Shown here: piece after piece, positions 1 to 61,846 of the stretch
How the letters are laid out: each line of letters opens with the position of its first letter
Position numbering within the stretch: position 1 is the stretch's first letter
Virus record (IMG/VR): IMGVR_UViG_3300033566_000071
Location: 1 to 61,846 of that record
Source of the DNA: a virus
Direction: 5' to 3' (one strand)
DNA length: 61,846 nt
Notes under the pieces: model-generated
What the model was told of the DNA's origin: nothing
Seen by the model: the letters and a program-made list of their open reading frames with translations, nothing else
Databases searched by the model: none
Position numbers and translations under genes: made by a program

Positions 1-127
1 TTTTAGCCACATTATCCGTCGCCACTTTATTGATGGCCATTAGGTCATCGATTTGCTGCTTGACGGCAGAAGCTTTAGCTTCAACCTTTTGCTGATTGCG
101 ATCCATCCCAGCTGAAATGTCACTATA
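1..127. repeat. Terminal direct repeat, exact copy of 61720..61846 (circular-closure overlap)
   Basis: Compared base by base: the first 127 nt equal the last 127 nt. The repeat lies inside a reading frame that continues across the junction. Confidence 0.97.
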
Positions 128-916
128 ATCCACCGTAGGAGCTTCGCCCAGCTGCTCAAAATAGTTGGCCACGCGCCTATAAGGCACCGCACCACGCACA
201 CCTTTTCCGCCAGTGCTGCTACCCTCTTCCAGAGGAGGAGCTTCCATTTGAGCCATTGTGTTGGGTTTTGGTTTGGGCGAACTGGGTTGGCCGGGCATTG
301 GCTGCTTGCCGTTCAAAATGGCTAGGGCGCCTGCTCCAGCGAGCCCAGCTCCGGCTGTCAGGCCTGCGGCTTTCTTAATTCCCGAGGAAGAGGAAGGAGC
401 TTCAGGCATACCAACAGAAAAGCCTTGGGTTGCATTGGGGCCTGTGCCTGGATATTGCGTTTGCTTTGGAGCAGCCTCAGGGGCAGCGTTTAGCGACCCG
501 TCGTAAGGCTCGAGCCCCGGTGCGGGTTTTTTGGCAGCTGTCATCTCGGCCACCACTTCTTTGAGTGGGCGATTCTCGATCCTCGCTTTCGCTCGGGCAT
601 CGAGCAGCTCATCTCCAGAAAGGCCTGCAGCCGACGGAGGAAGCGGCTCACTATCCTTGGCTATTTTGATGTTACCTGGATTGGCCTCAGGGACCGGCTT
701 GGCTTCAGGAATGGCTTCCTCAATCGAAGGGCCAGCTGTCCGCTTGGGAGCAAACGCGCCAAACTCGTCGTCTTTCATCATGTTCTTGGTTTGCCGGGCG
801 AGCTCTTTGTCCGCTTCAGCGGCTTCGCGAAGACGCCCAGCGGCACGCAGTGACGCAACTTTGTCTTCAAGGGCATCCAGAATTTCTTGACCTGACCTAC
901 TGTAAATATTAGCCAT
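1..916 (-). CDS. 5' half of a junction-spanning late gene (internal virion/ejection-type protein, about 590 aa in total)
   Basis: The ATG at 916..914 overlaps the upstream stop (TAATG). My hand translation (MANIYSRSGQEILDAL...) found no minus-strand stop down to position 1. The frame is in phase with ORF 60863..61825 (916-106 is divisible by 3). It contains a Gly-zipper segment, AGLTAGAGLAGAGALAIL. Confidence 0.8.
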   Translation of the reverse strand, partial: MANIYSRSGQEILDALEDKVASLRAAGRLREAAEADKELARQTKNMMKDDEFGAFAPKRTAGPSIEEAIPEAKPVPEANPGNIKIAKDSEPLPPSAAGLSGDELLDARAKARIENRPLKEVVAEMTAAKKPAPGLEPYDGSLNAAPEAAPKQTQYPGTGPNATQGFSVGMPEAPSSSSGIKKAAGLTAGAGLAGAGALAILNGKQPMPGQPSSPKPKPNTMAQMEAPPLEEGSSTGGKGVRGAVPYRRVANYFEQLGEAPTVDYSDISAGMDRNQQKVEAKASAVKQQIDDLMAINKVATDNVAK

Positions 917-1884
917 TACCCTTGCCCCTGCTGTTGTGCTGCCAATCCACTAGCTCCACCTGCGGCAATTGCCGCTCCGGCTGTGCCTCCTGTCGCAACG
1001 ACGACAGCAATGGTGGCGGCTCCTGTTATAATTGCGCGCGTGTTCGCGGCTCTAGCCTTTTTGCGCCGCATTGCGCGCTCGGCTGCCTGCCTCATATTCT
1101 CAAGCTCCATCTTCTGGGCTTGTGTCATTTCACGCTGCCGATCGAGGGAGCCATTCTTCAAAGCTTCCACAATACGGTTGTGGGCTGTCGTCGCAAGTTT
1201 CATATCACGGTCGGCTGCATTTTGCAACGCACCTAGCTTATTTGCCAAGTCAATTTTGTTCTGCGCCGAAGAGACGGCGAAGTCGGCCAGCTGACGCTCG
1301 TTTGTAAACCTTCGCCCACCTTCGTCTTTGGCAAACTGAAGGCGGCTATCGAAAAGCTGCTGCTTGACATCAGAGCCAAGCTCTGCCAGTTGCTCCCTTT
1401 GGGCCCGGTTGAGAAAGGAAAGATTGTTGTCAGTTTCTATGCCAAATCGGCTCAGCCTTTCATTGGCCTCGATTTCTTTATCGGATAGGTTTTGCTGGGC
1501 ATCACGCTGCTCGCGTGTGAGGGCAGCTTGTTGCCCCATCTGAGCCTCGGCTTGTGCGGTTTGCTGTCCAAGCTGAGCCTGAGCCTGCTGGGTTTGCTTT
1601 TGCCCGATGGCTGCCTGAAGGGCTAGGTTGCCTCCCTGAAGGGCCTGCTGCCCCTGCTGGGCCGCTGTGCCGGCAATGGCTGTTCCAGTCTGCTTGGCTG
1701 CTGCTCCGCCTAAGGCCTGGGCCCCTGCAATGTCTGCCCCTGGAGCCGCTTGACCGGGCGTGAGGGGAGGCTGGGCTGCGCCGACAGCTGCCTGCATCTG
1801 CATGTCTTTTGCAGCTTTAAGCCTTTTGAATGCCTCTTTGTTTTGAGCCGGAGGTGTCATCAAATTGTCAAACGGAGTGGCCAT
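916..1884 (-). CDS. Q/A-rich coiled-coil internal virion protein candidate with C-terminal Gly/Ala hydrophobic segment
   Basis: 322-aa ORF. Low-complexity Q/A-rich helical sequence ending in ITGAATIAVVVATGGTAGAAIAAGGASGLAA. TAATG overlap with neighbours on both sides. Confidence 0.6.
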   Translation of the reverse strand: MATPFDNLMTPPAQNKEAFKRLKAAKDMQMQAAVGAAQPPLTPGQAAPGADIAGAQALGGAAAKQTGTAIAGTAAQQGQQALQGGNLALQAAIGQKQTQQAQAQLGQQTAQAEAQMGQQAALTREQRDAQQNLSDKEIEANERLSRFGIETDNNLSFLNRAQREQLAELGSDVKQQLFDSRLQFAKDEGGRRFTNERQLADFAVSSAQNKIDLANKLGALQNAADRDMKLATTAHNRIVEALKNGSLDRQREMTQAQKMELENMRQAAERAMRRKKARAANTRAIITGAATIAVVVATGGTAGAAIAAGGASGLAAQQQGQG

Positions 1885-2906
1885 TATGCTTTGCTCCCAT
1901 ACATAGCGGTTGTTTCATAGCTATTTGGTACTTCTGTTGTAGGCAGCCATGCCTTGTCAGCCTGCTTAATCGTTGATAGATTAGACAGTTCTTGCTTTTT
2001 CGCGGCTGCTTGGCTATCCATATAGGCATTTACACCCATGCCGCCTAAATTCACCACCCCACTTATCATGGCCGTTGTATTGTCCTGGGCGATTTGGGCG
2101 TTCATTATCTTTATGGCGTCGTCAATACTCATCTGTGCCATTTTCTTCGAAAAAGCCAGCTCGTCTGTCAGATCGGATTCTTTCCAGCCAATTTGCTGAA
2201 GAACGTCTACAGTGTTTTCGCCCATCAAAATGCGCTGCGTTTCTTGTGCAAACTGGATATTGTTCTTGAGATTACGCTCTTCACCTATTGCATTGATTTC
2301 ATCAAGATAGGCCTTATCACGCAGGGCGAGGTTCATCGAAAGCTGCTCAAGCTGGGCGCTGTCGCGGCGGTAGGCAAGCTCTCTATTGTCCTGCTCAAAT
2401 TGCTGAAACAGATTATTCTCATTGAGCTTTTTCTCAGTGAGCATGTTCTGAATCGAGCGTTCTGCTGCATTTGCTGTCTCATCTATTTTGGTGCGCTCGC
2501 TAGATGTCAGCTTTGCTAAGGCTTGACTTTCCTGAGAAGCAATTCCCTCGCGAGCGAGGGCGCCTTGCTGGGCGAGGCTTTGTTCTCCTAGGGAGCGTGA
2601 CGCATCCATCTCGGCCTGCTTTTGGGCGAGCTGTGCGTTTGCGTCTGTCTCCTTTTGGCCAAGAGCCTGAAGCCCCTGCGAATTCTGTTTACCCACGTCA
2701 CTTAGGGCTGCTTTAGCTTCATCAATTGCCGCTCCTTCTTGAAGAGAGGATGCATTTGGTATGCCGGTGTTGGCACCTTGCTTGCCTGTCTTTGCGCCTA
2801 AAAGCGTAGCTGCCTGCTGCGTATTCGATTGATCTGTCGCTAAAGCTCCTTGAGCCGCTGCCTGCTGGGCCTGCATCCTTTTTTGAAGAACGTCTAAAAG
2901 TGCCAT
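1884..2906 (-). CDS. Q/A/E-rich coiled-coil internal virion protein candidate
   Basis: 340-aa ORF in the late arm with helical low-complexity composition and a hydrophobic Gly-rich patch, MISGVVNLGGMGVNAY. Confidence 0.55.
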   Translation of the reverse strand: MALLDVLQKRMQAQQAAAQGALATDQSNTQQAATLLGAKTGKQGANTGIPNASSLQEGAAIDEAKAALSDVGKQNSQGLQALGQKETDANAQLAQKQAEMDASRSLGEQSLAQQGALAREGIASQESQALAKLTSSERTKIDETANAAERSIQNMLTEKKLNENNLFQQFEQDNRELAYRRDSAQLEQLSMNLALRDKAYLDEINAIGEERNLKNNIQFAQETQRILMGENTVDVLQQIGWKESDLTDELAFSKKMAQMSIDDAIKIMNAQIAQDNTTAMISGVVNLGGMGVNAYMDSQAAAKKQELSNLSTIKQADKAWLPTTEVPNSYETTAMYGSKA

Positions 2907-2907
2907 A

Positions 2908-5490
2908 TTATGCGCCCCCTGCCGGTTTATTTCCTGTCATTGTATTCTTCTTAACCACCTTGTCATTGGCCGCTGCCCTGTCTTGTGGTGTCGACTTTTC
3001 TTGAGGCTTAAGCTCCACTACAGTTTTGGCACCTGTTATACCCTGCGTCACAGCCTTTTGCATATCCTGAAGAGACTTAATTAGAGTTTTCAGCTTATCT
3101 TGCGCGCTAATTCCAATACCCATGTTCTGAGCTGTACCGTATTTATCAAGCTCAGCTTGTGTGGTAGAGATGGCTTTACTGATAGCGGCATCCATTTCCG
3201 CCCGACGCTGTGGTGTCTCATTATATCTAGCCTTATCAAAGGTGTAGGTAACGTTACCAGTTTCTGTATCGACACTGAAATTCTTCAGGAATGGGAGTGA
3301 AGATAGAGTTTGAATTGGCTGACTAAGTGGTCCGTTTGCTGCAGAGAACTTCTCATATTGCTGATTGATTTTAGTGTCCGCAATCTTAGCTTTCCATATG
3401 TCAGCATTTTCTAGGCTGTTTACAAACCAAGGACTATTCATAAGCTCTTCGAACTGCCCTGTCTGACTATACCTATCATATAATGCCTTGGCCTCTTTGG
3501 CATCGATTCGCCCATCATTCGCTAGAGCTGTAGAGGCATCTTCTTTCACTGGGTCCGAAGAGCCGAATGAAGCTCCTTCCTGGAAGTCCTTTTTGTATGT
3601 CTTCAGGATGTCGGCAAATGTATGAGCCGGATCAGCAATCATAGCCTTAACGCCAGCCTTCGATGGATTGGCCAGCTGCTTGAGTAAGTCGAGGTCTTCT
3701 GGGCCAAGCTTCTTATCGTCGCCCAGAAGATTTTCTTTAAAGAATTTCCACTTAGCCTGAGCGTCACTATCGCCCATCATGGCATAGGTTTCCAGCTTTT
3801 GCATGCCTTTGTTGAAGTCGTCCAACGACACTTCGGCACCCATGAAGATGCTGAGGAGCTTTTGTGGGTCGTTGCCAGCCTGCTGAAGGTCGAGGGCAAT
3901 CTGCTGATTCTCCTTAACCTTCGCCCATATGCGTGGATCCGCCGCTAGCTTCGCCGCATCTGCCACATCAATCGATCCGGCATTGATGGCTTTCTGAAAG
4001 TCATTGTCGGCTGTTATGGATTCGGGCAAACTATCAAATGTTGTCGCCCAGGTTTTGGCTTTGGCTGCCTGCTCAGCCGTAGCTATCCCACCCGGCTTAA
4101 AGCCAATAAGCTTTTGAAGGCTGGGGTTGGATTCCATCAAAGTGGTAGCTTCCATTTGCGCAGCAATTTCTTCGGCTGTTGCGTTTTTCAAATTCGCTAC
4201 AGCCTCGGGGTTTCGCTCAAGACGTGCCTTAAGATTGGTGTCTGTCGAGAGGGCCTGCCAAAGAGGAGAAGAGGAAGCTCGCGTTGACAATTCAGACAGC
4301 TGCTCTTTTGAAAGGTATTGCGGAGAGGCTCCGAAGAGTTTTTCAAAGAGGGCAGGAGAGGTGGCGGATTTCAGCGAGCTAAAATCCTTTTGCGTAGTGG
4401 CAACGTCAGCCGTGGCAGCGCGAACATCCTCTGAGAGGGCTGCTAGGGCAGCCTTATGAGTGTCTAGCCAAGCAGCTAGCTCGGGTTCATTTTTCTTTAG
4501 CTGGGCCATGGCGGCAGGGTTTTCGAGCGCCGTCAGAATTTGCTGGCTAATTCCCTCATCGCCCAGAAGCGTTTGGACGTCATATTTCTGACCATTGAAG
4601 TTGACAATGTCGCCTGAGTCGACGGCAGCCTGCAAGCTATCAAAATCCGCCTCTTTCGAAGCAACACCTGTTTGACCAAGCTTCTGCAGTTCCTGCTGGA
4701 CCTGCAGGCGCCTATTTCCAGTGGCACTAATAAGCTCTGCCTCGAGCTCCTGCACCCGGTTATAACCCTGACTTTCGACATTTTGAATGGCCTGCTTTAG
4801 TTGGTCGGGCGAATATTGTAGAAGGTCGGCCTCAGAAATGCCAAGGTCTTGGGCGAGTTGGGATGTATTCTGAAGGCCAAGATCGGCCACTCTCACGGAA
4901 GGTTGGCTGCCGAATTGTCCGGCAACTGTCTCCGAGGCGCCTTTGAAAAAGCCCTTCATTTCCTCGGGTGTGACAAGTCGCCCAAGAGCATTCGAAGCGG
5001 CTAAGATGGCTGCTTCTTTTTGCTGCTCTGTCACCGCGCCCTTATATTGGGTTAAGGCTGTATTGAGTCCAGCTTGCTGCTGGGGGAGGGCCGTTCCAAC
5101 TGTCGTCTCATTTATTTGCAGCTCGGGCGCTTGCGCTTCAGCCGTCGCCAATTTTTGCTTGACGAGGTTTTCCATCTGCATGTTGATGGAGCCGAGAGAT
5201 TTTAATCGCTCAAGTTTCTGGTCTGGGGGCTCTACAGCTTCGGGCTGGGTGGGTGTTACGCGCTGGGCCTGCTGGAGAGTTTGGGCCGGGGCCGGGGTTG
5301 TAACGGCAGCATTCTGCCTAGCTGGCGTTGCGGCCATCTTGGCTTGGTCCGGGTTGGCCCCGATGTTCTTAGCGCCCATAGGGGTGGTGGGGCTAAAGCC
5401 TGCCTGCTCGGAGAGCTTTTTGAGCTCTTCGTCACTTGTTTCAACAAGTTTCGTACCTTGCTTCTGAATTGTAGTGCCGGCGTTCGCCAT
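2908..5490 (-). CDS. Large (860 aa) alpha-helical internal virion/ejection protein candidate
   Basis: Long uninterrupted ORF just downstream of the nozzle-like gene, at the position of T7 gp15/16-type proteins. No catalytic motif recognised. Confidence 0.5.
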   Translation of the reverse strand: MANAGTTIQKQGTKLVETSDEELKKLSEQAGFSPTTPMGAKNIGANPDQAKMAATPARQNAAVTTPAPAQTLQQAQRVTPTQPEAVEPPDQKLERLKSLGSINMQMENLVKQKLATAEAQAPELQINETTVGTALPQQQAGLNTALTQYKGAVTEQQKEAAILAASNALGRLVTPEEMKGFFKGASETVAGQFGSQPSVRVADLGLQNTSQLAQDLGISEADLLQYSPDQLKQAIQNVESQGYNRVQELEAELISATGNRRLQVQQELQKLGQTGVASKEADFDSLQAAVDSGDIVNFNGQKYDVQTLLGDEGISQQILTALENPAAMAQLKKNEPELAAWLDTHKAALAALSEDVRAATADVATTQKDFSSLKSATSPALFEKLFGASPQYLSKEQLSELSTRASSSPLWQALSTDTNLKARLERNPEAVANLKNATAEEIAAQMEATTLMESNPSLQKLIGFKPGGIATAEQAAKAKTWATTFDSLPESITADNDFQKAINAGSIDVADAAKLAADPRIWAKVKENQQIALDLQQAGNDPQKLLSIFMGAEVSLDDFNKGMQKLETYAMMGDSDAQAKWKFFKENLLGDDKKLGPEDLDLLKQLANPSKAGVKAMIADPAHTFADILKTYKKDFQEGASFGSSDPVKEDASTALANDGRIDAKEAKALYDRYSQTGQFEELMNSPWFVNSLENADIWKAKIADTKINQQYEKFSAANGPLSQPIQTLSSLPFLKNFSVDTETGNVTYTFDKARYNETPQRRAEMDAAISKAISTTQAELDKYGTAQNMGIGISAQDKLKTLIKSLQDMQKAVTQGITGAKTVVELKPQEKSTPQDRAAANDKVVKKNTMTGNKPAGGA

Positions 5491-5509
5491 ATGCCCCCCA
5501 ATAGGTCCT

Positions 5510-5539
5510 GTTATATCAGATGATTATGCAACAAGTCAA
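5510..5539 (-). promoter_or_regulatory. Sigma70-like promoter candidate, TTGACT-N18-TATAAC
   Basis: Minus-strand reading of the 53-nt gap upstream of the 860-aa gene: TTGACT (5539..5534), an 18-nt spacer, then TATAAC (5515..5510). A G-rich RBS and the ATG at 5490 follow. Confidence 0.4.
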
Positions 5540-5543
5540 TCGG

Positions 5544-5849
5544 CTATTTTCGTCTGTACAGTGGATAAAGACCCAACTGCAGGGCCTTCACAACACTCTC
5601 GTCGAGGTCATTTTTCAGCGCCGCATCAAGTCCTGAGAAATGAAGGACAGCATGTGTTATTTCATGGAAGAGAATTTCCTCTGCATACTCATCCGTCAGC
5701 ACACTGTCAATCTTTATTTCACATTTCCCAGTTCGCTCATCAATATCGAAAAGGCCATGGCTGTCAGGCAATACGTCTCTTGAGACAGGAATGGTGATGC
5801 CCATAACTACCACTTCCGTGGGTAGCTTGCGGGGCGATTTGGCGGCCAT
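5544..5849 (-). CDS. Small HExxH (zinc-metallopeptidase-like) protein
   Basis: 101-aa ORF with the motif EEILFHEITHAVLHFSG. TAATG overlap with the 1851-aa gene. Confidence 0.5.
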   Translation of the reverse strand: MAAKSPRKLPTEVVVMGITIPVSRDVLPDSHGLFDIDERTGKCEIKIDSVLTDEYAEEILFHEITHAVLHFSGLDAALKNDLDESVVKALQLGLYPLYRRK

Positions 5850-8800
5850 TAGAGATTTCCTCCGAAATCATGTGCTTGCCTTACGGCGTTGAAATTCAAT
5901 AGGTTCACTACGTAGCTTTGCCCGACAATGACAAGCTGCTGACTGAGCTGCTCGTGTGTCAGTTTCATTTGGAAGTAGGTGCCCTTCTTATCATCGGGGC
6001 TGCATTGGATGAGCTGAGATCCATCCACAGTGGTCATAGAGATGCGTGAATTCAAAACAAAAGAGGTGCTGAGGTTTGTGGCTGTGTAAATATTGACGCT
6101 TGTTAGCGCGGTTTCATCTGCATCAATCTGCACCGCACATCTCAGAACGCTTTTTCTATCGCCCGGGACGCCAAAGTCTTCTGCGCGGAATGTGATGCTC
6201 GCTGGGATTGCAGAGGTGCCGTCACGGAAATCGAGTGACGATCCGTAGTTACGGTATTGGTAGACAGACCCTTCCACCCCAGCGAAGAAGTTATTGTCGT
6301 CTTTGTTACATCCCAAAATAGCCGCTACGTTTGTGAAACGTGTCCAGCTTCCTGGCATGCCCACTTCTTCATTATCATATTGATAGATGAAGGACTGAGT
6401 TGGGTAGGTGTCACCTGTGCCTGGGTTGGCTGTAGGCGGAAGATAGACGGAATATTGACGCCTATCGCCCCAGTGGGAAGCTGCCGCAATGTCAAGAGAA
6501 GTGTTATCGACAAGGCTGTCCCACTTTCCTCTCATATACCTTCCAACAAACACAACCTGCATGTCTTTTGTCAGCTTATAGATGCCGCCCTTGTTGACAA
6601 ACATAATGCCGTCTTTGGTGGGTGTAATTGTCTTCGGAGCCGTACATCCTACGCCCCTACTATCAATTTTTTGATATTGACGTGTGGCAGTGTTACAGAC
6701 ATACATTGAGTTGGCTTTAAAAAATACCACCACTTGGTTGAGGTTGGCTGCACCAAATGTCGATGTGCCGAAGAATGGAATGGCCGCTGTCAGTTCCTGT
6801 CCGTCGGCTGGGTTGATGTCCACGACGCTTCTGCTCATCGTTGGATCGGCATCCAAATTATCAAATATTTCAGGATAGTTTTTGAAGCTAATGGCGGCGC
6901 GAGAAGGATAGAGGAAAGTTTGTGAACTAACCACTTCAGCTGAAGCGCGTGCCAGCCCGTTGACAAAAACGCCGAGCCCTGTTGGGAGGGTGCCCAAGAC
7001 AATCTCGCTAAACCCAGATTGCGTCACTTGGTTTTCAATGACAACTTGCCCAATCCCATAATCGGCCCCTGCGTAAGCTGTCAGCCATGGGCGAAAGGAT
7101 GGGTAGGTTGATTTGGTGTTATATTTAGAAAACACCATAGTGAAATTGATAGCGTCGGCTAAGCGCCTTGCCGCAATAAGCTCAGCGCTGGCAGAGCTAT
7201 TCCCATCTACCTGCCCGTAATTGCCGTCTGTTCCAAGCCAAACTGGAATGTCTGTCTTCACTGTGGCTGCGACATATCTATTGGGCGAAACTGTTCCAAA
7301 TGCAGGGGCGGTCGAAAACCCTCGCCCAGTTAGCTGAAATGTATCCACGTCTGCCGAGCTAATCTGAAACCAGCCACAGTAGCTGTTAGGTTGATTGTCG
7401 CCCAGAGCTGCATAGAACAAGTAAATCCAGTTACCTGTCACAAGCCCGTGTGCTGGTGAATAGAATAGGTCACTCGATTGCCACCCGCTTGACGTGAGTG
7501 TGTTAGTGCCGGCTCCGGCATTTGAATAGGTGATGGCGGTGCCCGCAACAGCGTCCGCACGGGTACGTGCAAGCTTAAAGGTGCTAGCCGAGACATAGAT
7601 GGCGTAGTAGGTGGTGGCAGCGGTGAGGCCTCCTCCACTTGTGGCCACAGGCAGTGATGCACCTGTTAGTCTAATTGCAGCTCCCGTCAGTAGGCCATGG
7701 GCAGCCTTGGTGATGATGCCTGTTCCTATTGTGACGTCTGCATCGGTGAACGTGAAGGTGCCCGTGAAAGGAAGTGTAACGGTGCCGGATGTGACATATT
7801 CATAGCTCTGAACATTCTCAAAGTCAGATGTGGTCGCTACCTCATCACTATCTTTTCGGAAAAGATATTTGAAGCCTGCCATAGCAGCCGTTGTGACAGA
7901 GCTTGACGTAGGCTTCATTGTGATGTCCCAGCGCGGCCATCCTTTGAGGTTGCCTATGATTAGGGAATTGTCGGCTGACGTGACAAATCCAGCCTTATAA
8001 GGAGGCTGCCATCCAGTTCCTATTTCTGTCCCCAAAAGGGCTGTGTTAACTGGATCGAGTTGAGTGAGAAAATCATCATCCAAATCATCATAGATTATGG
8101 GAACGATGGGCGAGGTTGAGGTCATGTCTAGAGCAATGCGCTTTGTCAGGTAGAATGGAGCGGAGGTGTCAGATTTTGTCTTGTAAAATTCCATCTCTAT
8201 TCTGGCATAATCCGAAAATCCAACTATGGGATAGTCGGACGCCTTAATCATAACCCTTCCAGCTGTGTACACGTCAAAATACATATCACTGCTATTGGCC
8301 GCTGCCGAGGCAATAACATTATCATTGGCATCAATCATATTGAAACGAACGTAGTAGCGAAACCGCTTCACTTTAATGAGCGTACCAGTGTTTGCTAGGC
8401 TGGACGTATCTCCGCCGACAATGATGTTCCACTTGTCTGTAGTGTCTGGAACAAGCTGCTTATCCACCACCGTAAAAACCTGCAGCGTGTGTGTGCTGTC
8501 ATAAATCCTATCGCCCACGTCGAATGCATCAGAGGCAATTTGGAAATATTTACCAGTGGTTGAGGTGTTTGTGTAGGCGACAGCAAATCCGGGCTGTATA
8601 CTTGCCACTGACGTATCTAGATTCATAAACACAGCTGGAATATTACGGCGCAGTCCTGCATCGTAATTATTTGTGCCATCATATTTTACAATATCATCAT
8701 CGCCGTTGGTGAAAAACATTGTATCGGCCATAACTGTTGAGGCTACAACTGGCTGGCTGCTATAGGTGTTATAGTCAAAATATTGGTAGGCTGTGTCCAC

Positions 8801-11404
8801 AATTCTAGAAGAAAGTCCTCTGGATGGCGCCTCAATTGGAAGCCAGCGCCCATCAACATAGACAGACGACGCAGATCCACTGTCCCACCACTCAAAGCTT
8901 TCGTCCAATTCCAAACATCGCCCAAGAGCTGTAGCCGAATAGGTTCCGTCAGCTGCCGAGGTGGCAAATGTGAGCTGCTGTGGATCGGGCGAGGTGAGGA
9001 TGAGATATTCGCCTGACAGGGTATTTGTGAGGTCGCCATAAATAAGGATGTAGCCATCCACATTGAACGAATGTGGGGCTGGAAACGTAACCGTAGCCAC
9101 TCCATTTGAAACACTAATACTAACGTTTGTGTTGTCAGCCACATTTATGTTTTTAATCAAGGGCTTATTTAAGACGAAGGGATTGGCCAAACTATCACCG
9201 CACACGAAATTCTCGACAGTGGTGGTGGCGCCATTATCCCTAATTTGCATTATGCGTGAAGTGCGTGTCCCATAAACCAGAAGACCTGAAGAGAATGTTG
9301 TCAGGGTAGTTGTATTGACAAGAATGCTAGAAGCATCTTCCAATGCCACCATTTCCCATGTATCTGAGGCGCCTGTGTAGGTGATGGTGTCACCAGCTAT
9401 AAACTGCACATTCGCATTGAATCCAATCACATCAGTGAATATGCCGCCTCTTGCTTGAATGGCCAATTCATTGATGGTTGTATCTACAGCGCTACTATTA
9501 CTAATCCTAATTGTTGCCATTGTGGTGTCTTCTAGCTCGACACTCAAAATGGTGAAAGTGCCAGTGTTGCGCGGATCCCCTGTTCCTGTTATGACAATGG
9601 TGTCATTTGTTCCAATGTCTGTGCCGATGGTGCCGGTTTTGTTTGTGAATGTAATTCCAATATCAACCACACCTGTCGACACATATGTCACGCTTGTTAC
9701 GAGGGCATATCCGTCCACAATGCTAGCGTCATAAACAGATCCGCGTGTGCGGGCGGTGTATGCAGTGGAGAAAAGAGGGCCAATGATGTATTGAGCGTCA
9801 GTCCGTGCGCGAAGGTTGGCATATTGAGCTGGTAGGAGAAACGCGGCAGCAGCGTCAGCATTCGCTGTTCCAGCATAAAAGGCTCCGCCTACGCCGGCCA
9901 CAAGAGTTTCGGTGAGAGAGCTTTTGTAATTATCGAGCTCCGTCACCCAGCCGCCCCTGGGAGTGCCGGTTTTATAGATGTTCTCATGACCTATTCCCCA
10001 AACAGAGAGGGAAGGGTTTGTGAAATCCAGGGTGGCTGAGCCTGTGTCAGTTAGAGCCAAAATGTTAGAGACAGTGGTGGCTTCCTCATAATAAACCTCG
10101 ACAGTTTCTGAGGTGCCGGCCAGAAGGTATTCGATGTATGTTGTGTCCGACGCAGCCACGTAATAGATGCGCTGCGGCGTCACTGCGGTAAAAATACCAG
10201 CTGTATATGCATAGATATAATAGAAGCAATAGGGCGATGGAGGTCCAGCTATGCCAATTGTATTGAGCCCTGTAACGGCAGACTGACTATATGTGTTTCC
10301 AAGCGGCACTGTCGTCAAAATAGCAAAGCCGTCTATTGGGGCCACGACAGTGAATTCAACCTCGCCCGCCAAAGTGATGGTTAGGGATTCAGGCACCACT
10401 TCTACAACATTGCCCGTCAGCTCATCAAAAACTCTAACACCAATTTGAAAATTGTTAAGGTTGTGCGTGGCAGCTGGAATGGTGAATGTTTGAGTCTGCA
10501 TGCGCACGGTGATGGTGCCAGTTCCTGCTGAGACATAAGCAATAGCAACGCCTCCTGGTGTCTCTGCAATCTTACTCCTGGTAGCTGATGCCTCGACAAT
10601 GTAATATGTGGCTCCTGCTGTGAGGTTTCCTGGCATTGTGCCCGTCGACTCAATTACAACAGCATCGTTGTCGACAAAAGGAAATGTGGCATTGTTAAGT
10701 CCAATTACGCCCATTGCGTCATAATTGTCAACTGTCACCACTGCATTTGTGGAAGTGATGGTGGGAATATACACCTCTCCTGCTGAAGCCGTTTTCTCTT
10801 TGTAAAGGAAAAACGCATCCTCAGAGGCAGCCGTTACGTATGTTACTGAAATTGCGAAGGTGATGGGATCAACTGTTATGTCCTGCACTTCGAGCGTCGT
10901 GTTTGACGCATCTGTGGGCGAATCTGATTTATTGAGTCCGAGGAACACATACTTACTAGTTATGCCGGTGTCCGCTGCTGTGCGTGAAACGGTGCCTCCA
11001 GGGGCCGAAAGGGTTTCGCGGCTCTCTAGGGTGTAGGAAGAAAAATAAACGCCTGTGGACGTTCCTGAGAAGGATGAGGTGCCATAATCTGTGGACGCCT
11101 GCGGGAGGCGCCCGTAGACAATCAGCGGTCCTTGGCCGGTTTGGGCGAGGTCGATTGTGGTGCTGGTGTCAAAATAGAGCTTGATTGAGGTGCCGGATTG
11201 GACAAAGCGCCTGACGCGCAATGGTAGCCAACCATAATAGTTTTCATATCCTGGGCGAGTAGACCACTTCCCTGACGCGTCACAGGTCATGTTGATGGCG
11301 TCTTCCACAAACCCCTCGCCTATTTTGGCGCGAGAGCTATAGCTATCAATTCCGCCCGCTGGGCGCTTTGCTGTGACGTTCTGCCATGTCATGTTTCCAG
11401 CCAT
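5849..11404 (-). CDS. Giant (1851 aa) tail nozzle / tail tubular protein B-like structural protein
   Basis: Uninterrupted ORF with S/T/G/V-rich beta-type composition. It sits between the adaptor-like gene and the internal-protein genes, as in T7 order 11-12-13..16. From memory only, the N-terminal GGIDSYSS..EGF and C-terminal GSWTRFTN segments resemble gp12-type proteins. No alignment was done. Confidence 0.45.
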   Translation of the reverse strand: MAGNMTWQNVTAKRPAGGIDSYSSRAKIGEGFVEDAINMTCDASGKWSTRPGYENYYGWLPLRVRRFVQSGTSIKLYFDTSTTIDLAQTGQGPLIVYGRLPQASTDYGTSSFSGTSTGVYFSSYTLESRETLSAPGGTVSRTAADTGITSKYVFLGLNKSDSPTDASNTTLEVQDITVDPITFAISVTYVTAASEDAFFLYKEKTASAGEVYIPTITSTNAVVTVDNYDAMGVIGLNNATFPFVDNDAVVIESTGTMPGNLTAGATYYIVEASATRSKIAETPGGVAIAYVSAGTGTITVRMQTQTFTIPAATHNLNNFQIGVRVFDELTGNVVEVVPESLTITLAGEVEFTVVAPIDGFAILTTVPLGNTYSQSAVTGLNTIGIAGPPSPYCFYYIYAYTAGIFTAVTPQRIYYVAASDTTYIEYLLAGTSETVEVYYEEATTVSNILALTDTGSATLDFTNPSLSVWGIGHENIYKTGTPRGGWVTELDNYKSSLTETLVAGVGGAFYAGTANADAAAAFLLPAQYANLRARTDAQYIIGPLFSTAYTARTRGSVYDASIVDGYALVTSVTYVSTGVVDIGITFTNKTGTIGTDIGTNDTIVITGTGDPRNTGTFTILSVELEDTTMATIRISNSSAVDTTINELAIQARGGIFTDVIGFNANVQFIAGDTITYTGASDTWEMVALEDASSILVNTTTLTTFSSGLLVYGTRTSRIMQIRDNGATTTVENFVCGDSLANPFVLNKPLIKNINVADNTNVSISVSNGVATVTFPAPHSFNVDGYILIYGDLTNTLSGEYLILTSPDPQQLTFATSAADGTYSATALGRCLELDESFEWWDSGSASSVYVDGRWLPIEAPSRGLSSRIVDTAYQYFDYNTYSSQPVVASTVMADTMFFTNGDDDIVKYDGTNNYDAGLRRNIPAVFMNLDTSVASIQPGFAVAYTNTSTTGKYFQIASDAFDVGDRIYDSTHTLQVFTVVDKQLVPDTTDKWNIIVGGDTSSLANTGTLIKVKRFRYYVRFNMIDANDNVIASAAANSSDMYFDVYTAGRVMIKASDYPIVGFSDYARIEMEFYKTKSDTSAPFYLTKRIALDMTSTSPIVPIIYDDLDDDFLTQLDPVNTALLGTEIGTGWQPPYKAGFVTSADNSLIIGNLKGWPRWDITMKPTSSSVTTAAMAGFKYLFRKDSDEVATTSDFENVQSYEYVTSGTVTLPFTGTFTFTDADVTIGTGIITKAAHGLLTGAAIRLTGASLPVATSGGGLTAATTYYAIYVSASTFKLARTRADAVAGTAITYSNAGAGTNTLTSSGWQSSDLFYSPAHGLVTGNWIYLFYAALGDNQPNSYCGWFQISSADVDTFQLTGRGFSTAPAFGTVSPNRYVAATVKTDIPVWLGTDGNYGQVDGNSSASAELIAARRLADAINFTMVFSKYNTKSTYPSFRPWLTAYAGADYGIGQVVIENQVTQSGFSEIVLGTLPTGLGVFVNGLARASAEVVSSQTFLYPSRAAISFKNYPEIFDNLDADPTMSRSVVDINPADGQELTAAIPFFGTSTFGAANLNQVVVFFKANSMYVCNTATRQYQKIDSRGVGCTAPKTITPTKDGIMFVNKGGIYKLTKDMQVVFVGRYMRGKWDSLVDNTSLDIAAASHWGDRRQYSVYLPPTANPGTGDTYPTQSFIYQYDNEEVGMPGSWTRFTNVAAILGCNKDDNNFFAGVEGSVYQYRNYGSSLDFRDGTSAIPASITFRAEDFGVPGDRKSVLRCAVQIDADETALTSVNIYTATNLSTSFVLNSRISMTTVDGSQLIQCSPDDKKGTYFQMKLTHEQLSQQLVIVGQSYVVNLLNFNAVRQAHDFGGNL

Positions 11405-11446
11405 ATCGGCCCATTCCTTTGTGGAAATGTTTATATATTCATAGAA

Positions 11447-12412
11447 TTACAGGCGCTTACGATAGAAGGAACGGTTCCAGCTCTTGTTTCGAGGCTGCAC
11501 GCGCTTTCCGGTTGGGCGAGAGGCCCACATCTCTTTAACATCATCCTCGAGCTTTTTCAACTGCTCAAGTTCGTCCTCGACGTTGGTGTCAAATGTCCTT
11601 TTGATTTCAACGACAGCATGCTGGACAAGGTAGTCGGAAAAGTCGGAGAAATAGATGGGGATGCAAGACCCTTGCGCCGATGTGACGAAGTCATCATCAT
11701 TGGTTGTAGTGGGGATGGCACTACTCACCGTTCGCCCATAAACCGTCGAGCGATAAAGGGAGCTTGTCTTTATTGTCAGGCGGTTGGCCGTATAATCAAT
11801 GGCCACCACCTGGAGCGTCGCTGTAACATCGCCCGTATATTGGTTGATGATGTTTATGAAACAGCCTAAATCAGCGGTGTTTGTGGACGGCCCGCCATCT
11901 GCAACGCTGGCAATATCATCCATGTATATGTAATTATTGTCAACATCATAAGACGTGATTCGCCCCATTGATGCCACAAGCTTCGGTGGGCGAAGCTGGT
12001 AGCGAACGCGGCAGGTTATCCCACCTTGCGGCTGTGGATAGAGAGAAATGACGTTTCCCTGCAGTGTGTACTTGATTGGGATTGCAGTGACATTGTTCGT
12101 TTCATACTGTGTAACGTTGGTGGTGTTAGTGTAATCCACCCGGTAGGTGATGACGCCAAAAATGACATCAACCTGATTGACAGTGAAGGCTGCGCTGTCG
12201 GTGGGAATTGTGAAAGTTCGCCCAGTGAATGTGGACGTTGAATAATCGCGCTTGAGCATTTCAGGAAAATGGCGCCCAGCGAGACGCGTCAGCTGGAGCT
12301 GGGACCTATTGAGGCTATCCAATATCTTTGCGTCGGACAAATCGGCTGTGTTGTTTTCGTCAACACAATTTCTCACTGCCGTAATGAGTTCACTTGTCAG
12401 TGTTGTAGACAT
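11447..12412 (-). CDS. Head-to-tail adaptor / tail tubular protein A-like candidate
   Basis: 321-aa ORF directly upstream of the nozzle-like gene. The assignment rests on position only. Confidence 0.35.
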   Translation of the reverse strand: MSTTLTSELITAVRNCVDENNTADLSDAKILDSLNRSQLQLTRLAGRHFPEMLKRDYSTSTFTGRTFTIPTDSAAFTVNQVDVIFGVITYRVDYTNTTNVTQYETNNVTAIPIKYTLQGNVISLYPQPQGGITCRVRYQLRPPKLVASMGRITSYDVDNNYIYMDDIASVADGGPSTNTADLGCFINIINQYTGDVTATLQVVAIDYTANRLTIKTSSLYRSTVYGRTVSSAIPTTTNDDDFVTSAQGSCIPIYFSDFSDYLVQHAVVEIKRTFDTNVEDELEQLKKLEDDVKEMWASRPTGKRVQPRNKSWNRSFYRKRL

Positions 12413-12440
12413 TGGATAGCCTTTCTATGCGCTCGTCGCA

Positions 12441-12836
12441 TTATGCTAGGTAGGACGATTTTTTCATAAGAGGATTGGGACGTTTTGCTTTTGGCTTAGG
12501 CTTTCCAACAAGAGCTTCTTCTGGACTTTCTTCTTCTGCGCCGGGACCCATATCAAGGCCAGCCATGTCTGGGCCGACATCTTCTGTTCCGAGCTCTTCA
12601 GCCATCATGCGAGCGTCTTCGTCGTCGTCTGGAATGCCGGAGCTGTCTTCTTCACCTTCGAGGGCAGCTGACTCATCTCCTTCGTCCACGCCAGAGAACA
12701 TGTCTTCCTGCCCTTCGCCTTCTTCTTCCATGTGAATGGAATTGGCCATTTCTTCCAGCTCATCAAACCGTGGATCATCACTCTTTTTTGGGGGAGCACT
12801 ACGCATTTCCTTGACCAAGGCCAGTAAATCTCTCAT
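12441..12836 (-). CDS. Extremely acidic, probably disordered protein with a basic C-terminal tail
   Basis: 131-aa ORF. By my count it has about 38 D/E and 13 K/R residues. It contains long D/E runs (IPDDDEDA, EEEGEGQED) and ends KPKPKAKRPNPLMKK. Confidence 0.6.
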   Translation of the reverse strand: MRDLLALVKEMRSAPPKKSDDPRFDELEEMANSIHMEEEGEGQEDMFSGVDEGDESAALEGEEDSSGIPDDDEDARMMAEELGTEDVGPDMAGLDMGPGAEEESPEEALVGKPKPKAKRPNPLMKKSSYLA

Positions 12837-12846
12837 CTTTTTCTCC

Positions 12847-13200
12847 TTATTTACGTTTCTTTGGAACGCTATTTTTCATTTTCGCCCAGAAACCTGCTTC
12901 CTCTTCGGAAGAGGGAGCCTTGGCTTCCTCGACAATATTTGAGTTCTTCAAAAATTCCTTAGCATCAGCGTTGCCAGCTTTGGCCATTGTCTGAGCTTGA
13001 CGCTCACGCTGCTCGCTTCCGGGACGCGGGGTAGATTCCTGGAGTCCACGCGACCTATTCATAAGCTCGTCTTTTTGCAAGGTGTCTGGCTCGTCCTCAT
13101 TTATGAGGATGGGACCTTTGCCATACATACTGGCGTATGGCTTTCTTTTCTTTGGAGGAGGGGCTGAGCTTCCCCCTTCTTCTCTGTCAAAATAAGACAT
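12847..13200 (-). CDS. K/E/P-rich hypothetical virion-module protein
   Basis: The ORF track starts at 13245. The internal ATG at 13200 (MSYFDREEGG) has an AAGGA RBS 8 nt upstream, so I prefer it. Confidence 0.5.
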   Translation of the reverse strand: MSYFDREEGGSSAPPPKKRKPYASMYGKGPILINEDEPDTLQKDELMNRSRGLQESTPRPGSEQRERQAQTMAKAGNADAKEFLKNSNIVEEAKAPSSEEEAGFWAKMKNSVPKKRK

Positions 13201-13299
13201 ATCCAATTCCTTTAATTGAAAATGCGGTAGATGAGGCAGACGCATATTAGCACAGCTTCCGCCGTAAGGATAGCTTCCATTAAGTAAGTCATTTTGTCT

Positions 13300-14241
13300 C
13301 TATCCATTTGGAATGTCCGCTATGAAGCTGCCTGCTGTCAGGGCCACGCCTACGCCGGTGTTGCCTCTTCCCGATTGATCGACGAATGTACTTGACGTAT
13401 CCCCACTATCGCCCATGTAATATAGTAGGGTGCAGTTGGCGGCCTTTGATGTGGCTTTTGGATCGAGCCTAAACCCTCCGTTATAAATTTCAGCAACATC
13501 CGCATCAGTTAGGAATGTGTCCCATACACAAAAATCATCAATTCTTCCCTGCAGAAATCTCGTGAACACTGTTGTGTAGTCGCATGCCACCACTCCTTTT
13601 GTGAATGTCGAGATGGTGGTGAGGTTGCCTGTTCCTTGTCCTTGAATTATCCCATCAATCCAAAATCTTGTTGTATTGCCGTTTCTACTGAACGCCACAT
13701 GATACCACTCACCATTGGTGAGAACAGTGGTGCCGACAATTGATATTAAATTTGATGAGCTATCCCTAACTTCGGCTGCTAGCCGTATATTTGCCCCGCC
13801 TGCGGTTGTGTAAATATTCCACCAACGTGGGTTGCATGCAGTGAGAGTTTGTGTTCCGTTAAAATTGTTTCCCTTAACCCAAAAACTAACAGCATAATCA
13901 AGGCCAAGTCTTGCTGATAGGTCAACATTTGTAATGTCAATATATTGAGTCGATCCATTAAACTGCGTACTATAAACATCAGCAGTGTTAGGAGCCGAAT
14001 CAAAATAGGTGGCCCTGTTGTCCCATATGTGGGTTGCGGCATTAGCCCCATTTGCCCACTCACTTCTTCTTGTGGTGGAGTTGATTAGGGATTCTCTACA
14101 AATCGCCCACACCGGCTCGCTTGTTAAAGCTCTCGCCTTAGCTGTGCAGCCTGTGTATTTAACATTCCCAACTTCTTCCTCTAGCAGGGCTGTAATGCTG
14201 CCGCCGCATGCAGTGAGGAACATGGGATTCATGTGTGTCAT
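13300..14241 (-). CDS. LamG / concanavalin-A-like lectin domain protein (receptor-binding accessory candidate)
   Basis: Motifs YAVSFWVKGNNF, GEWYHVAFSRNGNTTRFWIDG and GRIDDFCVWDTFLTDADVAEIYNGG are typical of Laminin_G_3-type domains. An AGGAG RBS precedes the ATG. Confidence 0.75.
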   Translation of the reverse strand: MTHMNPMFLTACGGSITALLEEEVGNVKYTGCTAKARALTSEPVWAICRESLINSTTRRSEWANGANAATHIWDNRATYFDSAPNTADVYSTQFNGSTQYIDITNVDLSARLGLDYAVSFWVKGNNFNGTQTLTACNPRWWNIYTTAGGANIRLAAEVRDSSSNLISIVGTTVLTNGEWYHVAFSRNGNTTRFWIDGIIQGQGTGNLTTISTFTKGVVACDYTTVFTRFLQGRIDDFCVWDTFLTDADVAEIYNGGFRLDPKATSKAANCTLLYYMGDSGDTSSTFVDQSGRGNTGVGVALTAGSFIADIPNG

Positions 14242-14256
14242 TTCATCTCCTATGTT

Positions 14257-14493
14257 TTACAGTTTGCCTAAGGCCTGAAGAACGGCCAGTATGCTGCCGG
14301 CTCCAGCGCAAGCGGCGGCCAAAACCTTGGCAACTTTTATAGGAAGGAGTGCGGTTTGCATGTCCTTCTCCAGTAGCTCTGTGCGCTTGATGTGGAGCTC
14401 TAGCTGGTCGTTATATGTCTTCAGCCTCTCGTTAGTTACGGCAGAATGCTGCTCCAGTCTCATGAGTGTATCGAATATGCGTTCTTCGTTCAT
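14257..14493 (-). CDS. Small coiled-coil protein with C-terminal transmembrane anchor
   Basis: 78-aa ORF with a helical N-terminus and a hydrophobic tail, VAKVLAAACAGAGSILAVLQAL. Confidence 0.5.
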   Translation of the reverse strand: MNEERIFDTLMRLEQHSAVTNERLKTYNDQLELHIKRTELLEKDMQTALLPIKVAKVLAAACAGAGSILAVLQALGKL

Positions 14494-14502
14494 ACGCCCT
14501 CC

Positions 14503-17500
14503 TCAGGCGATGCGGACTGCGTAGAAAATTGATGTACTTGCACCCGTAGCAGGAGCAGTTCCAGTAAACGCCGAGTTAGCAACCAGATATATTGTTGTAC
14601 CTGTAGTGCTAATATAGTACGGACAAGGACTTAAGTGCCTTCCGTTAGCAATACCAGAGGAGTTATCAACAGTGATATATTGATTGTCTAATGTCGCAGA
14701 CGTTGTAGAGATACCTGCAATACATTGAGTTTGAGTGGACCCCGCTGTACCGAAAGATACTTTCCCATAAACAACCCAAGTTCCAGCCGTTAGGACTAAA
14801 GACCCGGCGTTATAAGTGGTTCCTGAGGCTGTGAGGGTTACGTTACTAAGAGATGCTGTTAGTTTTTCCCCAACATACCCACTCGCAATAGCAGCACCAG
14901 TCGTCAAGCCCGGCGCACTGCCAGCCTTATACAACCCACTTGAGCCGTCAGTACCTGCGAGACCGAAGCCGACGGGGCTGGAGGGGTTAGCCTTCACTAG
15001 TCTATAGCGTGTGCCTGCTGTCATTGTCGCCCAAGTATCTACAGTCCCGCCGCGATACTTGCCTCTAATCACCCTCAAGTTGGTTGAGTTTATGTCTAAA
15101 CCAAGCCCAAAGAAGTTAGTGTTATCATTTCTAATGGCGTCTATTTCAAACGTCGGACAGGGTAACCAAGGACCCACACCACCAGCTTGAATTTCCAACC
15201 AAACTCTATCACCAACTTGTTGCGGGTACTGCCAAGCCGATGCGTAGGCTACGGAGACAATTTCAGATGAGCCTGCTGGGGTTGTGGTTGGTAGTGCAGT
15301 TCCTGCGGGGCTTCTGTCTGCTACCCAGCTTGAGAATCCTGAGCTTAAGTACTCAACTTGAGCACCCGCGCCTAAGTTCACAGTGCCGTTGCCAGCCCAT
15401 TCAGCGATGGGGACCATAAACGAGATTACAATTCTATCCGTGTTAGCAAATGTAATAGGGGCAGTCGCGGTAATAGCAAGTGGACTTACTGCAGTGGCTG
15501 TATCATCAATATAGCTAACGTCAATGGTTGTTGCAGAAGCTAAGCTTACCGCTCCCATGTAGGCAGCTGTTCCTGTATCGGAAATGCCGACATTGGAGTT
15601 TGGTAGTACATTGGCTCTAGCAAAAGTACTGTCTGGCAGAGCAGCGGTGTTGATGGTCCTACCACTAGGCAGTGTTAGGGTCAACGCAGTGGCGGTTGGA
15701 GCACCTGTCAAAGCTACCTTTATGTCGTATTTAGCCCAGCTGCCAATACGTGTCTCAAACGCGGTGTAGGTCGCGTTACTAACCCAAGTACCTGTGAAAG
15801 TAACAGCAACAGGGTCACTGACCGCCGCGCCTTGTGTGATGATGCCGTTACCGATGACGATGTTTGTGACGTAAAGGGTGTTGGCACTTGAGCGTGTTGT
15901 TTGCGTGAGAGAGACAGTGTAGGTGGCTCCGGTGTCGCCATCAAATGTACAATTAAACTGGCCAGTAAAGCCGGCCGGCAGCGTGGTTACTGACGAGCTA
16001 TCAGAGCTGAGAGAGACGCGCGTGCCGCCTGAATTATAGACAGACAGCCGCCAAACACCCAAACTAGATGCAGGGACAACAACGTACATAGATACTTGAA
16101 GCTTAGTGCTTCTAATTGCAGGAGGACACGCTAGCGCAGCCGCGTACACACCGCTTGTCGAAGTTTCACTGGAGGCTGTTGTAGTTGAGATGGCAAAGCA
16201 TGTATCTATGATGCCGGCCAAGGGGCTATTTGATGTGTCGCGTGAGACAGTGTAATTGGAAGCTGCAGTCCAGCCGGTTGTGGCAGAAGCCGCACTTGGG
16301 TTATCGACGATGTTGAGAGAGCCTGAGCCTGAGCCGCTACCTCCCACTTCGTTCAGATTCGTTCCATCATCCGAATAAAATTTGTCTGTGTCTGTGGCAT
16401 AGACTATCACACCCTCAACCCTTGTGAGAGCCGTAAGGTTGGCCAGTGTGTTAGAAGGAACAGTCCAGCGTGAGGTGTTGGAGGCCGTTCCACCTGCGAG
16501 GGTGGGGGTTGTCAATGTGGGCGAGGTTCCGAAGAGAAGTGAGCCGCTGCCGGATTCGTCGCTAATTACACCAGCAAGCTCTGCGGATGTTGTAGCGGCG
16601 AAAGCTGAAAGCTTATTGGCCGTATATGCAACCGTACCTCCGGCTCCGAAGGCTACAGAAGAGCTGTCCGTTCCAGTGAATGTCAATGTATTCGAGGCTG
16701 TGAGGGTTTTGCCATCAGCTATTGTGAGTGTGCTGCCTGTCGCAGGAGCTGTCAGTGTCAGCTTATTTATTGATGTCGCTGACGCAACGCCAAGTGTTGG
16801 TGTCACGAGAGTTGGGGACGTCGCAAAGACAAGAGCACCTGAGCCGGTCTCATCGGAGATTACGCTCGCGAGCTCGCTAGATGTGGTTGCTGCAAAAACA
16901 GAAAGCTTATTAGATGTATAGGTGACGGTGCCGCCTGCGCCGAACACAACAGAGGATCCGTCTGTGCCGGAAAATGTCAATGTATTCGAAGCCGTCAGAG
17001 TTTTACCATCGGCTATTGTTAGGGTTGAGCCTGTGGCCGGGGCCGTCAATGCAACCTTGTTTATCGATGTTGCGCTGGCTACGCCTAGCACGGGTGTCGT
17101 CAGTGTGGGCGAGGTGGCAAACACCAGGAGGCCCGATCCGGTTTCATCCGATATAACGGTAGCTAGCTCAGCTGATGTTGTGGAGGCGAACGCCGACAGC
17201 TTAGCCGAGAAGGTGGCAATAGTGGTGTCGGCGTCTGGCAGTGTGAATGTTCGGGTTGTGGCAGTAGAAATACCGCTTAGCTGAAAGCGGGCCTTCTTTG
17301 TACTATCCCCATCATCTTGCAAAATGAAGAGAGTGTCTTTGGCGGCATATGTATTTGTATTGTCTAAGGTTTTGTTAGACAAAGTTTGGGTAGAGGTTGT
17401 GTCGAGAAGTGTGGCTGTCGATGCCGGCAGTGTGATTGTTATGGCTCCAACATTCGCCCCTTGGATAATGGTGAGTTCGTTCGCCCCGCCCTTTCCTAGG

Positions 17501-17553
17501 GTGATGGAGGTGCCGGCTGTCTCAATATTTCCACGTTGGTCTTTTGTTGCCAT
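14503..17553 (-). CDS. Tail fibre protein
   Basis: 1016-aa ORF. It contains repeated SDETGSGxLVFATSPTLxTPxLG units typical of phage fibre shafts and a divergent C-terminal domain. Confidence 0.8.
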   Translation of the reverse strand: MATKDQRGNIETAGTSITLGKGGANELTIIQGANVGAITITLPASTATLLDTTSTQTLSNKTLDNTNTYAAKDTLFILQDDGDSTKKARFQLSGISTATTRTFTLPDADTTIATFSAKLSAFASTTSAELATVISDETGSGLLVFATSPTLTTPVLGVASATSINKVALTAPATGSTLTIADGKTLTASNTLTFSGTDGSSVVFGAGGTVTYTSNKLSVFAATTSSELASVISDETGSGALVFATSPTLVTPTLGVASATSINKLTLTAPATGSTLTIADGKTLTASNTLTFTGTDSSSVAFGAGGTVAYTANKLSAFAATTSAELAGVISDESGSGSLLFGTSPTLTTPTLAGGTASNTSRWTVPSNTLANLTALTRVEGVIVYATDTDKFYSDDGTNLNEVGGSGSGSGSLNIVDNPSAASATTGWTAASNYTVSRDTSNSPLAGIIDTCFAISTTTASSETSTSGVYAAALACPPAIRSTKLQVSMYVVVPASSLGVWRLSVYNSGGTRVSLSSDSSSVTTLPAGFTGQFNCTFDGDTGATYTVSLTQTTRSSANTLYVTNIVIGNGIITQGAAVSDPVAVTFTGTWVSNATYTAFETRIGSWAKYDIKVALTGAPTATALTLTLPSGRTINTAALPDSTFARANVLPNSNVGISDTGTAAYMGAVSLASATTIDVSYIDDTATAVSPLAITATAPITFANTDRIVISFMVPIAEWAGNGTVNLGAGAQVEYLSSGFSSWVADRSPAGTALPTTTPAGSSEIVSVAYASAWQYPQQVGDRVWLEIQAGGVGPWLPCPTFEIDAIRNDNTNFFGLGLDINSTNLRVIRGKYRGGTVDTWATMTAGTRYRLVKANPSSPVGFGLAGTDGSSGLYKAGSAPGLTTGAAIASGYVGEKLTASLSNVTLTASGTTYNAGSLVLTAGTWVVYGKVSFGTAGSTQTQCIAGISTTSATLDNQYITVDNSSGIANGRHLSPCPYYISTTGTTIYLVANSAFTGTAPATGASTSIFYAVRIA
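16492..17202 (-). repeat. In-frame tandem repeat inside the tail fibre gene (2 full 98-aa units plus a partial third)
   Basis: Unit KLSAFASTTSAELATVISDETGSG...GAGGTVTYTSN occupies residues 118-215 and 216-313. A partial copy follows to about residue 352. Confidence 0.85.
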
Positions 17554-17598
17554 TTGGAATGTCTCTTAGGGAGAGAAGGAAGAGCCCCTACCGTAGGA

Positions 17599-17616
17599 GC
17601 CCAAAGAAGGGGAGGC
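17599..17616 (-). terminator. Rho-independent terminator candidate after the 280-aa gene
   Basis: Minus strand reads GGGGAGG-gcag-CCTCCCC followed by TTCTTTGGG. A second imperfect hairpin follows. Confidence 0.55.
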
Positions 17617-17632
17617 TGCCCTCCCCAAATAC

Positions 17633-18475
17633 TTAGCCAATGATGGTTTCAGTCTGAGATCCTACAAAGTCGCCCGTTACAGCTGCGGCGAAGGTGGTGC
17701 CTGTGAGGCTCCAGCTTCCGATCGAAATCAAGAGCTGAGCCGCGTTTCCGCCGCCAACTCCTGCTCCAGCTGGCACCTGTGCACCGAGAAGCTTGATTTG
17801 CGCAGCGACAGCGCCAGCCGATGTGGTGATGGCGTTGGTTTTGCCTTGGTTGTTACAGATGACACCTTGAATGGTGAGGCGGTTGGAGGCGTTTGCACAA
17901 GTGAAGTTGACTGCATCCACTTGGTTGTAATAGTCGCCACTGATGTGCATATTCACAGCTTGACCTGCTGTGGCCTGGGAAGCATTAATAGCATAGCTGT
18001 TGCTTGATGCCAATGTCTGCACAGAGCAATCGTGAAACTTCAGTGAAAGGGCAGCCGCCATGTTGGTGTTGTTGACGGTGATGGTGTCTTTGGCAGTGAC
18101 AGAGTGGGCGATGGTGAGGTTTTCGAATATAACTTCACAAGCGGAGGCGCCAGCAGTGGCCGACATTTCGATTGCAATGAGAGAGCCTGTGACGGCCGAG
18201 GAAGCCAAAAGCTTAGGACCAGAGACACCATTGTGGGTGGCGCCAACAAAGCGGAGAGGCCGCGTGATGGAGAGCTGGGCTGTACATGTAATTGTGACGG
18301 GGGCAATGACGATGAGGTCATTGTCTTGCGCCTGGGCAATTGCCTGCTGAAGGGTGGCGAAATCCGCGATGCCGGCCTGTGCGGTTGTGATGATTTTTTG
18401 CTCACGAGCCCGGAAGGCTGGAGCCAGACCACTTGGAAATTGCTGAGGATAGTAGGAGGAGTATTGACGAGCCAT
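17633..18475 (-). CDS. Hypothetical structural protein downstream of the capsid gene
   Basis: 280-aa ORF, A/T/S/G-rich with repetitive beta-like segments. No motif recognised. Confidence 0.5.
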   Translation of the reverse strand: MARQYSSYYPQQFPSGLAPAFRAREQKIITTAQAGIADFATLQQAIAQAQDNDLIVIAPVTITCTAQLSITRPLRFVGATHNGVSGPKLLASSAVTGSLIAIEMSATAGASACEVIFENLTIAHSVTAKDTITVNNTNMAAALSLKFHDCSVQTLASSNSYAINASQATAGQAVNMHISGDYYNQVDAVNFTCANASNRLTIQGVICNNQGKTNAITTSAGAVAAQIKLLGAQVPAGAGVGGGNAAQLLISIGSWSLTGTTFAAAVTGDFVGSQTETIIG

Positions 18476-18535
18476 GTGAAAAGTCCTTTAGTTTCCTGAC
18501 CAACCATCGCCCACGCGTTGTGGCCAAAATAAAGA

Positions 18536-18553
18536 GAGAAGGAAAGGGGGCCG
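18536..18553 (-). terminator. Rho-independent terminator candidate immediately after the major capsid gene
   Basis: Minus strand reads GGGGGCC-ccac-GGCCCCC followed by TTTCCTTCTCTCTTTATTTT. Confidence 0.65.
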
Positions 18554-18570
18554 TGGGGCCCCCGGAGACA

Positions 18571-19974
18571 TTAGACTGAGATGGTGAAGTTTGTGAGGCT
18601 GAGGAGGGCAGCAGGATGGCGAGCTGCGAGAACACCCGAACCAGACATAAACTTCTGACCTTGCTTGTAATACTGTCCGTCGCCGGCAGGCTTCAGGAAG
18701 AGGCCTTTGCCCGATCCCAAGGTGACGTCTTTGTAGTCACGTCCAGAGAATTCAACTGGACCCTTAACGTCTGGCAAGAGCCATACGCGAGGCACTGGAA
18801 CGAATTCGCAAGAATCGAAATTAATCATCATCTTACGGAACTTGTGTCCAACTGTGCTCACGCCAGTGTTCACGTCCTGAACGTTGAAGAATTGACGATT
18901 GGCTTCAGCTTGCTGGAGGGCAACACGCAACACCCGGTCATGCATCCATGCTCGGCTGAAGGTGATTTTTTTGCCGTCTGTCAATCCACCAGTTCTTCGC
19001 ATGCCTTTCAGCAATACCGAGTTGAAAAGGTCGGCAGACAAGAGAGCTGCACCGCAGTCTTTTTGTGTACCAGCTGTTACGCCAGACATTGTGAGGCCGT
19101 TGACAACGCGACCATCGGAAGCTCCCAGAGATTCCAACCCAACCATAACTTCAGACAAAGTGTTGTAGTCGTTGGTGCTGATGGCTGTCAGGTCGTTAGG
19201 AGTGGTTTGGAAGCGGTAGATGCTGTCGGCGGCAGTTGGATCAGTTGCGCCCAGGGTGGCCGTGGTGATGTCGATGGCTGTGCCAGTCGAATCGTAAGGC
19301 TTGAGGGTGGCAGTGTCGGTGTCCTGATCAACGTCCGTCACCAGCCAGTAGGAAACGGCTGTAGCTGTGTTGTTGATTGTGGCGTGCGCTGTACCGGCTT
19401 GAGCGGCAAACTTCACTTTGTCGTTGAATTCAAACCAGCCGATGTGAGACTTACCAGCGTTAGCAGAAGAGGTGCTGAGGACAACAGTGATGGTGTCGAG
19501 CGAGGTGGAGGCGGTGACGGTACTGACGACACCGATAGAGCCCGAGCCGTCGCCGAAGAGCCAAGCAGAGCTGATACGACCAGCGACTGTGGTTTTGGCC
19601 GAGAGTTCGTGGGCGAGGGGCTTGGCATATGAAATCAATTCCGCGCCGGCCTTGTCTTCCAATGTCAAATCATATTCGATAGTCATATCGAAGTCTTTGT
19701 ATTGGGCGATGGCTTCTGTAACGGTTGAGCGCTGACCGATTGGATATTTCGCGTTGGGGCCGTAGCCGGTTGCCTGAACAGCTGCAGGACCGTAGGACGT
19801 CATCACTTCGTAGCGATATTCACGGCCTTCTGCGTCTGCATCAGTAACCTTCTTAACGAATTCCCAAGCTTCGGAAGCTGCAGACAACTGATTGTAGACG
19901 GCTCCTTTGCTGAGAATTTTGAGCAATTTGCCCAGGGTGAGGGAGCTTAGATTGGAAGCTGCTGAAAAAGTCAT
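18571..19974 (-). CDS. Major capsid protein
   Basis: 467-aa ORF directly after the scaffold-like gene, with an AAAGGAA RBS and a strong terminator behind it. The call rests on position and size. Confidence 0.7.
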   Translation of the reverse strand: MTFSAASNLSSLTLGKLLKILSKGAVYNQLSAASEAWEFVKKVTDADAEGREYRYEVMTSYGPAAVQATGYGPNAKYPIGQRSTVTEAIAQYKDFDMTIEYDLTLEDKAGAELISYAKPLAHELSAKTTVAGRISSAWLFGDGSGSIGVVSTVTASTSLDTITVVLSTSSANAGKSHIGWFEFNDKVKFAAQAGTAHATINNTATAVSYWLVTDVDQDTDTATLKPYDSTGTAIDITTATLGATDPTAADSIYRFQTTPNDLTAISTNDYNTLSEVMVGLESLGASDGRVVNGLTMSGVTAGTQKDCGAALLSADLFNSVLLKGMRRTGGLTDGKKITFSRAWMHDRVLRVALQQAEANRQFFNVQDVNTGVSTVGHKFRKMMINFDSCEFVPVPRVWLLPDVKGPVEFSGRDYKDVTLGSGKGLFLKPAGDGQYYKQGQKFMSGSGVLAARHPAALLSLTNFTISV

Positions 19975-20001
19975 GCTATATTCCTTTGATTGTTATGCCG
20001 T

Positions 20002-21162
20002 TTAGCGGCCAAAGTTTCTGAGAGCGCTCAGACGGTCGAGAACATTCAGGCTCTCAAACCCTTCCGATTGCCTTGCAGCGGGAGCTGCTTGGCGAGCCAC
20101 TGTGGCTGCCTTTTTCTTTTCTACAGCCTGCTTTTCTTCAGCCTTTTTGGCGGCTGGAGCAGCTGCTGCTTTTCGGTTGCCAACGAGGAATTTGTAATTC
20201 GTCTCGAAGGCTTTGCGGTATTGTTCCCGCGTAAGGACAGGATCTTTTCCTGTGTTCTTTTTCACATCATCTGCATATTCTTCGATGTCACTCATCGCAA
20301 GTTTCCACAGCTTATGCTGAAGGGCTTCCTGCTTTGTTTCGTCCTGCTCGTGCTGGGCGAATGAGAATCGATAGTATTCAGATTCGGCAATACTTCTCTG
20401 TACCTGTGCATGCTTTTCAAACTCGTACGAAGCCAGCTTTTCGTCGCGCTTCTTAATTTCCCGATTGTTCAGAAAGCGTTCTTGCTCTCTTTCAGCATTC
20501 AGAAATTCCTGCGCAATTTTGGCCTTCTCGTCAGCGTCGTCAGCCAGTTCGTAACGAACCCGCTTAAACACTTGATCATTGAAGAACTTCTTGTATCCCT
20601 CTTCGCCCAAGAGAGCTTTGACGGCCAGGGCTTCATTTCCACCCTTCAAAATGTCTTCGAGTTCTGCAATTCTGCTAGCTTGCTGGGACAGTGTGCCATT
20701 CTCTTGCTTCAGTCGTTCGACTTCGCGTTGAGCCTCTTTGCGTTCCTTGACGAAACGAGGAGCTGCTTTGCCCCATTCCAAAGTGCGGCGTAAATCCTTG
20801 TCTTCTGGATCCAGCTTGAACTTGAACATTTTGCCATCGGATTTGATTTCGAGCTCGGGAGCCGATGCCGGGGGCGGCAAAGAGTCGTCGAGCTTATCCA
20901 TCGCGCCAATGTCAAGGTCTGGCTCAGCCTTGTCCGAAGAACCTGTTAAGCTGGAAAGGTCCAGCTCGCCTTCGCTTTCGCCTGAATCACCCGTCACAGC
21001 CTCTGCGTCTGCCGGAGCGCTAGCTTCGCCCATGAGGCTTGCTAGGTTGTCAAGAGGGCTTGCTGTGTCAGAAGCCTTAGCTTCCGGCCTTTGGCCCTGT
21101 GGAACGCCACTCGATGCAGTCACTGATTTGAAAGCCATAACTTTTTCCTTCTTCTTTACCAT
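20002..21162 (-). CDS. Scaffolding protein candidate
   Basis: 386-aa ORF (E/K/A-rich, acidic N-terminus, coiled-coil) between the portal and capsid genes. An alternative start is at 21138 (MAFKSV, preceded by AAGGAAAAAG). Confidence 0.55.
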   Translation of the reverse strand: MVKKKEKVMAFKSVTASSGVPQGQRPEAKASDTASPLDNLASLMGEASAPADAEAVTGDSGESEGELDLSSLTGSSDKAEPDLDIGAMDKLDDSLPPPASAPELEIKSDGKMFKFKLDPEDKDLRRTLEWGKAAPRFVKERKEAQREVERLKQENGTLSQQASRIAELEDILKGGNEALAVKALLGEEGYKKFFNDQVFKRVRYELADDADEKAKIAQEFLNAEREQERFLNNREIKKRDEKLASYEFEKHAQVQRSIAESEYYRFSFAQHEQDETKQEALQHKLWKLAMSDIEEYADDVKKNTGKDPVLTREQYRKAFETNYKFLVGNRKAAAAPAAKKAEEKQAVEKKKAATVARQAAPAARQSEGFESLNVLDRLSALRNFGR

Positions 21163-21265
21163 GCCTTACGTTGGAGCAAGCTCGCGTGTGGCAGGTCATT
21201 GTGGGGCCCATAAGGGCCTTTACACATGAAAGAATCCATCCAGCCCAATGCCGGGTGAAGACGTA

Positions 21266-21291
21266 CGAAAACCTCATCCCGGAGAATGAGG
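21266..21291 (-). terminator. Terminator-like hairpin inside the noncoding island
   Basis: Minus strand reads CCTCAT-tctccggg-ATGAGG followed by TTTTCG. Confidence 0.4.
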
Positions 21292-21580
21292 CATCTGAAT
21301 TAATTGAGTTTTTCATTTGGAGGCAATTGTGGTGACAATAGGAGCAGAAGAGGAGACAGTGAGCCATCCTAGCTCTTTTCCATTTGGTTGGCCGGTTGGA
21401 TTCCGGCTGACTGCTGGCGGCTTTTGACCTTTTATTAACCAGCTTCTTTATGCACTCGTGTCATTGAAAGTGCTCGCCCAGCCGTAAGGAGGAGAGGTCG
21501 GTCATCGGGTAATGCTTCTGCACTCTGTGCTTTCTCGCCGTCCGAAGTTATCGCCTGATCCGGTGCCCTATGGCAAGTGT

Positions 21581-21609
21581 GTTATCTCCTGCCTAGGTAA
21601 TAATGTCAA
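21581..21609 (-). promoter_or_regulatory. Sigma70-like promoter candidate, TTGACA-N17-GATAAC
   Basis: Minus strand: TTGACA (21609..21604), a 17-nt spacer, then GATAAC (21586..21581). It lies 25 nt after the portal stop. Confidence 0.35.
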
Positions 21610-21633
21610 GCTTTTTCTTACGTGACGAAAACA

Positions 21634-23640
21634 TCAAACTTGGCCCGGTCCTGGGGCAACCCCTCCGGGAGCGACAGCACTCGCTGCGGCTGCTATATCC
21701 GGTGAGCCTGTGGCAGCTACTTGACCGGCTCCGGCTGGAATTGCTCCCACACCCGGCTGTCCCGGTGGCTGCCCAGAAGTTTGACCGGCAGCGACAGAGG
21801 CTGCCATGTCCACGCGTGCGTCGATATGGCGGTCGACCAGCTCTTGCAATTCAGGTGCGAGATAGGCAAATTGTGCACTAGACCGATATTCCTTACAAGC
21901 TTCGAGCATAGGTATGTGGTCTTCGTTTTTCTTCGGTTCAATGAATATTGCCTGACCATCCATAAACGCCGCTTCCATTTTGTCAAAGATTTCATTTTGC
22001 CTCATCTTTGCCCGACTCACCAAATCGACGGGACCCTTGCTATCACTCAAGCGCATAAAGCCCAATATTTGAGAGGCGCTATATCCAGCCTCGATGAGAA
22101 GGTCTTTGAGCTGCATCACTTCTTCTCTGCGGCTCTCAGGATCCAGCGAGAAGCTTGTACCGTAGTCGGTATCGAAGTCGTATTCTCCTTCGAGGTCGGA
22201 TCCATTATAGAAGGCAAGACTAACACCATCTTCTTTTCCAACAATATCAAGCTTCTTTGGCTCAGTGTAGCGCAGCTGTACAAGCTCGAGATAGTCTCGG
22301 AAAAAGCTTTCTGTAGCGAACTGAAATTTTACGAAGAACCGGCGGCGTGTCAGGTTGGCACTATTAATTGCTGACTGCGTAGCATACCCTGAGAGCTCTC
22401 TCTTGATTTGACCAAACATCGATTCATTGACGCCTGCCAAAGCTTCCATTCCCGCTTCGAGGCGCTGACGGAATTCGCCCATAGCTGGCATGAGCTGGGG
22501 AGGGTTGATGTAGAGGGGAGCCGGGCCTCCGCCGCCCTTAACTTGAATGATGTTGTAGGTGTCAGTGCTCACCTGCTCGCCCACTTCCATATCGTCATAG
22601 ATGACAAGGCGAACGTTTCCGTGAGCTTGTATCTGCTCAAGAGTGAAGGAATCAATTCGATTCATCACGTCCTGAAGTCGGTTGGTGTAATCGAGGAAGC
22701 TCTTTCCGTAAATCTGACCGGGCACATCGATGTCGGTGTGGATTTGATAGGGGAGCTTGGCGCCTGGGTGGGTGTTCTCTTCCATCTCGCCCATGAGGAC
22801 ATATTTGTCTTGAGAAAGCCAAAGATAGCAATGTCTTCCGATGAAGCCGTTCCATGGCTGCCCCACTTCCCAATATTCATACACCTCGAAAAGCTCTTCC
22901 TCAAACTTATCGCCTTTGTCCCTATTGGCGGCGTTCGTCAGAAAGACACCCTTTTTATCGAGGATGAATTGACGTTGATCGGGCCAACGTGCCAGGGCTT
23001 CGTCCAGCGGGAGCCTTTGGCGGTCGAATAGATATTTGACATCCTTCCAGCATGTTGCATCTGGATCGGCATAGATTTCCCAAACAAAGCGGGCCTTAGC
23101 ATCGATGTCGCCTTGCGTCTCAACAGTGCCCTCTTTGACGTTTGTCACGATCGGGCCGATTGCAGGGTTCCACCAAAGCTTCGAAAAGCCGGTGCCGTAC
23201 ATCAGTGTACCGAGTGTTCGCATGTCCTGAATATCTTGGACATTTAGTTTCTTTCGCCCATAATGGATGAAGCTGTCTGCCACAAGGGCAGCGCGTCTGT
23301 CCTTGTATTCAGCTGTCCTCGGAGTGGGAATACAACTCGGTGGGTTGGCTGAGGCCTGCGCATGCAGAAACCTTAAGTATTTGAAACTATAGCTGATGCC
23401 GAGAGAGCTGTCTGGAGCATCCATGCTTCGAGATGCAATTGCGTTATAAATATCAATTGGTTGGGAAGCACTTCCTCCACCTTCATTGGAGCGGTCCCAG
23501 TAAGCAGCAAAAGCGCCTTCTTCATTAAGGCGCCACTGATCTTCATGATATTTTTCACGCATGTCCCTAGAATAGATGAATTTTTTGTGAAGGCTTTTGA
23601 GTAGCTCTGGAATGGTGGGGGTGAGAATGCGCCACTTCAT
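21634..23640 (-). CDS. Portal protein
   Basis: 668-aa ORF downstream of terL and upstream of scaffold and capsid, with a G/P/A-rich C-terminal tail. Size and position match podovirus portals. Confidence 0.75.
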   Translation of the reverse strand: MKWRILTPTIPELLKSLHKKFIYSRDMREKYHEDQWRLNEEGAFAAYWDRSNEGGGSASQPIDIYNAIASRSMDAPDSSLGISYSFKYLRFLHAQASANPPSCIPTPRTAEYKDRRAALVADSFIHYGRKKLNVQDIQDMRTLGTLMYGTGFSKLWWNPAIGPIVTNVKEGTVETQGDIDAKARFVWEIYADPDATCWKDVKYLFDRQRLPLDEALARWPDQRQFILDKKGVFLTNAANRDKGDKFEEELFEVYEYWEVGQPWNGFIGRHCYLWLSQDKYVLMGEMEENTHPGAKLPYQIHTDIDVPGQIYGKSFLDYTNRLQDVMNRIDSFTLEQIQAHGNVRLVIYDDMEVGEQVSTDTYNIIQVKGGGGPAPLYINPPQLMPAMGEFRQRLEAGMEALAGVNESMFGQIKRELSGYATQSAINSANLTRRRFFVKFQFATESFFRDYLELVQLRYTEPKKLDIVGKEDGVSLAFYNGSDLEGEYDFDTDYGTSFSLDPESRREEVMQLKDLLIEAGYSASQILGFMRLSDSKGPVDLVSRAKMRQNEIFDKMEAAFMDGQAIFIEPKKNEDHIPMLEACKEYRSSAQFAYLAPELQELVDRHIDARVDMAASVAAGQTSGQPPGQPGVGAIPAGAGQVAATGSPDIAAAASAVAPGGVAPGPGQV

Positions 23641-23661
23641 ATTAAGGTTCCTTCATTCGGG

Positions 23662-23832
23662 TTAAAATCGAAAGATGCTTCCGTGTGTTTTCGAAGAGCG
23701 CTTTTCTGGCTCAGCCTTGTCGAGTATTCCCTTGCCGTGAAGGCGCGTGAACAGCACAAAAACGCCGGCAAGAGCCGCAACGCTAAATCCCAGTGAGAAC
23801 ATAGCTATTGTGTAGATTGGGCTTGTGTCCAT
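23662..23832 (-). CDS. Small transmembrane protein
   Basis: Start taken at the ATG overlapping the terL stop (TGATG). One TM helix, YTIAMFSLGFSVAALAGVFVLF. The ORF track's alternative start is 23868. Confidence 0.45.
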   Translation of the reverse strand: MDTSPIYTIAMFSLGFSVAALAGVFVLFTRLHGKGILDKAEPEKRSSKTHGSIFRF

Positions 23833-25367
23833 CAGAATGCTCTCCGTCCTGAATATTTGCGTCCCCAAATTTTGGATTTACGCTTCATGGCTTCTGCTAT
23901 TTTAATTGAGGCCTTACGCTCTTCTGCAAGCTGGCTTTGTTTCATCTCGTGATAGACGGATTCGTAGATGCGGGGCATCTCCTCATCCTTAGGCTTCTTC
24001 ATCCACAAATACCGCACAGTGTCCGCGCAATGGTATTTGTGCGAATTCACAATCTCTTTTTCTGTGGGCTTCCATTTAGCCTGAAGCATTTCCGTGTGAA
24101 GCGTTTCAGTTGCCTTGCCCTCTGCCATCATGAGAAGACCATTGTGCCATGCAACATTCACATTTTCAATTGATTCTAATTTCTTGGCCATTTTGTCAGT
24201 GATGGGCGAATAATCGATACCCTGCACCTGGGCCTCTTTATAAAACCCGCTGGGCGAGCTGTCACAAATGCGGCTACCCTTCGGAAGCCTGATGCCGGAT
24301 AGATGGCTCGTCTCTATCTCACGGACAAGAAGGCTAGCTGCGCTGCCGTCCATTGTGAGGGCCTTAACACACCACCAAGCCGGATGGGTAGGGCTCTTGC
24401 ACCAAAGCGTCACACCCACCTTTCCGCTCGCTGCAGGATCTACGACGACGGCGTGCTGAAGACTTGGTGCATAGGTGAAGGGAAGAGGGGCCCTGTTCTT
24501 ATAGGGATCATAGCCACGGAAGACGCGCTCGCTTGAAAAATACCAAGCGCCGTGTCGACGGGCCTGAAACTCCACCTCGTCCCCGCACTTGCTTCGAATC
24601 AAATCGTCAAGCTGCTCGACGGTCCAGCCTTCATAAATTGGATTGTCTTCGAGCCTAAGAATCCATTTTTTAAATGGAAACTGACATTCATCGACAAGCT
24701 GCTGGATTGCTGGGTTTTCTACGAGCGGTGTAAATGTTCCGTAAAAATAGCCGGATAGGGTCATCCCTGGCTCAATCTTCTTTGTGCTTGTGGCACTGAC
24801 GCGGAGAAGAAGTTCGGCCAAAAAGCTCTCGTCATCTGGCATCTCATCGAGCCACACCACATGTGCGGTGAAGCCCTGCACTTTTTCCCGTGCATTTTTG
24901 GCGTCGTGATGGGATAGGAAGAGGAGGCGGTTTCCGTTGGAAACATGCTCGACGCTTTTAATGAAGGCGCCTTCCTTCTGCGGATTGCGGAAGGAACCCG
25001 GAGGTAGAAGGGGCTTGAGCTTATTCGCCCAGAGCTCTTCTGTTATGAGCTGGCCAGTGCGGCCGGCCACGATGATGAGGAGGGGTTGGTCTGCCCACTC
25101 AGGCAGGCGCTTTTTGAATGGATGAGTTCCCAAAAACCACCACGCCACTTCTCTTGCGCCAGTTGAGGTTTTCGAAGAGCGGTTGGCCCCAATAATCCAA
25201 TGGCCCCTATGCTCGGTATCCATTATGATTTTTCTGGCATTTCCTCTTGGGCGAGAATCGAGGTCTCCTGCGACAAAGCACGACAAAAGCTTATCACTGC
25301 TCTCTGCCCTCAGTTTGGCATAGGCAAGACGCTTTTTGTCCGTGGAGTTGCCGGAGACATTACTCAT
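23832..25367 (-). CDS. terL: Terminase large subunit
   Basis: Walker A-like IIGANRSSKTSTGA, Walker B HVVWLDEMPDD, and nuclease-type acidic motifs AVVVDPAASG and CADTVRY. 511 aa. Confidence 0.9.
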   Translation of the reverse strand: MSNVSGNSTDKKRLAYAKLRAESSDKLLSCFVAGDLDSRPRGNARKIIMDTEHRGHWIIGANRSSKTSTGAREVAWWFLGTHPFKKRLPEWADQPLLIIVAGRTGQLITEELWANKLKPLLPPGSFRNPQKEGAFIKSVEHVSNGNRLLFLSHHDAKNAREKVQGFTAHVVWLDEMPDDESFLAELLLRVSATSTKKIEPGMTLSGYFYGTFTPLVENPAIQQLVDECQFPFKKWILRLEDNPIYEGWTVEQLDDLIRSKCGDEVEFQARRHGAWYFSSERVFRGYDPYKNRAPLPFTYAPSLQHAVVVDPAASGKVGVTLWCKSPTHPAWWCVKALTMDGSAASLLVREIETSHLSGIRLPKGSRICDSSPSGFYKEAQVQGIDYSPITDKMAKKLESIENVNVAWHNGLLMMAEGKATETLHTEMLQAKWKPTEKEIVNSHKYHCADTVRYLWMKKPKDEEMPRIYESVYHEMKQSQLAEERKASIKIAEAMKRKSKIWGRKYSGRRAF

Positions 25368-25382
25368 TGATTTCCTTAGTGA

Positions 25383-25817
25383 CTATATGCTCGTGTCAGT
25401 TGCCCAGGCATTGGTGATGACGCAGCTGTCGCCAGCACCAGAGGTGATGACAAGGCGGCCTTCGGGGGGCAATGGCAGATAAGTCTGGTCGCCTGCAATC
25501 GTCTCGAGGAACTTAATTTCAAACAAAGTGTTTGAGGCACCTGTTGTAATTGCTACGGTTTTACTGTCCACCCAGCCAGCGGATCCAGAAATTCTAACCT
25601 GAAGCTTGGCAGTGATGCCGACTGCAACAGTAGAGGATGCCACTAAAATTGTAATGCGTAGGCGGGTGTTCAGGTCTTCTGGGATACGAAAGGAGGGAAC
25701 CGAAATCACTTGGTTGGTGACGCTCGCGCCAATCGATTGGCTGGCAGCTGCGCCATTTGATCCACTGCCAACTGTCTGAGGCACAATACTTTTGCTGCTA
25801 TATCCGGCGCGTCCCAT
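25383..25817 (-). CDS. Hypothetical beta-rich protein between terS-like and terL
   Basis: 144-aa ORF with S/T/G/V-rich beta-sandwich-like composition. Confidence 0.5.
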   Translation of the reverse strand: MGRAGYSSKSIVPQTVGSGSNGAAASQSIGASVTNQVISVPSFRIPEDLNTRLRITILVASSTVAVGITAKLQVRISGSAGWVDSKTVAITTGASNTLFEIKFLETIAGDQTYLPLPPEGRLVITSGAGDSCVITNAWATDTSI

Positions 25818-25973
25818 GAATTCTCCTGTTGACTATTTTTGAGTGTGAGGCTAAGGTGAGGAAAACATCTTTGTGTTATGAGGGAGAAGCACCAGCGACT
25901 CCTTTAATTCCTATGCATCTGATTGGATGCCCTATACGCTTAACACGTAAGGGCCCCAAATGTCAATGCGCAT

Positions 25974-26555
25974 TTACGAGTCAATCGGCTCATCTCCTGC
26001 AATACGCTTGCGCGCTGCTTCCATCTTCTTATCCACATCCGCCTCAGAGAGCTTACCTATTGATTCGTCTAGCCATTTTACTTCTTTCCTCTTCGAAGGC
26101 ATAGCATCCGTATAATTCAAAAGAAGCTCCGCCGCTTTAACACGGTCTTTGACAGCTATGGGCGAATCGTAGGCAATCCCGTCCTTATCAACCTTCGTCT
26201 CACTCAAAACGCCCTTCACCGCACCCATAAGGAGCGCAATAGCAGCATGCTTCATGACGGCCTTGCTATGCTCGTCAAAATCCTTGTCCAAAATCCAATA
26301 GACAAATTCAGGGCTTTTTTCAATCCACGTCCTAATTTTTCGGCTGCCGGAATATTTCTCAATATAATCAACATCCACTGTGCCTACAAGCGGAGGATGG
26401 TTGGACATGTGATTGTGGAGCCGGGCCCTGGCCATAAGCATGGCGTCCGTTGGATCGAACGCTTCAGCGAATTCTTGAAGCTTCACTTCAGCCGCTTTCT
26501 GCATTGTCATCTTTGCTGAAGGCTTTTTTGGCTCTGGATTCTTCTGCTCTGTCAT
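25974..26555 (-). CDS. terS: Terminase small subunit candidate
   Basis: Start set at MTEQKNPEP, which has an ATGA overlap with the upstream gene. It lies upstream of terL, and the segment AVKDRVKAAELLLNY resembles a conserved TerS helix. Confidence 0.5.
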   Translation of the reverse strand: MTEQKNPEPKKPSAKMTMQKAAEVKLQEFAEAFDPTDAMLMARARLHNHMSNHPPLVGTVDVDYIEKYSGSRKIRTWIEKSPEFVYWILDKDFDEHSKAVMKHAAIALLMGAVKGVLSETKVDKDGIAYDSPIAVKDRVKAAELLLNYTDAMPSKRKEVKWLDESIGKLSEADVDKKMEAARKRIAGDEPIDS

Positions 26556-26839
26556 ATTGACGCTCCTCTTACAATTGGAGCAAATCGCACGAGAGCATAT
26601 TGCTGGTGGATTTGACACTCCTGAAAGATGCCCATTTCCTTAATGATTAGAAGGTAGTTGGGCACAGGATTTTGCATGCCACGCGAGAATGCTTTACGAA
26701 ATTCCAAGTAGTTTATGAGGAGCATGCCAGTTTCTGTCTTGGTGACGCCTGGAACGTCCTTTTCGAACAGAAGAGTGGCAATCATTTTATATGGATAGAA
26801 CTTATCTCGCCCACCGTTGTCCGCTATTTTGGCTCTCAT
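26552..26839 (-). CDS. Hypothetical first gene of the late arm
   Basis: Start set at MRAKIADNGG, preceded by GGGAGGAA-N8. The ORF-track start at 26893 lacks an RBS. Confidence 0.5.
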   Translation of the reverse strand: MRAKIADNGGRDKFYPYKMIATLLFEKDVPGVTKTETGMLLINYLEFRKAFSRGMQNPVPNYLLIIKEMGIFQECQIHQQYALVRFAPIVRGASI

Positions 26840-26912
26840 TGTGCGGTTCCTCCCGTAACATCTTATAACCTTTACCTTGTGTGATGTAAACACCTTTTTT
26901 CAATCGTTTTGA

Positions 26913-27015
26913 GGTGGCTATCTAATTTTTAGATAGGTGGTGTCCTAATTTTTACATGCCTCCCAGCAGCTGGGGTTGTCCCGATTCTGGACACGAACTG
27001 TCCCGTTTTCGGACA
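26913..27015. promoter_or_regulatory. Operator-like palindrome array in the divergent control region
   Basis: Four sites: CTATCTAATTTTTAGATAG (26918..26936, flanked by GGTGG), TGTCCTAATTTTTACA (26941..26956), TGTCCCGATTCTGGACA (26977..26993) and TGTCCCGTTTTCGGACA (26999..27015). Confidence 0.6.
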
Positions 27016-27086
27016 CAAGGCCGGCCTTAGGTAGGTCGAGTGCCTCTTAGGTGTGTTTAAAAAATAGAGGAGCCGTTTCGGTCACT

Positions 27087-27152
27087 CCCCCCACCATCTC
27101 AAAACCCACTTCCCCTCTCTCACGCGTGGGCACGTGGCAGATGGTTGGGGGG
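27087..27152. other. Long GC-rich hairpin in the control region
   Basis: CCCCCCACCATCT (27087..27099) pairs with AGATGGTTGGGGGG (27139..27152) at 12 of 13 positions. The loop contains the CACGCGTG and CACGTG palindromes. Confidence 0.5.
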
Positions 27153-27409
27153 CAGGGGTTACAATGACAAGCATTGTGTGCTACCGCACGGCGTCGAAGG
27201 CGAAGCTACCGATAGGGAGGTTCTGCCTTCCGGTAAGAAAGCTCGGGGCCTGCGGCTGCTTTCCCTCGCTTTATGACGAACAGTAAGAATTGAGCCAAGA
27301 AACGGGATGACAGAAAGGGGTCTAGGAGCTTCTAGAAATAAAAGGATGAGTCTAGCTATTGGCCAAAATTGCGTCGATTCTAGGCCATTTGTGCAATTCG
27401 CCCATAAAG

Positions 27410-27640
27410 CTAATAATAGCAGTGACATGCAGCGCCACGCTTCTGCTCTCTTGTAATAATTCTATTGAGAATAGCACCCATCCTCACTATGAGCTCTTTC
27501 CTTCGCAAAACGAAATGCCGCATTTGCCCTACAATCGATGAAACCGCTCCGTCCTTGGCAATGCCCTTTCCGGCGAAATCGATTTTAAGGGCCTTTTCAG
27601 AGGCGTTCTTACATTCGTAGTAAGAATTAAAGTTTCTCAC
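27410..27640 (-). CDS. Possible small basic protein (regulator candidate), GTG start
   Basis: 76-aa ORF with gene-like codon choice and a possible HTH-like stretch, GIAKDGAVSSIVGQMRH. I found no RBS. Confidence 0.3.
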   Translation of the reverse strand: MRNFNSYYECKNASEKALKIDFAGKGIAKDGAVSSIVGQMRHFVLRRKELIVRMGAILNRIITREQKRGAACHCYY

Positions 27641-27708
27641 TGCGTTTGTCGATAAGATTGATGTGAGTGAGGCAAGCAGGAAGTAAGCAAATAAGAAAGG
27701 AACACTAT

Positions 27709-27906
27709 ATGATTAAGGTTGAAGTAGTAGGGGAAATCAAATGCGGAATGGAGCAGTATGTTGTTTATGTCAATGGAACATATATGTGCGAGCGCCCCAA
27801 TCCGCGCTATGCAAACACAAAGGCGCAGGCTTTTGCTGACAGGCTTAAAGCTGATGGACATAATGTTTCGCTAGCTCTCGCTAACTCCATACGAAAGGTG
27901 GCTTAA
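27709..27906 (+). CDS. Hypothetical early protein
   Basis: Start at MIKVEVVGE, preceded by AAAGGAA. It is the first gene of the plus arm. Confidence 0.6.
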   Translation: MIKVEVVGEIKCGMEQYVVYVNGTYMCERPNPRYANTKAQAFADRLKADGHNVSLALANSIRKVA

Positions 27907-27907
27907 G

Positions 27908-28087
27908 ATGGAATTCATTACGCTTAACGATCCGCTAGGTAAGTTCTGTTTCAATGTCTTTTTCTGGGTAATTTGTCTGTCGGGGTTTCTTAAGAATTGC
28001 GAACGAGAGCATAGCAATTATTCGAATTGTGTTAGTCAGTCAAGTGTTGAAAGTTGCCAATCCGAACCAATCTATAGGGGATATTAA
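27908..28087 (+). CDS. Hypothetical small Cys-rich/TM protein (59 aa)
   Basis: Hand-translated: MEFITLNDPLGKFCFNVFFWVICLSGF... It sits tightly between its neighbours and falls below the ORF-track length cutoff. Confidence 0.35.
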   Translation: MEFITLNDPLGKFCFNVFFWVICLSGFLKNCEREHSNYSNCVSQSSVESCQSEPIYRGY

Positions 28088-28088
28088 G

Positions 28089-28253
28089 ATGAGAAAAGAA
28101 CAAACATTGGCCAACGGATATTTGCCCCAACCTGATTCTGATACTTACGAATGGGAACAGCTATCCATGACAATGTGGGATGAGAATGAATTACCTCTTG
28201 ACGAAATTCTCAATAATGCGGGCATCATTTCACATGGCATCAAATTAGGCTAA
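28089..28253 (+). CDS. Hypothetical early protein
   Basis: Start set at MRKEQTLANGY, right after the upstream stop. Confidence 0.5.
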   Translation: MRKEQTLANGYLPQPDSDTYEWEQLSMTMWDENELPLDEILNNAGIISHGIKLG

Positions 28254-28324
28254 AGAATTGCCTAGCGGCTGCCGATAAGAGAATTATAAATCGGGCATAA
28301 TGCCCTCGATGAAAGGAAAATGAG

Positions 28325-28612
28325 ATGAAAAAGCAAGACGACTCGTACAATGGCTTTACAAACAGAGAAACATGGGCTGTTAGCCTACACATCCACAACG
28401 ACCAAGGCCTTTATTCGGAATATGTGGACATGCTCAACCGCTCTAATAGCCAGCATGAATTCGCTAAGGAATTGGAAGATTGGTTTACGGAATTGGTATT
28501 TACCATCCTGGAAGATGGTAAGTTGAGCAACGAAGCGCGCGGGATGGTGCTGGATATTGGAAGCCTATGGCGTGTCGATTGGTATGAGTTGGCAAGTGAG
28601 GCTGGGGAATAA
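28325..28612 (+). CDS. Hypothetical early protein (NGFTNRETW motif)
   Basis: 95-aa ORF with an AAAGGAAAA RBS. The motif recalls a widespread small phage protein family that I cannot name with certainty. Confidence 0.6.
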   Translation: MKKQDDSYNGFTNRETWAVSLHIHNDQGLYSEYVDMLNRSNSQHEFAKELEDWFTELVFTILEDGKLSNEARGMVLDIGSLWRVDWYELASEAGE

Positions 28613-28640
28613 TTCACTATAAAATGAAAGGAATGAAGAC

Positions 28641-28859
28641 ATGAGTGCAAACAAATACGGTGATTTAGGTAATGTAAAAGAGGATGCGAAAACACTATTC
28701 GAAGTGTTGAATAGACAAGGTCTTTCTTTTGGCATTGATGTACTCACTGAATTTGTGGGAACACATGCTGTAAAATTCAAGCTAGCGGACGAAGAGCGCA
28801 ATCTACTACTTAAAAATGTCAGCAACCAATTCAAGGAATCACTTTCGGAAAAGCTTTAA
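28641..28859 (+). CDS. Hypothetical early protein
   Basis: 72-aa ORF with an AAAGGAA RBS. Confidence 0.6.
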   Translation: MSANKYGDLGNVKEDAKTLFEVLNRQGLSFGIDVLTEFVGTHAVKFKLADEERNLLLKNVSNQFKESLSEKL

Positions 28860-28879
28860 TCTGAAGAAAGGGAAATGCA

Positions 28880-29293
28880 ATGCAGCTTATATTAGGCAAC
28901 GCCTCAACCTACACCAATCAGTCCGTATTTGATTATGTCTGCCAGCATTTGGCCAAGCAGGGCCGTAGGTCGGCTCGTGACGATGAAGATAGAGATACGC
29001 CTTATGGGTGCTTGTATAGGGGCCCCGAAGGAACAATGTGCGCGGTTGGGTGCCTTATTCCTGACGCTGAATATGACAAAAGCATCGAAGGGATGTCGAT
29101 ATTGAATATGAAAGAATCACAAGTGCCAATAGAGCTCATCCCTTTCAAGCGAAACGAGCTTCTCTATAAGTTGCAGGACGCGCACGACAGGGCTTTAAGC
29201 CCCGTACGTTTGCGTGAAATGCTAAACAAAATTGCCGCTTATTATGGGCTACATGATGACCAAATAACTCATATAACAACATGGGAAAAATGA
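28880..29293 (+). CDS. Hypothetical early protein (Cys-containing)
   Basis: 137-aa ORF with the motif GCLYRGPEGTMCAVGCLIPD. Confidence 0.6.
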   Translation: MQLILGNASTYTNQSVFDYVCQHLAKQGRRSARDDEDRDTPYGCLYRGPEGTMCAVGCLIPDAEYDKSIEGMSILNMKESQVPIELIPFKRNELLYKLQDAHDRALSPVRLREMLNKIAAYYGLHDDQITHITTWEK

Positions 29294-29294
29294 A

Positions 29295-29462
29295 ATGAAA
29301 ACAATTCTAGCGACAAAGGCCGCTGAGGCCGCATCGAGCCCGGAATCGGCGAGATTATTTGAGGCAAGTGCTCTTGTTCTGAAAGCTGTAACAATTGGAT
29401 TTTGCGGCATAGCGGTAATTATTCTGCTCCGCATTGTCCTGACAATTAGAAAGGGGAACTAA
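29295..29462 (+). CDS. Small C-terminally anchored membrane protein (55 aa)
   Basis: Hand-translated: MKTILATKAAEAASS...AVTIGFCGIAVIILLRIVLTIRKGN. It fills the gap between its neighbours exactly. Confidence 0.45.
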   Translation: MKTILATKAAEAASSPESARLFEASALVLKAVTIGFCGIAVIILLRIVLTIRKGN

Positions 29463-29463
29463 T

Positions 29464-29697
29464 ATGCACACAAACAAGTTGTGCGCGAGAGAATTGCAAG
29501 ACAAACGACAAGTAGTGTATGGCAGTGAGCAGCTTATCCGTAAGCTTGCGAGCGAGCTTATGGCCTTGGGGCTTCCAACAGGTATGCGGCAAATTGCCCG
29601 TGACACCTATTCAATCGATTTGCCGAGGGAAGAGCTTGAGACACTTGAGCGCCTGCACATAAGCGCCTATATGGCAAGAAAGGGGAGAAGTGCATGA
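29464..29697 (+). CDS. Hypothetical early protein
   Basis: 77-aa ORF with an AAGGGGA RBS. Confidence 0.55.
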   Translation: MHTNKLCARELQDKRQVVYGSEQLIRKLASELMALGLPTGMRQIARDTYSIDLPREELETLERLHISAYMARKGRSA

Positions 29698-29918
29698 AGC
29701 CAGCAAAGCATCTTGTTGAGGCATCACCTAGCTGGTGGCCAACGGCGCTCATCTTTTTTCGGACAATTAAAGCCATGCTATGGCTAGTGTTGGGGTTTTA
29801 TATGACGGTGACGGGTATTCTAATTCTAGTGCTGAGCGGCTGTCAAGAAAGGCCCCCGTTCCTCGGTGGAGCAGCGAAGGTGCATATTGTGACAACAGAA
29901 AGGTGGACAGGACCATGA
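29694..29918 (+). CDS. Small membrane protein / possible tiny lipoprotein
   Basis: ATGA overlap with the upstream gene. A hydrophobic stretch ends in the lipobox-like ILVLSGC. If processed, the mature part would be only about 25 aa. Confidence 0.5.
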   Translation: MKPAKHLVEASPSWWPTALIFFRTIKAMLWLVLGFYMTVTGILILVLSGCQERPPFLGGAAKVHIVTTERWTGP

Positions 29919-30109
29919 AAAGAGAAACTCGAAATTTAGCCATTCTTTCCACAATTATGGCTGGCCTCAATTTGATTGTCAGCGGAAGTATGGCCGTTAT
30001 TGCCTCTTTCCATGGCTTTCATTGGCTTGCCTTCCTCTTCTCGATGGTGGGTGCGGTTGCTGTCGCCATATTGTGTGAAGCCCTCAACGTTCTTTATAGG
30101 AGCAAATGA
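29915..30109 (+). CDS. Small two-TM membrane protein
   Basis: ATGA overlap with the upstream gene. Sequence: MKRETRNLAILSTIMAGLNLIVSGSMAVIASF..LAFLFSMVGAVAVAILC. Confidence 0.55.
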   Translation: MKRETRNLAILSTIMAGLNLIVSGSMAVIASFHGFHWLAFLFSMVGAVAVAILCEALNVLYRSK

Positions 30110-30110
30110 A

Positions 30111-30386
30111 ATGCGTCTTTTTATTAATAGTGTATGGGCATTGACGGCTATGTTTTGGATTTTTCTGGCATTCTCAGGTTGCCGCTCGGAGCACAGCATT
30201 AAAGCGTCCGGCACGGCCACTGTTAAGCACGTAATTTCAATTGAGTTTGCTGCATGTGACACACTTCCCGATCCCGACCGCTTGGAATGCGTGAAAACAT
30301 TCCTCGAAATTCTTGAGGCAGCCATCAAGGCCCAGGAAGCCGGAAACGGGGGGCCATTGCTTCCGACATCAGGAGGAATGCAATGA
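30111..30386 (+). CDS. Lipoprotein (signal peptide plus lipobox AFSGC)
   Basis: MRLFINSVWALTAMFWIFLAFSGC, followed by a soluble domain of about 67 aa. Confidence 0.6.
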   Translation: MRLFINSVWALTAMFWIFLAFSGCRSEHSIKASGTATVKHVISIEFAACDTLPDPDRLECVKTFLEILEAAIKAQEAGNGGPLLPTSGGMQ

Positions 30387-30559
30387 CCCTCCTCTCGATG
30401 TACGTTGCCTGGGCGAGGGCTTTGGGGCGGTTCCTGGGGATTGCTTTGGCCGAACTGGCAATTACCATCCTCTTCTTTCCCTTCATCCTAATCGTTGGCG
30501 TGGGCATTAGCCTTTTGTCTCTAATTGCGAAGCTCAATAGTGGGCGAGGGGGGAAATGA
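30383..30559 (+). CDS. Small two-TM membrane protein (58 aa)
   Basis: Hand-translated: MTLLSMYVAWARALGRFLGIALAELAITILFFPFILIVGVGISLLSLIAKLNSGRGGK. ATGA overlaps at both ends. Confidence 0.45.
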   Translation: MTLLSMYVAWARALGRFLGIALAELAITILFFPFILIVGVGISLLSLIAKLNSGRGGK

Positions 30560-30807
30560 TGCTTCTGTCAGAACAAAACGCGATGGCGCTCGGTAAGCCG
30601 GTGGCAGAGTATGTGTACGACTCATGCACAAGTAAGAGCAGGTACAGTAGCCGTGCATTAGCTGAACGTGTGGCAAGGCGTACAATGGAGGGCCAGGACG
30701 GCCAAGAGCTCGTGCGGGAAATGACGCTAAGAGTGTATGGGTGTAGCATATGCCTCGGCTGGCATTTGACGAGTAGGGCGGCTAGCAAAAGGTTTACTGG
30801 CCACTAA
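30556..30807 (+). CDS. Hypothetical protein with C-terminal CxxC-WH zinc-ribbon-like motif
   Basis: 83-aa ORF ending in RVYGCSICLGWHLTSRA. Confidence 0.55.
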   Translation: MMLLSEQNAMALGKPVAEYVYDSCTSKSRYSSRALAERVARRTMEGQDGQELVREMTLRVYGCSICLGWHLTSRAASKRFTGH

Positions 30808-31298
30808 GACAGCTATTCGAGCTGACGCTCGAAGTATGAGAGCTAAGCGAGAATGATTAGCGAATAACAGTATGTGGTTCACAGATTGTGAATAGACGGG
30901 CTGCTATGAATTAATTGGGAAGGTCTATGTATTGGGCTCGTACCTCGCCCATATGGGTAGCTAATAAGTAAGCGATTAACAGGTAGTCTAAAGCCTATGT
31001 ATTAATTCGCAGCACTTCGATCTCATCGCCCAGGGAGTCTGAAAACTGGGCTCGAGCTCTACGCTTTGCCCTTAGTCGCCCAGGGAGATCCGAGTATGCG
31101 GCTACTTTCCCTGGTCGCCTAATCGCTTGCTGCGTCCCGCAGCTTCGCTGGGCTTTGCTCATTACCGTTTGTTGTTAAATCAGATTATACTCACTTTCCC
31201 TCCCCCCCTGTCAAATTTTATTTTCAACATAAAGAAATTTTTATCTCTATCATTTTGGCTAGGCTTGCTGTATTTTTCTGCCAGAAATGGAGGACAAT
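30808..31298. promoter_or_regulatory. 490-nt repeat-rich noncoding region (candidate origin or regulatory hub)
   Basis: Hairpin TTCGAGC-tgac-GCTCGAA at 30816..30833. Palindrome TTCACAgatTGTGAA at 30878..30892. CTATGTATT occurs twice (30925, 30995). TCGCCCAGGGAG occurs twice (31026, 31076), with an inverted partial copy at 31109..31119. AAGCGATTA (30970) pairs with TAATCGCTT (31120). Confidence 0.5.
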
Positions 31299-31967
31299 AT
31301 GGCTAAGTCTAGGAAACATTTGAAAATCAATGCAAAATATGCCACCACCGTGGTGGACGCTGTTGTGAAAGATTCTGGTGATAGGGCCCTTCTAAGTGTC
31401 CTCCTCAAAGCGTTTGACGTTGGCAACGGAGCTAAGCTATCTGAAGTGCAGACAATTGTGGATAAAAAGAATGGGTTCTTGCGGGATGCCATCACTAAAG
31501 AACCAATAGATCACCAAGTGTGGAAGGCCAATGCTGGGCCTATTCCCAAAGGCTACATAATCTATCACTTGAACGGCAATAAGCTGGACAATACCTATGC
31601 AAACCTAATGGCTATGCCGAGAGCAGTATTTAGGACGGTGAAGCTCCTCTATCCCAACCCAGGGGAAGTACCCAACAAAGAGCACATCCTTGCTCTGATA
31701 GCTGCCTATCAAAAGAGTAAAACAAACACTGAGCAGATGGTGAGCGAGGCAGAAAAAGCTATGCTAGCTAAAGTGCTGAAGGAAGAAGACGCGCAAAGGC
31801 GAGATAGGGCCAAAGAGAAGAAGAAAGAATATTCTCTGAACAAAGACAAGCCGAAGGCAAGGCGCACCGAAGAAGAGAAGGACGCTATTGCAAAGTTTGT
31901 GGCTGAGAAGAAGGCGAAAGAAGAAGCTGCCAAAGCTCTTACACCAGCGTCGGAAATCCCCTGGTAG
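31299..31967 (+). CDS. HNH-type (HNH_3-like) protein with K/E-rich C-terminal tail
   Basis: Start at MAKSRKHL after a GGAGGA RBS. The motif is GYIIYHLNGNKLDNTYANLMAM. The C-terminus is lysine/glutamate-rich. Confidence 0.55.
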   Translation: MAKSRKHLKINAKYATTVVDAVVKDSGDRALLSVLLKAFDVGNGAKLSEVQTIVDKKNGFLRDAITKEPIDHQVWKANAGPIPKGYIIYHLNGNKLDNTYANLMAMPRAVFRTVKLLYPNPGEVPNKEHILALIAAYQKSKTNTEQMVSEAEKAMLAKVLKEEDAQRRDRAKEKKKEYSLNKDKPKARRTEEEKDAIAKFVAEKKAKEEAAKALTPASEIPW

Positions 31968-31997
31968 TGGTGTGAATATCCTCCCGACTTCCTCCGA

Positions 31998-32026
31998 GGG
32001 ATTCATTTAAGTGAGTCCCTTTTTTG
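31998..32026 (+). terminator. Rho-independent terminator
   Basis: GGGATTC-atttaagt-GAGTCCC (one G-U pair) followed by TTTTTT. Confidence 0.65.
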
Positions 32027-32202
32027 CGTCTATAGATTAAACGCTGTCTATGTTTTATTTTACAACCAAACAATGGCGGCGGCAGTTCCCTAAGTGAATG
32101 TAGGACAATTTAAAGAAGCCTCGATGGAACTAACATTGCATACAATGGTATGAGCCCCACAGCAAAAGTCCTGTTCGTAAATCAAAATAATAGGAGAATG
32201 AA

Positions 32203-34071
32203 ATGGCCAATACATCATGGAAACTTCACTCATGGCAGGATGAAAAGCTAACCGCACTAAAGGGGCTGATGAAGAGCCATAAGATTGTATGCCTAGCAGC
32301 ATGCACTGGGTTCGGTAAGACAGAGGTCGCGGCCAAGTTAATTGTGGACAACCCAAATGCTTCCTTTCTTGTCCTGGCGCATGGACTCACCAACCTCAAA
32401 AATCAATTTGCCGAGAGGCTCATTAGCCGTGTTGGCAGGGCTCACGTCTACCAGGCCGATGGTGCTGCTGAATTTATGTCATCCAGTGATTATAGGGTGG
32501 TGGTGACATTGCCTCAGACGGCTAAAAATTGCCCTAAATATCTGAAACGTTTTGATTTTCTAATTGTTGACGAAGCTCATCAATTTTATGATGAGGAAAA
32601 ATCAATGTATGCCACCATTCTTGGCGGCCTCAAAAAATCATGTAAACGTTTTTTGCTGACAGCCTCTCATTATGAAGTTGAGGCTGAGAAGGTGTTTTTT
32701 AGCAGAGAAGAGGCCTTTGCCAAAAGCACAGCCGATGATGTGAATGTGCAGCTACTCGAAACCGCACAAAAGCTTTCGCATGATGATTTTAATGCCAATG
32801 ATGAATTGAAAAAAGATATTGATTTGGCATTAGCTCCTATCTGGAAACAAATAAAACCTTTTTTGGACAAAAAACATTTCCCGCTTGTCATAAGTGTCAG
32901 TGGTATTGGGGTGGCAGAAAAGCTTATGAGGCAGCTCAAGAAATTTAAAATTGGAGAAAAGAAAATAGCAGCTATTGGAAGCTGGTCGGACGGAGGTGGA
33001 AATGACAGCTCTATGGCAGATAGGAATGGTAAGAATCTGGAGGCATTTGTCTCTGGAAAATATGATGTATGCGTTGTTGTCAATCGGGCGACATTGGGAT
33101 TCGACTACCCAGCTCTTCGAACATTCATTGACGCATCTTTTTCTATGAACATTGTCCGCATAGAGCAAATGATTGGAAGGCTTATGAGGCGCCACCCATC
33201 CTCGCCCAATAAGCAATTTGTCAAGCTTTGCGCAGCTCCCCTCTGGGACTATACGCAAATTATTATGGCAGCTGTTATGGGACTATCCGAAACAGAGCAT
33301 TACAAAGCATTCGATGGAAAATATAATACGACAGTGGCGAGGGAAAGGCCTCTTCCTACGCAAGGGAATGGTGGTGAAAAATCTAGTGAGGGAGAAGAGA
33401 AAGGCGACAGTAAGCGTTCCAATCCGCGTAAGCTTGAAATTACATTTCAGGCCTACTTGGAATATATGAAAGAAAGAGAAAAAGAGGGAGATAGTTGTAG
33501 TCTTAAGGAGGCTTTAGCTAAGTGTAAAGGTACTGTATATAAAGATCCGGAAGGAAGAGCTGAGAAGCTGAAAAAATTCATAATAGAGAACGGAAGGGCT
33601 CCGAAAGAGTCTGAGGGAATATTGGGGCGAGCACACCCGAAATACTTGTCGCCCAAAACGACCACATATAACCCAGATTACGCGGCGTTTTGTGCAGAGC
33701 ATGGCATAACAGTCAAAGCAGGCAGAAATTCCACATCCACGGAGGACAAGATCAAGAGAGCTATCAAGGAGTGGAGTAATGGTAAGGGCAGTATTAGCAA
33801 GACAGTAGAAAACTGGATTAGAGCTGGGCGAAGGTATATTCCAGAAGTTAGAGAGGCACTTGTGGCAGCTGGATGGCAATCAAATAAGATTGCTACGCAG
33901 GTCAAAATTGAATATGTATTAAATCAATACAAAACCGAAAGGGGGCTTGATAAGCTGGCGAGGAGGTATATATCGCCCAGCAGCCACCAGTTCTGCGCCG
34001 AGGCTCGGGAAGCGCTTATAGCTGCTGGGTGGAATCCTAAGGTAAATGTGACAAAAGGAAAATGCATATGA
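32203..34071 (+). CDS. SF2 DEAD/DEAH-box helicase with repeated C-terminal helical modules
   Basis: Motif I AACTGFGKT, motif II IVDEAHQF, motif III LTASHY and motif VI QMIGRLMRR. The C-terminus repeats EVREALVAAGWQS and EAREALIAAGWNP. Confidence 0.85.
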   Translation: MANTSWKLHSWQDEKLTALKGLMKSHKIVCLAACTGFGKTEVAAKLIVDNPNASFLVLAHGLTNLKNQFAERLISRVGRAHVYQADGAAEFMSSSDYRVVVTLPQTAKNCPKYLKRFDFLIVDEAHQFYDEEKSMYATILGGLKKSCKRFLLTASHYEVEAEKVFFSREEAFAKSTADDVNVQLLETAQKLSHDDFNANDELKKDIDLALAPIWKQIKPFLDKKHFPLVISVSGIGVAEKLMRQLKKFKIGEKKIAAIGSWSDGGGNDSSMADRNGKNLEAFVSGKYDVCVVVNRATLGFDYPALRTFIDASFSMNIVRIEQMIGRLMRRHPSSPNKQFVKLCAAPLWDYTQIIMAAVMGLSETEHYKAFDGKYNTTVARERPLPTQGNGGEKSSEGEEKGDSKRSNPRKLEITFQAYLEYMKEREKEGDSCSLKEALAKCKGTVYKDPEGRAEKLKKFIIENGRAPKESEGILGRAHPKYLSPKTTTYNPDYAAFCAEHGITVKAGRNSTSTEDKIKRAIKEWSNGKGSISKTVENWIRAGRRYIPEVREALVAAGWQSNKIATQVKIEYVLNQYKTERGLDKLARRYISPSSHQFCAEAREALIAAGWNPKVNVTKGKCI

Positions 34072-34256
34072 AAAAGTGTATCAAGTGTGGGCGTTGTGTT
34101 AGTTTAAGTAAACTTAATGCTGCTGATAAAATAAAAATTAGCGAAATTGGATCGTCTGAGCTAGATCTCATCGAGTTTGATAATGAATTTGAATCAAGAT
34201 TGCCCAAATCATTTGAACAAAATATATGCATATGTGACTACAACTCAGACAGTTGA
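34068..34256 (+). CDS. Small zinc-ribbon-like protein
   Basis: ATGA overlap with the helicase stop. Starts MKKCIKCGRCVSL. Confidence 0.5.
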   Translation: MKKCIKCGRCVSLSKLNAADKIKISEIGSSELDLIEFDNEFESRLPKSFEQNICICDYNSDS

Positions 34257-34370
34257 CTCAACTACATAACGCAATTACAGGCCAATCTATTCCTATTGCA
34301 ATGGCCAGGAAATTGCTCTATAGAGCGTAGGAAAACACGGCTGCCCAGCAGCTTTTTGAGGAGAACACCC

Positions 34371-35195
34371 ATGCACCACCTAAAGCCTTACGTCACAAGC
34401 TATATGAACACCATGACGGAAGAAGACAAGAGTGCTATGATAATGGGCACCCTCACTGCCAAATTCGAAATTGATTTGAATGGCAAGGTTGTGTTCTTTG
34501 AAAGATGTGGAAGTACAATGTCCACGGAGAGTTATCCAGACCTGCGCAATTTGGCAAAGCGCATGCGCCTCACCACAAAGGGTAGGTCTAAGGGGGCGAG
34601 GGACGACATCACCGAAATCCCAACCTATTTCGTTGAAATTGTAGAATGGGAAGAAGAGCGCCGAGAGCTGCTTGAGGCTGACGCCCGAGAGTCCCTAAAA
34701 TCGTCTGACAATCTATTGGAAACAATGCGTAAGGCTAGGGAAGCGGCCGAAAGGATGCGCGCCGAACAGAAAATGAAAGAACTTCATAAGGCACATGGAG
34801 CAAATGCTCATAATGCTTCGCCCACAAAATGGCAGCATGGCACCGGAATTATGGAGGATAGGTTGGCAGCAGACAAGCTCCACCATCTTAGTCAGTGTGA
34901 GGAATATAGACGCACGTTTGAGGCAGCTGTCGCATACCGGAATGACGCAACGTGGCACATAGAACCATCAACAACTGCCCCAACATCCAAGAAGCCAGAA
35001 TGCAGATGTACCGTTACATGGCATGGCATTACACATATGGTGGGATGTCCTCACAAAAAGCCGGCGACAGAGGCCGATACCGCACGCTGGCCGCTTGAGC
35101 ATACATGGGGCATTCCGAAAAGTGTCGCTTTAAGCTATGAGCCAATGACAAGAGAAGAAATGAATAGCAAATATAGAGGGAAGGGCGACAAATGA
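34371..35195 (+). CDS. Hypothetical protein (274 aa)
   Basis: Start at MHHLKPY after a GAGGAG RBS. A small hairpin with a T-run lies just upstream. C-terminal Cys/His cluster CRCTVTWHGITHMVGCPH. Confidence 0.6.
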   Translation: MHHLKPYVTSYMNTMTEEDKSAMIMGTLTAKFEIDLNGKVVFFERCGSTMSTESYPDLRNLAKRMRLTTKGRSKGARDDITEIPTYFVEIVEWEEERRELLEADARESLKSSDNLLETMRKAREAAERMRAEQKMKELHKAHGANAHNASPTKWQHGTGIMEDRLAADKLHHLSQCEEYRRTFEAAVAYRNDATWHIEPSTTAPTSKKPECRCTVTWHGITHMVGCPHKKPATEADTARWPLEHTWGIPKSVALSYEPMTREEMNSKYRGKGDK

Positions 35196-35341
35196 AATAC
35201 GAAAGGCCTAACGAAAAGCTTCTACAGGAGCTTTTGAGGCTAAATGTGCGTGTAGTGGAAGTCGCTTCGCTGTATGGTATAGAGGCTGCATTAGATTGGG
35301 CAGCTGAGAAACGCAAAGCCATCATGGAGAAATATAAATGA
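35192..35341 (+). CDS. Small HTH-like protein (49 aa)
   Basis: Hand-translated: MKYERPNEKLLQELLRLNVRVVEVASLYGIEAALDWAAEKRKAIMEKYK. ATGA overlaps at both ends. Confidence 0.45.
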   Translation: MKYERPNEKLLQELLRLNVRVVEVASLYGIEAALDWAAEKRKAIMEKYK

Positions 35342-35685
35342 GTAACTCATCAAGTAAGTTCTATGTTGGCCAAGAAGGCATCAAAACTCGCGACGGTAGG
35401 GATGCGCGTATAATTTGCATAGATGCAAACGAGCACCAACCAATTGTAGCTGTTGTGGACGGTAGATGGGCCAACACGTACACAAAAACCGGACATTACC
35501 ACTCTGATGATCAGGAGTCAAAGCAAGATCTCATCCTCCCCAAGCGCACGGTGACACACACCATTTATGCGAATGTGTATAAGAACCGCATAACTGTACA
35601 TGAACATGAGGATGTGGCAAGAGACCTTGCTCTGTGTACATGCCTCGCAGTTGCAGTGCCTGTAACAGTAAACGTGGAGGTGTGA
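35338..35685 (+). CDS. Hypothetical protein
   Basis: 115-aa ORF, translationally coupled to the upstream gene. Confidence 0.6.
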   Translation: MSNSSSKFYVGQEGIKTRDGRDARIICIDANEHQPIVAVVDGRWANTYTKTGHYHSDDQESKQDLILPKRTVTHTIYANVYKNRITVHEHEDVARDLALCTCLAVAVPVTVNVEV

Positions 35686-35688
35686 GGG

Positions 35689-35862
35689 ATGAGCAACAAT
35701 AACGACAAAGCCAAAGCTCTTATAGCCGCTGCTCCAGCTTTGATATTGAGGCTGCTTACGCGGGAGGAGGTGGACAATATTATCTGCTTTCATGTGAACA
35801 TATCAACAGGAGAACGGCATCAGATACTAAACGCCCTGTTCGGGAAGGAGACCAAAGCATAG
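35689..35862 (+). CDS. Hypothetical small protein (57 aa)
   Basis: Hand-translated: MSNNNDKAKALIAAAPALILRLLTREEVDNIICFHVN... A GGAGGTGTGAGGG purine-rich stretch lies upstream. Confidence 0.4.
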   Translation: MSNNNDKAKALIAAAPALILRLLTREEVDNIICFHVNISTGERHQILNALFGKETKA

Positions 35863-35924
35863 CGCAACAGATGCTCCTGCGGTAGTGGGTGTGAACCAGA
35901 TGAAGGTTGTTCGGAGGGGAATGT

Positions 35925-36155
35925 ATGAAACGGAGTCAATTACCTGAATGGGCACAACGCGACAAGCCTATTAGGTGTAGGACCTGTAAGTCCAGATCTA
36001 ATGATTGGACAGGACCAACTATAGGTCCATCTGGTGTTACATACTTGTGCCACTGTGGTAAGTGTGGACGTAAAGAGATAGCAGGAACTACGCAGCTTAG
36101 AGCGGGTAGCGCACTTACTAAGCTGGCTCAAAGCATGTCGGAGGGGGATGTATGA
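35925..36155 (+). CDS. Zinc-ribbon protein
   Basis: Start at the ATG of the junction cassette GGAGGGGAATGTATGA. Contains CRTC...CHCGKCG. Confidence 0.55.
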   Translation: MKRSQLPEWAQRDKPIRCRTCKSRSNDWTGPTIGPSGVTYLCHCGKCGRKEIAGTTQLRAGSALTKLAQSMSEGDV

Positions 36156-36394
36156 ACGTAGATCGTATGATTGATAGAATAAACGACTGGAAGCTTTTGA
36201 TTGAGGTGATGGGGCTTCCAGACAGAAAAGTGACACAAATGGGGGAATGTGACGCAATTATAGAAGCACTACGAGCGGGGCAGCAACTACGAGAAGACAT
36301 TAACAACACTCCGCAATTGTTAGGTAGGGTACACCCAGCAAATATGTCCGGGGTGGTAAAGTGGGACGCGGCAACGAGGGAGGAGGATGTATGA
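36152..36394 (+). CDS. Small protein, ALRAG...WDxAT paralog 1
   Basis: 80 aa. Contains IIEALRAGQQLRE and the C-terminal KWDAATREEDV. Junction cassettes at both ends. Confidence 0.65.
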   Translation: MNVDRMIDRINDWKLLIEVMGLPDRKVTQMGECDAIIEALRAGQQLREDINNTPQLLGRVHPANMSGVVKWDAATREEDV

Positions 36395-36603
36395 ACTTGG
36401 TAGAAATGATCCAATGGATAGCTGATCGAGATCACTTGCACGATGGACCTAAGATTACAGCCGCACTAAGGGCTGGTGAGAGGATGAGAAGTTGTTACAT
36501 CTTACCAGGGCACCGCCAATGCCCCGAAGGTATGATAGCAGCAGTGGACTATAAGTGGGCTTGTGAAGCTTGGGACGCAGCTACAAAGGAGGAGGATGTA
36601 TGA
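36391..36603 (+). CDS. Small protein, ALRAG...WDxAT paralog 2
   Basis: 70 aa from the cassette ATG. Contains ITAALRAGERMRS and the C-terminal EAWDAATKEEDV. Confidence 0.65.
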   Translation: MNLVEMIQWIADRDHLHDGPKITAALRAGERMRSCYILPGHRQCPEGMIAAVDYKWACEAWDAATKEEDV

Positions 36604-36812
36604 ATAATGTAATTGAGATAAATGGTCAATCAACCACACAGGAAACGATGCTCATAGCAGAGCTGGATATTGCTGAATTCAATCACAAGATAGCCTCAGA
36701 GGAAATGATGGTGGCTGAATATTCGCTACGCTCGGCCACAGAGCAGCTCGCTACCGCCAATCACAGGCTGAAAAAAGCCATTGCAAATGTCGAAAAGGAG
36801 CTGCTTAAATGA
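36600..36812 (+). CDS. Hypothetical coiled-coil protein
   Basis: 70 aa from the cassette ATG (MNNVIEINGQ). Confidence 0.55.
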   Translation: MNNVIEINGQSTTQETMLIAELDIAEFNHKIASEEMMVAEYSLRSATEQLATANHRLKKAIANVEKELLK

Positions 36813-37063
36813 AAGAGACAACGCTGTCGATAAATTTGATAATGGACAATTTCCCACCTGAAATTCAGGCCGACATTATAGAACATGCGGCTGAGGAAGG
36901 AATTGGCAATATGGATATGGCGTGTCGCCTCTACGCAAGCGTGATGCGAGCAATGTCAATATTCGAGCCTGAGCAAATTCGGGAGATGCCCGAAGCAATT
37001 CAAGGAAAGCTAGCCCGGTGGCAGGCATTTCTTCTCGCCCAGCAGACGAAGGAGAATGTATGA
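36809..37063 (+). CDS. Hypothetical protein
   Basis: 84-aa ORF with an ATGA overlap upstream. It ends in the cassette (..TKENV). Confidence 0.6.
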   Translation: MKETTLSINLIMDNFPPEIQADIIEHAAEEGIGNMDMACRLYASVMRAMSIFEPEQIREMPEAIQGKLARWQAFLLAQQTKENV

Positions 37064-37476
37064 GTGAGTTTGACGGCATTGTTGTCAATAGCAGCGACGA
37101 GGATGTTGTTTGCACTGAGCACGGATACACTAGTGTCATATCCCCAGGATGGGCTGTGGATGGGCACTATTTTCCTCTGACAGCTAAGGCTGTACATGAG
37201 GCGAACCTGAAGTATTTAGAAGAAACGCGCAAAAAGGATGCAGCTATGACATTTAAAGAATATGCAGAGCGCACAAAAAATCTCGACACATCAGTGACAG
37301 CAGCTCTAAAGAAAGCAGTGCCGGGCAGACTTTATGCAGCCCTTCCTCAGCTGTCCCTTTGGGCAGGACAAATACAATTGTGTGACGATGGTGATATGCT
37401 GGATGTTGCTGACTTTGTTAATGTAGTGAAGGCTTTGGCAGCTTTTGCTGGGCTTGAAATTAAGGAGAAGGTATGA
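37060..37476 (+). CDS. Hypothetical protein
   Basis: 138 aa from the cassette ATG (MSEFDGIVV). Confidence 0.6.
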   Translation: MSEFDGIVVNSSDEDVVCTEHGYTSVISPGWAVDGHYFPLTAKAVHEANLKYLEETRKKDAAMTFKEYAERTKNLDTSVTAALKKAVPGRLYAALPQLSLWAGQIQLCDDGDMLDVADFVNVVKALAAFAGLEIKEKV

Positions 37477-37727
37477 GAAAACAAGACACAAAACTCACAC
37501 TAGCGCAATGGCTTAGGCAAAAAGACGAAGACAGAGAACTCAGAGAAACCCCTATTGAACCCTTAATTGGAATTCTGGAGGCAGCTCAAAAGCTTAGGGA
37601 CAAATTGTCTCTAACACTAGTCGTCGATGGCTCCCCTGCCCTCATCCGCACAACTGTGTCCATATTGGACATGGATGGGCTTGTCGAAGCCATAGACACA
37701 TTTGACAAAGAAATGGAGAAAGCATGA
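37473..37727 (+). CDS. Hypothetical protein
   Basis: 84-aa ORF with an ATGA overlap. Confidence 0.6.
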   Translation: MRKQDTKLTLAQWLRQKDEDRELRETPIEPLIGILEAAQKLRDKLSLTLVVDGSPALIRTTVSILDMDGLVEAIDTFDKEMEKA

Positions 37728-38272
37728 ATAAGACGCACATCTCGTTTCCAGAGCTTATGGCCGCCATAAAAAGAACAGAGCTGCCCGAGAGCTCATATAA
37801 GACAAATGTTTTTGCCGCGCACAGCGTTGGAAGATTTTTTGCCGTCGGCCGTACACTGACGGCATTTATGTTCGAAAAGCTTCAGGCAATGGCCAACCTT
37901 GGAAATAGCCTTGATAGCACCAAAAAGCAGCTCTTCTACCGCACAAACGACATTGTCCCTTCGCCCAATGGAAGCCTCGTAACGCTGCCATACATGCGGG
38001 AAATTCACGGACTTATCGGTGTTGCCACCGAATTCGGTGAGCTTCATTCAGCTCTTCTGGCGACGGACAGAACGAACATTGGAGAGGAGATTGGGGACAT
38101 TCTCTACTATCTAGGCATTATTGCCGATGCCAACCACCTTTCTCTCGAGGATTGCGCGGTGGCTATGATTGAAAAGCTCAAGAAAAGGCATGGCGACAAA
38201 TTCTCACTGAAGGGAAGTGAGGCGCGTAATATTGAGGAAGAGAGGGCTGTCCTCGAGGAGAAACTTACGTGA
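37724..38272 (+). CDS. mazG: MazG-like nucleoside triphosphate pyrophosphohydrolase
   Basis: All-alpha NTP-PPase signatures GVATEFGELHSAL and EEIGDILYYLGIIA. Confidence 0.75.
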   Translation: MNKTHISFPELMAAIKRTELPESSYKTNVFAAHSVGRFFAVGRTLTAFMFEKLQAMANLGNSLDSTKKQLFYRTNDIVPSPNGSLVTLPYMREIHGLIGVATEFGELHSALLATDRTNIGEEIGDILYYLGIIADANHLSLEDCAVAMIEKLKKRHGDKFSLKGSEARNIEEERAVLEEKLT

Positions 38273-38370
38273 CGGAAAGCCTTGACACCGCGAGGCTGGC
38301 AATTGTCTTTACAGTTGTCGCTGTTTTATGTTACATGTCCTGGCGCTGCAGAAATGAGGAGGACATATGA
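38269..38370 (+). CDS. Tiny TM peptide (33 aa, GTG start)
   Basis: GTGA overlap upstream and ATGA overlap downstream. Hydrophobic LAIVFTVVAVLCYMSW. Confidence 0.3.
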   Translation: MTESLDTARLAIVFTVVAVLCYMSWRCRNEEDI

Positions 38371-38609
38371 GCACAGAGTTTAGAGTGGGCGATATTGTCT
38401 GGGACGGGAAAGGACGGCGAGGTGTTGTGCAGAGCGTGGAACTGGGCGATACTTATCCAGTGAGAGTTAGATTTGGGGGGCGACCGGAAACTTACACACT
38501 GGAAGGAGAATTTAATGTAAACAATCCTAGAAATTGGATGAACATCTCCAAAACAAAGCCTAGCACATTTATGGATAAAGTTGCTAGAATTTTTGCACGT
38601 AGCATTTAA
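38367..38609 (+). CDS. Hypothetical protein (SH3/Tudor-like beta composition)
   Basis: 80-aa ORF: FRVGDIVWDGKGRRGVVQSVE... Confidence 0.55.
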   Translation: MSTEFRVGDIVWDGKGRRGVVQSVELGDTYPVRVRFGGRPETYTLEGEFNVNNPRNWMNISKTKPSTFMDKVARIFARSI

Positions 38610-38629
38610 TATAATTAAAGGAGAATTTT

Positions 38630-38992
38630 ATGTTAGACACCAATCAAATCGTCACCATCATTCAGCAAACTGGCGGCACCATCTCTACCCTAATCTCGCA
38701 GGTGGCATATTTTTTTGCAATACAGCAAGCAGCCGCGTGGCTGTCCTTCACCTTTCCCTGTCTCCTTTTATTCAGTGTTCTCCTAAAAATTGCCAAGACG
38801 CAAAAGGCTCTGGGCGATGTAGACAAAACGGGCTATACGGCTCTTTTTGCGTGGCTTTTATTCAGTGTGGCCCTCTACACTGGCGTAAGGGGGATGGCGC
38901 ATGTGGCGCAGGCCGCATTCAGCCCAGCCATTTATGTGGCTAGTGAAATTGGTGGTATTGACGCTTTGCTGCGCTCGGTGGAGAAAAAATGA
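38630..38992 (+). CDS. Membrane protein (2-3 TM)
   Basis: AAGGAG RBS. TM segments AAAWLSFTFPCLLLFSVLLKIA and YTALFAWLLFSVALYTGV. Confidence 0.6.
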   Translation: MLDTNQIVTIIQQTGGTISTLISQVAYFFAIQQAAAWLSFTFPCLLLFSVLLKIAKTQKALGDVDKTGYTALFAWLLFSVALYTGVRGMAHVAQAAFSPAIYVASEIGGIDALLRSVEKK

Positions 38993-39156
38993 AAGAGGCT
39001 GAATGGTTTGTGCTGACATATTGCGGTCTAGGTGTCCTTGCCATCGTGTATATAGTGTGGCAACATCACATGGACGTAGCCAAAAGGGATGGACTTCCCT
39101 TCCCCTTTTCCAAACTCAAACGAAAGCTGACAAGCTTTCTTTCTAGGAGCATATAA
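38989..39156 (+). CDS. Small N-terminal-TM protein (55 aa)
   Basis: Hand-translated: MKEAEWFVLTYCGLGVLAIVYIVWQHH... ATGA overlap upstream and TAATG overlap downstream. Confidence 0.4.
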   Translation: MKEAEWFVLTYCGLGVLAIVYIVWQHHMDVAKRDGLPFPFSKLKRKLTSFLSRSI

Positions 39157-39428
39157 TGCAATTCAAAATTGTGCAGATGCAAACCCTGACATATGGCGTC
39201 ATGGAGCTTCAAAAAGACGGCACTTATGCCTTGATAATGAGTGGGCTTCCTGATATGAATACAGCCAAGCTTGCTGTAGCTGGCCGCACTGTCATGGGCG
39301 AATATGATATGCATGGCAACCTACTTGTAGGGTATGGTACGTCCCCTTCCATCGGGAAGGGCACTAGCAATGCTACAGGTTCTAGCAGCACTGCCACTGG
39401 CTTAAAAGGTAATGTTACATTAACATAA
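39156..39428 (+). CDS. Hypothetical protein
   Basis: 90-aa ORF. Confidence 0.55.
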   Translation: MQFKIVQMQTLTYGVMELQKDGTYALIMSGLPDMNTAKLAVAGRTVMGEYDMHGNLLVGYGTSPSIGKGTSNATGSSSTATGLKGNVTLT

Positions 39429-39438
39429 GGAAAAGAAT

Positions 39439-40560
39439 ATGGCTAAGGCTCCTGTGAAAAAACGCGCCCCGGCAAAAGGAAGAGCTAAAGAAGTTAAGCC
39501 TAAAACTGCCAAACGTGTTGAAAAGCGCGGAGAGCCTAGGCCCTTTTCCATCACTCAGCTTCTGGATAAAGGCATTGAGCAGCATGTCCTCAATCATGCC
39601 CGCCGCTCAATTGAAACAATGCACACCCTGCGCGGCGGATCCGCTGGCGCTATAATGGATGACGGCACCCAGTTTGGATGTGTCAGAAAAGCCGCCCTCC
39701 GTTATCACGGCTATGACCTTCCAATCGACGCCCGCACCCAAATTCTAATGGGATTTGGCATCTCGAACGAGGACGTGCTCGACAAGTATATTTCCCTATC
39801 GGGATGGCCCAAAGACCGTATTAAGCGAGAAGAAGAAATTCCGGTGTCATACGAAATCGGGTCCCCTTCTTCCACAGATATGGAAAAAGACCGGATGGAG
39901 AGGGTTACGGGCAGGCCGGATATGATTTTGTTGGATGCCAGTGGGCATCCTTATTGGGGCATTGAGATGAAGCTCAAAGGCACCGTCTATGGAGCCAAAA
40001 ACATCCTCATCAACAGCAAAGTCGATAGTGCTCACATCATCCAATCGATGCACTACATGTGGAAACATAATCTGACGCGCTATTCGATTGTCTACAGCAT
40101 TCCTGTGCGCTTTGCCATTCAAGGGGCAGACGCAGAGGCCTTTGCTGCCCTAAATTTGGCTGAGCTAAAAGCCGATGGTACCCCTAGCTATGCGAAGCTG
40201 GGTTTCTACGAGACAATATTCGAATGGGACAAAGAAGCGGATACGCTTCAGTGTTATACTGTGCACAGTGGAGTAGAACGACGCGATATTCCGCTACGTA
40301 TTGGGCACATCGAAGATTTCTATAAGCTTGTCTCTCAAGTGGCCCATAGGGAGACAATGGGTGGACGTCCCACAAAGAGATCCATTCTTCCGAACTCCTT
40401 CGAATGGAATCTTTGTGATATGTGTGAGCTCAAGGATGTATGTAATAACTACGAGCACGACATTGATGCTTGGTGGGACTGGGCAATCGAAAAAATATCG
40501 AGCGAATGGCTGAGGCTTTGGCCCAATTTACATAAGGACTTTCTCAATGACTTCGAATGA
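39439..40560 (+). CDS. PD-(D/E)XK nuclease, Cas4/RecB-like, with Fe-S-type cysteines
   Basis: Motifs GRPDMILLD...WGIEMKLKG and QSMHYMW. An N-terminal Cys (FGCVRK) plus the C-terminal CDMCELKDVC match the C...CxxCx5C pattern of Cas4/AddB nucleases. Confidence 0.75.
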   Translation: MAKAPVKKRAPAKGRAKEVKPKTAKRVEKRGEPRPFSITQLLDKGIEQHVLNHARRSIETMHTLRGGSAGAIMDDGTQFGCVRKAALRYHGYDLPIDARTQILMGFGISNEDVLDKYISLSGWPKDRIKREEEIPVSYEIGSPSSTDMEKDRMERVTGRPDMILLDASGHPYWGIEMKLKGTVYGAKNILINSKVDSAHIIQSMHYMWKHNLTRYSIVYSIPVRFAIQGADAEAFAALNLAELKADGTPSYAKLGFYETIFEWDKEADTLQCYTVHSGVERRDIPLRIGHIEDFYKLVSQVAHRETMGGRPTKRSILPNSFEWNLCDMCELKDVCNNYEHDIDAWWDWAIEKISSEWLRLWPNLHKDFLNDFE

Positions 40561-40759
40561 GACAATAAAAAGAGTAATAATCAATTATGTGAGCAGTGAT
40601 GATAAGTATTTCGTGGTAGTCAATGATAGGTTGGTAGGCAGTTCTACGTCGTTCGACTTGGCTATGTACATGGCCAATCAGGTAATTGACAAACTGCTTC
40701 GCCGTGAGGTAGAATTAGGCTATTCCCAATCAACCTTCTATCTAGGCGGGTGCGTATGA
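40547..40759 (+). CDS. Hypothetical protein
   Basis: 70-aa ORF overlapping the nuclease gene's 3' end. Confidence 0.5.
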   Translation: MTSNETIKRVIINYVSSDDKYFVVVNDRLVGSSTSFDLAMYMANQVIDKLLRREVELGYSQSTFYLGGCV

Positions 40760-41358
40760 AATTTCTCTTGACAATGGCAATGTTTCTATGCTCCTGCGTA
40801 TTTGCTGCTGGCAATAAAACCCCAATCCCCCCAGCAGCTACGCTCGAAATTGTGGGCGATGTGAATGGGTTGATGAGTATGCTTTTTCTGGTTAAGAGCA
40901 ATGAGCTAGCGCTCCTTCCAGTTAAAGCCATTCCTAGCAACGTGGTGCAAATTAACATTGCATCTAGGGGCGGGGAAGTGGAGGCCATGAAGCAAATTTT
41001 GGAGCGCATGAAGCTGCTCAAAACATATGGCTATGTCTTCTCGTGCACGGCCACAATTGCCTATTCGGCCGCGTTCATGATTTGGGAAGAATGTGATAGC
41101 AGGCTGGCCTATAGGCTCTCAAGCCTGCTTTTCCATCGCCCATACATCTCGTTCGCCCGTAACATCACTAGCAAAGATGCTAGGGAAATGGCAGACGGGC
41201 TTGAAAAGGACGACGTTGTCTTCATCAAAATGCTCATGGAAGGCGTGGGCAAATTCATGCCCGAGGTCGACGTCATAAAGCACATGGACGCAGAAACATT
41301 CTGGACAGGTGAGACGCTTTGTAAGCAGGCCCCAGGATTTTGCTACCTCCTAAATTGA
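40756..41358 (+). CDS. Exported (lipoprotein-type signal) ClpP/S14-S49-like serine protease
   Basis: ATGA-coupled start. Signal peptide MKFLLTMAMFLCSCVFAAG. ClpP-like blocks INIASRGGEV, TIAYSAAFMIW (Ser) and SLLFHRP (His). Confidence 0.6.
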   Translation: MKFLLTMAMFLCSCVFAAGNKTPIPPAATLEIVGDVNGLMSMLFLVKSNELALLPVKAIPSNVVQINIASRGGEVEAMKQILERMKLLKTYGYVFSCTATIAYSAAFMIWEECDSRLAYRLSSLLFHRPYISFARNITSKDAREMADGLEKDDVVFIKMLMEGVGKFMPEVDVIKHMDAETFWTGETLCKQAPGFCYLLN

Positions 41359-41365
41359 GGGACAT

Positions 41366-41542
41366 ATGAAGCGAATTTACGAGGTGGCATTTGTTCTGGG
41401 CGAAAATACTGAGCCCATTCTCCTAAAGGTTGTGGACGGGGCGGGGCTTACATCAGAAGAAATTGTCGCCCAATGTAGACAAAGCCTCATTTTTGCTGTA
41501 CAAGATTGCACTGAAGTGACGGTTGAGCGTCTCAAAAAATAA
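41366..41542 (+). CDS. Hypothetical small protein (58 aa)
   Basis: Hand-translated: MKRIYEVAFVLGENTEPILLKVVDGAGLTSEEIVAQCRQSLIFAVQDCTEVTVERLKK. Confidence 0.45.
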   Translation: MKRIYEVAFVLGENTEPILLKVVDGAGLTSEEIVAQCRQSLIFAVQDCTEVTVERLKK

Positions 41543-41553
41543 AGGAAACGATT

Positions 41554-42174
41554 ATGGCATTCGGACAGAAAAGCAACAGTTTCGCAAAGAAGCCTGCAGC
41601 CGCTGGCAAAAAGAAATACGATCAGCCCGCGTTCTTTATGAACCCAGAGCAAGGCCAATATGGCCCTATGTATGTGGGCGAGTATAATGGAGTTAAGGCT
41701 ACGCTAGCCGAGACGAAAGATGGCGGCAAATTCAAATTCACATTCACCGATGCAAATGGCTCTCCTGCCTTTTCGATAGGTAAGGTGAAGGAAAACAACT
41801 ACGGAGCTTTCATTCCATTCTCCATCGATGGGACGTGGTGGTATGCCACAACTAAAACCAACGCCAAAGGCAATTATGTCCTTGTCAAAAGCACCGGGCG
41901 TGCTGTAGAGCCTCGCGAATATGTCGAAGCAGAGCTTCTCCAGGCCCCAGAAATTGCCGATGTGGACGCCAACGGCCATCCGATTGACGAAGGCACCACT
42001 GAAATTCCAGAAGAAGCGTTTAAAGCGGCAGCAGCCAAGCCAGCCGTGAAGCCAGCTATCGGCAAGCCTGCCGCGAAGCCTGCCTTCGGTGCTAAGGCAG
42101 CAGCTGCAGCGCCAGCTTCAGCCGGCAAGCCAAAGCGCGCGCAGCCAAAGAATTTAGACGATATTCCGTTCTAA
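41554..42174 (+). CDS. ssb: Single-stranded DNA-binding protein (non-canonical N-terminal domain)
   Basis: C-terminal PKNLDDIPF tail, the hallmark SSB acidic tip, preceded by an A/K/P-rich linker. AAGGAA RBS. Confidence 0.7.
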   Translation: MAFGQKSNSFAKKPAAAGKKKYDQPAFFMNPEQGQYGPMYVGEYNGVKATLAETKDGGKFKFTFTDANGSPAFSIGKVKENNYGAFIPFSIDGTWWYATTKTNAKGNYVLVKSTGRAVEPREYVEAELLQAPEIADVDANGHPIDEGTTEIPEEAFKAAAAKPAVKPAIGKPAAKPAFGAKAAAAAPASAGKPKRAQPKNLDDIPF

Positions 42175-42211
42175 GGAACGGGTTCTTTTTGCGAGTTTGG
42201 TCAATTTGTTT

Positions 42212-42264
42212 GGGGAAGGGATTCGGTAGACTCAGCAGAGCCTACCTAGCTTTTCCCCTTTTTC
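42212..42264 (+). terminator. Rho-independent terminator candidate after ssb
   Basis: Outer stem GGGGAA/TTCCCC and inner stem GGTAG/CTACC, followed by TTTTTCTTT. Confidence 0.45.
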
Positions 42265-42278
42265 TTTAGGAGGATGCT

Positions 42279-42725
42279 GTGGCCTATAACAAAAACACCA
42301 AGAGCCCTGCGAAAAATAGCGACGTTCCTGTGTTCACAGAAATTAGCGGCCTCGGACAGCTGAAAGCCGGCTCATATGTGGGCAAGGTGGCGTCCATCTA
42401 TAGAGGCGAAATTCAATTTGATGTCCTGCCAATTGGCTTTCATTGCGAGCGCCTTTCCATTCCAGAGCTAGAGGTGGGCGATGAGGTTGGGTTCGTTATT
42501 GGAGTTGACAAGAGGGGCCTTGCTGTGCGAAAAAATCGCAAGGGAGAATATGCACTTGTCCACCCTCATGAGCGCGACACTCCGGTGACAGGATGGCTCC
42601 CTTCTATAACGCAGCTTGTCGCATCCATTCCAGAGAGCGCAGCGTTAACCTCGCCCATAATTGCTTCTGTCACAAAGGATGGGGCTGTTCTCTACACGAA
42701 CGAAAACGCATACGTCGGAGCATAA
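42279..42725 (+). CDS. Hypothetical protein (GTG start)
   Basis: 148-aa ORF. An AGGAGG RBS lies 6 nt upstream of the GTG. Confidence 0.55.
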   Translation: MAYNKNTKSPAKNSDVPVFTEISGLGQLKAGSYVGKVASIYRGEIQFDVLPIGFHCERLSIPELEVGDEVGFVIGVDKRGLAVRKNRKGEYALVHPHERDTPVTGWLPSITQLVASIPESAALTSPIIASVTKDGAVLYTNENAYVGA

Positions 42726-42727
42726 GA

Positions 42728-45049
42728 ATGTCGAATTCGCAAGAATTAATTTCTCCGTACACATGGCTTGGCGTAGCCCCCACTCCGATCCCAAAGGAGC
42801 ATCTCAACCTCGAAGGAGGCGCGGCCCTCCTCTCCTACCTATCAACCCTCCCCGAGGGCAGCCTCCTCCATTTCGACTTTGAAACGAATGGCCTCAAGTA
42901 TTGGGCCAGAGACTTCCGTATTGTGGGCCTAGGGCTCTGGCATGTGGGCGAGGAATATCCCGCCTACCTAAGGCTCGACACTATTGTGGGCGACAAAACC
43001 AAAGCCCTCTGGCTTGTGCAGCTACTCTCGCAATATCGGTTAAGCGCCTACAACCTTGTCTTCGATGGAGGGTGTTTCTTTGCCCTCAACCGCACTTTAG
43101 GCAAAAAATCGCTACCTGATAGCGAAATATTAGATTGCTTGACGGCTTGCCCCCTCACCCTTTTTCGTATGCTGGCCAATGAAGGTAAGCAATCTCATAG
43201 CCTTGAAACCGCACAGAAGAATTTCTTTGGCTGGGACGATAGCCAAAAGGGTTGGCTCAAGGAGCTCCTCGCTTCAAACAACTTATCTAAGGGCGAAATG
43301 TGGAAGCTCCAAGATATTGATCCAAATGGCTTTGCCTACTATTGCGCAGTTGATAGTTATGCCTGCGGGAAGGTGTGGCAGCATCTTGTCAGCGAATGCC
43401 AGCGCATCAATAACCTCGGGCCAGTGAAGTTTCACATGAGAGAGGGTGTCGCCCAAATAAGGGAGCTCATTGAGGCGGCCTACACAGGCATACGGGTGAA
43501 TGTGGATAAGCTCCGGGTGTTCATGCTCGCCCAATTCAAGGAAACGGCACGGCTCGAAGAGCAGCTCCGAACCCATCCTATGATTGCTCACCACATAGCC
43601 GGCTGGGAAAAGAGGGCCTGGGACGAGACATTTGTCGTTCGCATCACGGAGCGTAAAAAGGTTTATAAGGATAGTGAAATTGTCAAGGCCCTTTTGACAA
43701 AAGCCAAGGCCGACACATCCCTTCTGCCTGACATTTTGGAGATTGAAGAGGAAATAGAAGAGAGCTATAAGGGCCGCACACAGGCTACACCGATTCATAT
43801 TGATGGAGACAACCTAATCAATCGGAGCTATTCTCTGCTCCTTGAAGGCAGTAATAAAAAGCCGCCCCGCTTTAATCTAGCTTCGAGCGCACAGCGCGAG
43901 TGGCTCTTTTATACGGCCATGGGATCGGCAGAGCGCATCATAGATGAATTCGAAAGGGACGTGTACAAATACACCATGAACGACGGGCGAATTGTCTACC
44001 TACCTCCGACAAAAAAGGGCAATAAACCCACCGGAAAAGAAATCTTTCCTGTCCTGGGCGAGCTCGGGGATGTCTTTAAGAAATACAAAAAAGCCCAAAA
44101 GCTTGTCGAATATGCCGTATCATATTATGCGGCTGCCCTTGAGCACAAAGACGGAAAGAGCCACGGCATCATCCATCCGACATTTAGCCCCAATGGTACA
44201 CACACAGGGCGCCTCTCTGCAAATGGTGGCATAAACGCAGCCCAGCTGCCAAAGGTGGAGGCGTTTCTCGAATGCTTTGAAGCCTTTCCTGGCAAAATAT
44301 TTTATGATTTCGATTTCACGGCGCTCGAGAAAGTGGTGCAGGCAGAATTTAGCAAGTGCCCTGCTCTGAGAAGTCTGTATGCTTCTGGGAAAACGCATGA
44401 TGTGCATTTATTCAATACTAAATCCATTCATCCAGATCCAGAAATAAGAAGTCAGATAGAACAAGCTTATACCCCAGATAAAGAAGTTTTGGATAAGCTA
44501 GCTAAACAATTCAAAGCGGCTCGTACTCTTGGTAAAGGGGTCGGATTTTCCCTAGACTATGGAGCTGGTAAATATAAAATATTTCGCTCACTCACCAATC
44601 AAGGATTTCCTGTCACCTATAGCGATGTTGAGCAGATGGTTGATGCGTATAAAACACTCTACAAGGCCGTCTATAAATTCGGCTATGATTTGCAGAGAGA
44701 GTGGGACAACAACGGCGGCGTCATTGAAAACGGCCTAGGATTTCCCATCAGCATTCCAGAGCGCTATAAACACGACACAAATTCGCGCTTCGTTCAGAAT
44801 ACGGGACATTACATGCTCATGATTGCCAACTACTATATTTGGAAAATGCGTCAAGAGAATAATATAGAACGCCCAGTAATTCCAGATTTGCATGATGAGC
44901 GTATCGGAGAAGGATTGCCTGAAGACGCTGAGCGTATTATGGCTATGTATCAAAAGGGTGTGGATATGCTGAACGAACAGCTACAGCCAGAAATTCCTTT
45001 CACAATTAGCTTCGCATCGGGGCCTACCCTGTGGCACATAAAAAAATAG
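42728..45049 (+). CDS. polA: Family A DNA polymerase with 3'-5' exonuclease domain
   Basis: Exo motifs FDFETNGL, NLVFDGG and YYCAVDSY. Pol motif A DFDFTALEKVV, motif B RTLGKGVGFSLDYGAG and motif C PDLHDE. Start set at MSNSQEL, directly after the upstream stop. Confidence 0.92.
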   Translation: MSNSQELISPYTWLGVAPTPIPKEHLNLEGGAALLSYLSTLPEGSLLHFDFETNGLKYWARDFRIVGLGLWHVGEEYPAYLRLDTIVGDKTKALWLVQLLSQYRLSAYNLVFDGGCFFALNRTLGKKSLPDSEILDCLTACPLTLFRMLANEGKQSHSLETAQKNFFGWDDSQKGWLKELLASNNLSKGEMWKLQDIDPNGFAYYCAVDSYACGKVWQHLVSECQRINNLGPVKFHMREGVAQIRELIEAAYTGIRVNVDKLRVFMLAQFKETARLEEQLRTHPMIAHHIAGWEKRAWDETFVVRITERKKVYKDSEIVKALLTKAKADTSLLPDILEIEEEIEESYKGRTQATPIHIDGDNLINRSYSLLLEGSNKKPPRFNLASSAQREWLFYTAMGSAERIIDEFERDVYKYTMNDGRIVYLPPTKKGNKPTGKEIFPVLGELGDVFKKYKKAQKLVEYAVSYYAAALEHKDGKSHGIIHPTFSPNGTHTGRLSANGGINAAQLPKVEAFLECFEAFPGKIFYDFDFTALEKVVQAEFSKCPALRSLYASGKTHDVHLFNTKSIHPDPEIRSQIEQAYTPDKEVLDKLAKQFKAARTLGKGVGFSLDYGAGKYKIFRSLTNQGFPVTYSDVEQMVDAYKTLYKAVYKFGYDLQREWDNNGGVIENGLGFPISIPERYKHDTNSRFVQNTGHYMLMIANYYIWKMRQENNIERPVIPDLHDERIGEGLPEDAERIMAMYQKGVDMLNEQLQPEIPFTISFASGPTLWHIKK

Positions 45050-45060
45050 AGGAGAAGAGT

Positions 45061-45606
45061 ATGACGGTTGTTATTAATTTATTTGGCGGCCCTGGCTGCG
45101 GAAAATCGACACTAGCGGCAGAGTTATTTGTTGCATTCAAGCGGCAGGGTAAAAATGTGGAACTAGTGCGTGAGTATGTGAAAGATTGGGCATGGGCGAA
45201 TAGGAAAATAGGTATATACGACCAACTGTACATATGCGGTAAGCAGTCACATAAGGAAGTATCGCTATATGGAAAGGTGGATGTGATTATAACAGACAGC
45301 CCACTGCTACTGGGGCCATTCTACCAGGAATACTATAGTGGAACTGAATCATACGTTCTTCCAGCTGTCTCAGGACTGCTTAGTCAAGCCTCGCGCAGTG
45401 GTGTGAAACATCTAAATTTTCATCTATCGAGAGAAAAAAAATATAATCCAGCTGGGCGCTATGAAACAGAAGAGCAGGCTGTAACAATTGACAATGCTAT
45501 AGCTACTTTTCTAATCAGAAATGGTGTTAAGCTTGAATTCGTGACCGCCCCGGATAGCGAGAAATGCTCTACCATACAGGGGGTTGTGGGCGAATGGCTA
45601 AAATGA
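45061..45606 (+). CDS. P-loop NTPase, (deoxy)nucleotide kinase-like
   Basis: Walker A NLFGGPGCGKSTLA and Walker B-like VIITDSPLLL. 181 aa. Confidence 0.6.
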   Translation: MTVVINLFGGPGCGKSTLAAELFVAFKRQGKNVELVREYVKDWAWANRKIGIYDQLYICGKQSHKEVSLYGKVDVIITDSPLLLGPFYQEYYSGTESYVLPAVSGLLSQASRSGVKHLNFHLSREKKYNPAGRYETEEQAVTIDNAIATFLIRNGVKLEFVTAPDSEKCSTIQGVVGEWLK

Positions 45607-46127
45607 CACCGGCCGAGAAAAAGGCCAAGGCAAAAGCCAAGAATAAAGAGAAGGCCCTTGACCTTGCCGCAAAGGGACCAGAGAGTGAGCATTTCGCGGC
45701 CTGGATCAAAAGCTCACTACGTTCGCTTTCGCGCAAGTGGCCAAGCTATTACATGCTTTATTCCCTCTCGCCCAGTAAGATGATTAGGGCAGAGACAAGT
45801 AGGCCTGGGCTCTTTAAGGTGATGAGGCATTGGCAATGTGCGGATTGTGGCAACTGGTTTCAGAGAAAGCTTTTACATGTCGATCATAAGATTGATGTAG
45901 GCTCTCCTGGAAGCTCACCAGAGGAGCTTGGGCGAATGGCCTATCGCCTTTTCGCCACCATCAAAAGTATGCAGCTCCTTTGTGCGTACAGGCTGACAGA
46001 TAAGCGCTTTTCCATTAGAAGCTGCCATACAAAAAAGACGCATGGAGATGGGCCGCAGGGGCCAAAAGAGAAGGCCAAGAAAACGAAGCCCAAAAAGAAG
46101 GCCGTAAAGCGTGTCAAAAAAGCTTAA
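45603..46127 (+). CDS. HNH-family nuclease-like protein with Lys-rich termini
   Basis: ATGA-coupled start. Motifs WQCADCGNWF..LLHVDHKIDVG and LLC..SCHTKKTH. Confidence 0.55.
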   Translation: MTPAEKKAKAKAKNKEKALDLAAKGPESEHFAAWIKSSLRSLSRKWPSYYMLYSLSPSKMIRAETSRPGLFKVMRHWQCADCGNWFQRKLLHVDHKIDVGSPGSSPEELGRMAYRLFATIKSMQLLCAYRLTDKRFSIRSCHTKKTHGDGPQGPKEKAKKTKPKKKAVKRVKKA

Positions 46128-47487
46128 CATTTTGGATTTTGTGCCGGAAGGCTGGGAGCTTACGTCAGGGCAGCGTTCGCTTCTCCTTCGATATGCCGAT
46201 GTGCCTGATTTTGTCAGGGTGGTGGCCATAAGGGCGCCCGTTGCCTTTGGAAAATCTCTGGTGAATTACATTATCGGAATGTATGAAGCTCATAAGCGTG
46301 GCGTTCCATCCACAATTTTGAACAGGGACAACTCCCTAAACTATCAATACCAAAATGATTTTCCTTCCCTCCATCCAGCCCCCTATAGGGGAGCTCACAG
46401 CGATCGTGATTGGGAGCAAGCCAAGCACAACTACCGCAAGTCGCCTCTCAGAATAGCAAATTTCTATTCTCACCTGAGCCTGCGCGACTATCCCGAATGC
46501 CTCATCATTGACGAGGGCCACCAGACAATTGGCGTTCTCCAAGAATTTGAAGGAATTAAGCTATGGAGACATCTCACGGGTATGCCCGATGAAGTGGTGA
46601 CACTTGTCGATTTTGTCAAATGGGCGAGCCGTGAAGTGGATGAGGAGGGGGCGCACGCGCATGTAAAGAAAAGTCTAAAGCTAATTGAGCGCGACGCTGA
46701 CAATATGAGCTATGAATTTGGCGCCGAAACCTATAGGGGCACAGAGCAAGAATTTTTGAAGCTATTTCCGCTCACGCCGAAGAATTCTCGCCCAGTGATG
46801 TGGCCACCCGCAAAGGTGAAGCGTATCGTCCTTACGTCCGCCACACTTGCTCCCGATGACATCATAGATATGGGCCTAGGTAAAAGCCCAGCACGGTGGC
46901 TAGATTGCGAAAGCCCCATTCCGGTCGAAAACAGGCCATGTGTCTATGAGCCCTCGGGGAATATGTCCTTTTTCACCGCGCAGCGCGATATTGGAAAAAT
47001 GGCCGACACCATTGCTGAGCTTGCAGAAAGGCATGAGGGGCGAGGCCTTTTGCACACCACCTATCAGCTGAGCGGGTCTTTGCTGGCACGCTTGCGGGCA
47101 GATCCGCGCACTTCGTCCCGAATAATGGGCCACACGAAGTGGGACAAGAATGTGAAATATAAGCAGTGGCTTGCAAGCGACGATGGAATTCTCCTGGCTT
47201 CCGGCATGGCCGAAGGGCTTAGCCTCAATTACGACCTAGCCCGGTGGCAATGCATCACCAAAATTGTCTGGCCCAATAAAACCGATAGGGCTGTTGCGGC
47301 AAAAATGGAGCAGCGTAAGGACTGGTATGCATGGGAAACACTAAAGCTTGTAATGCAGCAATATGGAAGGGTTTGTAGGCGTCCAGATGATTTTGGCGTC
47401 ACCTACATTCTAGATGAGCAATTCGAGAACTTGTGGCGCAAGGCAGAGCACTTGGCCACTCCTTGGTTTGTGGAGGCACTGCAATGA
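46111..47487 (+). CDS. DinG/Rad3-like (DEAH-type) helicase
   Basis: Motifs IRAPVAFGKS, LIIDEGHQ, VLTSATL, LASGMAEGLSL and QQYGRVCRRPDDFGVTYILD. Confidence 0.75.
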   Translation: MSKKLNILDFVPEGWELTSGQRSLLLRYADVPDFVRVVAIRAPVAFGKSLVNYIIGMYEAHKRGVPSTILNRDNSLNYQYQNDFPSLHPAPYRGAHSDRDWEQAKHNYRKSPLRIANFYSHLSLRDYPECLIIDEGHQTIGVLQEFEGIKLWRHLTGMPDEVVTLVDFVKWASREVDEEGAHAHVKKSLKLIERDADNMSYEFGAETYRGTEQEFLKLFPLTPKNSRPVMWPPAKVKRIVLTSATLAPDDIIDMGLGKSPARWLDCESPIPVENRPCVYEPSGNMSFFTAQRDIGKMADTIAELAERHEGRGLLHTTYQLSGSLLARLRADPRTSSRIMGHTKWDKNVKYKQWLASDDGILLASGMAEGLSLNYDLARWQCITKIVWPNKTDRAVAAKMEQRKDWYAWETLKLVMQQYGRVCRRPDDFGVTYILDEQFENLWRKAEHLATPWFVEALQ

Positions 47488-48104
47488 ACTACGCAAAGCA
47501 GGCTTGGATCGACTCAATAAAGGTGGACTATACGGATAAACTATCAGCCGCTGAAGCAAAGTGGCTCCGTGAATTCAACCTAAAGCAGCGCTGGAGTGGC
47601 GAGGATGCACTGAATAGGTATGATAACATTTATACAGTGGGGCATAAACTGGAGGATGGTTGGGAATACACTGTGCCAGACACATCCAACCCAGAAGCCA
47701 TCGTTTCCACACTAGAAGAAATAGCGCTAGGATATGTCCCAGAAGAGCAACCTGAACCCAAGCAGTGGATAAAGCCCCTTGTTGGGCGCTATTATGATAG
47801 GGATATGAAGAGGGGTTATTGCTGTCTGCTGCCTAAGGTAGGTGGCCTTGACGCTCCCGCTGTGCGCTATCGTAGTATGTTAGACGCCTGTTACAACCCA
47901 CACTCCAAACGTTACAAATCCTATGGGGCAAAAGGAATTAGAGTTTGTGGTAGGTGGTTTTATTCTTATGGGGCATATGTGCATGACATAGGCACTTTTG
48001 TTGAAAACGGCATACTAGGACTGATTGATAGGACGAAGGATTTTGGGCCAGACAATGTGGAATGGAAGGCTGTCATATACAAGAAAAAGAAGAAAGTTTC
48101 TTGA
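47484..48104 (+). CDS. Hypothetical DNA-binding-type protein
   Basis: ATGA-coupled start. C-terminal YRSMLDACYNP..YKSYGAKGIRVCGRW motif, common in small phage nuclease-associated DNA-binding domains (from memory). Confidence 0.5.
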   Translation: MNYAKQAWIDSIKVDYTDKLSAAEAKWLREFNLKQRWSGEDALNRYDNIYTVGHKLEDGWEYTVPDTSNPEAIVSTLEEIALGYVPEEQPEPKQWIKPLVGRYYDRDMKRGYCCLLPKVGGLDAPAVRYRSMLDACYNPHSKRYKSYGAKGIRVCGRWFYSYGAYVHDIGTFVENGILGLIDRTKDFGPDNVEWKAVIYKKKKKVS

Positions 48105-48130
48105 CATTACACCTGTTTTGCATTTATACA
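48101..48130 (+). promoter_or_regulatory. Sigma70-like promoter candidate, TTGACA-N17/18-TATACA
   Basis: TTGACA at 48101..48106 contains the upstream stop codon. TTATAC/TATACA lies at 48124..48130. An AAGGAG RBS and the ATG at 48154 follow. Confidence 0.4.
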
Positions 48131-48153
48131 ACCACTTCAATAAAGGAGACTTT

Positions 48154-49764
48154 ATGGCAGACGAAATTAGCACAGCAAATACTTGGCTCACACAACCGCA
48201 GCTTGAGTGGCTCAAAGAGCATAGGTTTGACGGCTCATGGGAAGACGTTGCTAAGGCCTTTAACAAGGAATTCAAAGAAAAGCGTTCTGTTGATGCCGTT
48301 CGCCTGACATTTGGCCGGCACAAAGACACCGATCTTTCCGGCGGAGACTTCGGATGGTGGACACGTGGAGCCTTCGAGCAATCGACTGAATTCCGTCATT
48401 CCAAAGCCCGATACGCAGTGACGGGCATTATGCCCCTTCACACCATCCATAAAGACGGGTATGCCTACACCTACAATCACGTCAATATGAATGCTTTCCG
48501 CACACTTCTGAATGAATATAATACAAATGAGCAGAGGCCCGTCCTCCTTCCTATGAAGGCCCACACAGCTCCTTTGGAAAAAAGCCCAAGCATCTATGAT
48601 CCGGCCCTAACGCCATGGAAAGAATGGTTTACATCTGAAGCCACCTTCAACCAAAACCTACGCGCCATTGACATGCGTATCAATCCGCAGCAAATTCAGC
48701 CGTTGACAGCGATGGAGCACGCCGACTTTGATAGCTCTGTCCTCATAGCCTCGCCCAGGCAGCACCTTGAGGTGGCCGCTACAGGCAACTCTACCCATCC
48801 GCGCATCATTATGAGCTCGGGCGTCATCAATTTCCCAGGCTATCAGCCAAACCGAATTGGGCGATTGGCAGAGAAGGCTCACAAAATGGGCGCTATTCTG
48901 ATTGAGACAGACGGCAATGTTTTCCACCAGCGTAAAATTCAGTTTGATATGGACGGGGGCTATTATGATCTTAATCAATATCATCATTTCGATGGTAACT
49001 CTTCGAGTAGAGTTGAGGCCCTTATATTTGGTGACATCCATTTTGGCCAGGGAAACCCGGAGCTAATGAAATGTGCAATTGAACTCATTCAGCTCCTCAA
49101 GCCGCGCATCCTGGTTTTCCATGACGCCTTCGATGCCCTGTGCATCAACCATCACGTCAATATGGTGGATAAAATTCTGCGGCCTTCTTGGGCGAAGGAT
49201 TTGGATACGGAAGCCGCAATAGTGCGCCAGCATATGAATGCGTTAAAGGAGGCTGCTCCAGCCGACTGCCGTATTTATTGGGTGGACTCCAATCATAACG
49301 ACTTTTTGTCTCGCTATTTGAAGAACAAAAGCTATTTCAATGACGAGAGAAACTTTAAGCGGGCCCATGAGCTGCAGCTGGTGCTGCTGAACGGAGGAAA
49401 CCCCGTCGCCCACCTTCTCAATTTGCCATACATCACCTACCTTGGCCCAAATGATGACCTTTTTGTCAAAGGAATTCAGCTGGCCAACCATGGGCATAGC
49501 GGCGTAAATGGCGCACGTGGAACCCGCGCAACAGTGGGTAAGAGTGCTCCTAAGCTTGTCACCGGCCATACTCACACTCCTTTTGAAAAGGGTGAGCACA
49601 CAGGCCTTGGTATGTGGACCAACCCCCGGCACGGCTATAATAATGGCGCGAGTACATGGCTACCTTCCGCTGGCATTATCCATCCAGATGGATCAAGGCA
49701 GCAAATCATTGCCATCCGAAAGCCTGGGACACAATCGAAATATCTTTACCGATTGGAGGACTAA
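48154..49764 (+). CDS. Calcineurin-like metallophosphoesterase with about a 300-aa N-terminal extension
   Basis: Motifs LIFGDIHFGQG, WVDSNHNDF, LANHGHSG and LVTGHTHTP. Confidence 0.7.
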   Translation: MADEISTANTWLTQPQLEWLKEHRFDGSWEDVAKAFNKEFKEKRSVDAVRLTFGRHKDTDLSGGDFGWWTRGAFEQSTEFRHSKARYAVTGIMPLHTIHKDGYAYTYNHVNMNAFRTLLNEYNTNEQRPVLLPMKAHTAPLEKSPSIYDPALTPWKEWFTSEATFNQNLRAIDMRINPQQIQPLTAMEHADFDSSVLIASPRQHLEVAATGNSTHPRIIMSSGVINFPGYQPNRIGRLAEKAHKMGAILIETDGNVFHQRKIQFDMDGGYYDLNQYHHFDGNSSSRVEALIFGDIHFGQGNPELMKCAIELIQLLKPRILVFHDAFDALCINHHVNMVDKILRPSWAKDLDTEAAIVRQHMNALKEAAPADCRIYWVDSNHNDFLSRYLKNKSYFNDERNFKRAHELQLVLLNGGNPVAHLLNLPYITYLGPNDDLFVKGIQLANHGHSGVNGARGTRATVGKSAPKLVTGHTHTPFEKGEHTGLGMWTNPRHGYNNGASTWLPSAGIIHPDGSRQQIIAIRKPGTQSKYLYRLED

Positions 49765-49767
49765 TAG

Positions 49768-50133
49768 ATGTGGAAATCGATCGACATCAATTGCCCAGAG
49801 TGCGGTGTTGTCGCCCAAACTGTAGACGTTCCTTCGGGGACGTCCCTTCTCGATAGCTATGAATGCGAGCTGTGCGGTACGATGAGCCCGCGCAAAATTA
49901 GCTTTACAATTGCAAAACAGGATATTCAGGAGAAGACGCATGGTGGTGAGTTCATTGGAACAAAATATGTGTCCAAATCAACAGCCTCATACAACCGCAC
50001 AAAAGAGCAGCTTGACATTAAGAAGAAAATGGCCGAAGAGAAAAAGCGCGGAAACAAGGAAGGCTTTGTAGACGCTGCAATGGCCCTTAGCAGAAAGCAA
50101 GAAGAAGCTGTCAAACGAATTGGAAAGGACTGA
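49768..50133 (+). CDS. Zinc-ribbon protein with K/E-rich tail
   Basis: Contains CPECG...CELCG. GGAGGA RBS. Confidence 0.6.
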   Translation: MWKSIDINCPECGVVAQTVDVPSGTSLLDSYECELCGTMSPRKISFTIAKQDIQEKTHGGEFIGTKYVSKSTASYNRTKEQLDIKKKMAEEKKRGNKEGFVDAAMALSRKQEEAVKRIGKD

Positions 50134-50136
50134 AAT

Positions 50137-50628
50137 ATGGCGCATGAATTTAAAATGGGCGATAGGGTTATAATAAATAGCAATAGACTATCAGGAACTA
50201 TAGGTACAATAGGCAGTAACGTGTATGGTGTTGAGCTAGACGATGGTTATATCTATTGGTGCACTGCCGATGACCTAACGGCGAAGCCTTCGCGCCCTCC
50301 AGTGAGCCCTCGTATCACAACCAAAGAAGACTATGCAGCATTTGTCAAAGACAAACTGGAAGGACTTCAGACGCTTATAAAGCAAAAGAACACCGACTAT
50401 AGCCCAGGCAATGACGCTTTCCTCAATTTTCGTACAAGCGAAGAGCTTGGCATTAGTGCATTCGCTGGCGCGAACGTGCGCCTACTTGACAAAGTGATGA
50501 GGATTAAGGCATATGTCAAAAGCGGAAACCTTGTCAACGAAAGCATCGAAGACGCCTATCTCGACCTCATTGGCTATAGCCTTATTTGCCTGGGACTTTT
50601 AGAAGAAGAAAAGAGGAAAAAAGCATGA
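50137..50628 (+). CDS. SH3/KOW-like N-domain fused to a DUF1599-like (MazG-related all-alpha) domain
   Basis: N-terminus FKMGDRVIINSNRLSGTIGTI. C-terminus KQKNTDYSPGNDAFLNF, VRLLDKVMRIKAY and ESIEDAYLDLIGYSLICLGLL. The family name is from memory. Confidence 0.55.
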   Translation: MAHEFKMGDRVIINSNRLSGTIGTIGSNVYGVELDDGYIYWCTADDLTAKPSRPPVSPRITTKEDYAAFVKDKLEGLQTLIKQKNTDYSPGNDAFLNFRTSEELGISAFAGANVRLLDKVMRIKAYVKSGNLVNESIEDAYLDLIGYSLICLGLLEEEKRKKA

Positions 50629-50996
50629 GTATTTTGCTTCATTACGGATCGCATCTTCCTTCCATTCTCTCAACTCTGAGCATTCATGGGCTTCGGTTTA
50701 AGAATGTGGATGGATTTGAGCTGAAAGCGGAAGCTGGCAGCATTATCATCTCTGTCCCAGGTGGCCTTAAAATCAAAAAGGGCGACAATAAGATTGAGCT
50801 ACCCACTCTTCTTATGACAAATGCAGCCGCCTTTGTTGAGCCGAGCGATGAACTATTGGAGGCGGCGGCATCTATTAGAGGCCGAATTCTACACACCAAT
50901 CCAGAAAGCGCCCCAGTGCTTTATGTTCTGGCCACCGAGGCCACAACCGTCTATTCTCTCGCCCACGTTTCTCTTCTCAAAGGAGGATTTAGATAA
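50625..50996 (+). CDS. Hypothetical protein
   Basis: ATGA-coupled start at MSILLHYGS. 123 aa. Confidence 0.55.
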   Translation: MSILLHYGSHLPSILSTLSIHGLRFKNVDGFELKAEAGSIIISVPGGLKIKKGDNKIELPTLLMTNAAAFVEPSDELLEAAASIRGRILHTNPESAPVLYVLATEATTVYSLAHVSLLKGGFR

Positions 50997-51256
50997 TGGA
51001 AAAGCTACCTATTATGCTGACCAATTTGGAAGCCGATAAGAAGGCTCTTATGGAACGCGGACAAGAGTTGACCGCCTCATTCAATCAGCAGATTACGGCC
51101 ATCAACCAGGAGCTTCAGCGTATTGACGGGGCCCTTTCTGCCCTGAAAATGCTGGCAGCTGGCCACACGACAAGAGAAGAGGCTCAGGCAGCTGAAATAG
51201 CTGCTGACGCAGTTCTCGACGCCCTCGTAATTGACGCCCAGCCTGAGGCTCAATAA
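50996..51256 (+). CDS. Hypothetical coiled-coil protein
   Basis: 86-aa ORF. Confidence 0.55.
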   Translation: MEKLPIMLTNLEADKKALMERGQELTASFNQQITAINQELQRIDGALSALKMLAAGHTTREEAQAAEIAADAVLDALVIDAQPEAQ

Positions 51257-51483
51257 TGGCAGGCCCATCTCTCAGAGGGCTTCGCACAAAGCCCAAAGAG
51301 GTGAAGGGAAAAAGCGCGCTGAAAGCAGCGCATGTCGCGTGGACAGAGCTTGTTCCCTATGTGCATGATATTGAAGAGAGGCTTACAGGAATTGAAAAAA
51401 AGCAGGAGCAGCTTTTGTTCCTTCTTTCGCAAATTGTAACGGATGTGTCGGAGCGCCGAGGCGCGCCGAAGGGAGGCCGATAA
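51256..51483 (+). CDS. Hypothetical protein
   Basis: 75-aa ORF. Confidence 0.55.
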   Translation: MAGPSLRGLRTKPKEVKGKSALKAAHVAWTELVPYVHDIEERLTGIEKKQEQLLFLLSQIVTDVSERRGAPKGGR

Positions 51484-51725
51484 TGTTTTACGTTGAAATG
51501 GGCGACGAGCATGTGAATAGTGTTGCTGTCAAAATTCCTAACATCGTAAGTGTCGAGGAACATGACGGGGCCTGTAAGCTTAGCCTCTCGAATGGACATG
51601 AGGTTGTGGTGGGTTCTTCTTTCGAAGAAATGCTCAGTATGCTAGATCAAATGGGACTTCCTGCCGTGTCGAAAGAAAAGAAGCCTGCTATTGAGCTGGC
51701 ACCCCCTCCCAAAATCATTACCTAA
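51483..51725 (+). CDS. Hypothetical protein
   Basis: 80-aa ORF. Confidence 0.55.
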   Translation: MFYVEMGDEHVNSVAVKIPNIVSVEEHDGACKLSLSNGHEVVVGSSFEEMLSMLDQMGLPAVSKEKKPAIELAPPPKIIT

Positions 51726-51798
51726 AGGTAATGCCCTTCGGGGAATCTCACATAAACTCTCGCCTAAAGGCTTGCGTTTGATGCGCTTGTACGCTACA

Positions 51799-51825
51799 AA
51801 GCTTCTGTTCGCAGGAGCTTTTTTC
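51799..51825 (+). terminator. Strong rho-independent terminator 14 nt upstream of the thyX-like start
   Basis: AAGCTTCTG-ttcg-CAGGAGCTT, a 9-bp stem with one G-U pair and a UUCG loop. It runs into TTTTTTC. Confidence 0.7.
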
Positions 51826-51839
51826 ATTGGAGCCCATAT

Positions 51840-52733
51840 ATGTCAATTTCCGCTGTGACCATAGCCGATTCTCTCGCCCACAACGGTGCGCGCCTCACAA
51901 CACTTGTCATCACAATGCCCCGGTTTCTTTTGGCAGAGCTGAACACCCACAGAGCCTTCAGTAGGAATGCAGCGAGCTCAAGAGCTATTCCTAGCAGAAG
52001 GTTTCTGAAGGAGGCCACATATGTCCCAAGTGTCTTTGGAGCAAATCAGGCAGGCATGTCAGCCGGAGAGAGACTTTCGCCCATAAAATCAATAGCTGCC
52101 AAAGCTGTCTGGCTAATGCATGGAGCCGCGTCAAAACTTTCGACAGCTGCCCTAGCGCGTCTAGGTGTCCATAAGCAATGGGCGAATAGACTCATTGAGC
52201 CTCACATGTATGTCAGTGTTATTGTCACTGCCACAGACTTTACAAATTTCCTTAAGCAGAGGATGGCAGAAGGGGCCCAGCCCGAGATGCAGGAGCTGGC
52301 GCGTGCGGTGCAGATGCAGTTTATCTATTCTCGCCCAACTTTCCTGACAGAAAAAGAATGGCACCTTCCTTTCATTACGGACGAAGAGAAAACTCAATAT
52401 GACAACGAAACCTTGAAACTCGTAAGTGCAGCTCGCTGCGCACGGGTTTCATATTTAAATCACGACAAGCGCTCTCCCTCGATTGAAGATGACCTGAAGG
52501 TGGCATATAAGTTGCTCTTCCCTAAAGACGGAGGAAGTCCCCATTATTCACCCTGGGAACATATTTGTCGCCCAACGGAGGCTGTCGGAACCCGCACAGC
52601 CGCTTACAATTTACGTGGATGGCAGAGCATGCGCTATGAACTTGACACTTGGTGGGCAGAGCGGGACGGAGGCCTAAAGGCTTTCTGGGAAAACTACCAA
52701 TATCTTGGCACCGAGCAAATGAAAGCCCATTGA
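51840..52733 (+). CDS. thyX: ThyX-like flavin-dependent thymidylate synthase homolog (long form, 297 aa)
   Basis: ThyX-type signature LNTHRAFSRNAASSRAIP (compare RHRxxSxxxxSxR), plus HKQWANRLIEP. Confidence 0.75.
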   Translation: MSISAVTIADSLAHNGARLTTLVITMPRFLLAELNTHRAFSRNAASSRAIPSRRFLKEATYVPSVFGANQAGMSAGERLSPIKSIAAKAVWLMHGAASKLSTAALARLGVHKQWANRLIEPHMYVSVIVTATDFTNFLKQRMAEGAQPEMQELARAVQMQFIYSRPTFLTEKEWHLPFITDEEKTQYDNETLKLVSAARCARVSYLNHDKRSPSIEDDLKVAYKLLFPKDGGSPHYSPWEHICRPTEAVGTRTAAYNLRGWQSMRYELDTWWAERDGGLKAFWENYQYLGTEQMKAH

Positions 52734-52750
52734 AAGGCGAAGGAGCGATA

Positions 52751-53284
52751 ATGAGCAATGTAAAGCATGTTTACGGCTACCCCTTTCTCACTGAGCCCGA
52801 GCTTTGGACAGGAGGCGTAGCCGACGAAACACTCCACACCGTCCGGGCGCGGCTTCCCGTTTACATGGGCGAGAATGGAAAGACAATAGTAGGATGGGGC
52901 TTTCCTAGGTGGCTGACAGAAGGCAAATATCGCCTTGTCCTTGACCTCTTATTCCATTGCCCACTGAAGGGAATTGAGGCGGATGATGGGAGCACTCTTG
53001 CGCCGTCGCTTCTTTCCTATTCGATTAAGTTTGCCCCAGATCCACGCGTCGTTGGAAAACACATCAATCGATTATGGCTTGACGAGGACAGAGACATGAG
53101 CTACAACGCTCTTTATGGAGGGATGGCGTCAAGTTGGCGTAACCAGCCCCCCACTATAGAGAGCTTTGTTTTGACGCAGCAGATTGATTGCACCTGCGGG
53201 GTGGCGTCGACGGCATCGCCGCTTGGACACAGCGATTGGTGTAGTGCCTACGGCCCCTCTTTCGAGTATGGAAAGGACAAATGA
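52751..53284 (+). CDS. Hypothetical protein
   Basis: Start at MSNVKHVYGYPF after an AAGGAG RBS. 177 aa. Confidence 0.55.
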   Translation: MSNVKHVYGYPFLTEPELWTGGVADETLHTVRARLPVYMGENGKTIVGWGFPRWLTEGKYRLVLDLLFHCPLKGIEADDGSTLAPSLLSYSIKFAPDPRVVGKHINRLWLDEDRDMSYNALYGGMASSWRNQPPTIESFVLTQQIDCTCGVASTASPLGHSDWCSAYGPSFEYGKDK

Positions 53285-53293
53285 TGCGGCGGT

Positions 53294-53410
53294 ATGATTG
53301 AAAGCCTCAGAGAAGGGACGAGCAGCACACAACTGGAGCCCGCCTTCCAAAGACTGGATTGTTTAGGAATTTCAAGACAATTGAGACACTCTACGATCTT
53401 CTTACGGTGA
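53294..53410 (+). CDS. Possible small ORF (38 aa)
   Basis: Hand-translated: MIESLREGTSSTQLEPAFQRLDCLGISRQLRHSTIFLR. It chains by GTGA to the next small ORF. Weak RBS. Confidence 0.25.
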   Translation: MIESLREGTSSTQLEPAFQRLDCLGISRQLRHSTIFLR

Positions 53411-53496
53411 ATTATTCGAATGGCGTGAAGAGGCTTCTAAAAGAGCAAGCAGGAAAACCCCACTGGATGAATTTTTTGAAGAAAGGAAAATTATGA
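53407..53496 (+). CDS. Possible small ORF (29 aa, GTG start)
   Basis: GTGA overlap upstream and ATGA overlap with the 53493 gene. Confidence 0.25.
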   Translation: MNYSNGVKRLLKEQAGKPHWMNFLKKGKL

Positions 53497-53729
53497 GCGA
53501 GAAAGACGTCGAACAAATTCTCCGGTATTACGTTGTTAGTGAAGAAGAGCTTGAAGAACTAAAAACCACTGCCTTCAACTATTGGGATATGATTAATAAT
53601 GGTCGTACTGATAATAGCGAAGAAGTAGATTTCGACCGCCTGGACAAAGCAAAAGTCGCCTGCCGTGCTAGGCCTGTAGAAAAGTATGGAACCTTCGCTG
53701 ACGGTGTTGTGTTGTGGGAGGAAATATGA
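53493..53729 (+). CDS. Hypothetical acidic protein
   Basis: 78-aa ORF. Confidence 0.55.
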   Translation: MSEKDVEQILRYYVVSEEELEELKTTAFNYWDMINNGRTDNSEEVDFDRLDKAKVACRARPVEKYGTFADGVVLWEEI

Positions 53730-53857
53730 AAAAGGAAGATTTGGAAACACTTATTAAAAATACCCCAGCCCACTTTGTGTGGCTTGCCAGGCACTTTCCA
53801 CCAAGGTTTGCCAAATCTAGCCCAAAACTAGAGCTTATTAAGGAGATTGAGCGATGA
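53726..53857 (+). CDS. Small ORF (43 aa)
   Basis: ATGA overlaps at both ends. Sequence: MKKEDLETLIKNTPAHFVWLARHFPPRFAKSSPKLELIKEIER. Confidence 0.4.
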   Translation: MKKEDLETLIKNTPAHFVWLARHFPPRFAKSSPKLELIKEIER

Positions 53858-54081
53858 GCAAGTTGATTGAGCGTATTACGCAGTTGGAAGCAGAAGCAGG
53901 TGATTGGGACTTATCTTCATTGACAGATAACGAATCTCAATATTTCTTTGCCCTGGTTGTCGCCTACCCCAAACTACGGGCTGTAGTGCTGGCTGCATTA
54001 GAGGCAGAGCATGAAAGTCGTACTGGGATAGTCACAAGTAGATTACGAAGCGCGTTAGCAGCGCTGGAGGAGGATGTATGA
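53854..54081 (+). CDS. Hypothetical protein ending in the junction cassette (..ALEEDV)
   Basis: 75-aa ORF. Confidence 0.55.
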   Translation: MSKLIERITQLEAEAGDWDLSSLTDNESQYFFALVVAYPKLRAVVLAALEAEHESRTGIVTSRLRSALAALEEDV

Positions 54082-54161
54082 CCCTAGCAGTGGTTGTTTG
54101 GTTTATCTTTATTAGTTTGGCTGCAATAATAACTACCATAGCGGTAGAGGAGAATGTATGA
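54078..54161 (+). CDS. Tiny TM peptide (27 aa) bracketed by two junction cassettes
   Basis: Sequence: MTLAVVVWFIFISLAAIITTIAVEENV. Confidence 0.35.
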   Translation: MTLAVVVWFIFISLAAIITTIAVEENV

Positions 54162-54382
54162 GTGTTGAGGAGATGTGTCACATCATTGAATTATGGGCGT
54201 ATCAGGGCGACTATCATATCTCGCGACAAAGGCTCGATAGCAGAAACAAAAAGCTAGATAGTATTGTAGCCGCGCTGAGGGCTGGGCAGGATATGCGTCA
54301 AATGCTCACTGAGATAGCAAATCCAGATAGCTTGGTGTGTTGCCAAGCTTGGGACGAAGCTACGAAGGAAGAAACAAGATGA
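54158..54382 (+). CDS. Small protein, ALRAG...WDxAT paralog 3
   Basis: Contains IVAALRAGQDMRQ and CCQAWDEATKEE. Its 3' end is similar at the nucleotide level to the 36568..36603 gene end. Confidence 0.6.
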   Translation: MSVEEMCHIIELWAYQGDYHISRQRLDSRNKKLDSIVAALRAGQDMRQMLTEIANPDSLVCCQAWDEATKEETR

Positions 54383-54606
54383 CTGACAACTTTACTCCCG
54401 AAACAATTTTAGACAAATTTCATGTCACAAATCCAGAAGATGTTTGGCGCAGGCATCCAGAAGAGGTTTATAAGCTTCTCAAACACCTATTGTCTCTTAA
54501 TTTACAAGAGATGGTGGGGGTGACACGTAAAGCTGACAACGGCCTCCATTCTACAACGGCATACACATATCAATCTATTTTCGCTGAAATAGGAGACGCT
54601 GAATGA
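54379..54606 (+). CDS. Hypothetical protein
   Basis: ATGA-coupled start at MTDNFTPET. Confidence 0.55.
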   Translation: MTDNFTPETILDKFHVTNPEDVWRRHPEEVYKLLKHLLSLNLQEMVGVTRKADNGLHSTTAYTYQSIFAEIGDAE

Positions 54607-54836
54607 ATTTACAAAAAGCTGTCAAAAAAGCAGGACCATTTGGACTAATTGCCTCAGGGCTTATGAAGCCGGGCGAAGGGGTTACGACGAGTGGCCATCC
54701 CGCCATCTACCTCAAAGACACTCACGAATGGAAAGTGTTTTGGGAGCTGAAGGCTAAGCTGAGTTGGGACGAAGCGTCAGCGAGTAATTGGGGAATTTTG
54801 CCATATAAGCTCTCTGCTAAGGAGATTGAGGGATGA
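54603..54836 (+). CDS. Hypothetical protein
   Basis: 77-aa ORF, ATGA-coupled. Confidence 0.55.
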   Translation: MNLQKAVKKAGPFGLIASGLMKPGEGVTTSGHPAIYLKDTHEWKVFWELKAKLSWDEASASNWGILPYKLSAKEIEG

Positions 54837-55039
54837 TAAGCAGGCATTCATACATGAAAAAAGAAAAGTGGGTTGTCACGCTACATGACGGGGACGAAAC
54901 CACCCGCACCTTCTCCACCAAAAAGGCTGCTTATAGATGGGGAAGGGATCACCAATATTACTATCACGATGATTTTAGTGTGGCCAAAATTGAGACAGGC
55001 TCTTGGGTTACAGAAGAATTTACGGAGGAACCTATATGA
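54833..55039 (+). CDS. Hypothetical protein
   Basis: 68-aa ORF, ATGA-coupled. Confidence 0.55.
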   Translation: MISRHSYMKKEKWVVTLHDGDETTRTFSTKKAAYRWGRDHQYYYHDDFSVAKIETGSWVTEEFTEEPI

Positions 55040-55161
55040 TTGCATATATTGCCCTTAGAATTGCTGATGCCCTCTACTTAGTGTCGGACAAACTGATGGA
55101 CGCATCCTACATCCTTCAAGACTACTCAATACGCATTTGGCAGAAATGGAGCAAAAAATAA
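55036..55161 (+). CDS. Small ORF (41 aa)
   Basis: ATGA overlap upstream and TAATG overlap downstream. Sequence: MIAYIALRIADALYLVSDKLMDASYILQDYSIRIWQKWSKK. Confidence 0.35.
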   Translation: MIAYIALRIADALYLVSDKLMDASYILQDYSIRIWQKWSKK

Positions 55162-55409
55162 TGAAGCGTACAATAGGCGGTACACACAAGAGAAAGAGAA
55201 CGGACGCTGGTATTATTGAGCAGCTTTTGGAAATAAACAGCGTCAGAGAAGAAATCGGGCTTCCTCTATTGAAGCTCAAAACCAGAACGTGTATGATGTG
55301 CCGGCTGCCGTTTACAAGCGTCGAGGCTCGGCGTTGTATTGCATGCAATGTAGCTATTCAGCGCGGTCAAATCGATATTCCTTCTCTTAACGGCTACGAT
55401 ATCATATAA
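55161..55409 (+). CDS. Basic zinc-finger-like protein
   Basis: Start at MKRTIGGTHKRKR. Contains CMMCRLPF..RRCIACN. Confidence 0.5.
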   Translation: MKRTIGGTHKRKRTDAGIIEQLLEINSVREEIGLPLLKLKTRTCMMCRLPFTSVEARRCIACNVAIQRGQIDIPSLNGYDII

Positions 55410-55424
55410 CGATGTGAGGCTAGT

Positions 55425-56363
55425 ATGACAGGCAGACGTAAAGAAAAGCTGTGCCCGGTGTGCTCCGAAAGAAAGCCTATTGAGGCCTTTCTCGGCAAAG
55501 GCTATTGCCCTCCCTGTCATAATGAATATAGCCGTAGGCGCTATCATGTCAGAAAAGCTAGGAAAGAGGGAGTAGAGCTGAGCGCTTCCAATGATACGAA
55601 AGCGCTGCTCGAGTCGGCCCTTCTCACAAAAGATGGGCGAAGGAGTAAATACCGGGCAAAGGATGGGTACATTAATTTGGCACCTATGCCGCAAGACATA
55701 AGCGAAGCACTGTCGCCGTATTACAAGGAAATTCACACCCTTGTGGAAGAGAAAAAATACGTGTGCTCAATGTCCCATCTTGTCAGCAAAACCCGCCTAA
55801 TGGTGCATGACATCCACCTAATCCTTTTGGGCGAACTGAAAGAAGTGCCGCCCTATTCGAATAGCATTGCCAATAGACTGGCACGAGGGGATTTCTACGC
55901 CCGCGTCGACCACCGCACCCTCCCTCGCCCACCGATTCCTGATGTGCTGCCAGAGCATAGGAAAATGTATGAAGATGTTTACGCATTCTTAGATACGGCC
56001 ACTGAGCCTGTTTATATGAAAACTTTAATTAGGCGCCTATCGACTTCCTATCACACCATCAAAAGCATATTCAATGGATCCTTTGGAATAACAAGAAGAA
56101 TCGGTAATAATTTGAAAAGCCGACTTCCTAAGACAAAGAAGGAAGAGATTATTATGCCTACGGCTGTCACAATGCCGGCAGAATCCGAGTGGGGCACATT
56201 CGGAAGCTTCCGTTATTATGGGAAGCAGGCAGTTTGTGAATGTGGGGAGAGGTTTGAGCTAAAGCCTCTTCATATGAAATTCAAAAGGCCCTGCTGGCAT
56301 CTTGACAAAAAGGCTAAGCAGCTTCAGGATGAAAGACTTAACAGAAGAATGGGGGCTGATTAA
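55425..56363 (+). CDS. Hypothetical protein with N-terminal zinc ribbon
   Basis: 312 aa. Contains CPVCSERKPIEAFLGKGYCPPCHNEY. Confidence 0.6.
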   Translation: MTGRRKEKLCPVCSERKPIEAFLGKGYCPPCHNEYSRRRYHVRKARKEGVELSASNDTKALLESALLTKDGRRSKYRAKDGYINLAPMPQDISEALSPYYKEIHTLVEEKKYVCSMSHLVSKTRLMVHDIHLILLGELKEVPPYSNSIANRLARGDFYARVDHRTLPRPPIPDVLPEHRKMYEDVYAFLDTATEPVYMKTLIRRLSTSYHTIKSIFNGSFGITRRIGNNLKSRLPKTKKEEIIMPTAVTMPAESEWGTFGSFRYYGKQAVCECGERFELKPLHMKFKRPCWHLDKKAKQLQDERLNRRMGAD

Positions 56364-56744
56364 ATGGAAAAGAAGTTTAAAATTTTGGTGTGCGGCGGTA
56401 GAAACTATAGAGACTGGGACACACTTGTCGCCCAGCTAGACACTCTACAACCCATCTCTTGCATTGTAAACGGAGGGGCTGGAGGAGCAGACGAGATGGC
56501 CGCTGATTATGCCCATGAGCGCAGTATCATGTGCTACACTCACCATGCCAAATGGAGTGAGTATGGAAGGCGAGCCGGCCCAGTGAGAAACAGACAAATG
56601 CTCGATTTACATCCAGACCTCGATATGGTTGTGGCCTTTCCTGGCGGAAAGGGGACAGCGGATATGGTTAAGGCCGCTGACGAAAGGAAGATTTTAGTCT
56701 GGGACCTAAGGGTAGAAAACTCGCCCGCCAACACGAAGACGTGA
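56364..56744 (+). CDS. SLOG-superfamily protein (DUF2493-like)
   Basis: Motifs ILVCGGRNY, VNGGAGGADEMAADYA, GPVRNRQML and FPGGKGTADMV. The family name is from memory. Confidence 0.65.
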   Translation: MEKKFKILVCGGRNYRDWDTLVAQLDTLQPISCIVNGGAGGADEMAADYAHERSIMCYTHHAKWSEYGRRAGPVRNRQMLDLHPDLDMVVAFPGGKGTADMVKAADERKILVWDLRVENSPANTKT

Positions 56745-57053
56745 ATCAATATGGATCCATGTCTTCGTCGCAGATGGGTGTTCCATCCAAATATTGAAGC
56801 GCTCTAAATTGTCTTGAATGAATTTCAAAAGTTCTGGCGTTCTCACCAAATCAGCAGCTACACCATCAACATGGGCACTACGTTTGGCCCCGCCTATGGA
56901 TTGATTGTGGCGCTTACAGCGAGCTGCAGAGGAAAGGGAAATGGGCTGGCCATAGGCCTCTCTAATTTCATTCAAAAGCTTTTTGAATTCCGGCCTCACC
57001 GAATAACCGCACCCGCACGAGCACTCAAGCTCTTTGTCCGAAAAGTAGTTCAT
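56706..57053 (-). CDS. Endolysin, peptidase M15 (M15A/M15_3-type) family
   Basis: Motifs FSDKELECSCGCG, SSAARCKRHNQSIGGAKRSAHVDGVAADL and WIHIDSR. No signal peptide. Confidence 0.85.
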   Translation of the reverse strand: MNYFSDKELECSCGCGYSVRPEFKKLLNEIREAYGQPISLSSAARCKRHNQSIGGAKRSAHVDGVAADLVRTPELLKFIQDNLERFNIWMEHPSATKTWIHIDSRLRVGGRVFYP

Positions 57054-57062
57054 ATCCTAACC

Positions 57063-57467
57063 TTAAAAAGAAACGCTCACACCGATGGCAACAGAGGGAT
57101 GAGTGTTGATGGTAGTGACGCTAATAATTTTGAAGGGGCTTTGACCTAGGCGATAGGATCCAAAGGCCTCATATCCATTCGAGCCAACCTGTCTCAGAAT
57201 GCCAAGTTCCCAGGTATTTGGGCGAGGGATGGGTAGGGGCTTTTCCTTTACCAATTTCTCGACTATTTTCGTCTGGCCTTCCTCCACCTTCGTAATAACA
57301 GTGCCGTCTTTGGTACGCCACTCTGTCTTCACAACCGTATTGGTTTCGGTGACAACATCCCTTTTCGTAACGATTTTGTCTTTTCCCTTTGGAGCAGCCC
57401 TATAGCCAGCCCAGGCTGATAGGCCCATCAGGAGGGTAGCTATGCCCCCATAGACATAAAGCCTCAC
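57063..57467 (-). CDS. Spanin-position protein with an N-terminal TM/signal and a C-terminal OMP-type beta-signal (GTG start)
   Basis: N-terminus MRLYVYGGIATLLMGLSAWAG, then a K/E/T-rich linker with PLPIPRP, then C-terminal alternating strands ending AIGVSVSF. It lies between the holin candidate and the endolysin. Confidence 0.5.
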   Translation of the reverse strand: MRLYVYGGIATLLMGLSAWAGYRAAPKGKDKIVTKRDVVTETNTVVKTEWRTKDGTVITKVEEGQTKIVEKLVKEKPLPIPRPNTWELGILRQVGSNGYEAFGSYRLGQSPFKIISVTTINTHPSVAIGVSVSF

Positions 57468-57643
57468 TGTTGCCCCTCTTTCTTGCCCTGAAAGGCATTC
57501 GCCGCAGCCACTCCCATAGCGATGGCGGAGATTGCGGCGGCGACTTCCGCGCCTTTATGGTAGCCAAGGAAGGTGAGTGCCGTTATGGCATAGAGCCCAA
57601 TTACAGTACGGCGGCATTTGAGGATGCTAATTAAGTTCTGCAC
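57464..57643 (-). CDS. Holin candidate (59 aa, two TM, GTG start)
   Basis: Hand-translated: VQNLISILKCRRTVIGLYAITALTFLGYHKGAEVAAAISAIAMGVAAANAFQGKKEGQQ. GTGA overlap with the next gene. Confidence 0.45.
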   Translation of the reverse strand: MQNLISILKCRRTVIGLYAITALTFLGYHKGAEVAAAISAIAMGVAAANAFQGKKEGQQ

Positions 57644-57646
57644 AAC

Positions 57647-60600
57647 CTATTCGTCCTTATTTAGGTGAAGCTTATTGTAAGCTCTTTGCATTATTGTCTC
57701 TTTTCCAAAAGCCCTCTGAAACTTCTGAACTTCGTTTATGACAGGAGCCACAATAGGAGTGTAGGAGGTGGCTGCGGCTGAAATGGCATTTCTGGCAGAG
57801 CCCTTCAGGCGGTCCTTTACACTTAGGTCACTAGATGTAAGAGGCGCTAGTGTTTTTCCAATTGTGTCCACAAGGGGGTTGGAAGCGAGGCTACGCCCTT
57901 GGCTTTGCTTTGGAAGAATGGAGGCAATTGGAGCGAATTCTTCTGGCTTTCCAATGAGGTACTGGACGAGAGGGTTTTGGTGCTCCTCCATCCAGGCCGA
58001 GGCTCCAGCTAGCATGAGGTAGGCAGCAAAATATTTACGTAAAACTTGTGCCGATCCAGATTTCATTCCCTGCTCACGGTAGGTGTTGGCAACATCGGCG
58101 GCAATATTTATGGGCCATGTCGTGAACATACTGAAGGCCGGGCCCACGGCTCTTTGCATTTCTGATTGCGCAGCCTTGCCGAAGTCGAACTGGGTTTTTG
58201 ATATTAGGTAACGGCCTATAGCGTCGCCCATATTCTCAGCAGCCGATTCGCCTTTTCCCTCAAGCATCGCCCTCTTAACCACACTCTTGAGCCCTGCATC
58301 AGCCTTTTTCATAAACTTGGCCGCATCTGGATTACCAGCCAAAAGATCTTTGGCAATTTGCTGGCCCATCTTATAGCTGATTATGCGGTTGACAGTGTCG
58401 GAGGCTCCATAAAATGTCATCATCTTTTCATTCATAGCATCAGTGTAATGCTTAGCCCTGCCCACACCTGTGGCCGTGTTCTCGAGCTCTCCTTTGAAGA
58501 ATTCAGAGGCTAGGTTTTTTGAGGCCAAAAAGCTTTTGAGCTTCCCAGGATTTGCTGCAGACAATTTAATTGTATCGAGGCCTGAGGATACAGCCAGCCT
58601 ACTTCCATAAATCCCTCCCACTTCAGGTGCGGTGCTCATGAGAAACTGAGTATAGTTTCTAATCATACCGGGCACATTGAATGCCAGCTTTGCAGGATAG
58701 ATTTGATTGTTGAGCCAAGCCGCAAATTCAGGAAGCTCTGCTACGGCTTTTCCCGCAGTTCGTCCAAATATATTCATCGTTGTGTCTCGGGCCATCTTTG
58801 TGCCCTTATATTCCATCTGATTGCGTAGGTTTTTCATGGCCCCGTCCAGGCCCCATTTATTACCCATGTTGTCGGCTAGGTAGCGTTTGAAGAATTGGGA
58901 TGCCTTTGGCATGCCGCCCACCTCAAGAGCCCTCACCATTGTCTGGCCATATTTCAGAGCGTCGTCATACATAGCTGCACGAACGTTTTCGTTGACATAG
59001 CCTGACAAAAGCTCCCAGGCATTGCGCTCCTGAATTCGCCCAGCTATTTCACCCTTCCGAGCGAAGAGGGCAGATATGTCTTTATCAAGCTCCTCTGTAG
59101 ATCCAATCTGCCCTTTGCTAGAAAGGAGTGCGGTTTTGAGTTTGGCGATGTCCCCGCCTTCTTTAATTGGCTGCCCTATCCTTCTTTGGGCGAGAGAATC
59201 GAGAAGGTCAAGATGGGACGCGGAAACGCTATCTGGCTTCAGCCGAATATCATCTATAGTGCGAAGGCCCTCTTTGGCCATTGATTGCTTCAGTTCATCT
59301 GTAATATCATCCACTTCAACAGCCAACTTAACAGCATTCTTGGCCTTATGGGGCATATAATCAAGGCGCCGCTCTGGACTGTAGCCAAGCTCCTTCAGAA
59401 ATCCAAATAGCTTGTCTGTATGCTTAACCACATCCTGGCGCAGCACATCAATATTGGCCTGCCCGTGCTTTGCAATAGCTTTTGTGAGCCCTTCCGTTGG
59501 CTTTCTCTCAATCAAAGCGAAAACGTCTTCACCGGAAAGGCCAAGCTTGTCGGCGGCCCTCCTCACCTTATAGAGGTCTTGGGCGAATGTATTGGAAACA
59601 TTGGAGAAGGCATGGCGGGTTTGATTCATCTTGTCATAGAGCTGACCCACTTCAAGCCCCGTGGCCCCGTCCACCGCACGGGCGACATAGAGGGTGGGAT
59701 TAAGCCACTGGTCGGCTTTTGTAATGTCTTTAAGAGTGGGAGCACTTGAAATGCCTTTGTTAAGGGCGGCTGTATCTTCCTCTACAATACGTGTTAAAAC
59801 GCCCTGCGTTTTGAACATGGCATAGGTGTCATCCAGCTTTTCGGGTGTTAGCTTAGAGGCAGCAGAATTGAATGCATCATCAAGCTGCTTACCGTCGAGC
59901 TGAGCTTTTGCGTCAGCCAAAACATAACGCTTGAATTCACTAGGCACTTTGTCCGCTTCGCGCGGCATATGAAGGTCTTCGTCCTTGAGGGCTGCCATAG
60001 CCTTTGACATATATCCACGGCTATTGTCGGCCAAAGCTTCCCCTATATTCTCCGCAGACTCGCCCACAAGGCTCTCGGCAATTTTACCTTTCCCAGCAAC
60101 ACGGCTTGCAATGCTGGCCGCGCCGAGCGTAGCGAAGACCCCTGCCATTGCTACAGACTTTTTATCCCCGCCATGAAGGGCTTCAGTGAGGGCTTCCCCT
60201 CCAACCTGGGCTGCCCCGCGGATGATGGCAGCCGGCATAGATGAGGCTTTGATGAGCGGATTGAGCTCTGTTCCAATTGTGAGGGCCGCAGTGGCAATTC
60301 CTTTTCCAGAAATGGGATCCCACTCTTCACCAGCTTCTTGGCTCCTAAGTCTATCTCGCCCTAGGCCAGCATAAACGGCATAAAGGGCTGGACCGATTGT
60401 CGCTAGAGCTCTCACAGTACCGGCCCCTGCTCCGAGCGCTGTACCAAGTCCTGGTATAACGCTACCGGCTGCAGAGCCTGCAGTAAATCCAGCACCTAAA
60501 TTACTGACAATATATCCGGCTAATGCTGCATTACTGTGCCCGAGTGCCTTTGTGCGGTCATCGGCTGACATGGAAAAAGGTGCGATGGCCTCTTGTGCAC

Positions 60601-60844
60601 CTGCCTTCGATCCTTCTTTAAAGGCCTGGAAGGTGGAGCGCTCGTCCTCGACTTCAGGAGAAGACATTTGCCCGTTCTCATCGAAATCTGGGATTTGGAC
60701 GCCTTCAACAATAGGCGAAACGGGCGTCACTTCAGTGGTGTTAGCTTCTGGCGTCCCACTTTCATCGCCCACAATGTCAGGCACCTCAACGCCTTGGATG
60801 ATGGAGCTAATTGGTTCTTCTTCGTCGTTTGAAAAAACGCCCAT
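57647..60844 (-). CDS. Large (1065 aa) internal virion/ejection protein candidate
   Basis: Acidic repeated N-terminus followed by Gly-zipper hydrophobic segments (NLGAGFTAGSAAGSVIPGLGTALGAGAGTV, VAMAGVFATLGAASIASRVAG), then a long helical body. It is the last virion gene before the lysis genes. Confidence 0.5.
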   Translation of the reverse strand: MGVFSNDEEEPISSIIQGVEVPDIVGDESGTPEANTTEVTPVSPIVEGVQIPDFDENGQMSSPEVEDERSTFQAFKEGSKAGAQEAIAPFSMSADDRTKALGHSNAALAGYIVSNLGAGFTAGSAAGSVIPGLGTALGAGAGTVRALATIGPALYAVYAGLGRDRLRSQEAGEEWDPISGKGIATAALTIGTELNPLIKASSMPAAIIRGAAQVGGEALTEALHGGDKKSVAMAGVFATLGAASIASRVAGKGKIAESLVGESAENIGEALADNSRGYMSKAMAALKDEDLHMPREADKVPSEFKRYVLADAKAQLDGKQLDDAFNSAASKLTPEKLDDTYAMFKTQGVLTRIVEEDTAALNKGISSAPTLKDITKADQWLNPTLYVARAVDGATGLEVGQLYDKMNQTRHAFSNVSNTFAQDLYKVRRAADKLGLSGEDVFALIERKPTEGLTKAIAKHGQANIDVLRQDVVKHTDKLFGFLKELGYSPERRLDYMPHKAKNAVKLAVEVDDITDELKQSMAKEGLRTIDDIRLKPDSVSASHLDLLDSLAQRRIGQPIKEGGDIAKLKTALLSSKGQIGSTEELDKDISALFARKGEIAGRIQERNAWELLSGYVNENVRAAMYDDALKYGQTMVRALEVGGMPKASQFFKRYLADNMGNKWGLDGAMKNLRNQMEYKGTKMARDTTMNIFGRTAGKAVAELPEFAAWLNNQIYPAKLAFNVPGMIRNYTQFLMSTAPEVGGIYGSRLAVSSGLDTIKLSAANPGKLKSFLASKNLASEFFKGELENTATGVGRAKHYTDAMNEKMMTFYGASDTVNRIISYKMGQQIAKDLLAGNPDAAKFMKKADAGLKSVVKRAMLEGKGESAAENMGDAIGRYLISKTQFDFGKAAQSEMQRAVGPAFSMFTTWPINIAADVANTYREQGMKSGSAQVLRKYFAAYLMLAGASAWMEEHQNPLVQYLIGKPEEFAPIASILPKQSQGRSLASNPLVDTIGKTLAPLTSSDLSVKDRLKGSARNAISAAATSYTPIVAPVINEVQKFQRAFGKETIMQRAYNKLHLNKDE

Positions 60845-60862
60845 TCAGGCTACCCTCTTTTC

Positions 60863-61846
60863 TTATTTCTTAATTGTGGTGAAGGATTGCTGCAATATTT
60901 TGGCATAATCGGAGCGAGCCTTTGCATCGGCATCCCGTATTGATTTGCCTTGCTTCATATACTCAGCTGTCTTGGCACGGATGAATGTCCCTTGATTTTC
61001 GAGCACATCTCTAACTTGAGGGAATTGCTTGAGGGCTTCAATGTTCTTTTGCTGCTTTACGCCAGCCTTAACCACATCATCATAATCAGGGCCAGAGAAC
61101 ACACCTTGCCCGGCTTCCTGGTAGATTTTCGGACTCGCAACCATTCCGTAGCCACGCGCCTGCGCAATTTGAGCATCAAGCATCTGAAGCTTACCTACGG
61201 CCTCAGCCCTAGCATCATTGCCCTTTAGCCTACTAATCGCACCTGCGGTGCTCTGCCAAGCGGCAATGTTTTTATCAAGTTCAGATTCACGCTCTTTGGC
61301 CAAGCTTTCGACAGCGTCCTTACCGCCGCCGGCAGCACGCTCAGCGCGGGCCAGCATTTCATCATTCCACTTCATAAGGCTATCTTGATAGGTGCGCTCC
61401 TGCTGCTCATAATCTGTCTTATACCTAAGGCGCTGCCCCTCGTTCTGCCACTTTCTATAGGCCATTTCATACATGGCATTACGCTCTTGCTTCGATTCGC
61501 CCAGACGCTGCCGCTCTTTATTGAGCGCATCCATATCAACGCCATAGGCTTCTTTGGCTGCAGCAAGTGTGTTCGAGAGGTCACGCTGCACTTCGTTAAG
61601 CTTTTGGCTCCAGTCGGTGGTGTTGAATTTCACGCCACTGAGGTCCTGGCCAGACTGAAGGCCAATTGCACCGGCAGCTATAAGGCCAACAGCATTGACG
61701 ATTTTTTCTGTCAATTCCTTTTTAGCCACATTATCCGTCGCCACTTTATTGATGGCCATTAGGTCATCGATTTGCTGCTTGACGGCAGAAGCTTTAGCTT
61801 CAACCTTTTGCTGATTGCGATCCATCCCAGCTGAAATGTCACTATA
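60863..61846 (-). CDS. 3' half of the junction-spanning late gene (continues from 916..1)
   Basis: The ORF-track ATG at 61825 is an internal Met. The frame stays open to the window end (61846) and is in phase with 127..916. Confidence 0.8.
   Translation of the reverse strand, partial: YSDISAGMDRNQQKVEAKASAVKQQIDDLMAINKVATDNVAKKELTEKIVNAVGLIAAGAIGLQSGQDLSGVKFNTTDWSQKLNEVQRDLSNTLAAAKEAYGVDMDALNKERQRLGESKQERNAMYEMAYRKWQNEGQRLRYKTDYEQQERTYQDSLMKWNDEMLARAERAAGGGKDAVESLAKERESELDKNIAAWQSTAGAISRLKGNDARAEAVGKLQMLDAQIAQARGYGMVASPKIYQEAGQGVFSGPDYDDVVKAGVKQQKNIEALKQFPQVRDVLENQGTFIRAKTAEYMKQGKSIRDADAKARSDYAKILQQSFTTIKK
61720..61846. repeat. Terminal direct repeat, exact copy of 1..127
   Basis: Same as above. 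Unique genome length is therefore 61,719 bp. Confidence 0.97.

Follow-up and report, generated by a model that had tools for sequence, protein, structure and literature searches.

An untranslated gap of 495 nt between the portal and scaffold genes of an uncultivated virus is read here, with moderate confidence, as the control region of the scaffold-capsid operon, made up of a promoter and a long leader acting in cis, within which lies an attenuator-like terminator. The gap lies on the minus strand of IMG/VR virus record IMGVR_UViG_3300033566_000071, the whole 61,846 nt of which we refer to as the window. A sequence-only reading of the same DNA had proposed a long regulatory leader or a late promoter as one of several explanations, and comparison with relatives appears to favour it through a family-wide promoter motif, a hairpin stem that has changed in a compensated way, and covariation in the last 100 nt. 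In this uncultivated podovirus-like family an internal promoter and RNA structures in the scaffold leader are conserved; its distant members carry a simple hairpin motif, and the clade of the window has a remodelled three-hairpin leader placed after a long insert that ends in a terminator-like hairpin.

In the proposed mechanism, host RNA polymerase with a sigma-70-type factor would initiate at a promoter, P1, and transcribe about 436 nt of leader. Its initial ~310 nt would be a clade-specific, fast-evolving insert ending in a hairpin and a short U-tract. We infer that termination at this hairpin would be partial, as at a leaky terminator or attenuator, with some polymerases stopping and releasing a ~310-nt leader RNA and others reading on. 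The read-through mRNA would carry a 100-nt three-hairpin 5′ UTR directly before the Shine-Dalgarno sequence. These hairpins would set the stability of the scaffold message, its translation rate or both, possibly through a bound phage protein (compare the P22 scaffolding protein), and the transcription unit would end at a strong terminator after the capsid gene.

Extent, coding content and relatives of the gap

The portal ORF (21634-23640, minus strand; Pfam P22_portal, E = 2.3e-20) borders by far the largest gap of the late arm, the other gaps being at most 95 nt. The ORF on its far side is listed at 20002-21162 on the minus strand (longest frame, first ATG), which leaves 471 nt; because the MAFKSV/MSFRSV starts of relatives match an in-frame ATG at 21138, we place the untranslated stretch at 21139-21633, 495 nt to the scaffold ATG. 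The Shine-Dalgarno sequence and scaffold start (21136..21150, minus strand) consist of AAGGA at 21150-21146 and, 8 nt downstream, ATG at 21138-21136, and both are kept in all clade members. The earlier observation of a non-coding island of 470 nt on a late arm whose other gaps are below 100 nt was thus borne out, and every motif was found at the position given for it.

The stretch is non-coding. On the transcribed strand, ATG-started ORFs within it reach at most 9 codons, in agreement with the earlier statement that no ORF with a start exceeds 14 codons; that statement fails for alternative starts, which open a 20-codon GTG ORF and a 30-codon TTG ORF, an immaterial difference. All three types of stop codon occur in all three sense frames of the window gap and of three relatives, and stop-codon recoding is therefore excluded. 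A Cys/His-rich 96-aa ORF at 21367-21077 matched nothing in Pfam or PHROG and is interrupted by stops in the closest relative, L166. Stops in every frame of four genomes, together with the lack of conservation and of any family for the 96-aa ORF, rule out a hidden or recoded gene.

The sequence-only reading had named a prohead protease as the usual occupant of this slot and had considered the remnant of a lost gene. In the portal family the slot holds a peptidase M15 (endolysin-like) gene or nothing, and an intact peptidase M15 gene lies elsewhere in the window, at 56706-57053. A tblastn search with 12 M15 proteins against clade gaps gave no match in the window, L003, L005, L006 or L086, and chance-level matches only (E about 0.9) in the gap of L001. 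A decayed M15 gene was rejected for lack of residual protein similarity. The lost-gene explanation has no support, the gap being ORF-free in every clade member examined for ORFs.

The gap did not correspond to any known RNA family when the window and 21 relatives were compared with Rfam at gathering or permissive thresholds. Rfam 15, which covers riboswitches, ribozymes, introns, GOLLD/ROOL/HEARO and known sRNAs, gave no match at gathering thresholds in the whole window or in 14 relatives, two chance-level matches only at E <= 10 in 20900-21900, and a single irrelevant match at E <= 1 in 7 relatives; the leader RNA motifs of the family are absent from it. ARAGORN found no tRNA or tmRNA genes in the window, and no direct repeats tying the gap to the rest of the window were found. 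A repeated phage promoter or regulatory motif was also dismissed, as the window shows no enrichment of GCTTGACAT, GAGATAAC or TTGACA-N-GATAAC. For the whole gap (496 nt), the sense strand (z = −2.27) folds better than the antisense strand (z = +0.57). We regard the gap as more than chance because it is conserved in relatives, not on the evidence of the window alone.

These relatives come from a comparison set of about 175 related metagenomic loci. Within the clade, portal identity falls to 67% and scaffold identity to 40%, and the gap, 495 nt in the window, spans 514-721 nt in relatives (721 in L003, 658 in L005, 514 in L167, 546 in L174 and at least 606 in L166); in L001 it is about 560 nt after two inserted ORFs. 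No DNA or protein match was found in 50,697 GenBank phage records, and an IMG/VR scan with a single portal sequence as query gave no match. The sole match in a genome collection was a 49.7-kb contig binned with an Oligoflexales MAG. The family is uncultivated and podovirus-like, with a P22/SU10-type portal and an HK97-fold capsid protein.

The scaffold-like gene (20002..21138, minus strand; 378 aa) is assigned by its position between portal and capsid. Its product has no Pfam, PHROG or PDB sequence match and has eight homologues, all at the same position. The downstream 467-aa protein has a predicted HK97-fold capsid structure (model pLDDT 81), with Foldseek matches of 1.6e-10 to the phage Pa223 capsid and 1.9e-9 to the SU10 capsid. 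A strong intrinsic terminator 3′ of the capsid gene (18546..18563, minus strand), GGGGGCC-CCAC-GGCCCCC with a T-rich tail and a predicted −16.8 kcal/mol, marks the end of the scaffold-capsid unit.

Candidate promoter P1 and the predicted hairpins before the scaffold gene

The putative sigma-70-type promoter P1 (21581..21609, minus strand) begins 25 nt past the portal stop and consists of a −35 element TTGACA (21609-21604), a 17-nt spacer and a −10 element GATAAC (21586-21581), which would place the transcription start near 21574. The −35 element matches the sigma-70 consensus perfectly; the −10 element, which is without the final T, agrees with it at 3 of 6 positions, and a generic consensus scan made no call here. 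The block TTGACATTA..AGGAGATAACAC is kept in L166 amid unalignable flanks. Farther out, 51 of the 68 distant loci have a cTTGACA-N17-TAnnnT homologue upstream of the scaffold gene (counted as TTGAC[AT]-N16-18-[TG]AnnnY within −260..−20 of the scaffold start), at a density of 3.4 sites per kb at the site versus 0.20 per kb elsewhere on the same strand, a 17-fold difference. The position of the promoter motif is conserved family-wide, as is its −35 element in these distant loci and in the close relatives, and by sequence P1 is a putative local copy of a sigma-70-type promoter found throughout the portal family just upstream of the scaffold gene. Reading the sequences by eye revealed no convincing second promoter between the terminator-like hairpin and the scaffold gene, and no phage RNA polymerase was found.

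The last part of the leader folds into three predicted hairpins on the minus strand. H2 (21235..21260) has the stem CACCCGGC/GCUGGAUG and the loop AUUGG in an RNAalifold prediction from 5 sequences, with 7 of its 10 pairs changed on both sides. H3 (21196..21229) combines an outer stem UCAUGUG/CACAAUGA, in which pairing is 100% and both sides have changed in 5 of the 7 pairs, and an inner hairpin GGCCC-UUAU-GGGCC (21218-21205) whose sequence differs in every relative. H4 (21163..21192), UGCC...GGCA around GAG-CUUG-CUC, comprises helices 4-6, which are 82-100% paired.

A covariation analysis of related leaders, which the earlier reading had suggested as a check, did reveal compensatory changes in H2-H4: over the 30 RNAalifold pairs, predicted from the same alignment of 5 sequences only, 87.2% of cells are paired and 21 pairs are changed on both sides. 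None of 500 shuffles reached any of these measures, and slid controls were 34-46% paired; the covariation score was 0.66 versus 0.11-0.20. A model of H2-H4 (R1) matched its five training sequences only, with no second copy in the genome.

Beyond the clade, a family-wide motif of the form stem1-YA-UCC..GGA-C-stem1′ (model R2) gave 52 matches in 65 distant loci, every one of them in the sense orientation and located either at the called start of the scaffold gene or upstream of it. Since these matches fall at the same place in distant relatives, as a different but analogous hairpin motif, the scaffold leader is predicted to be a site of RNA-level control family-wide. R2 has no match in the window gap or in the leaders of L001, L003, L005, L166, L167 and L169. 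Relatives in clade B have a near-canonical variant, AUCC(A)CCC..GGG(C)GAC, and the outline of H4 resembles the motif (CAU-GCC..GGC-CGCUG in L001 and L003), so H4 may have arisen from the family-wide YAUC..GAC motif.

The middle segment and its terminator-like hairpin

Between P1 and H2-H4 lies a middle segment confined to a small clade (21293..21574, minus strand), predicted to be transcribed and ~310 nt long counting its closing hairpin. On the minus strand it contains a second GATAAC (21552-21547), CTCCTCCTTA (21494-21485), GCTGGGCGAG (21482-21473), small hairpins at 21473-21452, 21443-21413 and 21407-21391, the last being GCCGG-N7-CCGGC, and a C-rich, G-poor stretch with repeated CUCC (about 21360-21293). 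The likeness of CTCCTCCTTA to an anti-Shine-Dalgarno sequence, pointed out earlier, is real in the window but is not conserved in relatives, and we dropped it as such an element. As an RNA motif GCTGGGCGAG is weakened by the genome-wide over-representation of TGGGCGA on both strands.

Short motifs excepted, hardly any of the segment can be aligned with its counterpart in relatives, including that of L166, which has a scaffold protein 76% identical to that of the window. Neither blastn nor any of three MAFFT strategies aligned it reliably across clades; only short motifs and fold topology are in common. Model R3, built from clade B, reached 2.4 bits (E = 0.47 in 601 nt) in the gap of the window. 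What recurs is the order of GATAAC, GGGCGA and GGUAAA, and a closing helix in which the 5′ end of the transcript pairs with a stretch just 5′ of GGGCGA, found in independent MFE folds of the window, L166, L001 and L003 and in the L005/L167 consensus. The stretch between promoter and hairpin folds with z = −0.17 in the window and −2.1 to −7.0 in relatives, most strongly in L001, L003, L005 and L167 (z = −4.7 to −7.0). As the middle 280 nt of the window copy lack significant folding and conservation, any function of the greater part of the island is putative.

Such a profile would suit a largely functionless spacer, an explanation that we rate as unlikely, in which function is confined to P1 and the last ~130 nt, the ~280 nt between them being the decaying, neutrally drifting remains of an insertion, either a mobile hairpin-rich element or a lost gene. 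Consistent with it, the length of the segment varies among relatives, from about 230 to 500 nt, and HNH-type mobile genes have inserted in this very intergenic region of L001. Phage genomes, however, rarely retain 300-500 nt of junk, and a long middle segment is kept by every clade member with the region sequenced, across the whole range of portal and scaffold identities in the clade. The copies in relatives are also folded far beyond chance and share the motif order and closing helix, and the segment has no protein-coding trace and does not resemble the M15 gene that distant relatives carry.

The segment ends in the terminator-like hairpin (21266..21292, minus strand), GCCUCAUUC-UCCG-GGAUGAGGU and then UUUCG, which makes 4 U in total; the stem has 9 bp, and the predicted energy is −12.8 kcal/mol. 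With its 4 U only, the hairpin at 21292-21266 was not called by a generic terminator scan. At the same position the stems read CCUCAU/AUGAGG in the window, GCUCGG/CCGAGC in L166 and GCUCCCG/UGGGGGC with U5 in L001, and L003 has a 13-bp stem, AGCUAUGUCU/AGACAUGGUU, with U6. The replacement of the stem is fully compensatory across these four genomes, with energies of −11.7 to −16.4 kcal/mol, and a conserved UUUCGyACGUCUyCACC lies directly 3′ of the hairpin; to judge from these sequences, the stem is conserved as structure, not as sequence. The U-tracts of the homologous hairpins are U5-U6 in L001, L003 and L169 and U3 in L166, and L167 has none. Distant relatives have no terminator between the promoter and the scaffold gene.

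The weak −10 element (GATAAC) and the short U-tract (4 U) count against a promoter with an attenuator, and one would not expect a terminator to separate a promoter from the genes that are expressed most. At the hairpin position, strong terminators (U5-U7) occur in several relatives, which would fit a discrete RNA gene or obligatory antitermination better than simple leakiness.

The first of these, a discrete ncRNA of about 300 nt, had already been raised by the sequence-only reading. Here P1 and the hairpin with its U-tract would delimit an independent ~310-nt phage sRNA that acts in trans, for instance by targeting mRNAs of the host or the phage, by drawing off a defence system as a decoy or by helping assembly as a cofactor, and scaffold-capsid mRNA would come from read-through or from upstream transcripts. 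We consider this a possible but somewhat unlikely alternative. It draws on clean units of promoter, RNA and strong terminator at the same position in L006 (TTGACA, about 230 nt, then GGCCC-TCAC-GGGCC and U7) and L171 (TTGACA-18-TATGTT, about 150 nt, then GGAGGC..GCCUC and U5AU3, with another TTGACA between terminator and scaffold gene). The very strong folding in the four relatives named above and the shared motif order would also fit an RNA gene, and L005 and L174, otherwise 90.6% identical, have exchanged whole hairpins, which suggests selection on the helices themselves. In the window, on the other hand, the segment is the shortest, the least conserved and not significantly folded, its terminator is weak, covariance models fail to link the clades, and no target or partner is known. 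By position, moreover, P1 is the homologue of the promoter from which other members of the family directly express the scaffold gene, and the RNA would therefore be at least also a leader.

The same data invite a bolder version, which we consider quite unlikely, in which the segment from P1 to the hairpin is a new class of phage structured RNA, 150-500 nt long and abundant, that acts in trans while doubling as the scaffold-capsid leader. The strongest late promoter, beside the portal gene, would be its source, its peripheral hairpins would be exchanged like cassettes, as between L005 and L174, and it could serve as a decoy against RNA- or structure-sensing host defence or, in the manner of the phi29 pRNA, as an assembly or packaging cofactor. 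A trans-acting insert would make the locus of considerably greater interest.

Parallels with characterised phages

In phages lambda and HK022, antitermination systems follow the order of promoter, promoter-proximal structured RNA, terminator and highly expressed late genes. A processive antitermination module of the lambda PR′-tR′ (Q), lambda nut or HK022 put type is conceivable in the window, though we judge it quite unlikely. RNA or DNA elements just downstream of P1 would make polymerases started there resist the leader terminator and later ones, and transcripts from the portal operon would be stopped, giving promoter-specific, timed expression of the late genes. The layout of promoter, structured RNA, terminator and highly expressed late genes is analogous, relatives have strong leader terminators, and a terminator scan found further terminators after the capsid gene of the window. 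The 5′ domain is conserved and closed by the first nucleotides of the transcript, and a C-rich, G-poor stretch precedes the hairpin in all six clade members profiled, that is, in the window and five relatives. A Rho-dependent terminator (rut site) would call for an unstructured, C-rich and G-poor stretch of about 80 nt; the C-over-G excess here peaks at +18 per 80 nt at 21280-21360 (G 8/80), but this ranks only at the 98.9th percentile among windows of the transcribed strand and is surpassed by several coding windows, some of which reach +25. Further against the module, no leader element has a second copy elsewhere in the genome, and the boxA-like CUCUUA is not only short but also, in the window (CUCCUUAC), poorly preserved. 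The Pfam matches of the 65 ORFs and large ORFs scanned include no antiterminator, N, Q or sigma family; as most ORFs have no match at all, a novel factor is conceivable.

A close parallel is the lambda PR′-qut-6S RNA-tR′ arrangement, in which a sigma-70 promoter, a short non-coding transcript and an intrinsic terminator lie directly upstream of highly expressed late head genes on the same strand, as their putative counterparts in the window would. The window differs from the lambda late region in having no Q-like gene by Pfam and no recognisable pause or qut element. Its element also sits inside the late arm, between portal and scaffold, and not where the arm begins; its leader is longer, and beyond it comes another structured 5′ UTR. 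HK022 put, an RNA of about 70 nt with two defined stem-loops, offers a comparable case of structured RNA encoded right after a promoter and ahead of terminators, and a put-like element could act without a phage protein. Unlike put, the RNA of the window clade is 150-500 nt long with variable hairpins, and it shows no sequence similarity to put and no Rfam match.

According to the account in PMC5529062 (Casjens & Adams 1985; Wyckoff & Casjens 1985), the scaffolding protein gene of P22 is autoregulated post-transcriptionally. The window shares with P22 the gene order terminase, P22-type portal, scaffold, coat, and RNA-level control of the scaffold message would be a further, putative likeness, the structured leader of the window abutting the scaffold ribosome-binding site. 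The scaffold proteins of the window and P22, in contrast, show no homology, and we know of no RNA operator defined in P22. Binding of the scaffold protein to the window leader is purely conjectural and would follow from the analogy. If the leader does bind a phage protein or gate transcription, P22 would be joined by a second case of scaffold-gene control, this one defined in sequence, and phage engineering would gain compact regulatory parts.

Each virion requires hundreds of copies of the scaffold and capsid proteins but a few of portal and terminase; to our knowledge, the control of such copy ratios in tailed phages that use the host polymerase is understood for a handful of models only. 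In the class III region of T7, the promoters phi9 and phi10 precede the scaffold and capsid genes and Tphi follows the capsid gene, with the phage's own RNA polymerase and short leaders. The window resembles it in having a putative strong internal promoter between portal and scaffold and a terminator after capsid, which would boost the proteins needed in hundreds, and differs in that its promoter is of the host sigma-70 type and its leader of about 436 nt contains an internal hairpin with a U-tract. In the family at large, the R2 motif occupies the same slot as H2-H4 of the window, between P1 and the scaffold Shine-Dalgarno sequence.

An untranslated gap ahead of the scaffold gene

The best-supported interpretation of the island between the portal and scaffold genes is that it comprises the promoter and a 436-nt leader of the scaffold-capsid operon. 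The portal gene (21634-23640, minus strand; Pfam P22_portal 2.3e-20, also SU10_portal) is followed on the same strand by a long ORF in the scaffold position (20002-21162). We took an in-frame ATG at 21138 as its start, which fits the N-termini of scaffold homologues (MAFKSV/MSFRSV) and an AAGGA 8 nt upstream. With the start placed there, the untranslated stretch spans 21139-21633 (495 nt), and the remaining late-arm gaps are at most 95 nt each. The sequence-only reading had described a real feature accurately, and every motif that it listed was located at the coordinates given.

On the transcribed strand the gap is non-coding, with ATG ORFs of at most 9 codons, one GTG ORF of 20 codons and one TTG ORF of 30 codons. 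A 96-amino acid ORF on this strand (21367-21077) enters the scaffold gene out of frame, has no family in Pfam or PHROG, and is disrupted in the closest relative. Stop-codon recoding is excluded because TAA, TAG, and TGA each occur in every sense frame of the gap in the window and three relatives. Rfam and ARAGORN gave no match on the window. The island (496 nt) folds at −149.2 kcal/mol, with z = −2.27 in the sense direction versus +0.57 antisense.

The window is a complete genome of approximately 61.7 kb, either with direct terminal repeats or circularly permuted in assembly, since its ends carry an exact 127-nt direct repeat (1-127 and 61720-61846). Late genes occupy the minus strand at ~900-26600, and those for replication (DNA polymerase A, helicases, ThyX, MazG) are on the plus strand. 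A 467-amino acid protein encoded downstream of the scaffold-position gene shows the HK97 capsid fold (model pLDDT 81.4), with Foldseek matches to the capsids of phage Pa223 (1.6e-10) and SU10 (1.9e-9). The replication arm, away from the head genes, encodes a ClpP-like protease domain at 40750-41358 (plus strand; Pfam CLP_protease, 2.5e-6).

This phage belongs to an uncultivated family. No relative was found among 50,697 GenBank phage records at the DNA or protein level, and a large protein collection held 98 other relatives of the portal protein. Contigs were taken for the closest portal relatives, together with 160 further loci from JGI metagenomes and IMG/VR. Among 185,579 species genomes there was a single relative, a contig of 49.7 kb from the bin of an Oligoflexales MAG (L175, JALZUO010000146.1; portal 34% identical). 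In most of the family the portal-to-scaffold distance is 40-230 nt; an alternative layout has a peptidase M15 gene of ~130 amino acids directly after the portal, then ~80-170 nt to the scaffold. The long ORF-free stretch is restricted to the window's own clade, measuring 495 nt in the window, at least 606 nt in L166 (scaffold 76% identical), ~560 nt in L001 counted after two inserted ORFs, 721 nt in L003, 658 nt in L005, 546 nt in L174, and 514 nt in L167. Related arrangements occur in L006, L086, L171, and L172.

The suggestion that the gap is the remnant of a lost gene is not supported, as no similarity was detected between the M15 proteins and the clade gaps. The window keeps its own peptidase M15 (endolysin-like) gene at 56706-57053 (minus strand), a homologue of which sits immediately 3' of the portal in many distant relatives, where the window's slot is non-coding. 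HNH-endonuclease-like genes (PHROG HNH 4e-15; Pfam HNH_3 4e-11) are found in the window at 47523-48065 and 31287-31967 (both plus strand) and in L001 at 8073-8693. The L001 gene, 36% identical to the one at 47523, has entered the space that separates portal and promoter, so the intergenic region is a landing site for mobile genes.

A probable family promoter and a family-wide leader hairpin

The TTGACA-N17-GATAAC element at 21609-21581 (P1) is conserved between the window and L166 as TTGACATTA..AGGAGATAACAC within flanks that cannot be aligned, and nearly all distant relatives carry cTTGACA-N17-TAnnnT a short way 5' of the scaffold gene. In a formal count, a promoter-type site was present at −260 to −20 of the scaffold in 51 of 68 loci, at a density of 3.36/kb versus 0.20/kb elsewhere on the sense strand and 0.13/kb antisense. 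P1 is therefore probably the window's version of a scaffold-capsid promoter common to the family. A generic consensus scan listed neither P1 nor the terminator-like hairpin discussed below.

Distant relatives also have a hairpin (stem1-YA-UCC..loop..GGA-C-stem1'), single or in two copies, in the interval from P1 to the Shine-Dalgarno sequence (for example, L165 6977-7004 and 7028-7052, L146 7142-7169, L127 7302-7329, and L062 2208-2261). A strict pattern gave 52 matches in 70 leader windows (5.3/kb versus 0.11/kb elsewhere and 0.09/kb antisense). A covariance model of the hairpin, R2, likewise gave 52 matches at E ≤ 1 when both strands of 65 loci (622 kb) were searched. Every match was on the sense strand, at the called scaffold start or upstream of it. 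The hairpin has no counterpart in Rfam and may be a new cis-regulatory motif acting on phage scaffold genes. It is absent from the window's clade, and a near-canonical variant occurs in L005 and L167. These results suggest that the family as a whole controls the scaffold message at the RNA level, in a form remodelled by the window's clade. A promoter with a structured, attenuated leader is a known kind of element in phage late operons; here it is built from RNA motifs outside Rfam.

The proposed structured leader and its variable middle

From the hairpin/U-tract to the scaffold ATG, the window can be aligned with L166, L001, L003, and L169, and RNAalifold placed three hairpins there on the minus strand: H2 (21260-21235, loop AUUGG), H3 (21229-21196, an outer stem UCAyG../..CArUGA enclosing GGCCC-UUAU-GGGCC), and H4 (21192-21163). 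Across these five sequences, with the structure taken from the same alignment, 87.2% of 148 cells are paired and both sides have changed in 21 of 30 pairs. None of 500 shuffles matched any measure. When the partners were slid by 1-3 columns, pairing fell to 34-46% and the covariation score, 0.66 in register, to 0.11-0.20. A covariance model of this leader (R1) recovered only its five training sequences from 825 kb, with no second copy in the window.

The hairpin/U-tract (21292-21266) has a stem at 21292-21271 of −12.8 kcal/mol, replaced in L166, L001, and L003 by unrelated yet complementary stem sequences, and a conserved UUUCGyACGUCUyCACC follows. The window and L166 have short U-tracts (U4 and U3, respectively); those of L001 (U5), L003 (U6), and L169 (U5GU4) are canonical. 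These compensatory changes, in the hairpin/U-tract as in H2-H4, together with the family-wide conservation of P1, support the proposal of a regulatory leader and late promoter. Transcription would start near 21574 and partially terminate near 21267 at an internal attenuator-like terminator, and the three-hairpin 5' UTR abutting the ribosome-binding site could affect stability or translation. A protein partner may be involved, by analogy with the P22 scaffolding gene, for which the titles of papers cited in PMC5529062 indicate post-transcriptional autoregulation. The layout would also suit a processive antitermination module, but the Pfam hits of the window ORFs scanned include no family of phage RNA polymerases, sigma factors, or antiterminators.

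Virtually no alignment is possible from P1 to the hairpin, even for the window and L166. Only three features are shared: short motifs in a common order (GATAAC-like, GGGCGA, GGUAAA, with CGAUGA in most), a C-rich, G-poor stretch with repeated CUCC ahead of the hairpin, and a closing helix. In this helix the first ~10 transcribed nt pair with the stretch immediately 5' of GGGCGA, both when the window, L166, L001, and L003 are folded separately (MFE) and in the consensus for L005 and L167. The window's segment is the shortest and least structured version (z = −0.17, versus −2.1 in L166, −4.65 in L001, −6.3 in L003, −6.7 in L005, and −7.0 in L167; coding controls −0.5 and +0.9), and a clade B model (R3) did not detect the window. 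L005 (8135-8665) and L174 (3371-3891) are 90.6% identical, yet two complete hairpins have been swapped for unrelated ones at the same positions, which looks like cassette-like exchange of helices.

A discrete sRNA of ~310 nt, as had been proposed, is possible given the clean promoter-RNA-terminator units in L006 and L171 and the extreme folding of this segment in relatives; the near-zero z of the window's own segment weighs against it. A mostly functionless spacer would fit the window copy, but is at odds with persistence in the clade and the relatives' folding. The promoter-leader biology is plausible and has been conserved, although within a small clade, and no constraint is measurable over most of the window's own island.

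Repeated motifs and late-arm terminators

Genome-wide over-representation of TGGGCGA means that GCTGGGCGAG cannot be read as an RNA signal. This heptamer (reverse complement TCGCCCA) has 115 occurrences in 61.7 kb (53 plus, 62 minus; for example, 21474-21480, 2569-2575, 24251-24257, and 37035-37041), ~15 times the random 7-mer rate, with no gene-orientation bias or extended flanks. At up to 2 mismatches GCTGGGCGAG has 140 copies versus 59.8 ± 8.1 in shuffles. In the close clade TGGGCGA reaches 4-13 copies per 10 kb, an enrichment that distant relatives (0-2 per 10 kb) lack. The heptamer may be a host-specific iterated motif that resembles Chi or an uptake sequence or serves as a modification target.

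Downstream of the capsid gene lies a strong terminator (18563-18546, minus strand), and two more terminator-like hairpins stand in tandem (17626-17609 and 17602-17582, minus strand) after a 280-amino acid gene downstream of the capsid. Together they suggest that late-arm transcription is attenuated in steps. The ribosome-binding/start regions of four small genes are near-identical (GGAGGAGGATGTATGA; 36140-36161, 36362-36400, 36571-36609, and 54049-54087). A common TGGGACGC..GC block precedes two of them, and all four look like paralogous or duplicated gene starts.

Follow-up and report, generated by a model that had tools for sequence, protein, structure and literature searches.

A gene of the phage contig analysed here (the window, 61,846 nt, positions 1 to 61,846 of IMG/VR record IMGVR_UViG_3300033566_000071) probably encodes a Sec-exported, ATPase-independent serine peptidase of the ClpP fold, which would act in the cell envelope and not in capsid maturation. 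ClpP is the textbook cytoplasmic protease, a tetradecameric chamber gated by an ATPase, and its relatives in phages are known for capsid maturation. The protein described here represents a whole phage family that has dropped the gate, gained a secretion signal together with disulfide-type cysteines, and is encoded in the replication module.

The open reading frame lies exactly where a first-pass annotation of the sequence had placed it (Table 1). There are three reasons to take the ATG at 40756 as its start. Firstly, this ATG overlaps the TGA of an upstream 70-aa ORF, an arrangement which we propose to reflect translational coupling of the two reading frames. Secondly, the Shine-Dalgarno-like AGGCGGG (40744-50) is situated 5 nt upstream of it. 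Thirdly, homologues align to the query starting at their own hydrophobic N-termini. The first-pass annotation had considered that the true start might lie downstream of the hydrophobic segment; the evidence supports the ATG at 40756 instead. A sigma-70-like promoter match is found 40 nt upstream of the start, and the terminator-like hairpin at the end of the SSB gene is a possible end of a transcription unit comprising the ClpP-like gene, orf58 and SSB.

Table 1. Positions of the ClpP-like gene, its predicted elements and its neighbours in the window
Feature	Position	Strand	Basis or remark
Cas4-like PD-(D/E)XK nuclease, conserved neighbour	39439..40560	+	adjoins the ClpP-like gene in 8/8 distinct related loci
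Promoter, sigma-70-like (TTGACA, 18 nt, TAGAAT; 11/12)	40686..40715	+	consensus match only
Translation start region (SD-like AGGCGGG and ATGA overlap, the latter at 40756-40759)	40744..40759	+	read from sequence
ClpP-like peptidase, predicted to be exported, coding sequence	40756..41358	+	200 aa plus stop
Predicted signal peptide, residues 1-19: n-region MK, h-region FLLTMAMFLCSCVF, c-region AAG	40756..40812	+	putative SPase I site between AAG and NK
LCSC, non-canonical lipobox-like, residues 11-14; alternative SPase II site before Cys14	40786..40797	+	pattern match
Gly72-Gly73, equivalent of the ClpP SPGG oxyanion hole	40969..40974	+	148/150 homologues; other two gapped
Cys97, putative disulfide partner of Cys113	41044..41046	+	pair in 149/150; disulfide inferred
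Ser104, catalytic nucleophile, equivalent to ClpP Ser97	41065..41067	+	150/150 homologues
Cys113	41092..41094	+	150/150 homologues
His127, catalytic base, equivalent to ClpP His122	41134..41136	+	150/150 homologues
Glu180, aligned to ClpP Asp171	41293..41295	+	Glu 136/150, Asp 3/150
Cys189 to Cys196, second co-varying pair	41320..41343	+	18 both, 119 neither, 4 single
SSB-like protein ending in DDIPF, downstream neighbour	41554..42174	+	sequence
Terminator-like hairpin plus T-run at SSB stop codon	42165..42182	+	sequence

The product had initially been recognized by eye as a ClpP-fold serine protease, and Pfam, hhalign and AlphaFold with Foldseek all agree with this assignment. The Pfam model CLP_protease (PF00574) scores 28 bits against the query (cut-off 20.2, E=2.4e-6), matches 69 of 70 family members, and represents the sole Pfam domain found in the query or its family. 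When the family profile was compared with E. coli ClpP by hhalign, the probability reached 98.4%, and the best E value against solved ClpPs was 7e-20. The AlphaFold (AF2) model of the query has a pLDDT of 93.4 and contains a long handle helix (H139-162); a single-sequence model with pLDDT 38 was useless. Foldseek search with the good model returned ClpPs as all of the top matches (E ~1e-11, TM 0.71-0.82), and superposition on solved ClpPs gave an rmsd of 2.6 Å across ~175 residues, at a sequence identity of ~18-20%. A Foldseek match from BFVD, the ClpP-like protein of Xanthomonas phage CP1, turned out to be an ordinary prohead protease flanked by portal and head protein genes.

The profile alignment upholds each of the three motif correspondences that had been drawn by eye. 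INIASRGGEV pairs with INSPGGVI of ClpP, AYS104AAF with AAS97MGA containing the nucleophile, and LLFH127RP with VMIH122QP. Ser104 and His127 are thus retained, and the loss of catalytic residues that the first-pass annotation had feared in a proper alignment did not occur. Conservation of residues was counted over the 150 closest homologues. At the position of Glu180, the four closest relatives carry Ser instead and have an acidic residue displaced by one or two positions, so that the third member of the triad is not strictly fixed. The alignment nevertheless points to a Ser-His-acid triad at the canonical ClpP positions, in which the exchange of Asp for Glu would be a conservative change.

The N-terminal part of ClpP has no counterpart in the query. 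Profile alignments start at residue ~24 of solved ClpP chains (residue 36 of the E. coli precursor), and in the model the signal helix is followed by coil only and then by strand 1. Axial loops and helix A are absent, and a signal peptide stands in their stead. In ClpP, the N-terminal motif provides both the pore gate and the binding of ClpX (PMC9035409). One could imagine a ClpP paralogue that stays in the cytoplasm, hijacking or poisoning ClpX or ClpA of the host and thereby redirecting host proteolysis, its N-terminus being no export signal at all. Pfam and NCBIfam do label the protein as a Clp protease, and its relatives carry the name "ATP-dependent protease ClpP protease subunit" in source databases. 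We nevertheless regard such hijacking as highly improbable: the protein lacks the motif on which ClpX binding and gating depend, the n-h-c signal is found family-wide, and its cysteines form pairs that are invariant or co-vary. Moreover, one related phage (L002) possesses a separate, signal-less Clp copy beside the one with the export signal.

The reading that we prefer, an exported peptidase, depends on the N-terminus. No part of the protein is more hydrophobic than MKFLLTMAMFLCSCVFAAG (Kyte-Doolittle 2.3 over 15 aa), and among plus-strand ORFs between 26900 and 57650 none else pairs so N-terminal a hydrophobic segment with such a score. A hydrophobic N-terminus is present in 136 of the 150 closest homologues, and the n-h-c architecture is kept. 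This family-wide retention favours the export signal that the first-pass annotation had suspected. The position of the putative signal peptidase I site was deduced by the -3/-1 rule, and most family members have classic cleavable signals of AXA type. The additional claim that the signal is of lipoprotein type is uncertain. LCSC agrees with the relaxed PROSITE pattern PS51257, and a Cys is aligned at the site of Cys14 in five of six close relatives. On the other hand, the motif fails the classical lipobox [LVI][ASTVI][GAS]C, and lipobox-like motifs occur in only 18 of the 136 relatives with a hydrophobic N-terminus. Position 14 is also earlier than usual for such a Cys (about 15-35), and the lipoprotein signal would be a very short one. 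Judged from these patterns, cleavage by signal peptidase I between AAG and NK is equally plausible as lipoprotein processing.

Cysteines of the family are in line with export as well. The conservation of Cys97 and Cys113 and the co-variation of Cys189 with Cys196 point to disulfides, and the number of cysteines is even in 128 of 150 homologues. Cysteine pairs that are conserved or co-vary are a typical trait of extracytoplasmic proteins, and to this extent they support a location outside the cytoplasm.

As stated in the first-pass annotation, the gene is located among replication genes, between a nuclease and ssb. The same kind of placement is seen in every related locus having DNA polymerase A; at locus L016 the gene sits among other non-structural genes. 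The nearby region 38630-39156 codes for several small membrane proteins. A PADLOC match to a "control protein" was at chance level and echoes a weak PDB match to C-protein.

Because ClpP-like proteins of GenBank phages are mostly prohead proteases, the gene might be thought to encode a displaced enzyme of capsid maturation whose hydrophobic N-terminus is incidental or removed. It is, after all, the sole protease-like ORF of an apparently complete genome, and its best neighbours in PHROG and NCBIfam include ClpP-related head maturation proteases (E ~1e-8 with the PHROG proteins). The NCBIfam head maturation model NF045542, however, yields 32.8 bits, far below its cut-off of 120. The head genes lie ~20 kb away on the opposite strand, and the placement of the ClpP-like gene in a replication operon is kept in relatives. 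Further, neither a signal peptide nor conserved and co-varying cysteines would have a purpose in a capsid. The first-pass annotation had seen an empty prohead-protease slot in a 470-nt island after the portal gene. This ORF-free gap is real, and Rfam gave no matches over the window including the gap. As an empty slot it has no evidential value: a P22-like portal is followed by a gene for a coiled-coil, scaffold-like protein. The P22 portal and scaffold arrangement functions without a protease, and a P22-like portal accompanied by a separate scaffold-like protein implies protease-free assembly. A role in capsid maturation is therefore very unlikely.

A membrane-tethered housekeeping peptidase resembling SppA or SohB, held by an uncleaved signal anchor or by a lipid anchor, would agree with several of the observations. 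It would clear signal peptides or misfolded exported proteins, with the purpose of handling phage envelope proteins (holin, spanin, exclusion) or of lysis timing. The protein has in common with SppA the fold superfamily and, if exported, an extracytoplasmic, ATP-free setting, 25 of 70 family members match SppA_dom weakly, and the lipobox-like Cys of close relatives and the small membrane proteins encoded close by would fit too. Nevertheless, we consider both this identity and this purpose unlikely. S49 is defined by a Ser-Lys dyad, whereas this family has an invariant His127 and a triad acid. The best matches among solved structures are S14 ClpPs throughout, and the query itself has no match to SppA models. 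Classic cleavable signals prevail in the family, and a lytic phage has no evident need for clearance of signal peptides.

Membership in an SppA/NfeD group, which the first-pass annotation had mentioned as an option, is not supported, given the same triad and the lack of both an NfeD domain and a Band_7 partner; NfeD proteases likewise use a Ser-Lys dyad. The idea of a link to NfeD and stomatin was raised by a related phage (L001), which encodes a Band_7 protein 6 kb from, and not adjacent to, its ClpP-like gene. It was abandoned, as the protein lacks an NfeD domain and no Band_7 domain turned up in the window, where Pfam was run on the ten larger proteins of the replication module and on part of the structural proteins.

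Relatives of the peptidase were retrieved by exhaustive HMMER search; a word-indexed protein search with the query returned the query alone. They comprise ~408 clusters at 50% identity, all from metagenomic phage contigs, and every context examined was a phage-like contig of at most 63 kb with the gene in a non-structural module. Bit scores fall from at least 179 within the family to at most 70 for ordinary ClpPs. Judged by this gap, the ClpP-like proteins with predicted export are a family distinct from ordinary ClpPs. Among 50,697 GenBank phage records, tblastn with the query and with a typical member (P0006) detected no family member and returned ordinary prohead protease cores only. Comparison with isolated phages by megablast of the 6-kb neighbourhood and by tblastn of the portal revealed no relatives, and the DNA polymerase gave weak partial matches of ~25% identity. 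IMG/VR pattern scans with the protein and with the nuclease produced no matches, and a scan with the subfamily alignment produced two partial matches only. Narrow patterns applied to GTDB genomes found three short MAG contigs, which are probably binned phage DNA (an earlier scan had found none); the patterns being narrow, absence from bacteria is weakly shown. The first-pass annotation knew of no described function of this kind. Searches of the literature for phage ClpP that is exported, periplasmic or secreted likewise brought nothing relevant, and the family is apparently undescribed.

We suggest the following course of events. It builds on what the sequences and the model show, namely the fold, the catalytic residues, the loss of the gate, the conserved signal sequence, the pattern of cysteines, the restriction to phages and the synteny; export itself, disulfides, oligomeric state, independence of ATP and substrates are inferred. 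The peptidase would be produced along with the replication genes, coupled to the upstream ORF, and its 19-residue signal peptide would send it across the inner membrane. There it would be either freed by signal peptidase I or lipid-anchored at Cys14. Folding would involve one or two disulfides, probably Cys97-Cys113 and Cys189-Cys196. The triad Ser104-His127-Glu180 and the oxyanion glycines, carried by a ClpP core, would then constitute a peptidase that is presumably self-compartmentalising and ungated. The predicted extracytoplasmic location speaks against an ATPase partner. Suitable substrates would be polypeptide chains, unfolded or extended, that the enzyme meets in the periplasm or envelope of the infected cell, where there is no ATP. 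Its likeliest role would be remodelling or protection of that envelope, and conceivable targets include proteins with which superinfecting phages span the envelope, ejection proteins that the phage itself has spent, and host receptors or sensors. Receptors and defence proteins had already been named as targets in the first-pass annotation and are still speculative.

A bolder version of the exported peptidase, to which we give rather little credence, is that phage-specific, permanently open ClpP rings in the periplasm serve as an early envelope weapon, that is, as an undescribed, protease-based kind of superinfection exclusion or counter-defence. Such rings might destroy unfolded proteins on their way through the periplasm, whether ejection proteins and channels of competitors, host receptors, or sensors of envelope stress or defence. 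The conserved neighbourhood of protease and Cas4-like nuclease might in that case represent an anti-competitor module working in two compartments, the nuclease in the cytoplasm and the protease beyond it.

If the protein is exported and active, it would provide a natural route to ATP-independent ClpP activity, analogous to gate-opening mutants or ADEP activation. Further, a periplasmic protease would join the tools that phages use against the host envelope. Finally, it would fix a systematic misannotation, under which these proteins appear as "ATP-dependent Clp protease proteolytic subunit" or, by default, as "head maturation protease".

With cellular ClpP (S14, PF00574; for example E. coli ClpP and M. 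tuberculosis ClpP1P2) it has in common the core fold, the SPGG element, the positions of Ser and His, and the handle helix. Unlike cellular ClpP, it lacks the gating loops and helix A, has a signal peptide and Glu in place of Asp, is encoded by phages, contains family-specific cysteine pairs, and is predicted to be extracytoplasmic. The ClpP-related head maturation proteases (NF045542; PHROG 1684/94), such as Xanthomonas phage CP1 ORF7 and Clostridium phage phiCDHM11 gp3, are likewise phage-encoded, possess the ClpP fold and work without an ATPase, as we predict for the query. Their genes, however, are located between those for portal and major capsid protein and specify no signal peptide, whereas ours resides in the replication module and encodes a conserved signal peptide as well as paired cysteines. 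NfeD/STOPP proteases, which pair with stomatin/Band_7 proteins, combine a ClpP-class fold with a location outside the cytoplasm, as predicted for the query. The closest functional analogue is SppA/SohB (MEROPS S49). Enzymes of S49 are larger, tandem-domain and membrane-anchored and rely on a Ser-Lys dyad, whereas the query is a single domain of 180 aa from a family with invariant His. Nevertheless, SppA and SohB have a fold of the ClpP/crotonase superfamily, face the periplasm, work independently of ATP, and take peptides and unfolded chains as substrates.

The ClpP-like gene lies where the first-pass annotation had placed it (40756-41358, plus strand, 200 aa). Its start ATG (40756) shares bases with the TGA of a preceding 70-aa ORF (ATGA) and 7 nt separate its stop codon from the start of the following gene, so that it belongs to a dense co-oriented operon. 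An AGGCGGG motif is found 5 nt upstream of the ATG; because this ribosome-binding motif would be too near, a GTG two codons further 5´ is an unlikely start. Met7 and Met9 fall within the hydrophobic segment. Promoter and terminator matches (see the table) may delimit a three-gene sub-operon of the ClpP-like gene, orf58 and the SSB gene; by our own estimate, about 0.1 promoter matches of this quality are expected by chance in the scanned region.

That the protein has the ClpP fold and ClpP catalytic residues is hardly open to doubt. Three motifs formerly aligned by eye are recovered in the profile-profile alignment of the family with E. coli ClpP (hhalign probability 98.4%), where SRGG (Gly72, Gly73) matches the SPGG oxyanion motif of ClpP, Ser104 the nucleophile Ser97, His127 His122 and Glu180 Asp171. 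Among the 150 closest homologues, Ser104 and His127 are conserved in all, Gly72 and Gly73 in 148, and position 180 is Glu in 136 and Asp in 3. The protein matches Pfam CLP_protease with 28 bits (gathering score 20.2) and the family profile finds solved ClpPs with a best E of 7e-20. An AlphaFold model based on an alignment of 70 homologues is confident (pLDDT 93.4, pTM 0.84; from the single sequence pLDDT is only 38) and keeps the handle helix (residues 139-162). Its top Foldseek matches in PDB are bona fide ClpPs only (e.g. 8yd0_K, 6hwn_A, 5g1r_E; E ~1e-11, TM 0.71-0.82, rmsd 2.6 Å over ~175 columns). Judged from these alignments, the serine-peptidase active site is intact on a ClpP core.

A word-indexed protein search returned only the protein itself. 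In an exhaustive HMMER search of 1.84 billion representatives, 408 proteins reached E<=1e-3, led by P0002 (42% identity) and P0003 (33%). In profile searches family members score at least 179 bits and ordinary ClpPs at most 70, and this gap makes the family a discrete clade. All retrieved contexts are phage-like contigs of up to 63 kb. No member was found in 50,697 GenBank phage records; there, what the protein and a typical relative match are ordinary prohead proteases, and these just in their catalytic core. When 185,579 species genomes were scanned with narrow patterns, three short MAG contigs were all that emerged. Relatives are annotated at source, where at all, as "ATP-dependent protease ClpP protease subunit". 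The literature searched, which leaves most subscription journals outside its coverage, holds nothing relevant on exported, periplasmic or secreted phage ClpP. We regard the family as a large ClpP branch that is specific to phages, lacks the gate, is putatively exported and is at present mis-annotated.

N-termini of the top 150 homologues were read and then scored. A hydrophobic h-region starts within residues 1-20 in 136 of them, usually preceded by Lys/Arg and followed by AXA-like ends, and the signal sequence noticed originally is thus a conserved trait of the family; the remaining 14 appear to be mostly fragments or mis-called starts. For the lipoprotein-type end proposed along with it the signs are mixed. 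Cys is aligned at position 14 in five of six close relatives, but LCSC satisfies only the relaxed PROSITE pattern and Cys14 comes unusually early. Lipobox-like ends occur in 18 of the 136 homologues with an h-region.

The cysteine pattern bears on location as well. Column statistics place Cys113 in 150 and Cys97 in 149 of 150 homologues, at columns where E. coli ClpP has no Cys. Cys189 and Cys196 are both present in 18 homologues, both missing in 119 and single in 4, and the cysteine count past residue 25 is even in 128 of 150. From the invariant and the co-varying pair we infer structural disulfides, and therefore an oxidising, extracytoplasmic location of the family.

Every alignment begins at ClpP residue ~24 (solved chains) or 36 (E. 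coli precursor). In the model the signal helix (residues 3-11) and a coil (12-27) lead to strand 1 from residue 28, and nothing corresponds to helix A or the N-terminal loops that ClpP has. The gate and the ATPase-docking N-terminus are lost. ClpP becomes open to unfolded substrates without the ATPase when its N-terminal loops are removed, as in N-terminal truncations, or re-ordered. A review describes gate-opening mutants and ADEPs, and an N-terminal motif of ClpP that both plugs the axial pore and contacts ClpX (PMC9035409).

The window starts and ends with an exact 127-bp direct repeat (1-127 = 61720-61846), as circular assemblies typically do, and thus probably represents an entire phage genome of ~61.7 kb. 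A six-frame scan found no second ClpP-like ORF in it. The head module lies on the opposite strand, ~20 kb away, and there an empty prohead-protease slot had been suspected. The ORF-free gap is indeed present; a TTGACA hexamer stands directly past the portal stop codon, Rfam gave no match in the gap, which might contain a late promoter, a leader or an unknown RNA. It says nothing for a missing protease, since the portal is P22-like, the next gene is scaffold-like, and P22-type assembly employs a recyclable scaffold and no protease. That the ClpP-like protein itself serves as the prohead protease is very improbable, given its conserved signal peptide and cysteines, a head-maturation model score of 32.8 vs 120 bits, and the related phage contig L002, which carries an exported copy as well as a separate signal-less Clp.

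Features of the window and of related contigs
Feature	Position	Strand	Remarks
860-aa protein	2908-5490	minus	no PHROG match
1851-aa protein	5849-11404	minus	no PHROG match
1016-aa protein	14503-17553	minus	PHROG: virion structural protein
467-aa protein		minus	head module; no database match
386-aa protein		minus	Glu/Lys/Ala-rich, coiled-coil look, typical of scaffold
Gap without credible ORF, 470 nt	21163-21633	minus (context)	between portal and 386-aa gene
P22-like portal		minus	Pfam PF16510, E=2e-20
Large terminase	23832-25367	minus	
Candidate small lipoprotein, 60 aa	27359-27541		hydrophobic stretch ending in lipobox-like LLLSC
Cas4-like nuclease	39439-40560		Lys-rich N-terminus, C-terminal CxxCx5C cluster
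Sigma-70-like promoter match	40686-40715	plus	11/12 consensus; inside upstream ORF, 40 nt before ClpP-like start; consensus match only
SSB-like protein, 206 aa	41554-42174		ends in DDIPF; Ala/Lys/Pro-rich linker
Terminator-like hairpin	42165-42182	plus	exactly at SSB stop codon; consensus match only
DNA polymerase A, as listed	42593-45049		overlaps preceding gene by 130 nt
Peptidase-type endolysin, 115 aa	56706-57053	minus	PHROG 894, E=3e-22; at end of plus-strand block
1065-aa protein	57647-60844	minus	no PHROG match
Band_7/SPFH (stomatin-like) protein	L001 3157-3927		~6 kb upstream of ClpP-like gene
Exported family member, 250 aa	L002 1218-1970		57-kb contig
Second Clp-family protein, 197 aa	L002 10866-11459		signal-less; Ser/His/Asp triad

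Placement of the gene in a replication module is borne out by those related phage loci that have a DNA polymerase A. P0002 lies on a 63-kb contig (L001) syntenic with the window (MazG, nuclease, ClpP-like, SSB-like, PolA, helicase), P0010 (L002) near PolA and HNH, and P0006, on a 28-kb contig, near SLT and DUF932; P0004 (L005), P0016 (L012) and P0005 (L013) lie on phage-like contigs, and P0160 (L016) represents a different phage type with SLT, ThyX and a response regulator. In local tblastn covering the window nuclease and loci L001-L006 and L011-L014, the Cas4-like nuclease adjoins the ClpP-like gene in all eight distinct loci with enough flank, sometimes in reversed order. The 206-aa protein has no Pfam or PHROG match and is probably a very divergent SSB, its acidic tip being typical of bacterial SSBs. 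DNA polymerase A more likely starts at the ATG at 42728, where the alignment with relatives begins. L001, the closest related phage, also encodes a Band_7/SPFH protein, with no equivalent among the window proteins scanned.

The protein is likely to be a ClpP-fold peptidase that is exported and works outside the cytoplasm, rather than a prohead protease. It would leave by Sec, be released at AAG|NK (Ala at -3, Gly at -1) or receive a lipid at Cys14, and fold with disulfides; in the envelope it would then cleave, without ATP, polypeptides that are unfolded or extended. A ClpP naturally devoid of the N-terminal segment would be suited to a compartment without ATP. Expression alongside the replication genes, early or midway in infection, would accord with protecting or remodelling the envelope of the infected cell. 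Exclusion of superinfecting phages, clearance of the phage's own ejection proteins and destruction of receptors or sensors are candidate roles, each of them doubtful when taken singly. The phage is probably podovirus-like, because the portal is P22-like and no tail tape-measure protein was identified. Its very large proteins (1851, 1065, 1016 and 860 aa), from a lineage without isolated relative, may belong to the tail or the internal core, and some are possibly ejection proteins. The candidate small lipoprotein might serve in exclusion or as a spanin; genes for holins or spanins were not identified in the window.

As for known systems, identity with NfeD/STOPP proteases, to which a likeness had been suggested, is rejected, as Pfam finds only CLP_protease in the protein and no Band_7 among the ten larger replication-module proteins scanned. 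Identity with ClpP-related head proteases is rejected by score and by location. Sequence and fold are those of S14/ClpP, whereas the N-terminal gate/ATPase interface, one of the defining functional features of that family, is absent. Membership in S49 is rejected as well, on account of the invariant His, the single small domain and the lack of any match to SppA models. In its presumed working it comes closest to SppA/SohB, enzymes of ClpP-superfamily fold that face the periplasm and need no ATP.

Follow-up and report, generated by a model that had tools for sequence, protein, structure and literature searches.

A phage protein family with a predicted inner-membrane helix and an outer-membrane-type beta domain as a possible spanin analogue

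The end of the late operon in an uncultured phage genome (IMG/VR record IMGVR_UViG_3300033566_000071; the whole stretch of 61,846 nucleotides that was analysed is called the window) encodes a 134-aa protein of a family that was previously unnamed and is annotated in no database. What computation showed is the arrangement of the genes, the existence of a family with a conserved architecture of helix, turn and beta-signal, its resemblance in fold and its association with a gene neighbourhood. The function was inferred from the architecture and the gene neighbourhood only, and on that footing we regard the case as evenly balanced that the protein acts late, in lysis, as an analogue of spanins whose anchoring is inverted and of the OMP type. 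It is not settled by what means the outer membrane is broken by phages in which no spanin can be recognised, and this family of more than 100 clusters, in which a predicted inner-membrane helix is joined to a porin-type outer-membrane segment, is a concrete and testable candidate.

Lysis cassette and search for conventional spanins in the window

With its terminal overlap of 127 nt, the window represents a complete circular genome. A lysis cassette comprising a two-TM holin candidate, the 134-aa protein and an M15 endolysin had been proposed in an earlier note on this DNA, and its coordinates, the GTGA coupling and the 9-nt gap were all found as claimed (Table 1). The TGA stop of the holin candidate and the GTG start of the 134-aa ORF overlap in a GTGA tetranucleotide, and the Shine-Dalgarno sequence AAGAGGGG lies upstream of this start, which is supported by homologues that begin with MR(I/L)Y. 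The TAA stop of the 134-aa ORF is separated from the ATG of the endolysin by the 9-nt spacer containing AGGA. A late gene of 1065 aa precedes the cassette with a gap of 3 nt, the 134-aa gene lying at the end of the late operon, and no sigma-70-like promoter was found within the cassette on the cassette strand.

The endolysin was confirmed by its matches to Pfam PF08291 Peptidase_M15_3 (E 3.8e-16) and to PHROG 894 ‘endolysin’ (E 3e-22), and its relatives in tblastn were nearly all in phages of Gram-negative hosts. The holin candidate had no match in Pfam, PHROG or NCBIfam. It contains two hydrophobic segments, its C-terminus (...QGKKEGQQ) is charged, and it thereby agrees with what is expected of a holin: a small protein that has one or more TMDs, bears charges at the C-terminus and is encoded with an endolysin; the formation of a hole by it is inferred. 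Homologues of this two-TM partner adjoin endolysins in other phages (L001, L002, L013), in keeping with the proposed cassette. A 78-aa tail-anchored protein encoded elsewhere in the window (Table 1) gave a weak XhlA-like ‘hemolysin’ PHROG hint (E 0.085).

Table 1. Positions in the window of the lysis genes and of the segments of the 134-aa protein.
Feature	Position	Strand	Remarks
Holin candidate, 59 aa, two-TM (‘CRRT...AAANA’ family)	57464..57643	(-)	GTG start
134-aa protein of the unnamed family, with a helix at the N-terminus, a KPDGT-type linker and an OMP-like domain of four strands at the C-terminus	57063..57467	(-)	
N-terminal hydrophobic helix, residues 3-22	57402..57461	(-)	Predicted inner-membrane signal-anchor
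Polar V/K/T/E-rich linker, residues 23-85	57213..57401	(-)	Predicted periplasmic
TKDGT, residues 52-56	57300..57314	(-)	Corresponds to the near-invariant KPDGT turn
Four amphipathic beta strands and beta-signal (...VAIGVSVSF), residues 86-134	57066..57212	(-)	Predicted
Endolysin, 115 aa, single-domain Peptidase_M15_3	56706..57053	(-)	Without N-terminal TMD
Tail-anchored protein, 78 aa: N-terminal coiled coil, C-terminal TMD	14257..14493	(-)	Possible accessory lysis protein, membership uncertain

The presence of conventional spanins was searched by scanning the whole genome for lipoboxes in all frames and from all starts, and neither an i/o-spanin pair nor a u-spanin was found. No ORF with a lipobox was seen in any frame between 56.6 and 57.7 kb, and the genome-wide scan gave no o-spanin lipoprotein candidate within 27 kb of the 134-aa gene. 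An o-spanin embedded in or adjacent to this gene was ruled out by the scan, in agreement with the earlier note, in which none had been seen in the alternative frames, and a conventional pair elsewhere in the genome, the discovery of which would have refuted the initial proposal, did not turn up. Three isolated lipobox ORFs occur in the early region (27389-27541, 29775-29918 and 30111-30386, the last of 91 aa); these have no i-spanin-like neighbour and no match to a spanin family, and were rejected as spanins. In the phages surveyed by Kongari et al. (PMC6139136) i- and o-spanin are at most ~1 kb apart, and 13% of the Gram-negative phage genomes have no identifiable spanin. The same study states that ‘an OMP could act as an o-spanin’ (PMC6139136). 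An earlier description of a spanin of beta-barrel, autotransporter or BamA type was not found in the literature searched, which did not cover most subscription journals.

The family and its three-part architecture

The 134-aa protein had no match in Pfam, PHROGs or NCBIfam, and a profile search of PDB sequences with its family returned noise only. Over exhaustive and profile searches the family grew from 4 to 27 and then to 110 clusters, found in phage contigs only, and 124 sequences of 128-177 aa, all from metagenomic phage contigs, were aligned. When all the 124 members were compared with Pfam and PHROGs no meaningful match was obtained, a single member showing a weak match to PHROG 739 ‘Rz-like spanin’ (E 0.005). 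The search of 50,697 GenBank phage records by blastn with the cassette and by tblastn with the 134-aa protein and six members detected no relative, and hence no family member in cultured phages; the sole match was at chance level (E 7) in the i-spanin region of Agrobacterium phage Milano. A search for cultured relatives with TerL gave one weak uncultured match only. Prophage copies were absent from two scans of bacterial and archaeal genomes, but these negatives are weak because the matches were confirmed with one subfamily sequence only. Scans of IMG/VR with single sequences found nothing, and those with subfamily alignments found 7 loci.

All the members have a three-part architecture of an N-terminal helix, a polar linker and a four-strand C-terminal region. 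Modelling of the 134-aa protein by AF2 from its single sequence was uninformative (pLDDT 46), whereas the model made with the 124-sequence alignment contained one continuous helix at residues 2-23 (pLDDT 75-79) and a beta meander at residues 86-132 (pLDDT 84-92). The topology of an N-terminal anchor followed by C-terminal beta strands, which the earlier note had read from the letters, was thus reproduced in the prediction.

The N-terminal segment had been left as either an inner-membrane anchor or a cleavable signal. Its hydrophobic character stood, the uncharged stretch having a median of 19 aa across the family and its N-terminal flank being more positive than its C-terminal flank. The suggested cleavage site did not fare as well. 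The sequence ...LSAWAGY offers an A-W-A|G site in the window protein, but the 124-sequence alignment shows no conserved AXA or small-X-small motif where the hydrophobic segment ends, which makes a cleavable signal the less likely of the two options. The columns after the helix have ~50% Y/F/W at two positions, then K/T, and then a proline (Pro26) in 114 of the 124 members. An aromatic helix end with a near-invariant proline and without a conserved signal-peptidase site favours an anchor.

The linker is 62 aa long in the window protein, where its net charge is +5, and 57-98 aa in the family (median 76 aa). It was modelled with low confidence, except for a short hairpin (E46-51/E57-62). In the near-invariant turn, D54, G55 and T56 are present in 122, 124 and 122 of 124 members, respectively, and position 53 is proline in 117. 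The segment ahead of strand 1 is rich in proline (PLPIPRP) and has no helix. Cysteine is found nowhere in the 134-aa protein, and a periplasmic cysteine in only 29/124 members.

The C-terminal region was predicted to form strands at residues 86-92, 99-106, 112-120 and 125-132, in all of which L/V/I alternate with G/S/T and the strand ends are aromatic. The hydrophobic columns are 88, 90, 101, 103, 112, 114, 126, 128 and 130, with G/S/T between them, and residues 86 and 99 are aromatic in 65%. The last residue is phenylalanine in 102 of the 124 members (F134) and tryptophan in 4 more, making 106/124; glycine is present at -6 in 87/124 when counted from the end and in 102/124 in the aligned column (G129), and hydrophobic residues at -3, -5, -7 and -9 are conserved across the family. 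The specificity of this pattern, taken as an aromatic residue at -1, hydrophobic residues at -3/-5/-7 and Gly at -6, was measured on 960 ORFs (60 aa or longer, all six frames) from the window and 17 loci. It was found in 11 of these, and since all 11 are family members the background is zero and the pattern cannot be put down to chance. The OMP beta-signal that had been noticed in the single C-terminus ...VAIGVSVSF is therefore a family-wide and family-specific feature. By sequence, the C-terminus meets the criteria for a porin-type, BAM-recognised beta-signal and for amphipathic strands; that the protein depends on BAM is inferred.

When the model was searched with Foldseek, the top PDB matches were the transmembrane domains of Hia (3emo, 2gr8, 2gr7) and AtaA (9vnj), and the top viral matches were phage YadA-like anchors. 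The match probability was ~1 over ~55 residues, although the E-values were weak (0.03-0.15); for the four PDB structures the rmsd was 3.3-3.9 over ~56 aa and E 0.06-0.15. The likeness to a trimeric-autotransporter anchor, which the earlier note had offered as a guess, was thus borne out at the level of the predicted fold; the oligomeric barrel itself remains an inference. Homology was rejected on the basis of hhalign: against the genuine anchors of YadA (2lme) and Hia (3emo) the probability was 2-3% and the last strand alone could be aligned. The likeness, as judged from the model, is structural and without detectable homology. A monomeric 8-stranded barrel was also considered and rejected, as the linker is too charged and only four membrane-like strands are present in the AF2 model. 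A four-strand sheet alone cannot close into a barrel.

Gene neighbourhood, proposed mechanism and rival explanations

The surroundings of the family gene were compared in 17 distinct loci, and an endolysin was encoded at most 5.2 kb from it in 12 of them. The order of two-TM protein, family gene and M15 endolysin is repeated in L001 and L002, and in L016 the two-TM protein is followed by a lysozyme and then by the family gene, which occupies the canonical spanin slot. Homologues of the two-TM protein are encoded immediately upstream of this gene in L001, L002, L003, L010 and L012 and nearby in L007, and in L013 one adjoins an M15_4 endolysin. The 78-aa tail-anchored protein likewise has homologues immediately upstream of the family gene (L007 and L012), and in L013 such a homologue is flanked by the holin candidate and the endolysin. 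The family gene comes directly after tail-fibre genes in L003, L010 and L015, the first two of which also have a holin candidate. In several loci a distance of 2-5 kb separates it from the endolysin, and it lies among genes for replication (L009, L011). L003 and L010 also contain a spanin-like pair near the lysozyme, made up of an N-TMD protein of 161-165 aa and an overlapping Pro-rich lipoprotein-like ORF, and so the family does not always replace a conventional spanin.

On the basis of these features we propose that the 134-aa protein would be co-produced with the holin candidate and the endolysin, that its N-terminal helix would not be cleaved off and would stay as a signal-anchor in the inner membrane, and that the polar linker of ~60 aa would pass through the peptidoglycan. 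The four-strand C-terminal domain with its beta-signal would be delivered to the BAM machinery, and copies of it may self-assemble into a small outer-membrane barrel, the simplest form being a 12-stranded trimer as in autotransporter anchors. Once the wall has been removed by the endolysin, the tethers would cluster and the linker would fold back around the invariant KPDGT turn, by which the two membranes would be drawn together and the outer membrane ruptured or fused. The membrane localisation, the oligomeric state, the BAM dependence, the collapse of the linker and the lysis function are each inferred for the 134-aa protein. A linker of 62 aa would reach ~21 nm at most if fully extended, and the spacing of the enterobacterial membranes is roughly 21-25 nm. 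Simple bridging may therefore be geometrically tight. As a variant, the Gly/Ala/Ser/Thr-rich helix could be a signal-anchor-release (SAR) domain; the protein would then be released when the holin collapses the membrane potential and could go on to attack the outer membrane, perhaps in the form of a pore without a plug. The G/A/S/T content of the helix is 45% in the window protein (family median 0.39), and the SAR idea has moderate support only.

The beta-signal, the amphipathic strands and the anchor-like fold would fit equally well with a secreted small outer-membrane protein, whose Sec signal is cleaved at AWA|G to leave a mature chain of ~113 aa with no inner-membrane tether. The oligomeric barrel of such a protein, carrying a periplasmic tail, would weaken or perforate the outer membrane as an ‘outer-membrane holin’ or have another surface role; a 12-stranded barrel without the pore-filling helices of autotransporters could be an open pore, and the geometry problem of the short linker disappears. 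The window protein does have a plausible site for this cleavage, but the family has no conserved small-X-small site after the hydrophobic segment, the aromatic, K/T and Pro columns resemble the end of a helix at the membrane interface and not the c-region of a signal peptide, the uncharged stretch is long for an h-region, and the modelled helix is continuous. We consider a secreted protein unlikely, though it deserves to be kept in mind. If the anchor is retained, the beta domain might still dock on an outer-membrane partner and not be inserted, the protein being then an atypical i-spanin. As partners one may think of a host OMP or of BamA, bound by way of the beta-signal and perhaps with jamming of BAM, or else of a separately encoded lipoprotein of the phage, for which the 91-aa ORF of the early region is a candidate. 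An N-terminal TMD with a periplasmic domain is found in i-spanins, lipobox ORFs are present elsewhere in this genome, Pro-rich lipoprotein-like ORFs lie a few genes away in L003 and L010, and the one weak match to PHROG 739 points the same way. However, no coiled-coil helices are predicted, homology to lambda Rz is lacking, the nearest lipoprotein candidate is 27 kb off without a spanin-family match and well beyond the known maximum, and the lipid-facing hydrophobic alternation with a terminal Phe is typical of strands inserted in a membrane. This reading was judged rather improbable.

The neighbourhood also leaves room for a protein that does not disrupt the outer membrane and has some other envelope role, such as antiholin-like timing of lysis through the two-TM partner, superinfection exclusion or receptor masking. 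The most constant neighbour of the family gene is the small two-TM protein and not the endolysin, the gene is among replication genes in some loci, and a separate spanin-like pair seems to be present in L003 and L010. Against this, OMP beta-signals are not known in antiholins or exclusion proteins, the gene of the window is coupled to lysis genes at the end of the late operon, and that of L016 is in the spanin slot after the lysozyme. The confinement of the family to phage contigs, with no prophage copy in the two bacterial-genome scans (weak negatives, as said above), argues against a role in lysogenic conversion. We hold such a role to be improbable, and return to the spanin analogue with inverted anchoring. 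Whether the family amounts to a third structural class of spanin, and to the first described small polypeptide integrated in both Gram-negative membranes, by a helix in the inner and a BAM-inserted barrel segment in the outer, is put forward tentatively and with somewhat more doubt than belief. The family is widespread in uncultured virulent phages and, as such a class, may explain some of the ‘spanin-less’ phages. If true, it would give phage genome annotation a new class of spanin, mean that phages can exploit the host BAM machinery to wire two membranes together, and provide a minimal model for proteins spanning both membranes and possibly a new lytic module for engineered phages or antibacterials.

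Comparison with known systems

Proteins such as VirB10, TonB and TamB are anchored in the inner membrane by the N-terminus, and their C-terminal part extends to or into the outer membrane, VirB10 entering it with helices and TonB and TamB only docking onto OMPs. We know of no described case in which a helical inner-membrane anchor and a self-assembling beta-barrel segment are combined in one small chain. The anchors of YadA, Hia and AtaA (YadA_anchor) share with the 134-aa protein four amphipathic C-terminal strands in ~50 aa, small lumen-facing residues and a terminal aromatic residue. In contrast to them, none of the 124 members matches this family in Pfam, and the 134-aa protein has no pore-traversing helix, stalk or passenger domain. 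Since its N-terminus is apparently an uncleaved anchor, the chain would stay in the periplasm and not be exported as in autotransporters.

Disruption of the outer membrane without a spanin is known in spanin-lacking phages from the ‘disruptin’ gp28 of phiKT and from membrane-active endolysin tails (10.1101/515445; PMC6139136). These are soluble cationic amphipathic peptides or tails, which differ from the 134-aa protein in being not membrane-anchored and in having no beta-signal. With the Rz/Rz1 system of lambda the likeness lies in the N-terminal type II anchor and periplasmic domain that Rz and the 134-aa protein both have, and in being encoded with a holin and an endolysin. The 134-aa protein differs in having no coiled-coil helices (AF2 predicts no helix beyond residues 2-23, all else being strand or disordered) and in lacking both a periplasmic Cys and a lipoprotein partner whose gene is embedded in, overlaps or adjoins its own, and homology to Rz was rejected at an hhalign probability of 0.5%.

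The u-spanin gp11 of phage T1 is likewise a single small protein (133 aa), encoded in a lysis cassette with holin and endolysin as are the family members of the window, L001, L002 and L016. As predicted for the 134-aa protein, the two ends of gp11 are located one in the inner and one at the outer membrane, and the periplasmic segment between them is in both non-helical, beta-prone and Cys-poor; a periplasmic Cys is found in 0/58 u-spanins (PMC6139136). The action proposed for gp11, a tether that collapses after removal of the wall (PMC6139136), is also the one suggested here. Homology between the two was rejected, the hhalign probability being 0.7%. The published survey (PMC6139136) and the sequence of gp11 agree with the earlier note in that known u-spanins are of the opposite design. 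While gp11 has an N-terminal lipobox (LSGC), an outer-membrane lipid anchor and a C-terminal TMD, the 134-aa protein has an N-terminal TMD, no Cys and a C-terminal four-strand domain with a beta-signal, so that, relative to gp11, it is inverted in polarity as well as in anchor chemistry.

Genome and lysis cassette

The first 127 nt of the window (1–127) are exactly repeated, in direct orientation, at 61720–61846 as expected of an assembler overlap, and thus the window represents a complete phage genome of 61,719 bp, circular or terminally redundant and distant from all cultured phages. The replication genes, a family A DNA polymerase and helicases, are on the plus strand. The late arm ends as an earlier note had described, with a two-TM gene (holin candidate), a 134-aa ORF coupled to it through GTGA and, after a 9-nt spacer, an M15 endolysin. 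No sigma-70-like promoter was found inside the cassette on the minus strand. The alternative-frame ORFs of this stretch contain no lipobox, in agreement with the note's failure to find an embedded or adjacent o-spanin lipoprotein ORF.

The endolysin is a small single-domain enzyme without a wall-binding module, and almost all of its 349 tblastn relatives are in phages of Gram-negative bacteria (hosts Rheinheimera, Vibrio, Escherichia, Klebsiella, Proteus, Salmonella, Ruegeria, and Bacteroides). These features, together with the structural-gene families of Pseudomonas myophages carried by L013, one of the related metagenomic phage loci (L handles), indicated that the host likely has two membranes. 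Two scans of species-representative genomes found no prophage copy of the family gene, a weak negative that is in keeping with virulent phages as its carriers.

Two very large late ORFs, of 1851 aa (5849–11404, minus) and 1065 aa, have no Pfam or PHROG match, and the 1065-aa protein is kept directly upstream of the lysis cassette in L001 and L002. The last gene of the plus-strand arm (56364–56744) encodes a SLOG/YAcAr-domain protein (PF10686, E 5e-15; PHROG 289) and converges on the endolysin gene, the 3' ends overlapping by 39 nt.

Features of the window and of related loci discussed in the text
Feature	Sequence	Position	Strand	Remarks
78-aa tail-anchored protein	window	14257–14493	minus	N-terminal coiled coil, HIKRTE motif, C-terminal TMD
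Portal	window	21634–23640	minus	late gene
TerL	window	23832–25367	minus	late gene
Lipobox candidates	window	27389–27541; 29775–29918; 30111–30386		early region
Early cluster of small membrane proteins	window	29780–30559	plus	
Two-TM ORF	window	29780–30109	plus	early cluster
91-aa lipoprotein candidate	window	30111–30386	plus	lipobox LAFSGC; three Cys in mature part
58-aa membrane protein	window	30383–30559	plus	early cluster
115-aa Peptidase_M15_3 endolysin	window	56706–57053	minus	Pfam E 3.8e-16; PHROG 894 E 3e-22
134-aa family ORF	window	57063–57467	minus	GTG start shares GTGA with holin-candidate stop
59-aa two-TM protein (holin candidate)	window	57464–57643	minus	TGA stop overlaps next GTG start
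1065-aa late gene	window	57647–60844	minus	3' end at 57647, 3 nt before holin candidate
Two-TM protein, family gene, M15	L001			close relative; window's order
Two-TM protein, family gene, 90-aa acidic protein, M15	L002			close relative
Two-TM protein, lysozyme, family member (202 aa)	L016			family gene starts 4 nt past lysozyme stop
Spanin-like pair	L003	7436–8223		just upstream of lysozyme
Spanin-like pair	L010	7352–8007		just upstream of lysozyme

The protein family and its C-terminal strands

The 134-aa protein has no match in Pfam, PHROGs, or NCBIfam and none in GenBank phages. Exhaustive phmmer searching of 1.84 billion representatives gave three distant homologues, and two rounds of profile searching enlarged the family to 27 and then 110 clusters. 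The members (128–177 aa) come from metagenomic contigs and have neither a meaningful source name nor a Pfam domain. In the 124 aligned sequences on which the statistics rest, all share a short N-terminus, a hydrophobic stretch, a polar linker, and a C-terminal block of ~50 aa. The stretch is uncharged (median 19 aa) and ends with aromatic residues, then K/T, then a near-invariant Pro (114/124). The V/K/T/E-rich linker (57–98 aa, median 76) has at its centre an almost invariant KPDGT, with Gly in 124/124 and Asp and Thr each in 122/124, and the C-terminal block contains the motifs Y-S-L-G, G-x-R-L-G-x-x-P, and V-G-(I/V)-R-Y-(D/E)-F.

Of the 124 members, 102 end in Phe and four more in Trp, Gly occupies the aligned column at −6 in 102/124, and hydrophobic residues are at −3, −5, −7, and −9. 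The C-termini of porins have the same spacing, for example OmpF ending in ...VGIVYQF. When 960 six-frame ORFs of the window and the 17 loci were used as a chance control, the strict pattern was found in 11, and all 11 were family members. The OMP beta-signal proposed in the earlier note is therefore a conserved property of the family, which on sequence hallmarks meets the description of a BAM substrate.

AlphaFold2 without an alignment was uninformative (pLDDT 46). With the family alignment, it predicted a helix at 2–23 (pLDDT 75–79) and, with confidence, a meander of four strands at 86–92, 99–106, 112–120, and 125–132 (pLDDT 84–92); the linker between them was modelled at low confidence and has a short hairpin about the KDGT turn. 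The domain looks like outer-membrane beta strands: in all four predicted strands, L/V/I alternate with G/S/T, and the ends carry aromatics (65% at residues 86 and 99). The best Foldseek matches in the PDB were the transmembrane domains of the trimeric autotransporters Hia (3emo, 2gr8, 2gr7) and AtaA (9vnj), and the best viral ones were phage proteins annotated with YadA-like anchors; the probability was ~1 over ~55 residues, yet the E-values were weak (0.03–0.15). A lone four-strand sheet cannot close and therefore implies an oligomeric barrel, for which a 12-strand trimer would be the simplest analogy, although it was not modelled. On the other hand, when the family profile was compared by hhalign with true anchors taken from the PDB, YadA (2lme) and Hia (3emo), the probability was only 2–3%, with the terminal strand alone aligned, and no member matched YadA_anchor or any OMP Pfam model. 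The likeness to an autotransporter anchor suggested earlier is one of fold and not of profile homology.

Neighbouring genes and conventional spanins

Homologues of the two-TM 'CRRT...AAANA' protein accompany very divergent family members (L003, L010, L012, and L007), and the L013 homologue is next to an M15_4 endolysin and apart from the family gene, which supports its identity as a holin. The gene order of L016 is the canonical holin, endolysin, and spanin of T1. The family gene follows tail-fibre genes in L003, L010, and L015, with a holin candidate in between in the first two, and an endolysin lies within 5.2 kb of it in 12 of the 17 distinct loci. Homologues of the 78-aa tail-anchored protein are directly upstream of the family gene in L007 (5531–5791) and L012 (4506–4766) and between the holin candidate and the endolysin in L013 (1738–1986, minus). 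An XhlA-like accessory role in lysis is possible for this protein, the hint being a weak PHROG 'hemolysin' match (E 0.085).

Other small features were observed in these loci. The L016 lysozyme (5188–5772) has a Lys/Pro-rich cationic C-terminal tail (...PPKEEPKKSVEKVPTTSKPKTPKKKA) that recalls those of membrane-active endolysins. A 153-aa lipoprotein-like ORF of L007 (11162–11623; lipobox LMGC, HELTH metalloprotease-type motif) lies directly upstream of the lysozyme gene and overlaps it. In the two closest relatives, the holin candidate and the family gene are separated by a small, very basic, Cys-containing ORF (7880–8023, 47 aa, in L001; 7807–8004, 65 aa, in L002); the window has none, the two genes overlapping directly.

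A lipobox scan of the whole window genome, in all frames and from all starts, gave no more than three candidates, and these lie in the early region. As none of them carries a C-terminal TMD, the window contains no u-spanin; none has an adjoining type II membrane protein with a periplasmic domain or a spanin-family match. The conventional i/o-spanin pair that would have refuted the earlier proposal was thus not found in the window, and the cassettes of L001, L002, and L016 have no lipobox ORF. The early membrane proteins at 29780–30559, none with a PHROG match, may form a superinfection-exclusion module; a part for the 91-aa candidate or its cluster as a remote o-spanin partner is unlikely, though it cannot be ruled out. 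The absence of conventional spanins is not universal, however, as a spanin-like pair coexists with the family gene in L003 and L010. Its larger protein (161–165 aa) has an OMP-like body, aromatic and beta-rich, after an N-terminal TMD, and a small Pro-rich acidic lipoprotein-like ORF overlaps its gene by 4 nt. The arrangement resembles that of a two-component spanin, except that the large partner has no coiled coil. The family protein of this clade may work together with a spanin and not replace it.

Proposed function and comparison with known proteins

The reading with the most support, at roughly even odds, is that the family protein is analogous in function to the unimolecular spanin. The N-terminal helix would be placed in the inner membrane, the linker would cross the wall, and the C-terminal strands would be inserted by BAM as an oligomeric barrel. 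Once the endolysin has acted, the tethers would cluster and the linker would fold at the KPDGT turn, which would pull the two membranes towards each other. The weak points are the linker of the window protein (62 aa, ~21 nm at most), which is marginal for the enterobacterial periplasm, the unmodelled oligomer, and the lack of anything experimental, the function being only inferred.

The protein could instead be secreted, with its signal cleaved, as a small OMP or pore, the earlier note having left both an inner-membrane anchor and cleavage at AWA|G possible. This site is not conserved in the family, and an uncleaved signal-anchor is favoured by the length of the hydrophobic stretch, its terminal aromatic pair, the invariant Pro 3–4 residues later, and the continuous AlphaFold2 helix. 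The Gly/Ala/Ser/Thr content of the helix (45% in the window, family median 39%) leaves room for signal-anchor-release behaviour without being a strong signal. A role outside outer-membrane disruption is another possibility. The protein might also be an atypical i-spanin, with BamA or some outer-membrane partner as its docking site, as its favoured N-terminal anchor would permit; it has no coiled coil, and hhalign with lambda Rz (GenBank) gave a probability of 0.5%.

For the spanin-analogue reading, the survey of Kongari et al. left 91 of 677 genomes with no spanin; the authors pointed out that other topologies fell outside their criteria and that 'an OMP could act as an o-spanin' (PMC6139136). 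Our literature search, of incomplete coverage, found no published description of such an OMP-type spanin protein, and the phiKT cationic peptide was the only characterised non-spanin route found (10.1101/515445). The family is an unannotated, widespread candidate for this anticipated design, fused in one chain; spanin-type disruption of the outer membrane is already known, and the single-chain, OMP-anchored design would be new.

The 134-aa protein has no cysteine and so cannot be a lipoprotein, and it has no C-terminal helix. It also lacks the pore-traversing helix and passenger domain of autotransporters, and homology to T1 gp11 (GenBank) was rejected (hhalign 0.7%). With homology to Rz and to the anchors also missing, the protein lacks the defining features of i-spanins, u-spanins, and autotransporters. 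Compared with a unimolecular spanin, the inferred polarity is inverted and the inferred outer-membrane anchor different. The likeness to gp11 lies in the size, the non-helical beta-prone periplasmic part, the few periplasmic Cys, and the cassette position, and gp11 provides a precedent for a protein with one end sorted to the outer membrane and the other kept in the inner membrane (PMC6139136).
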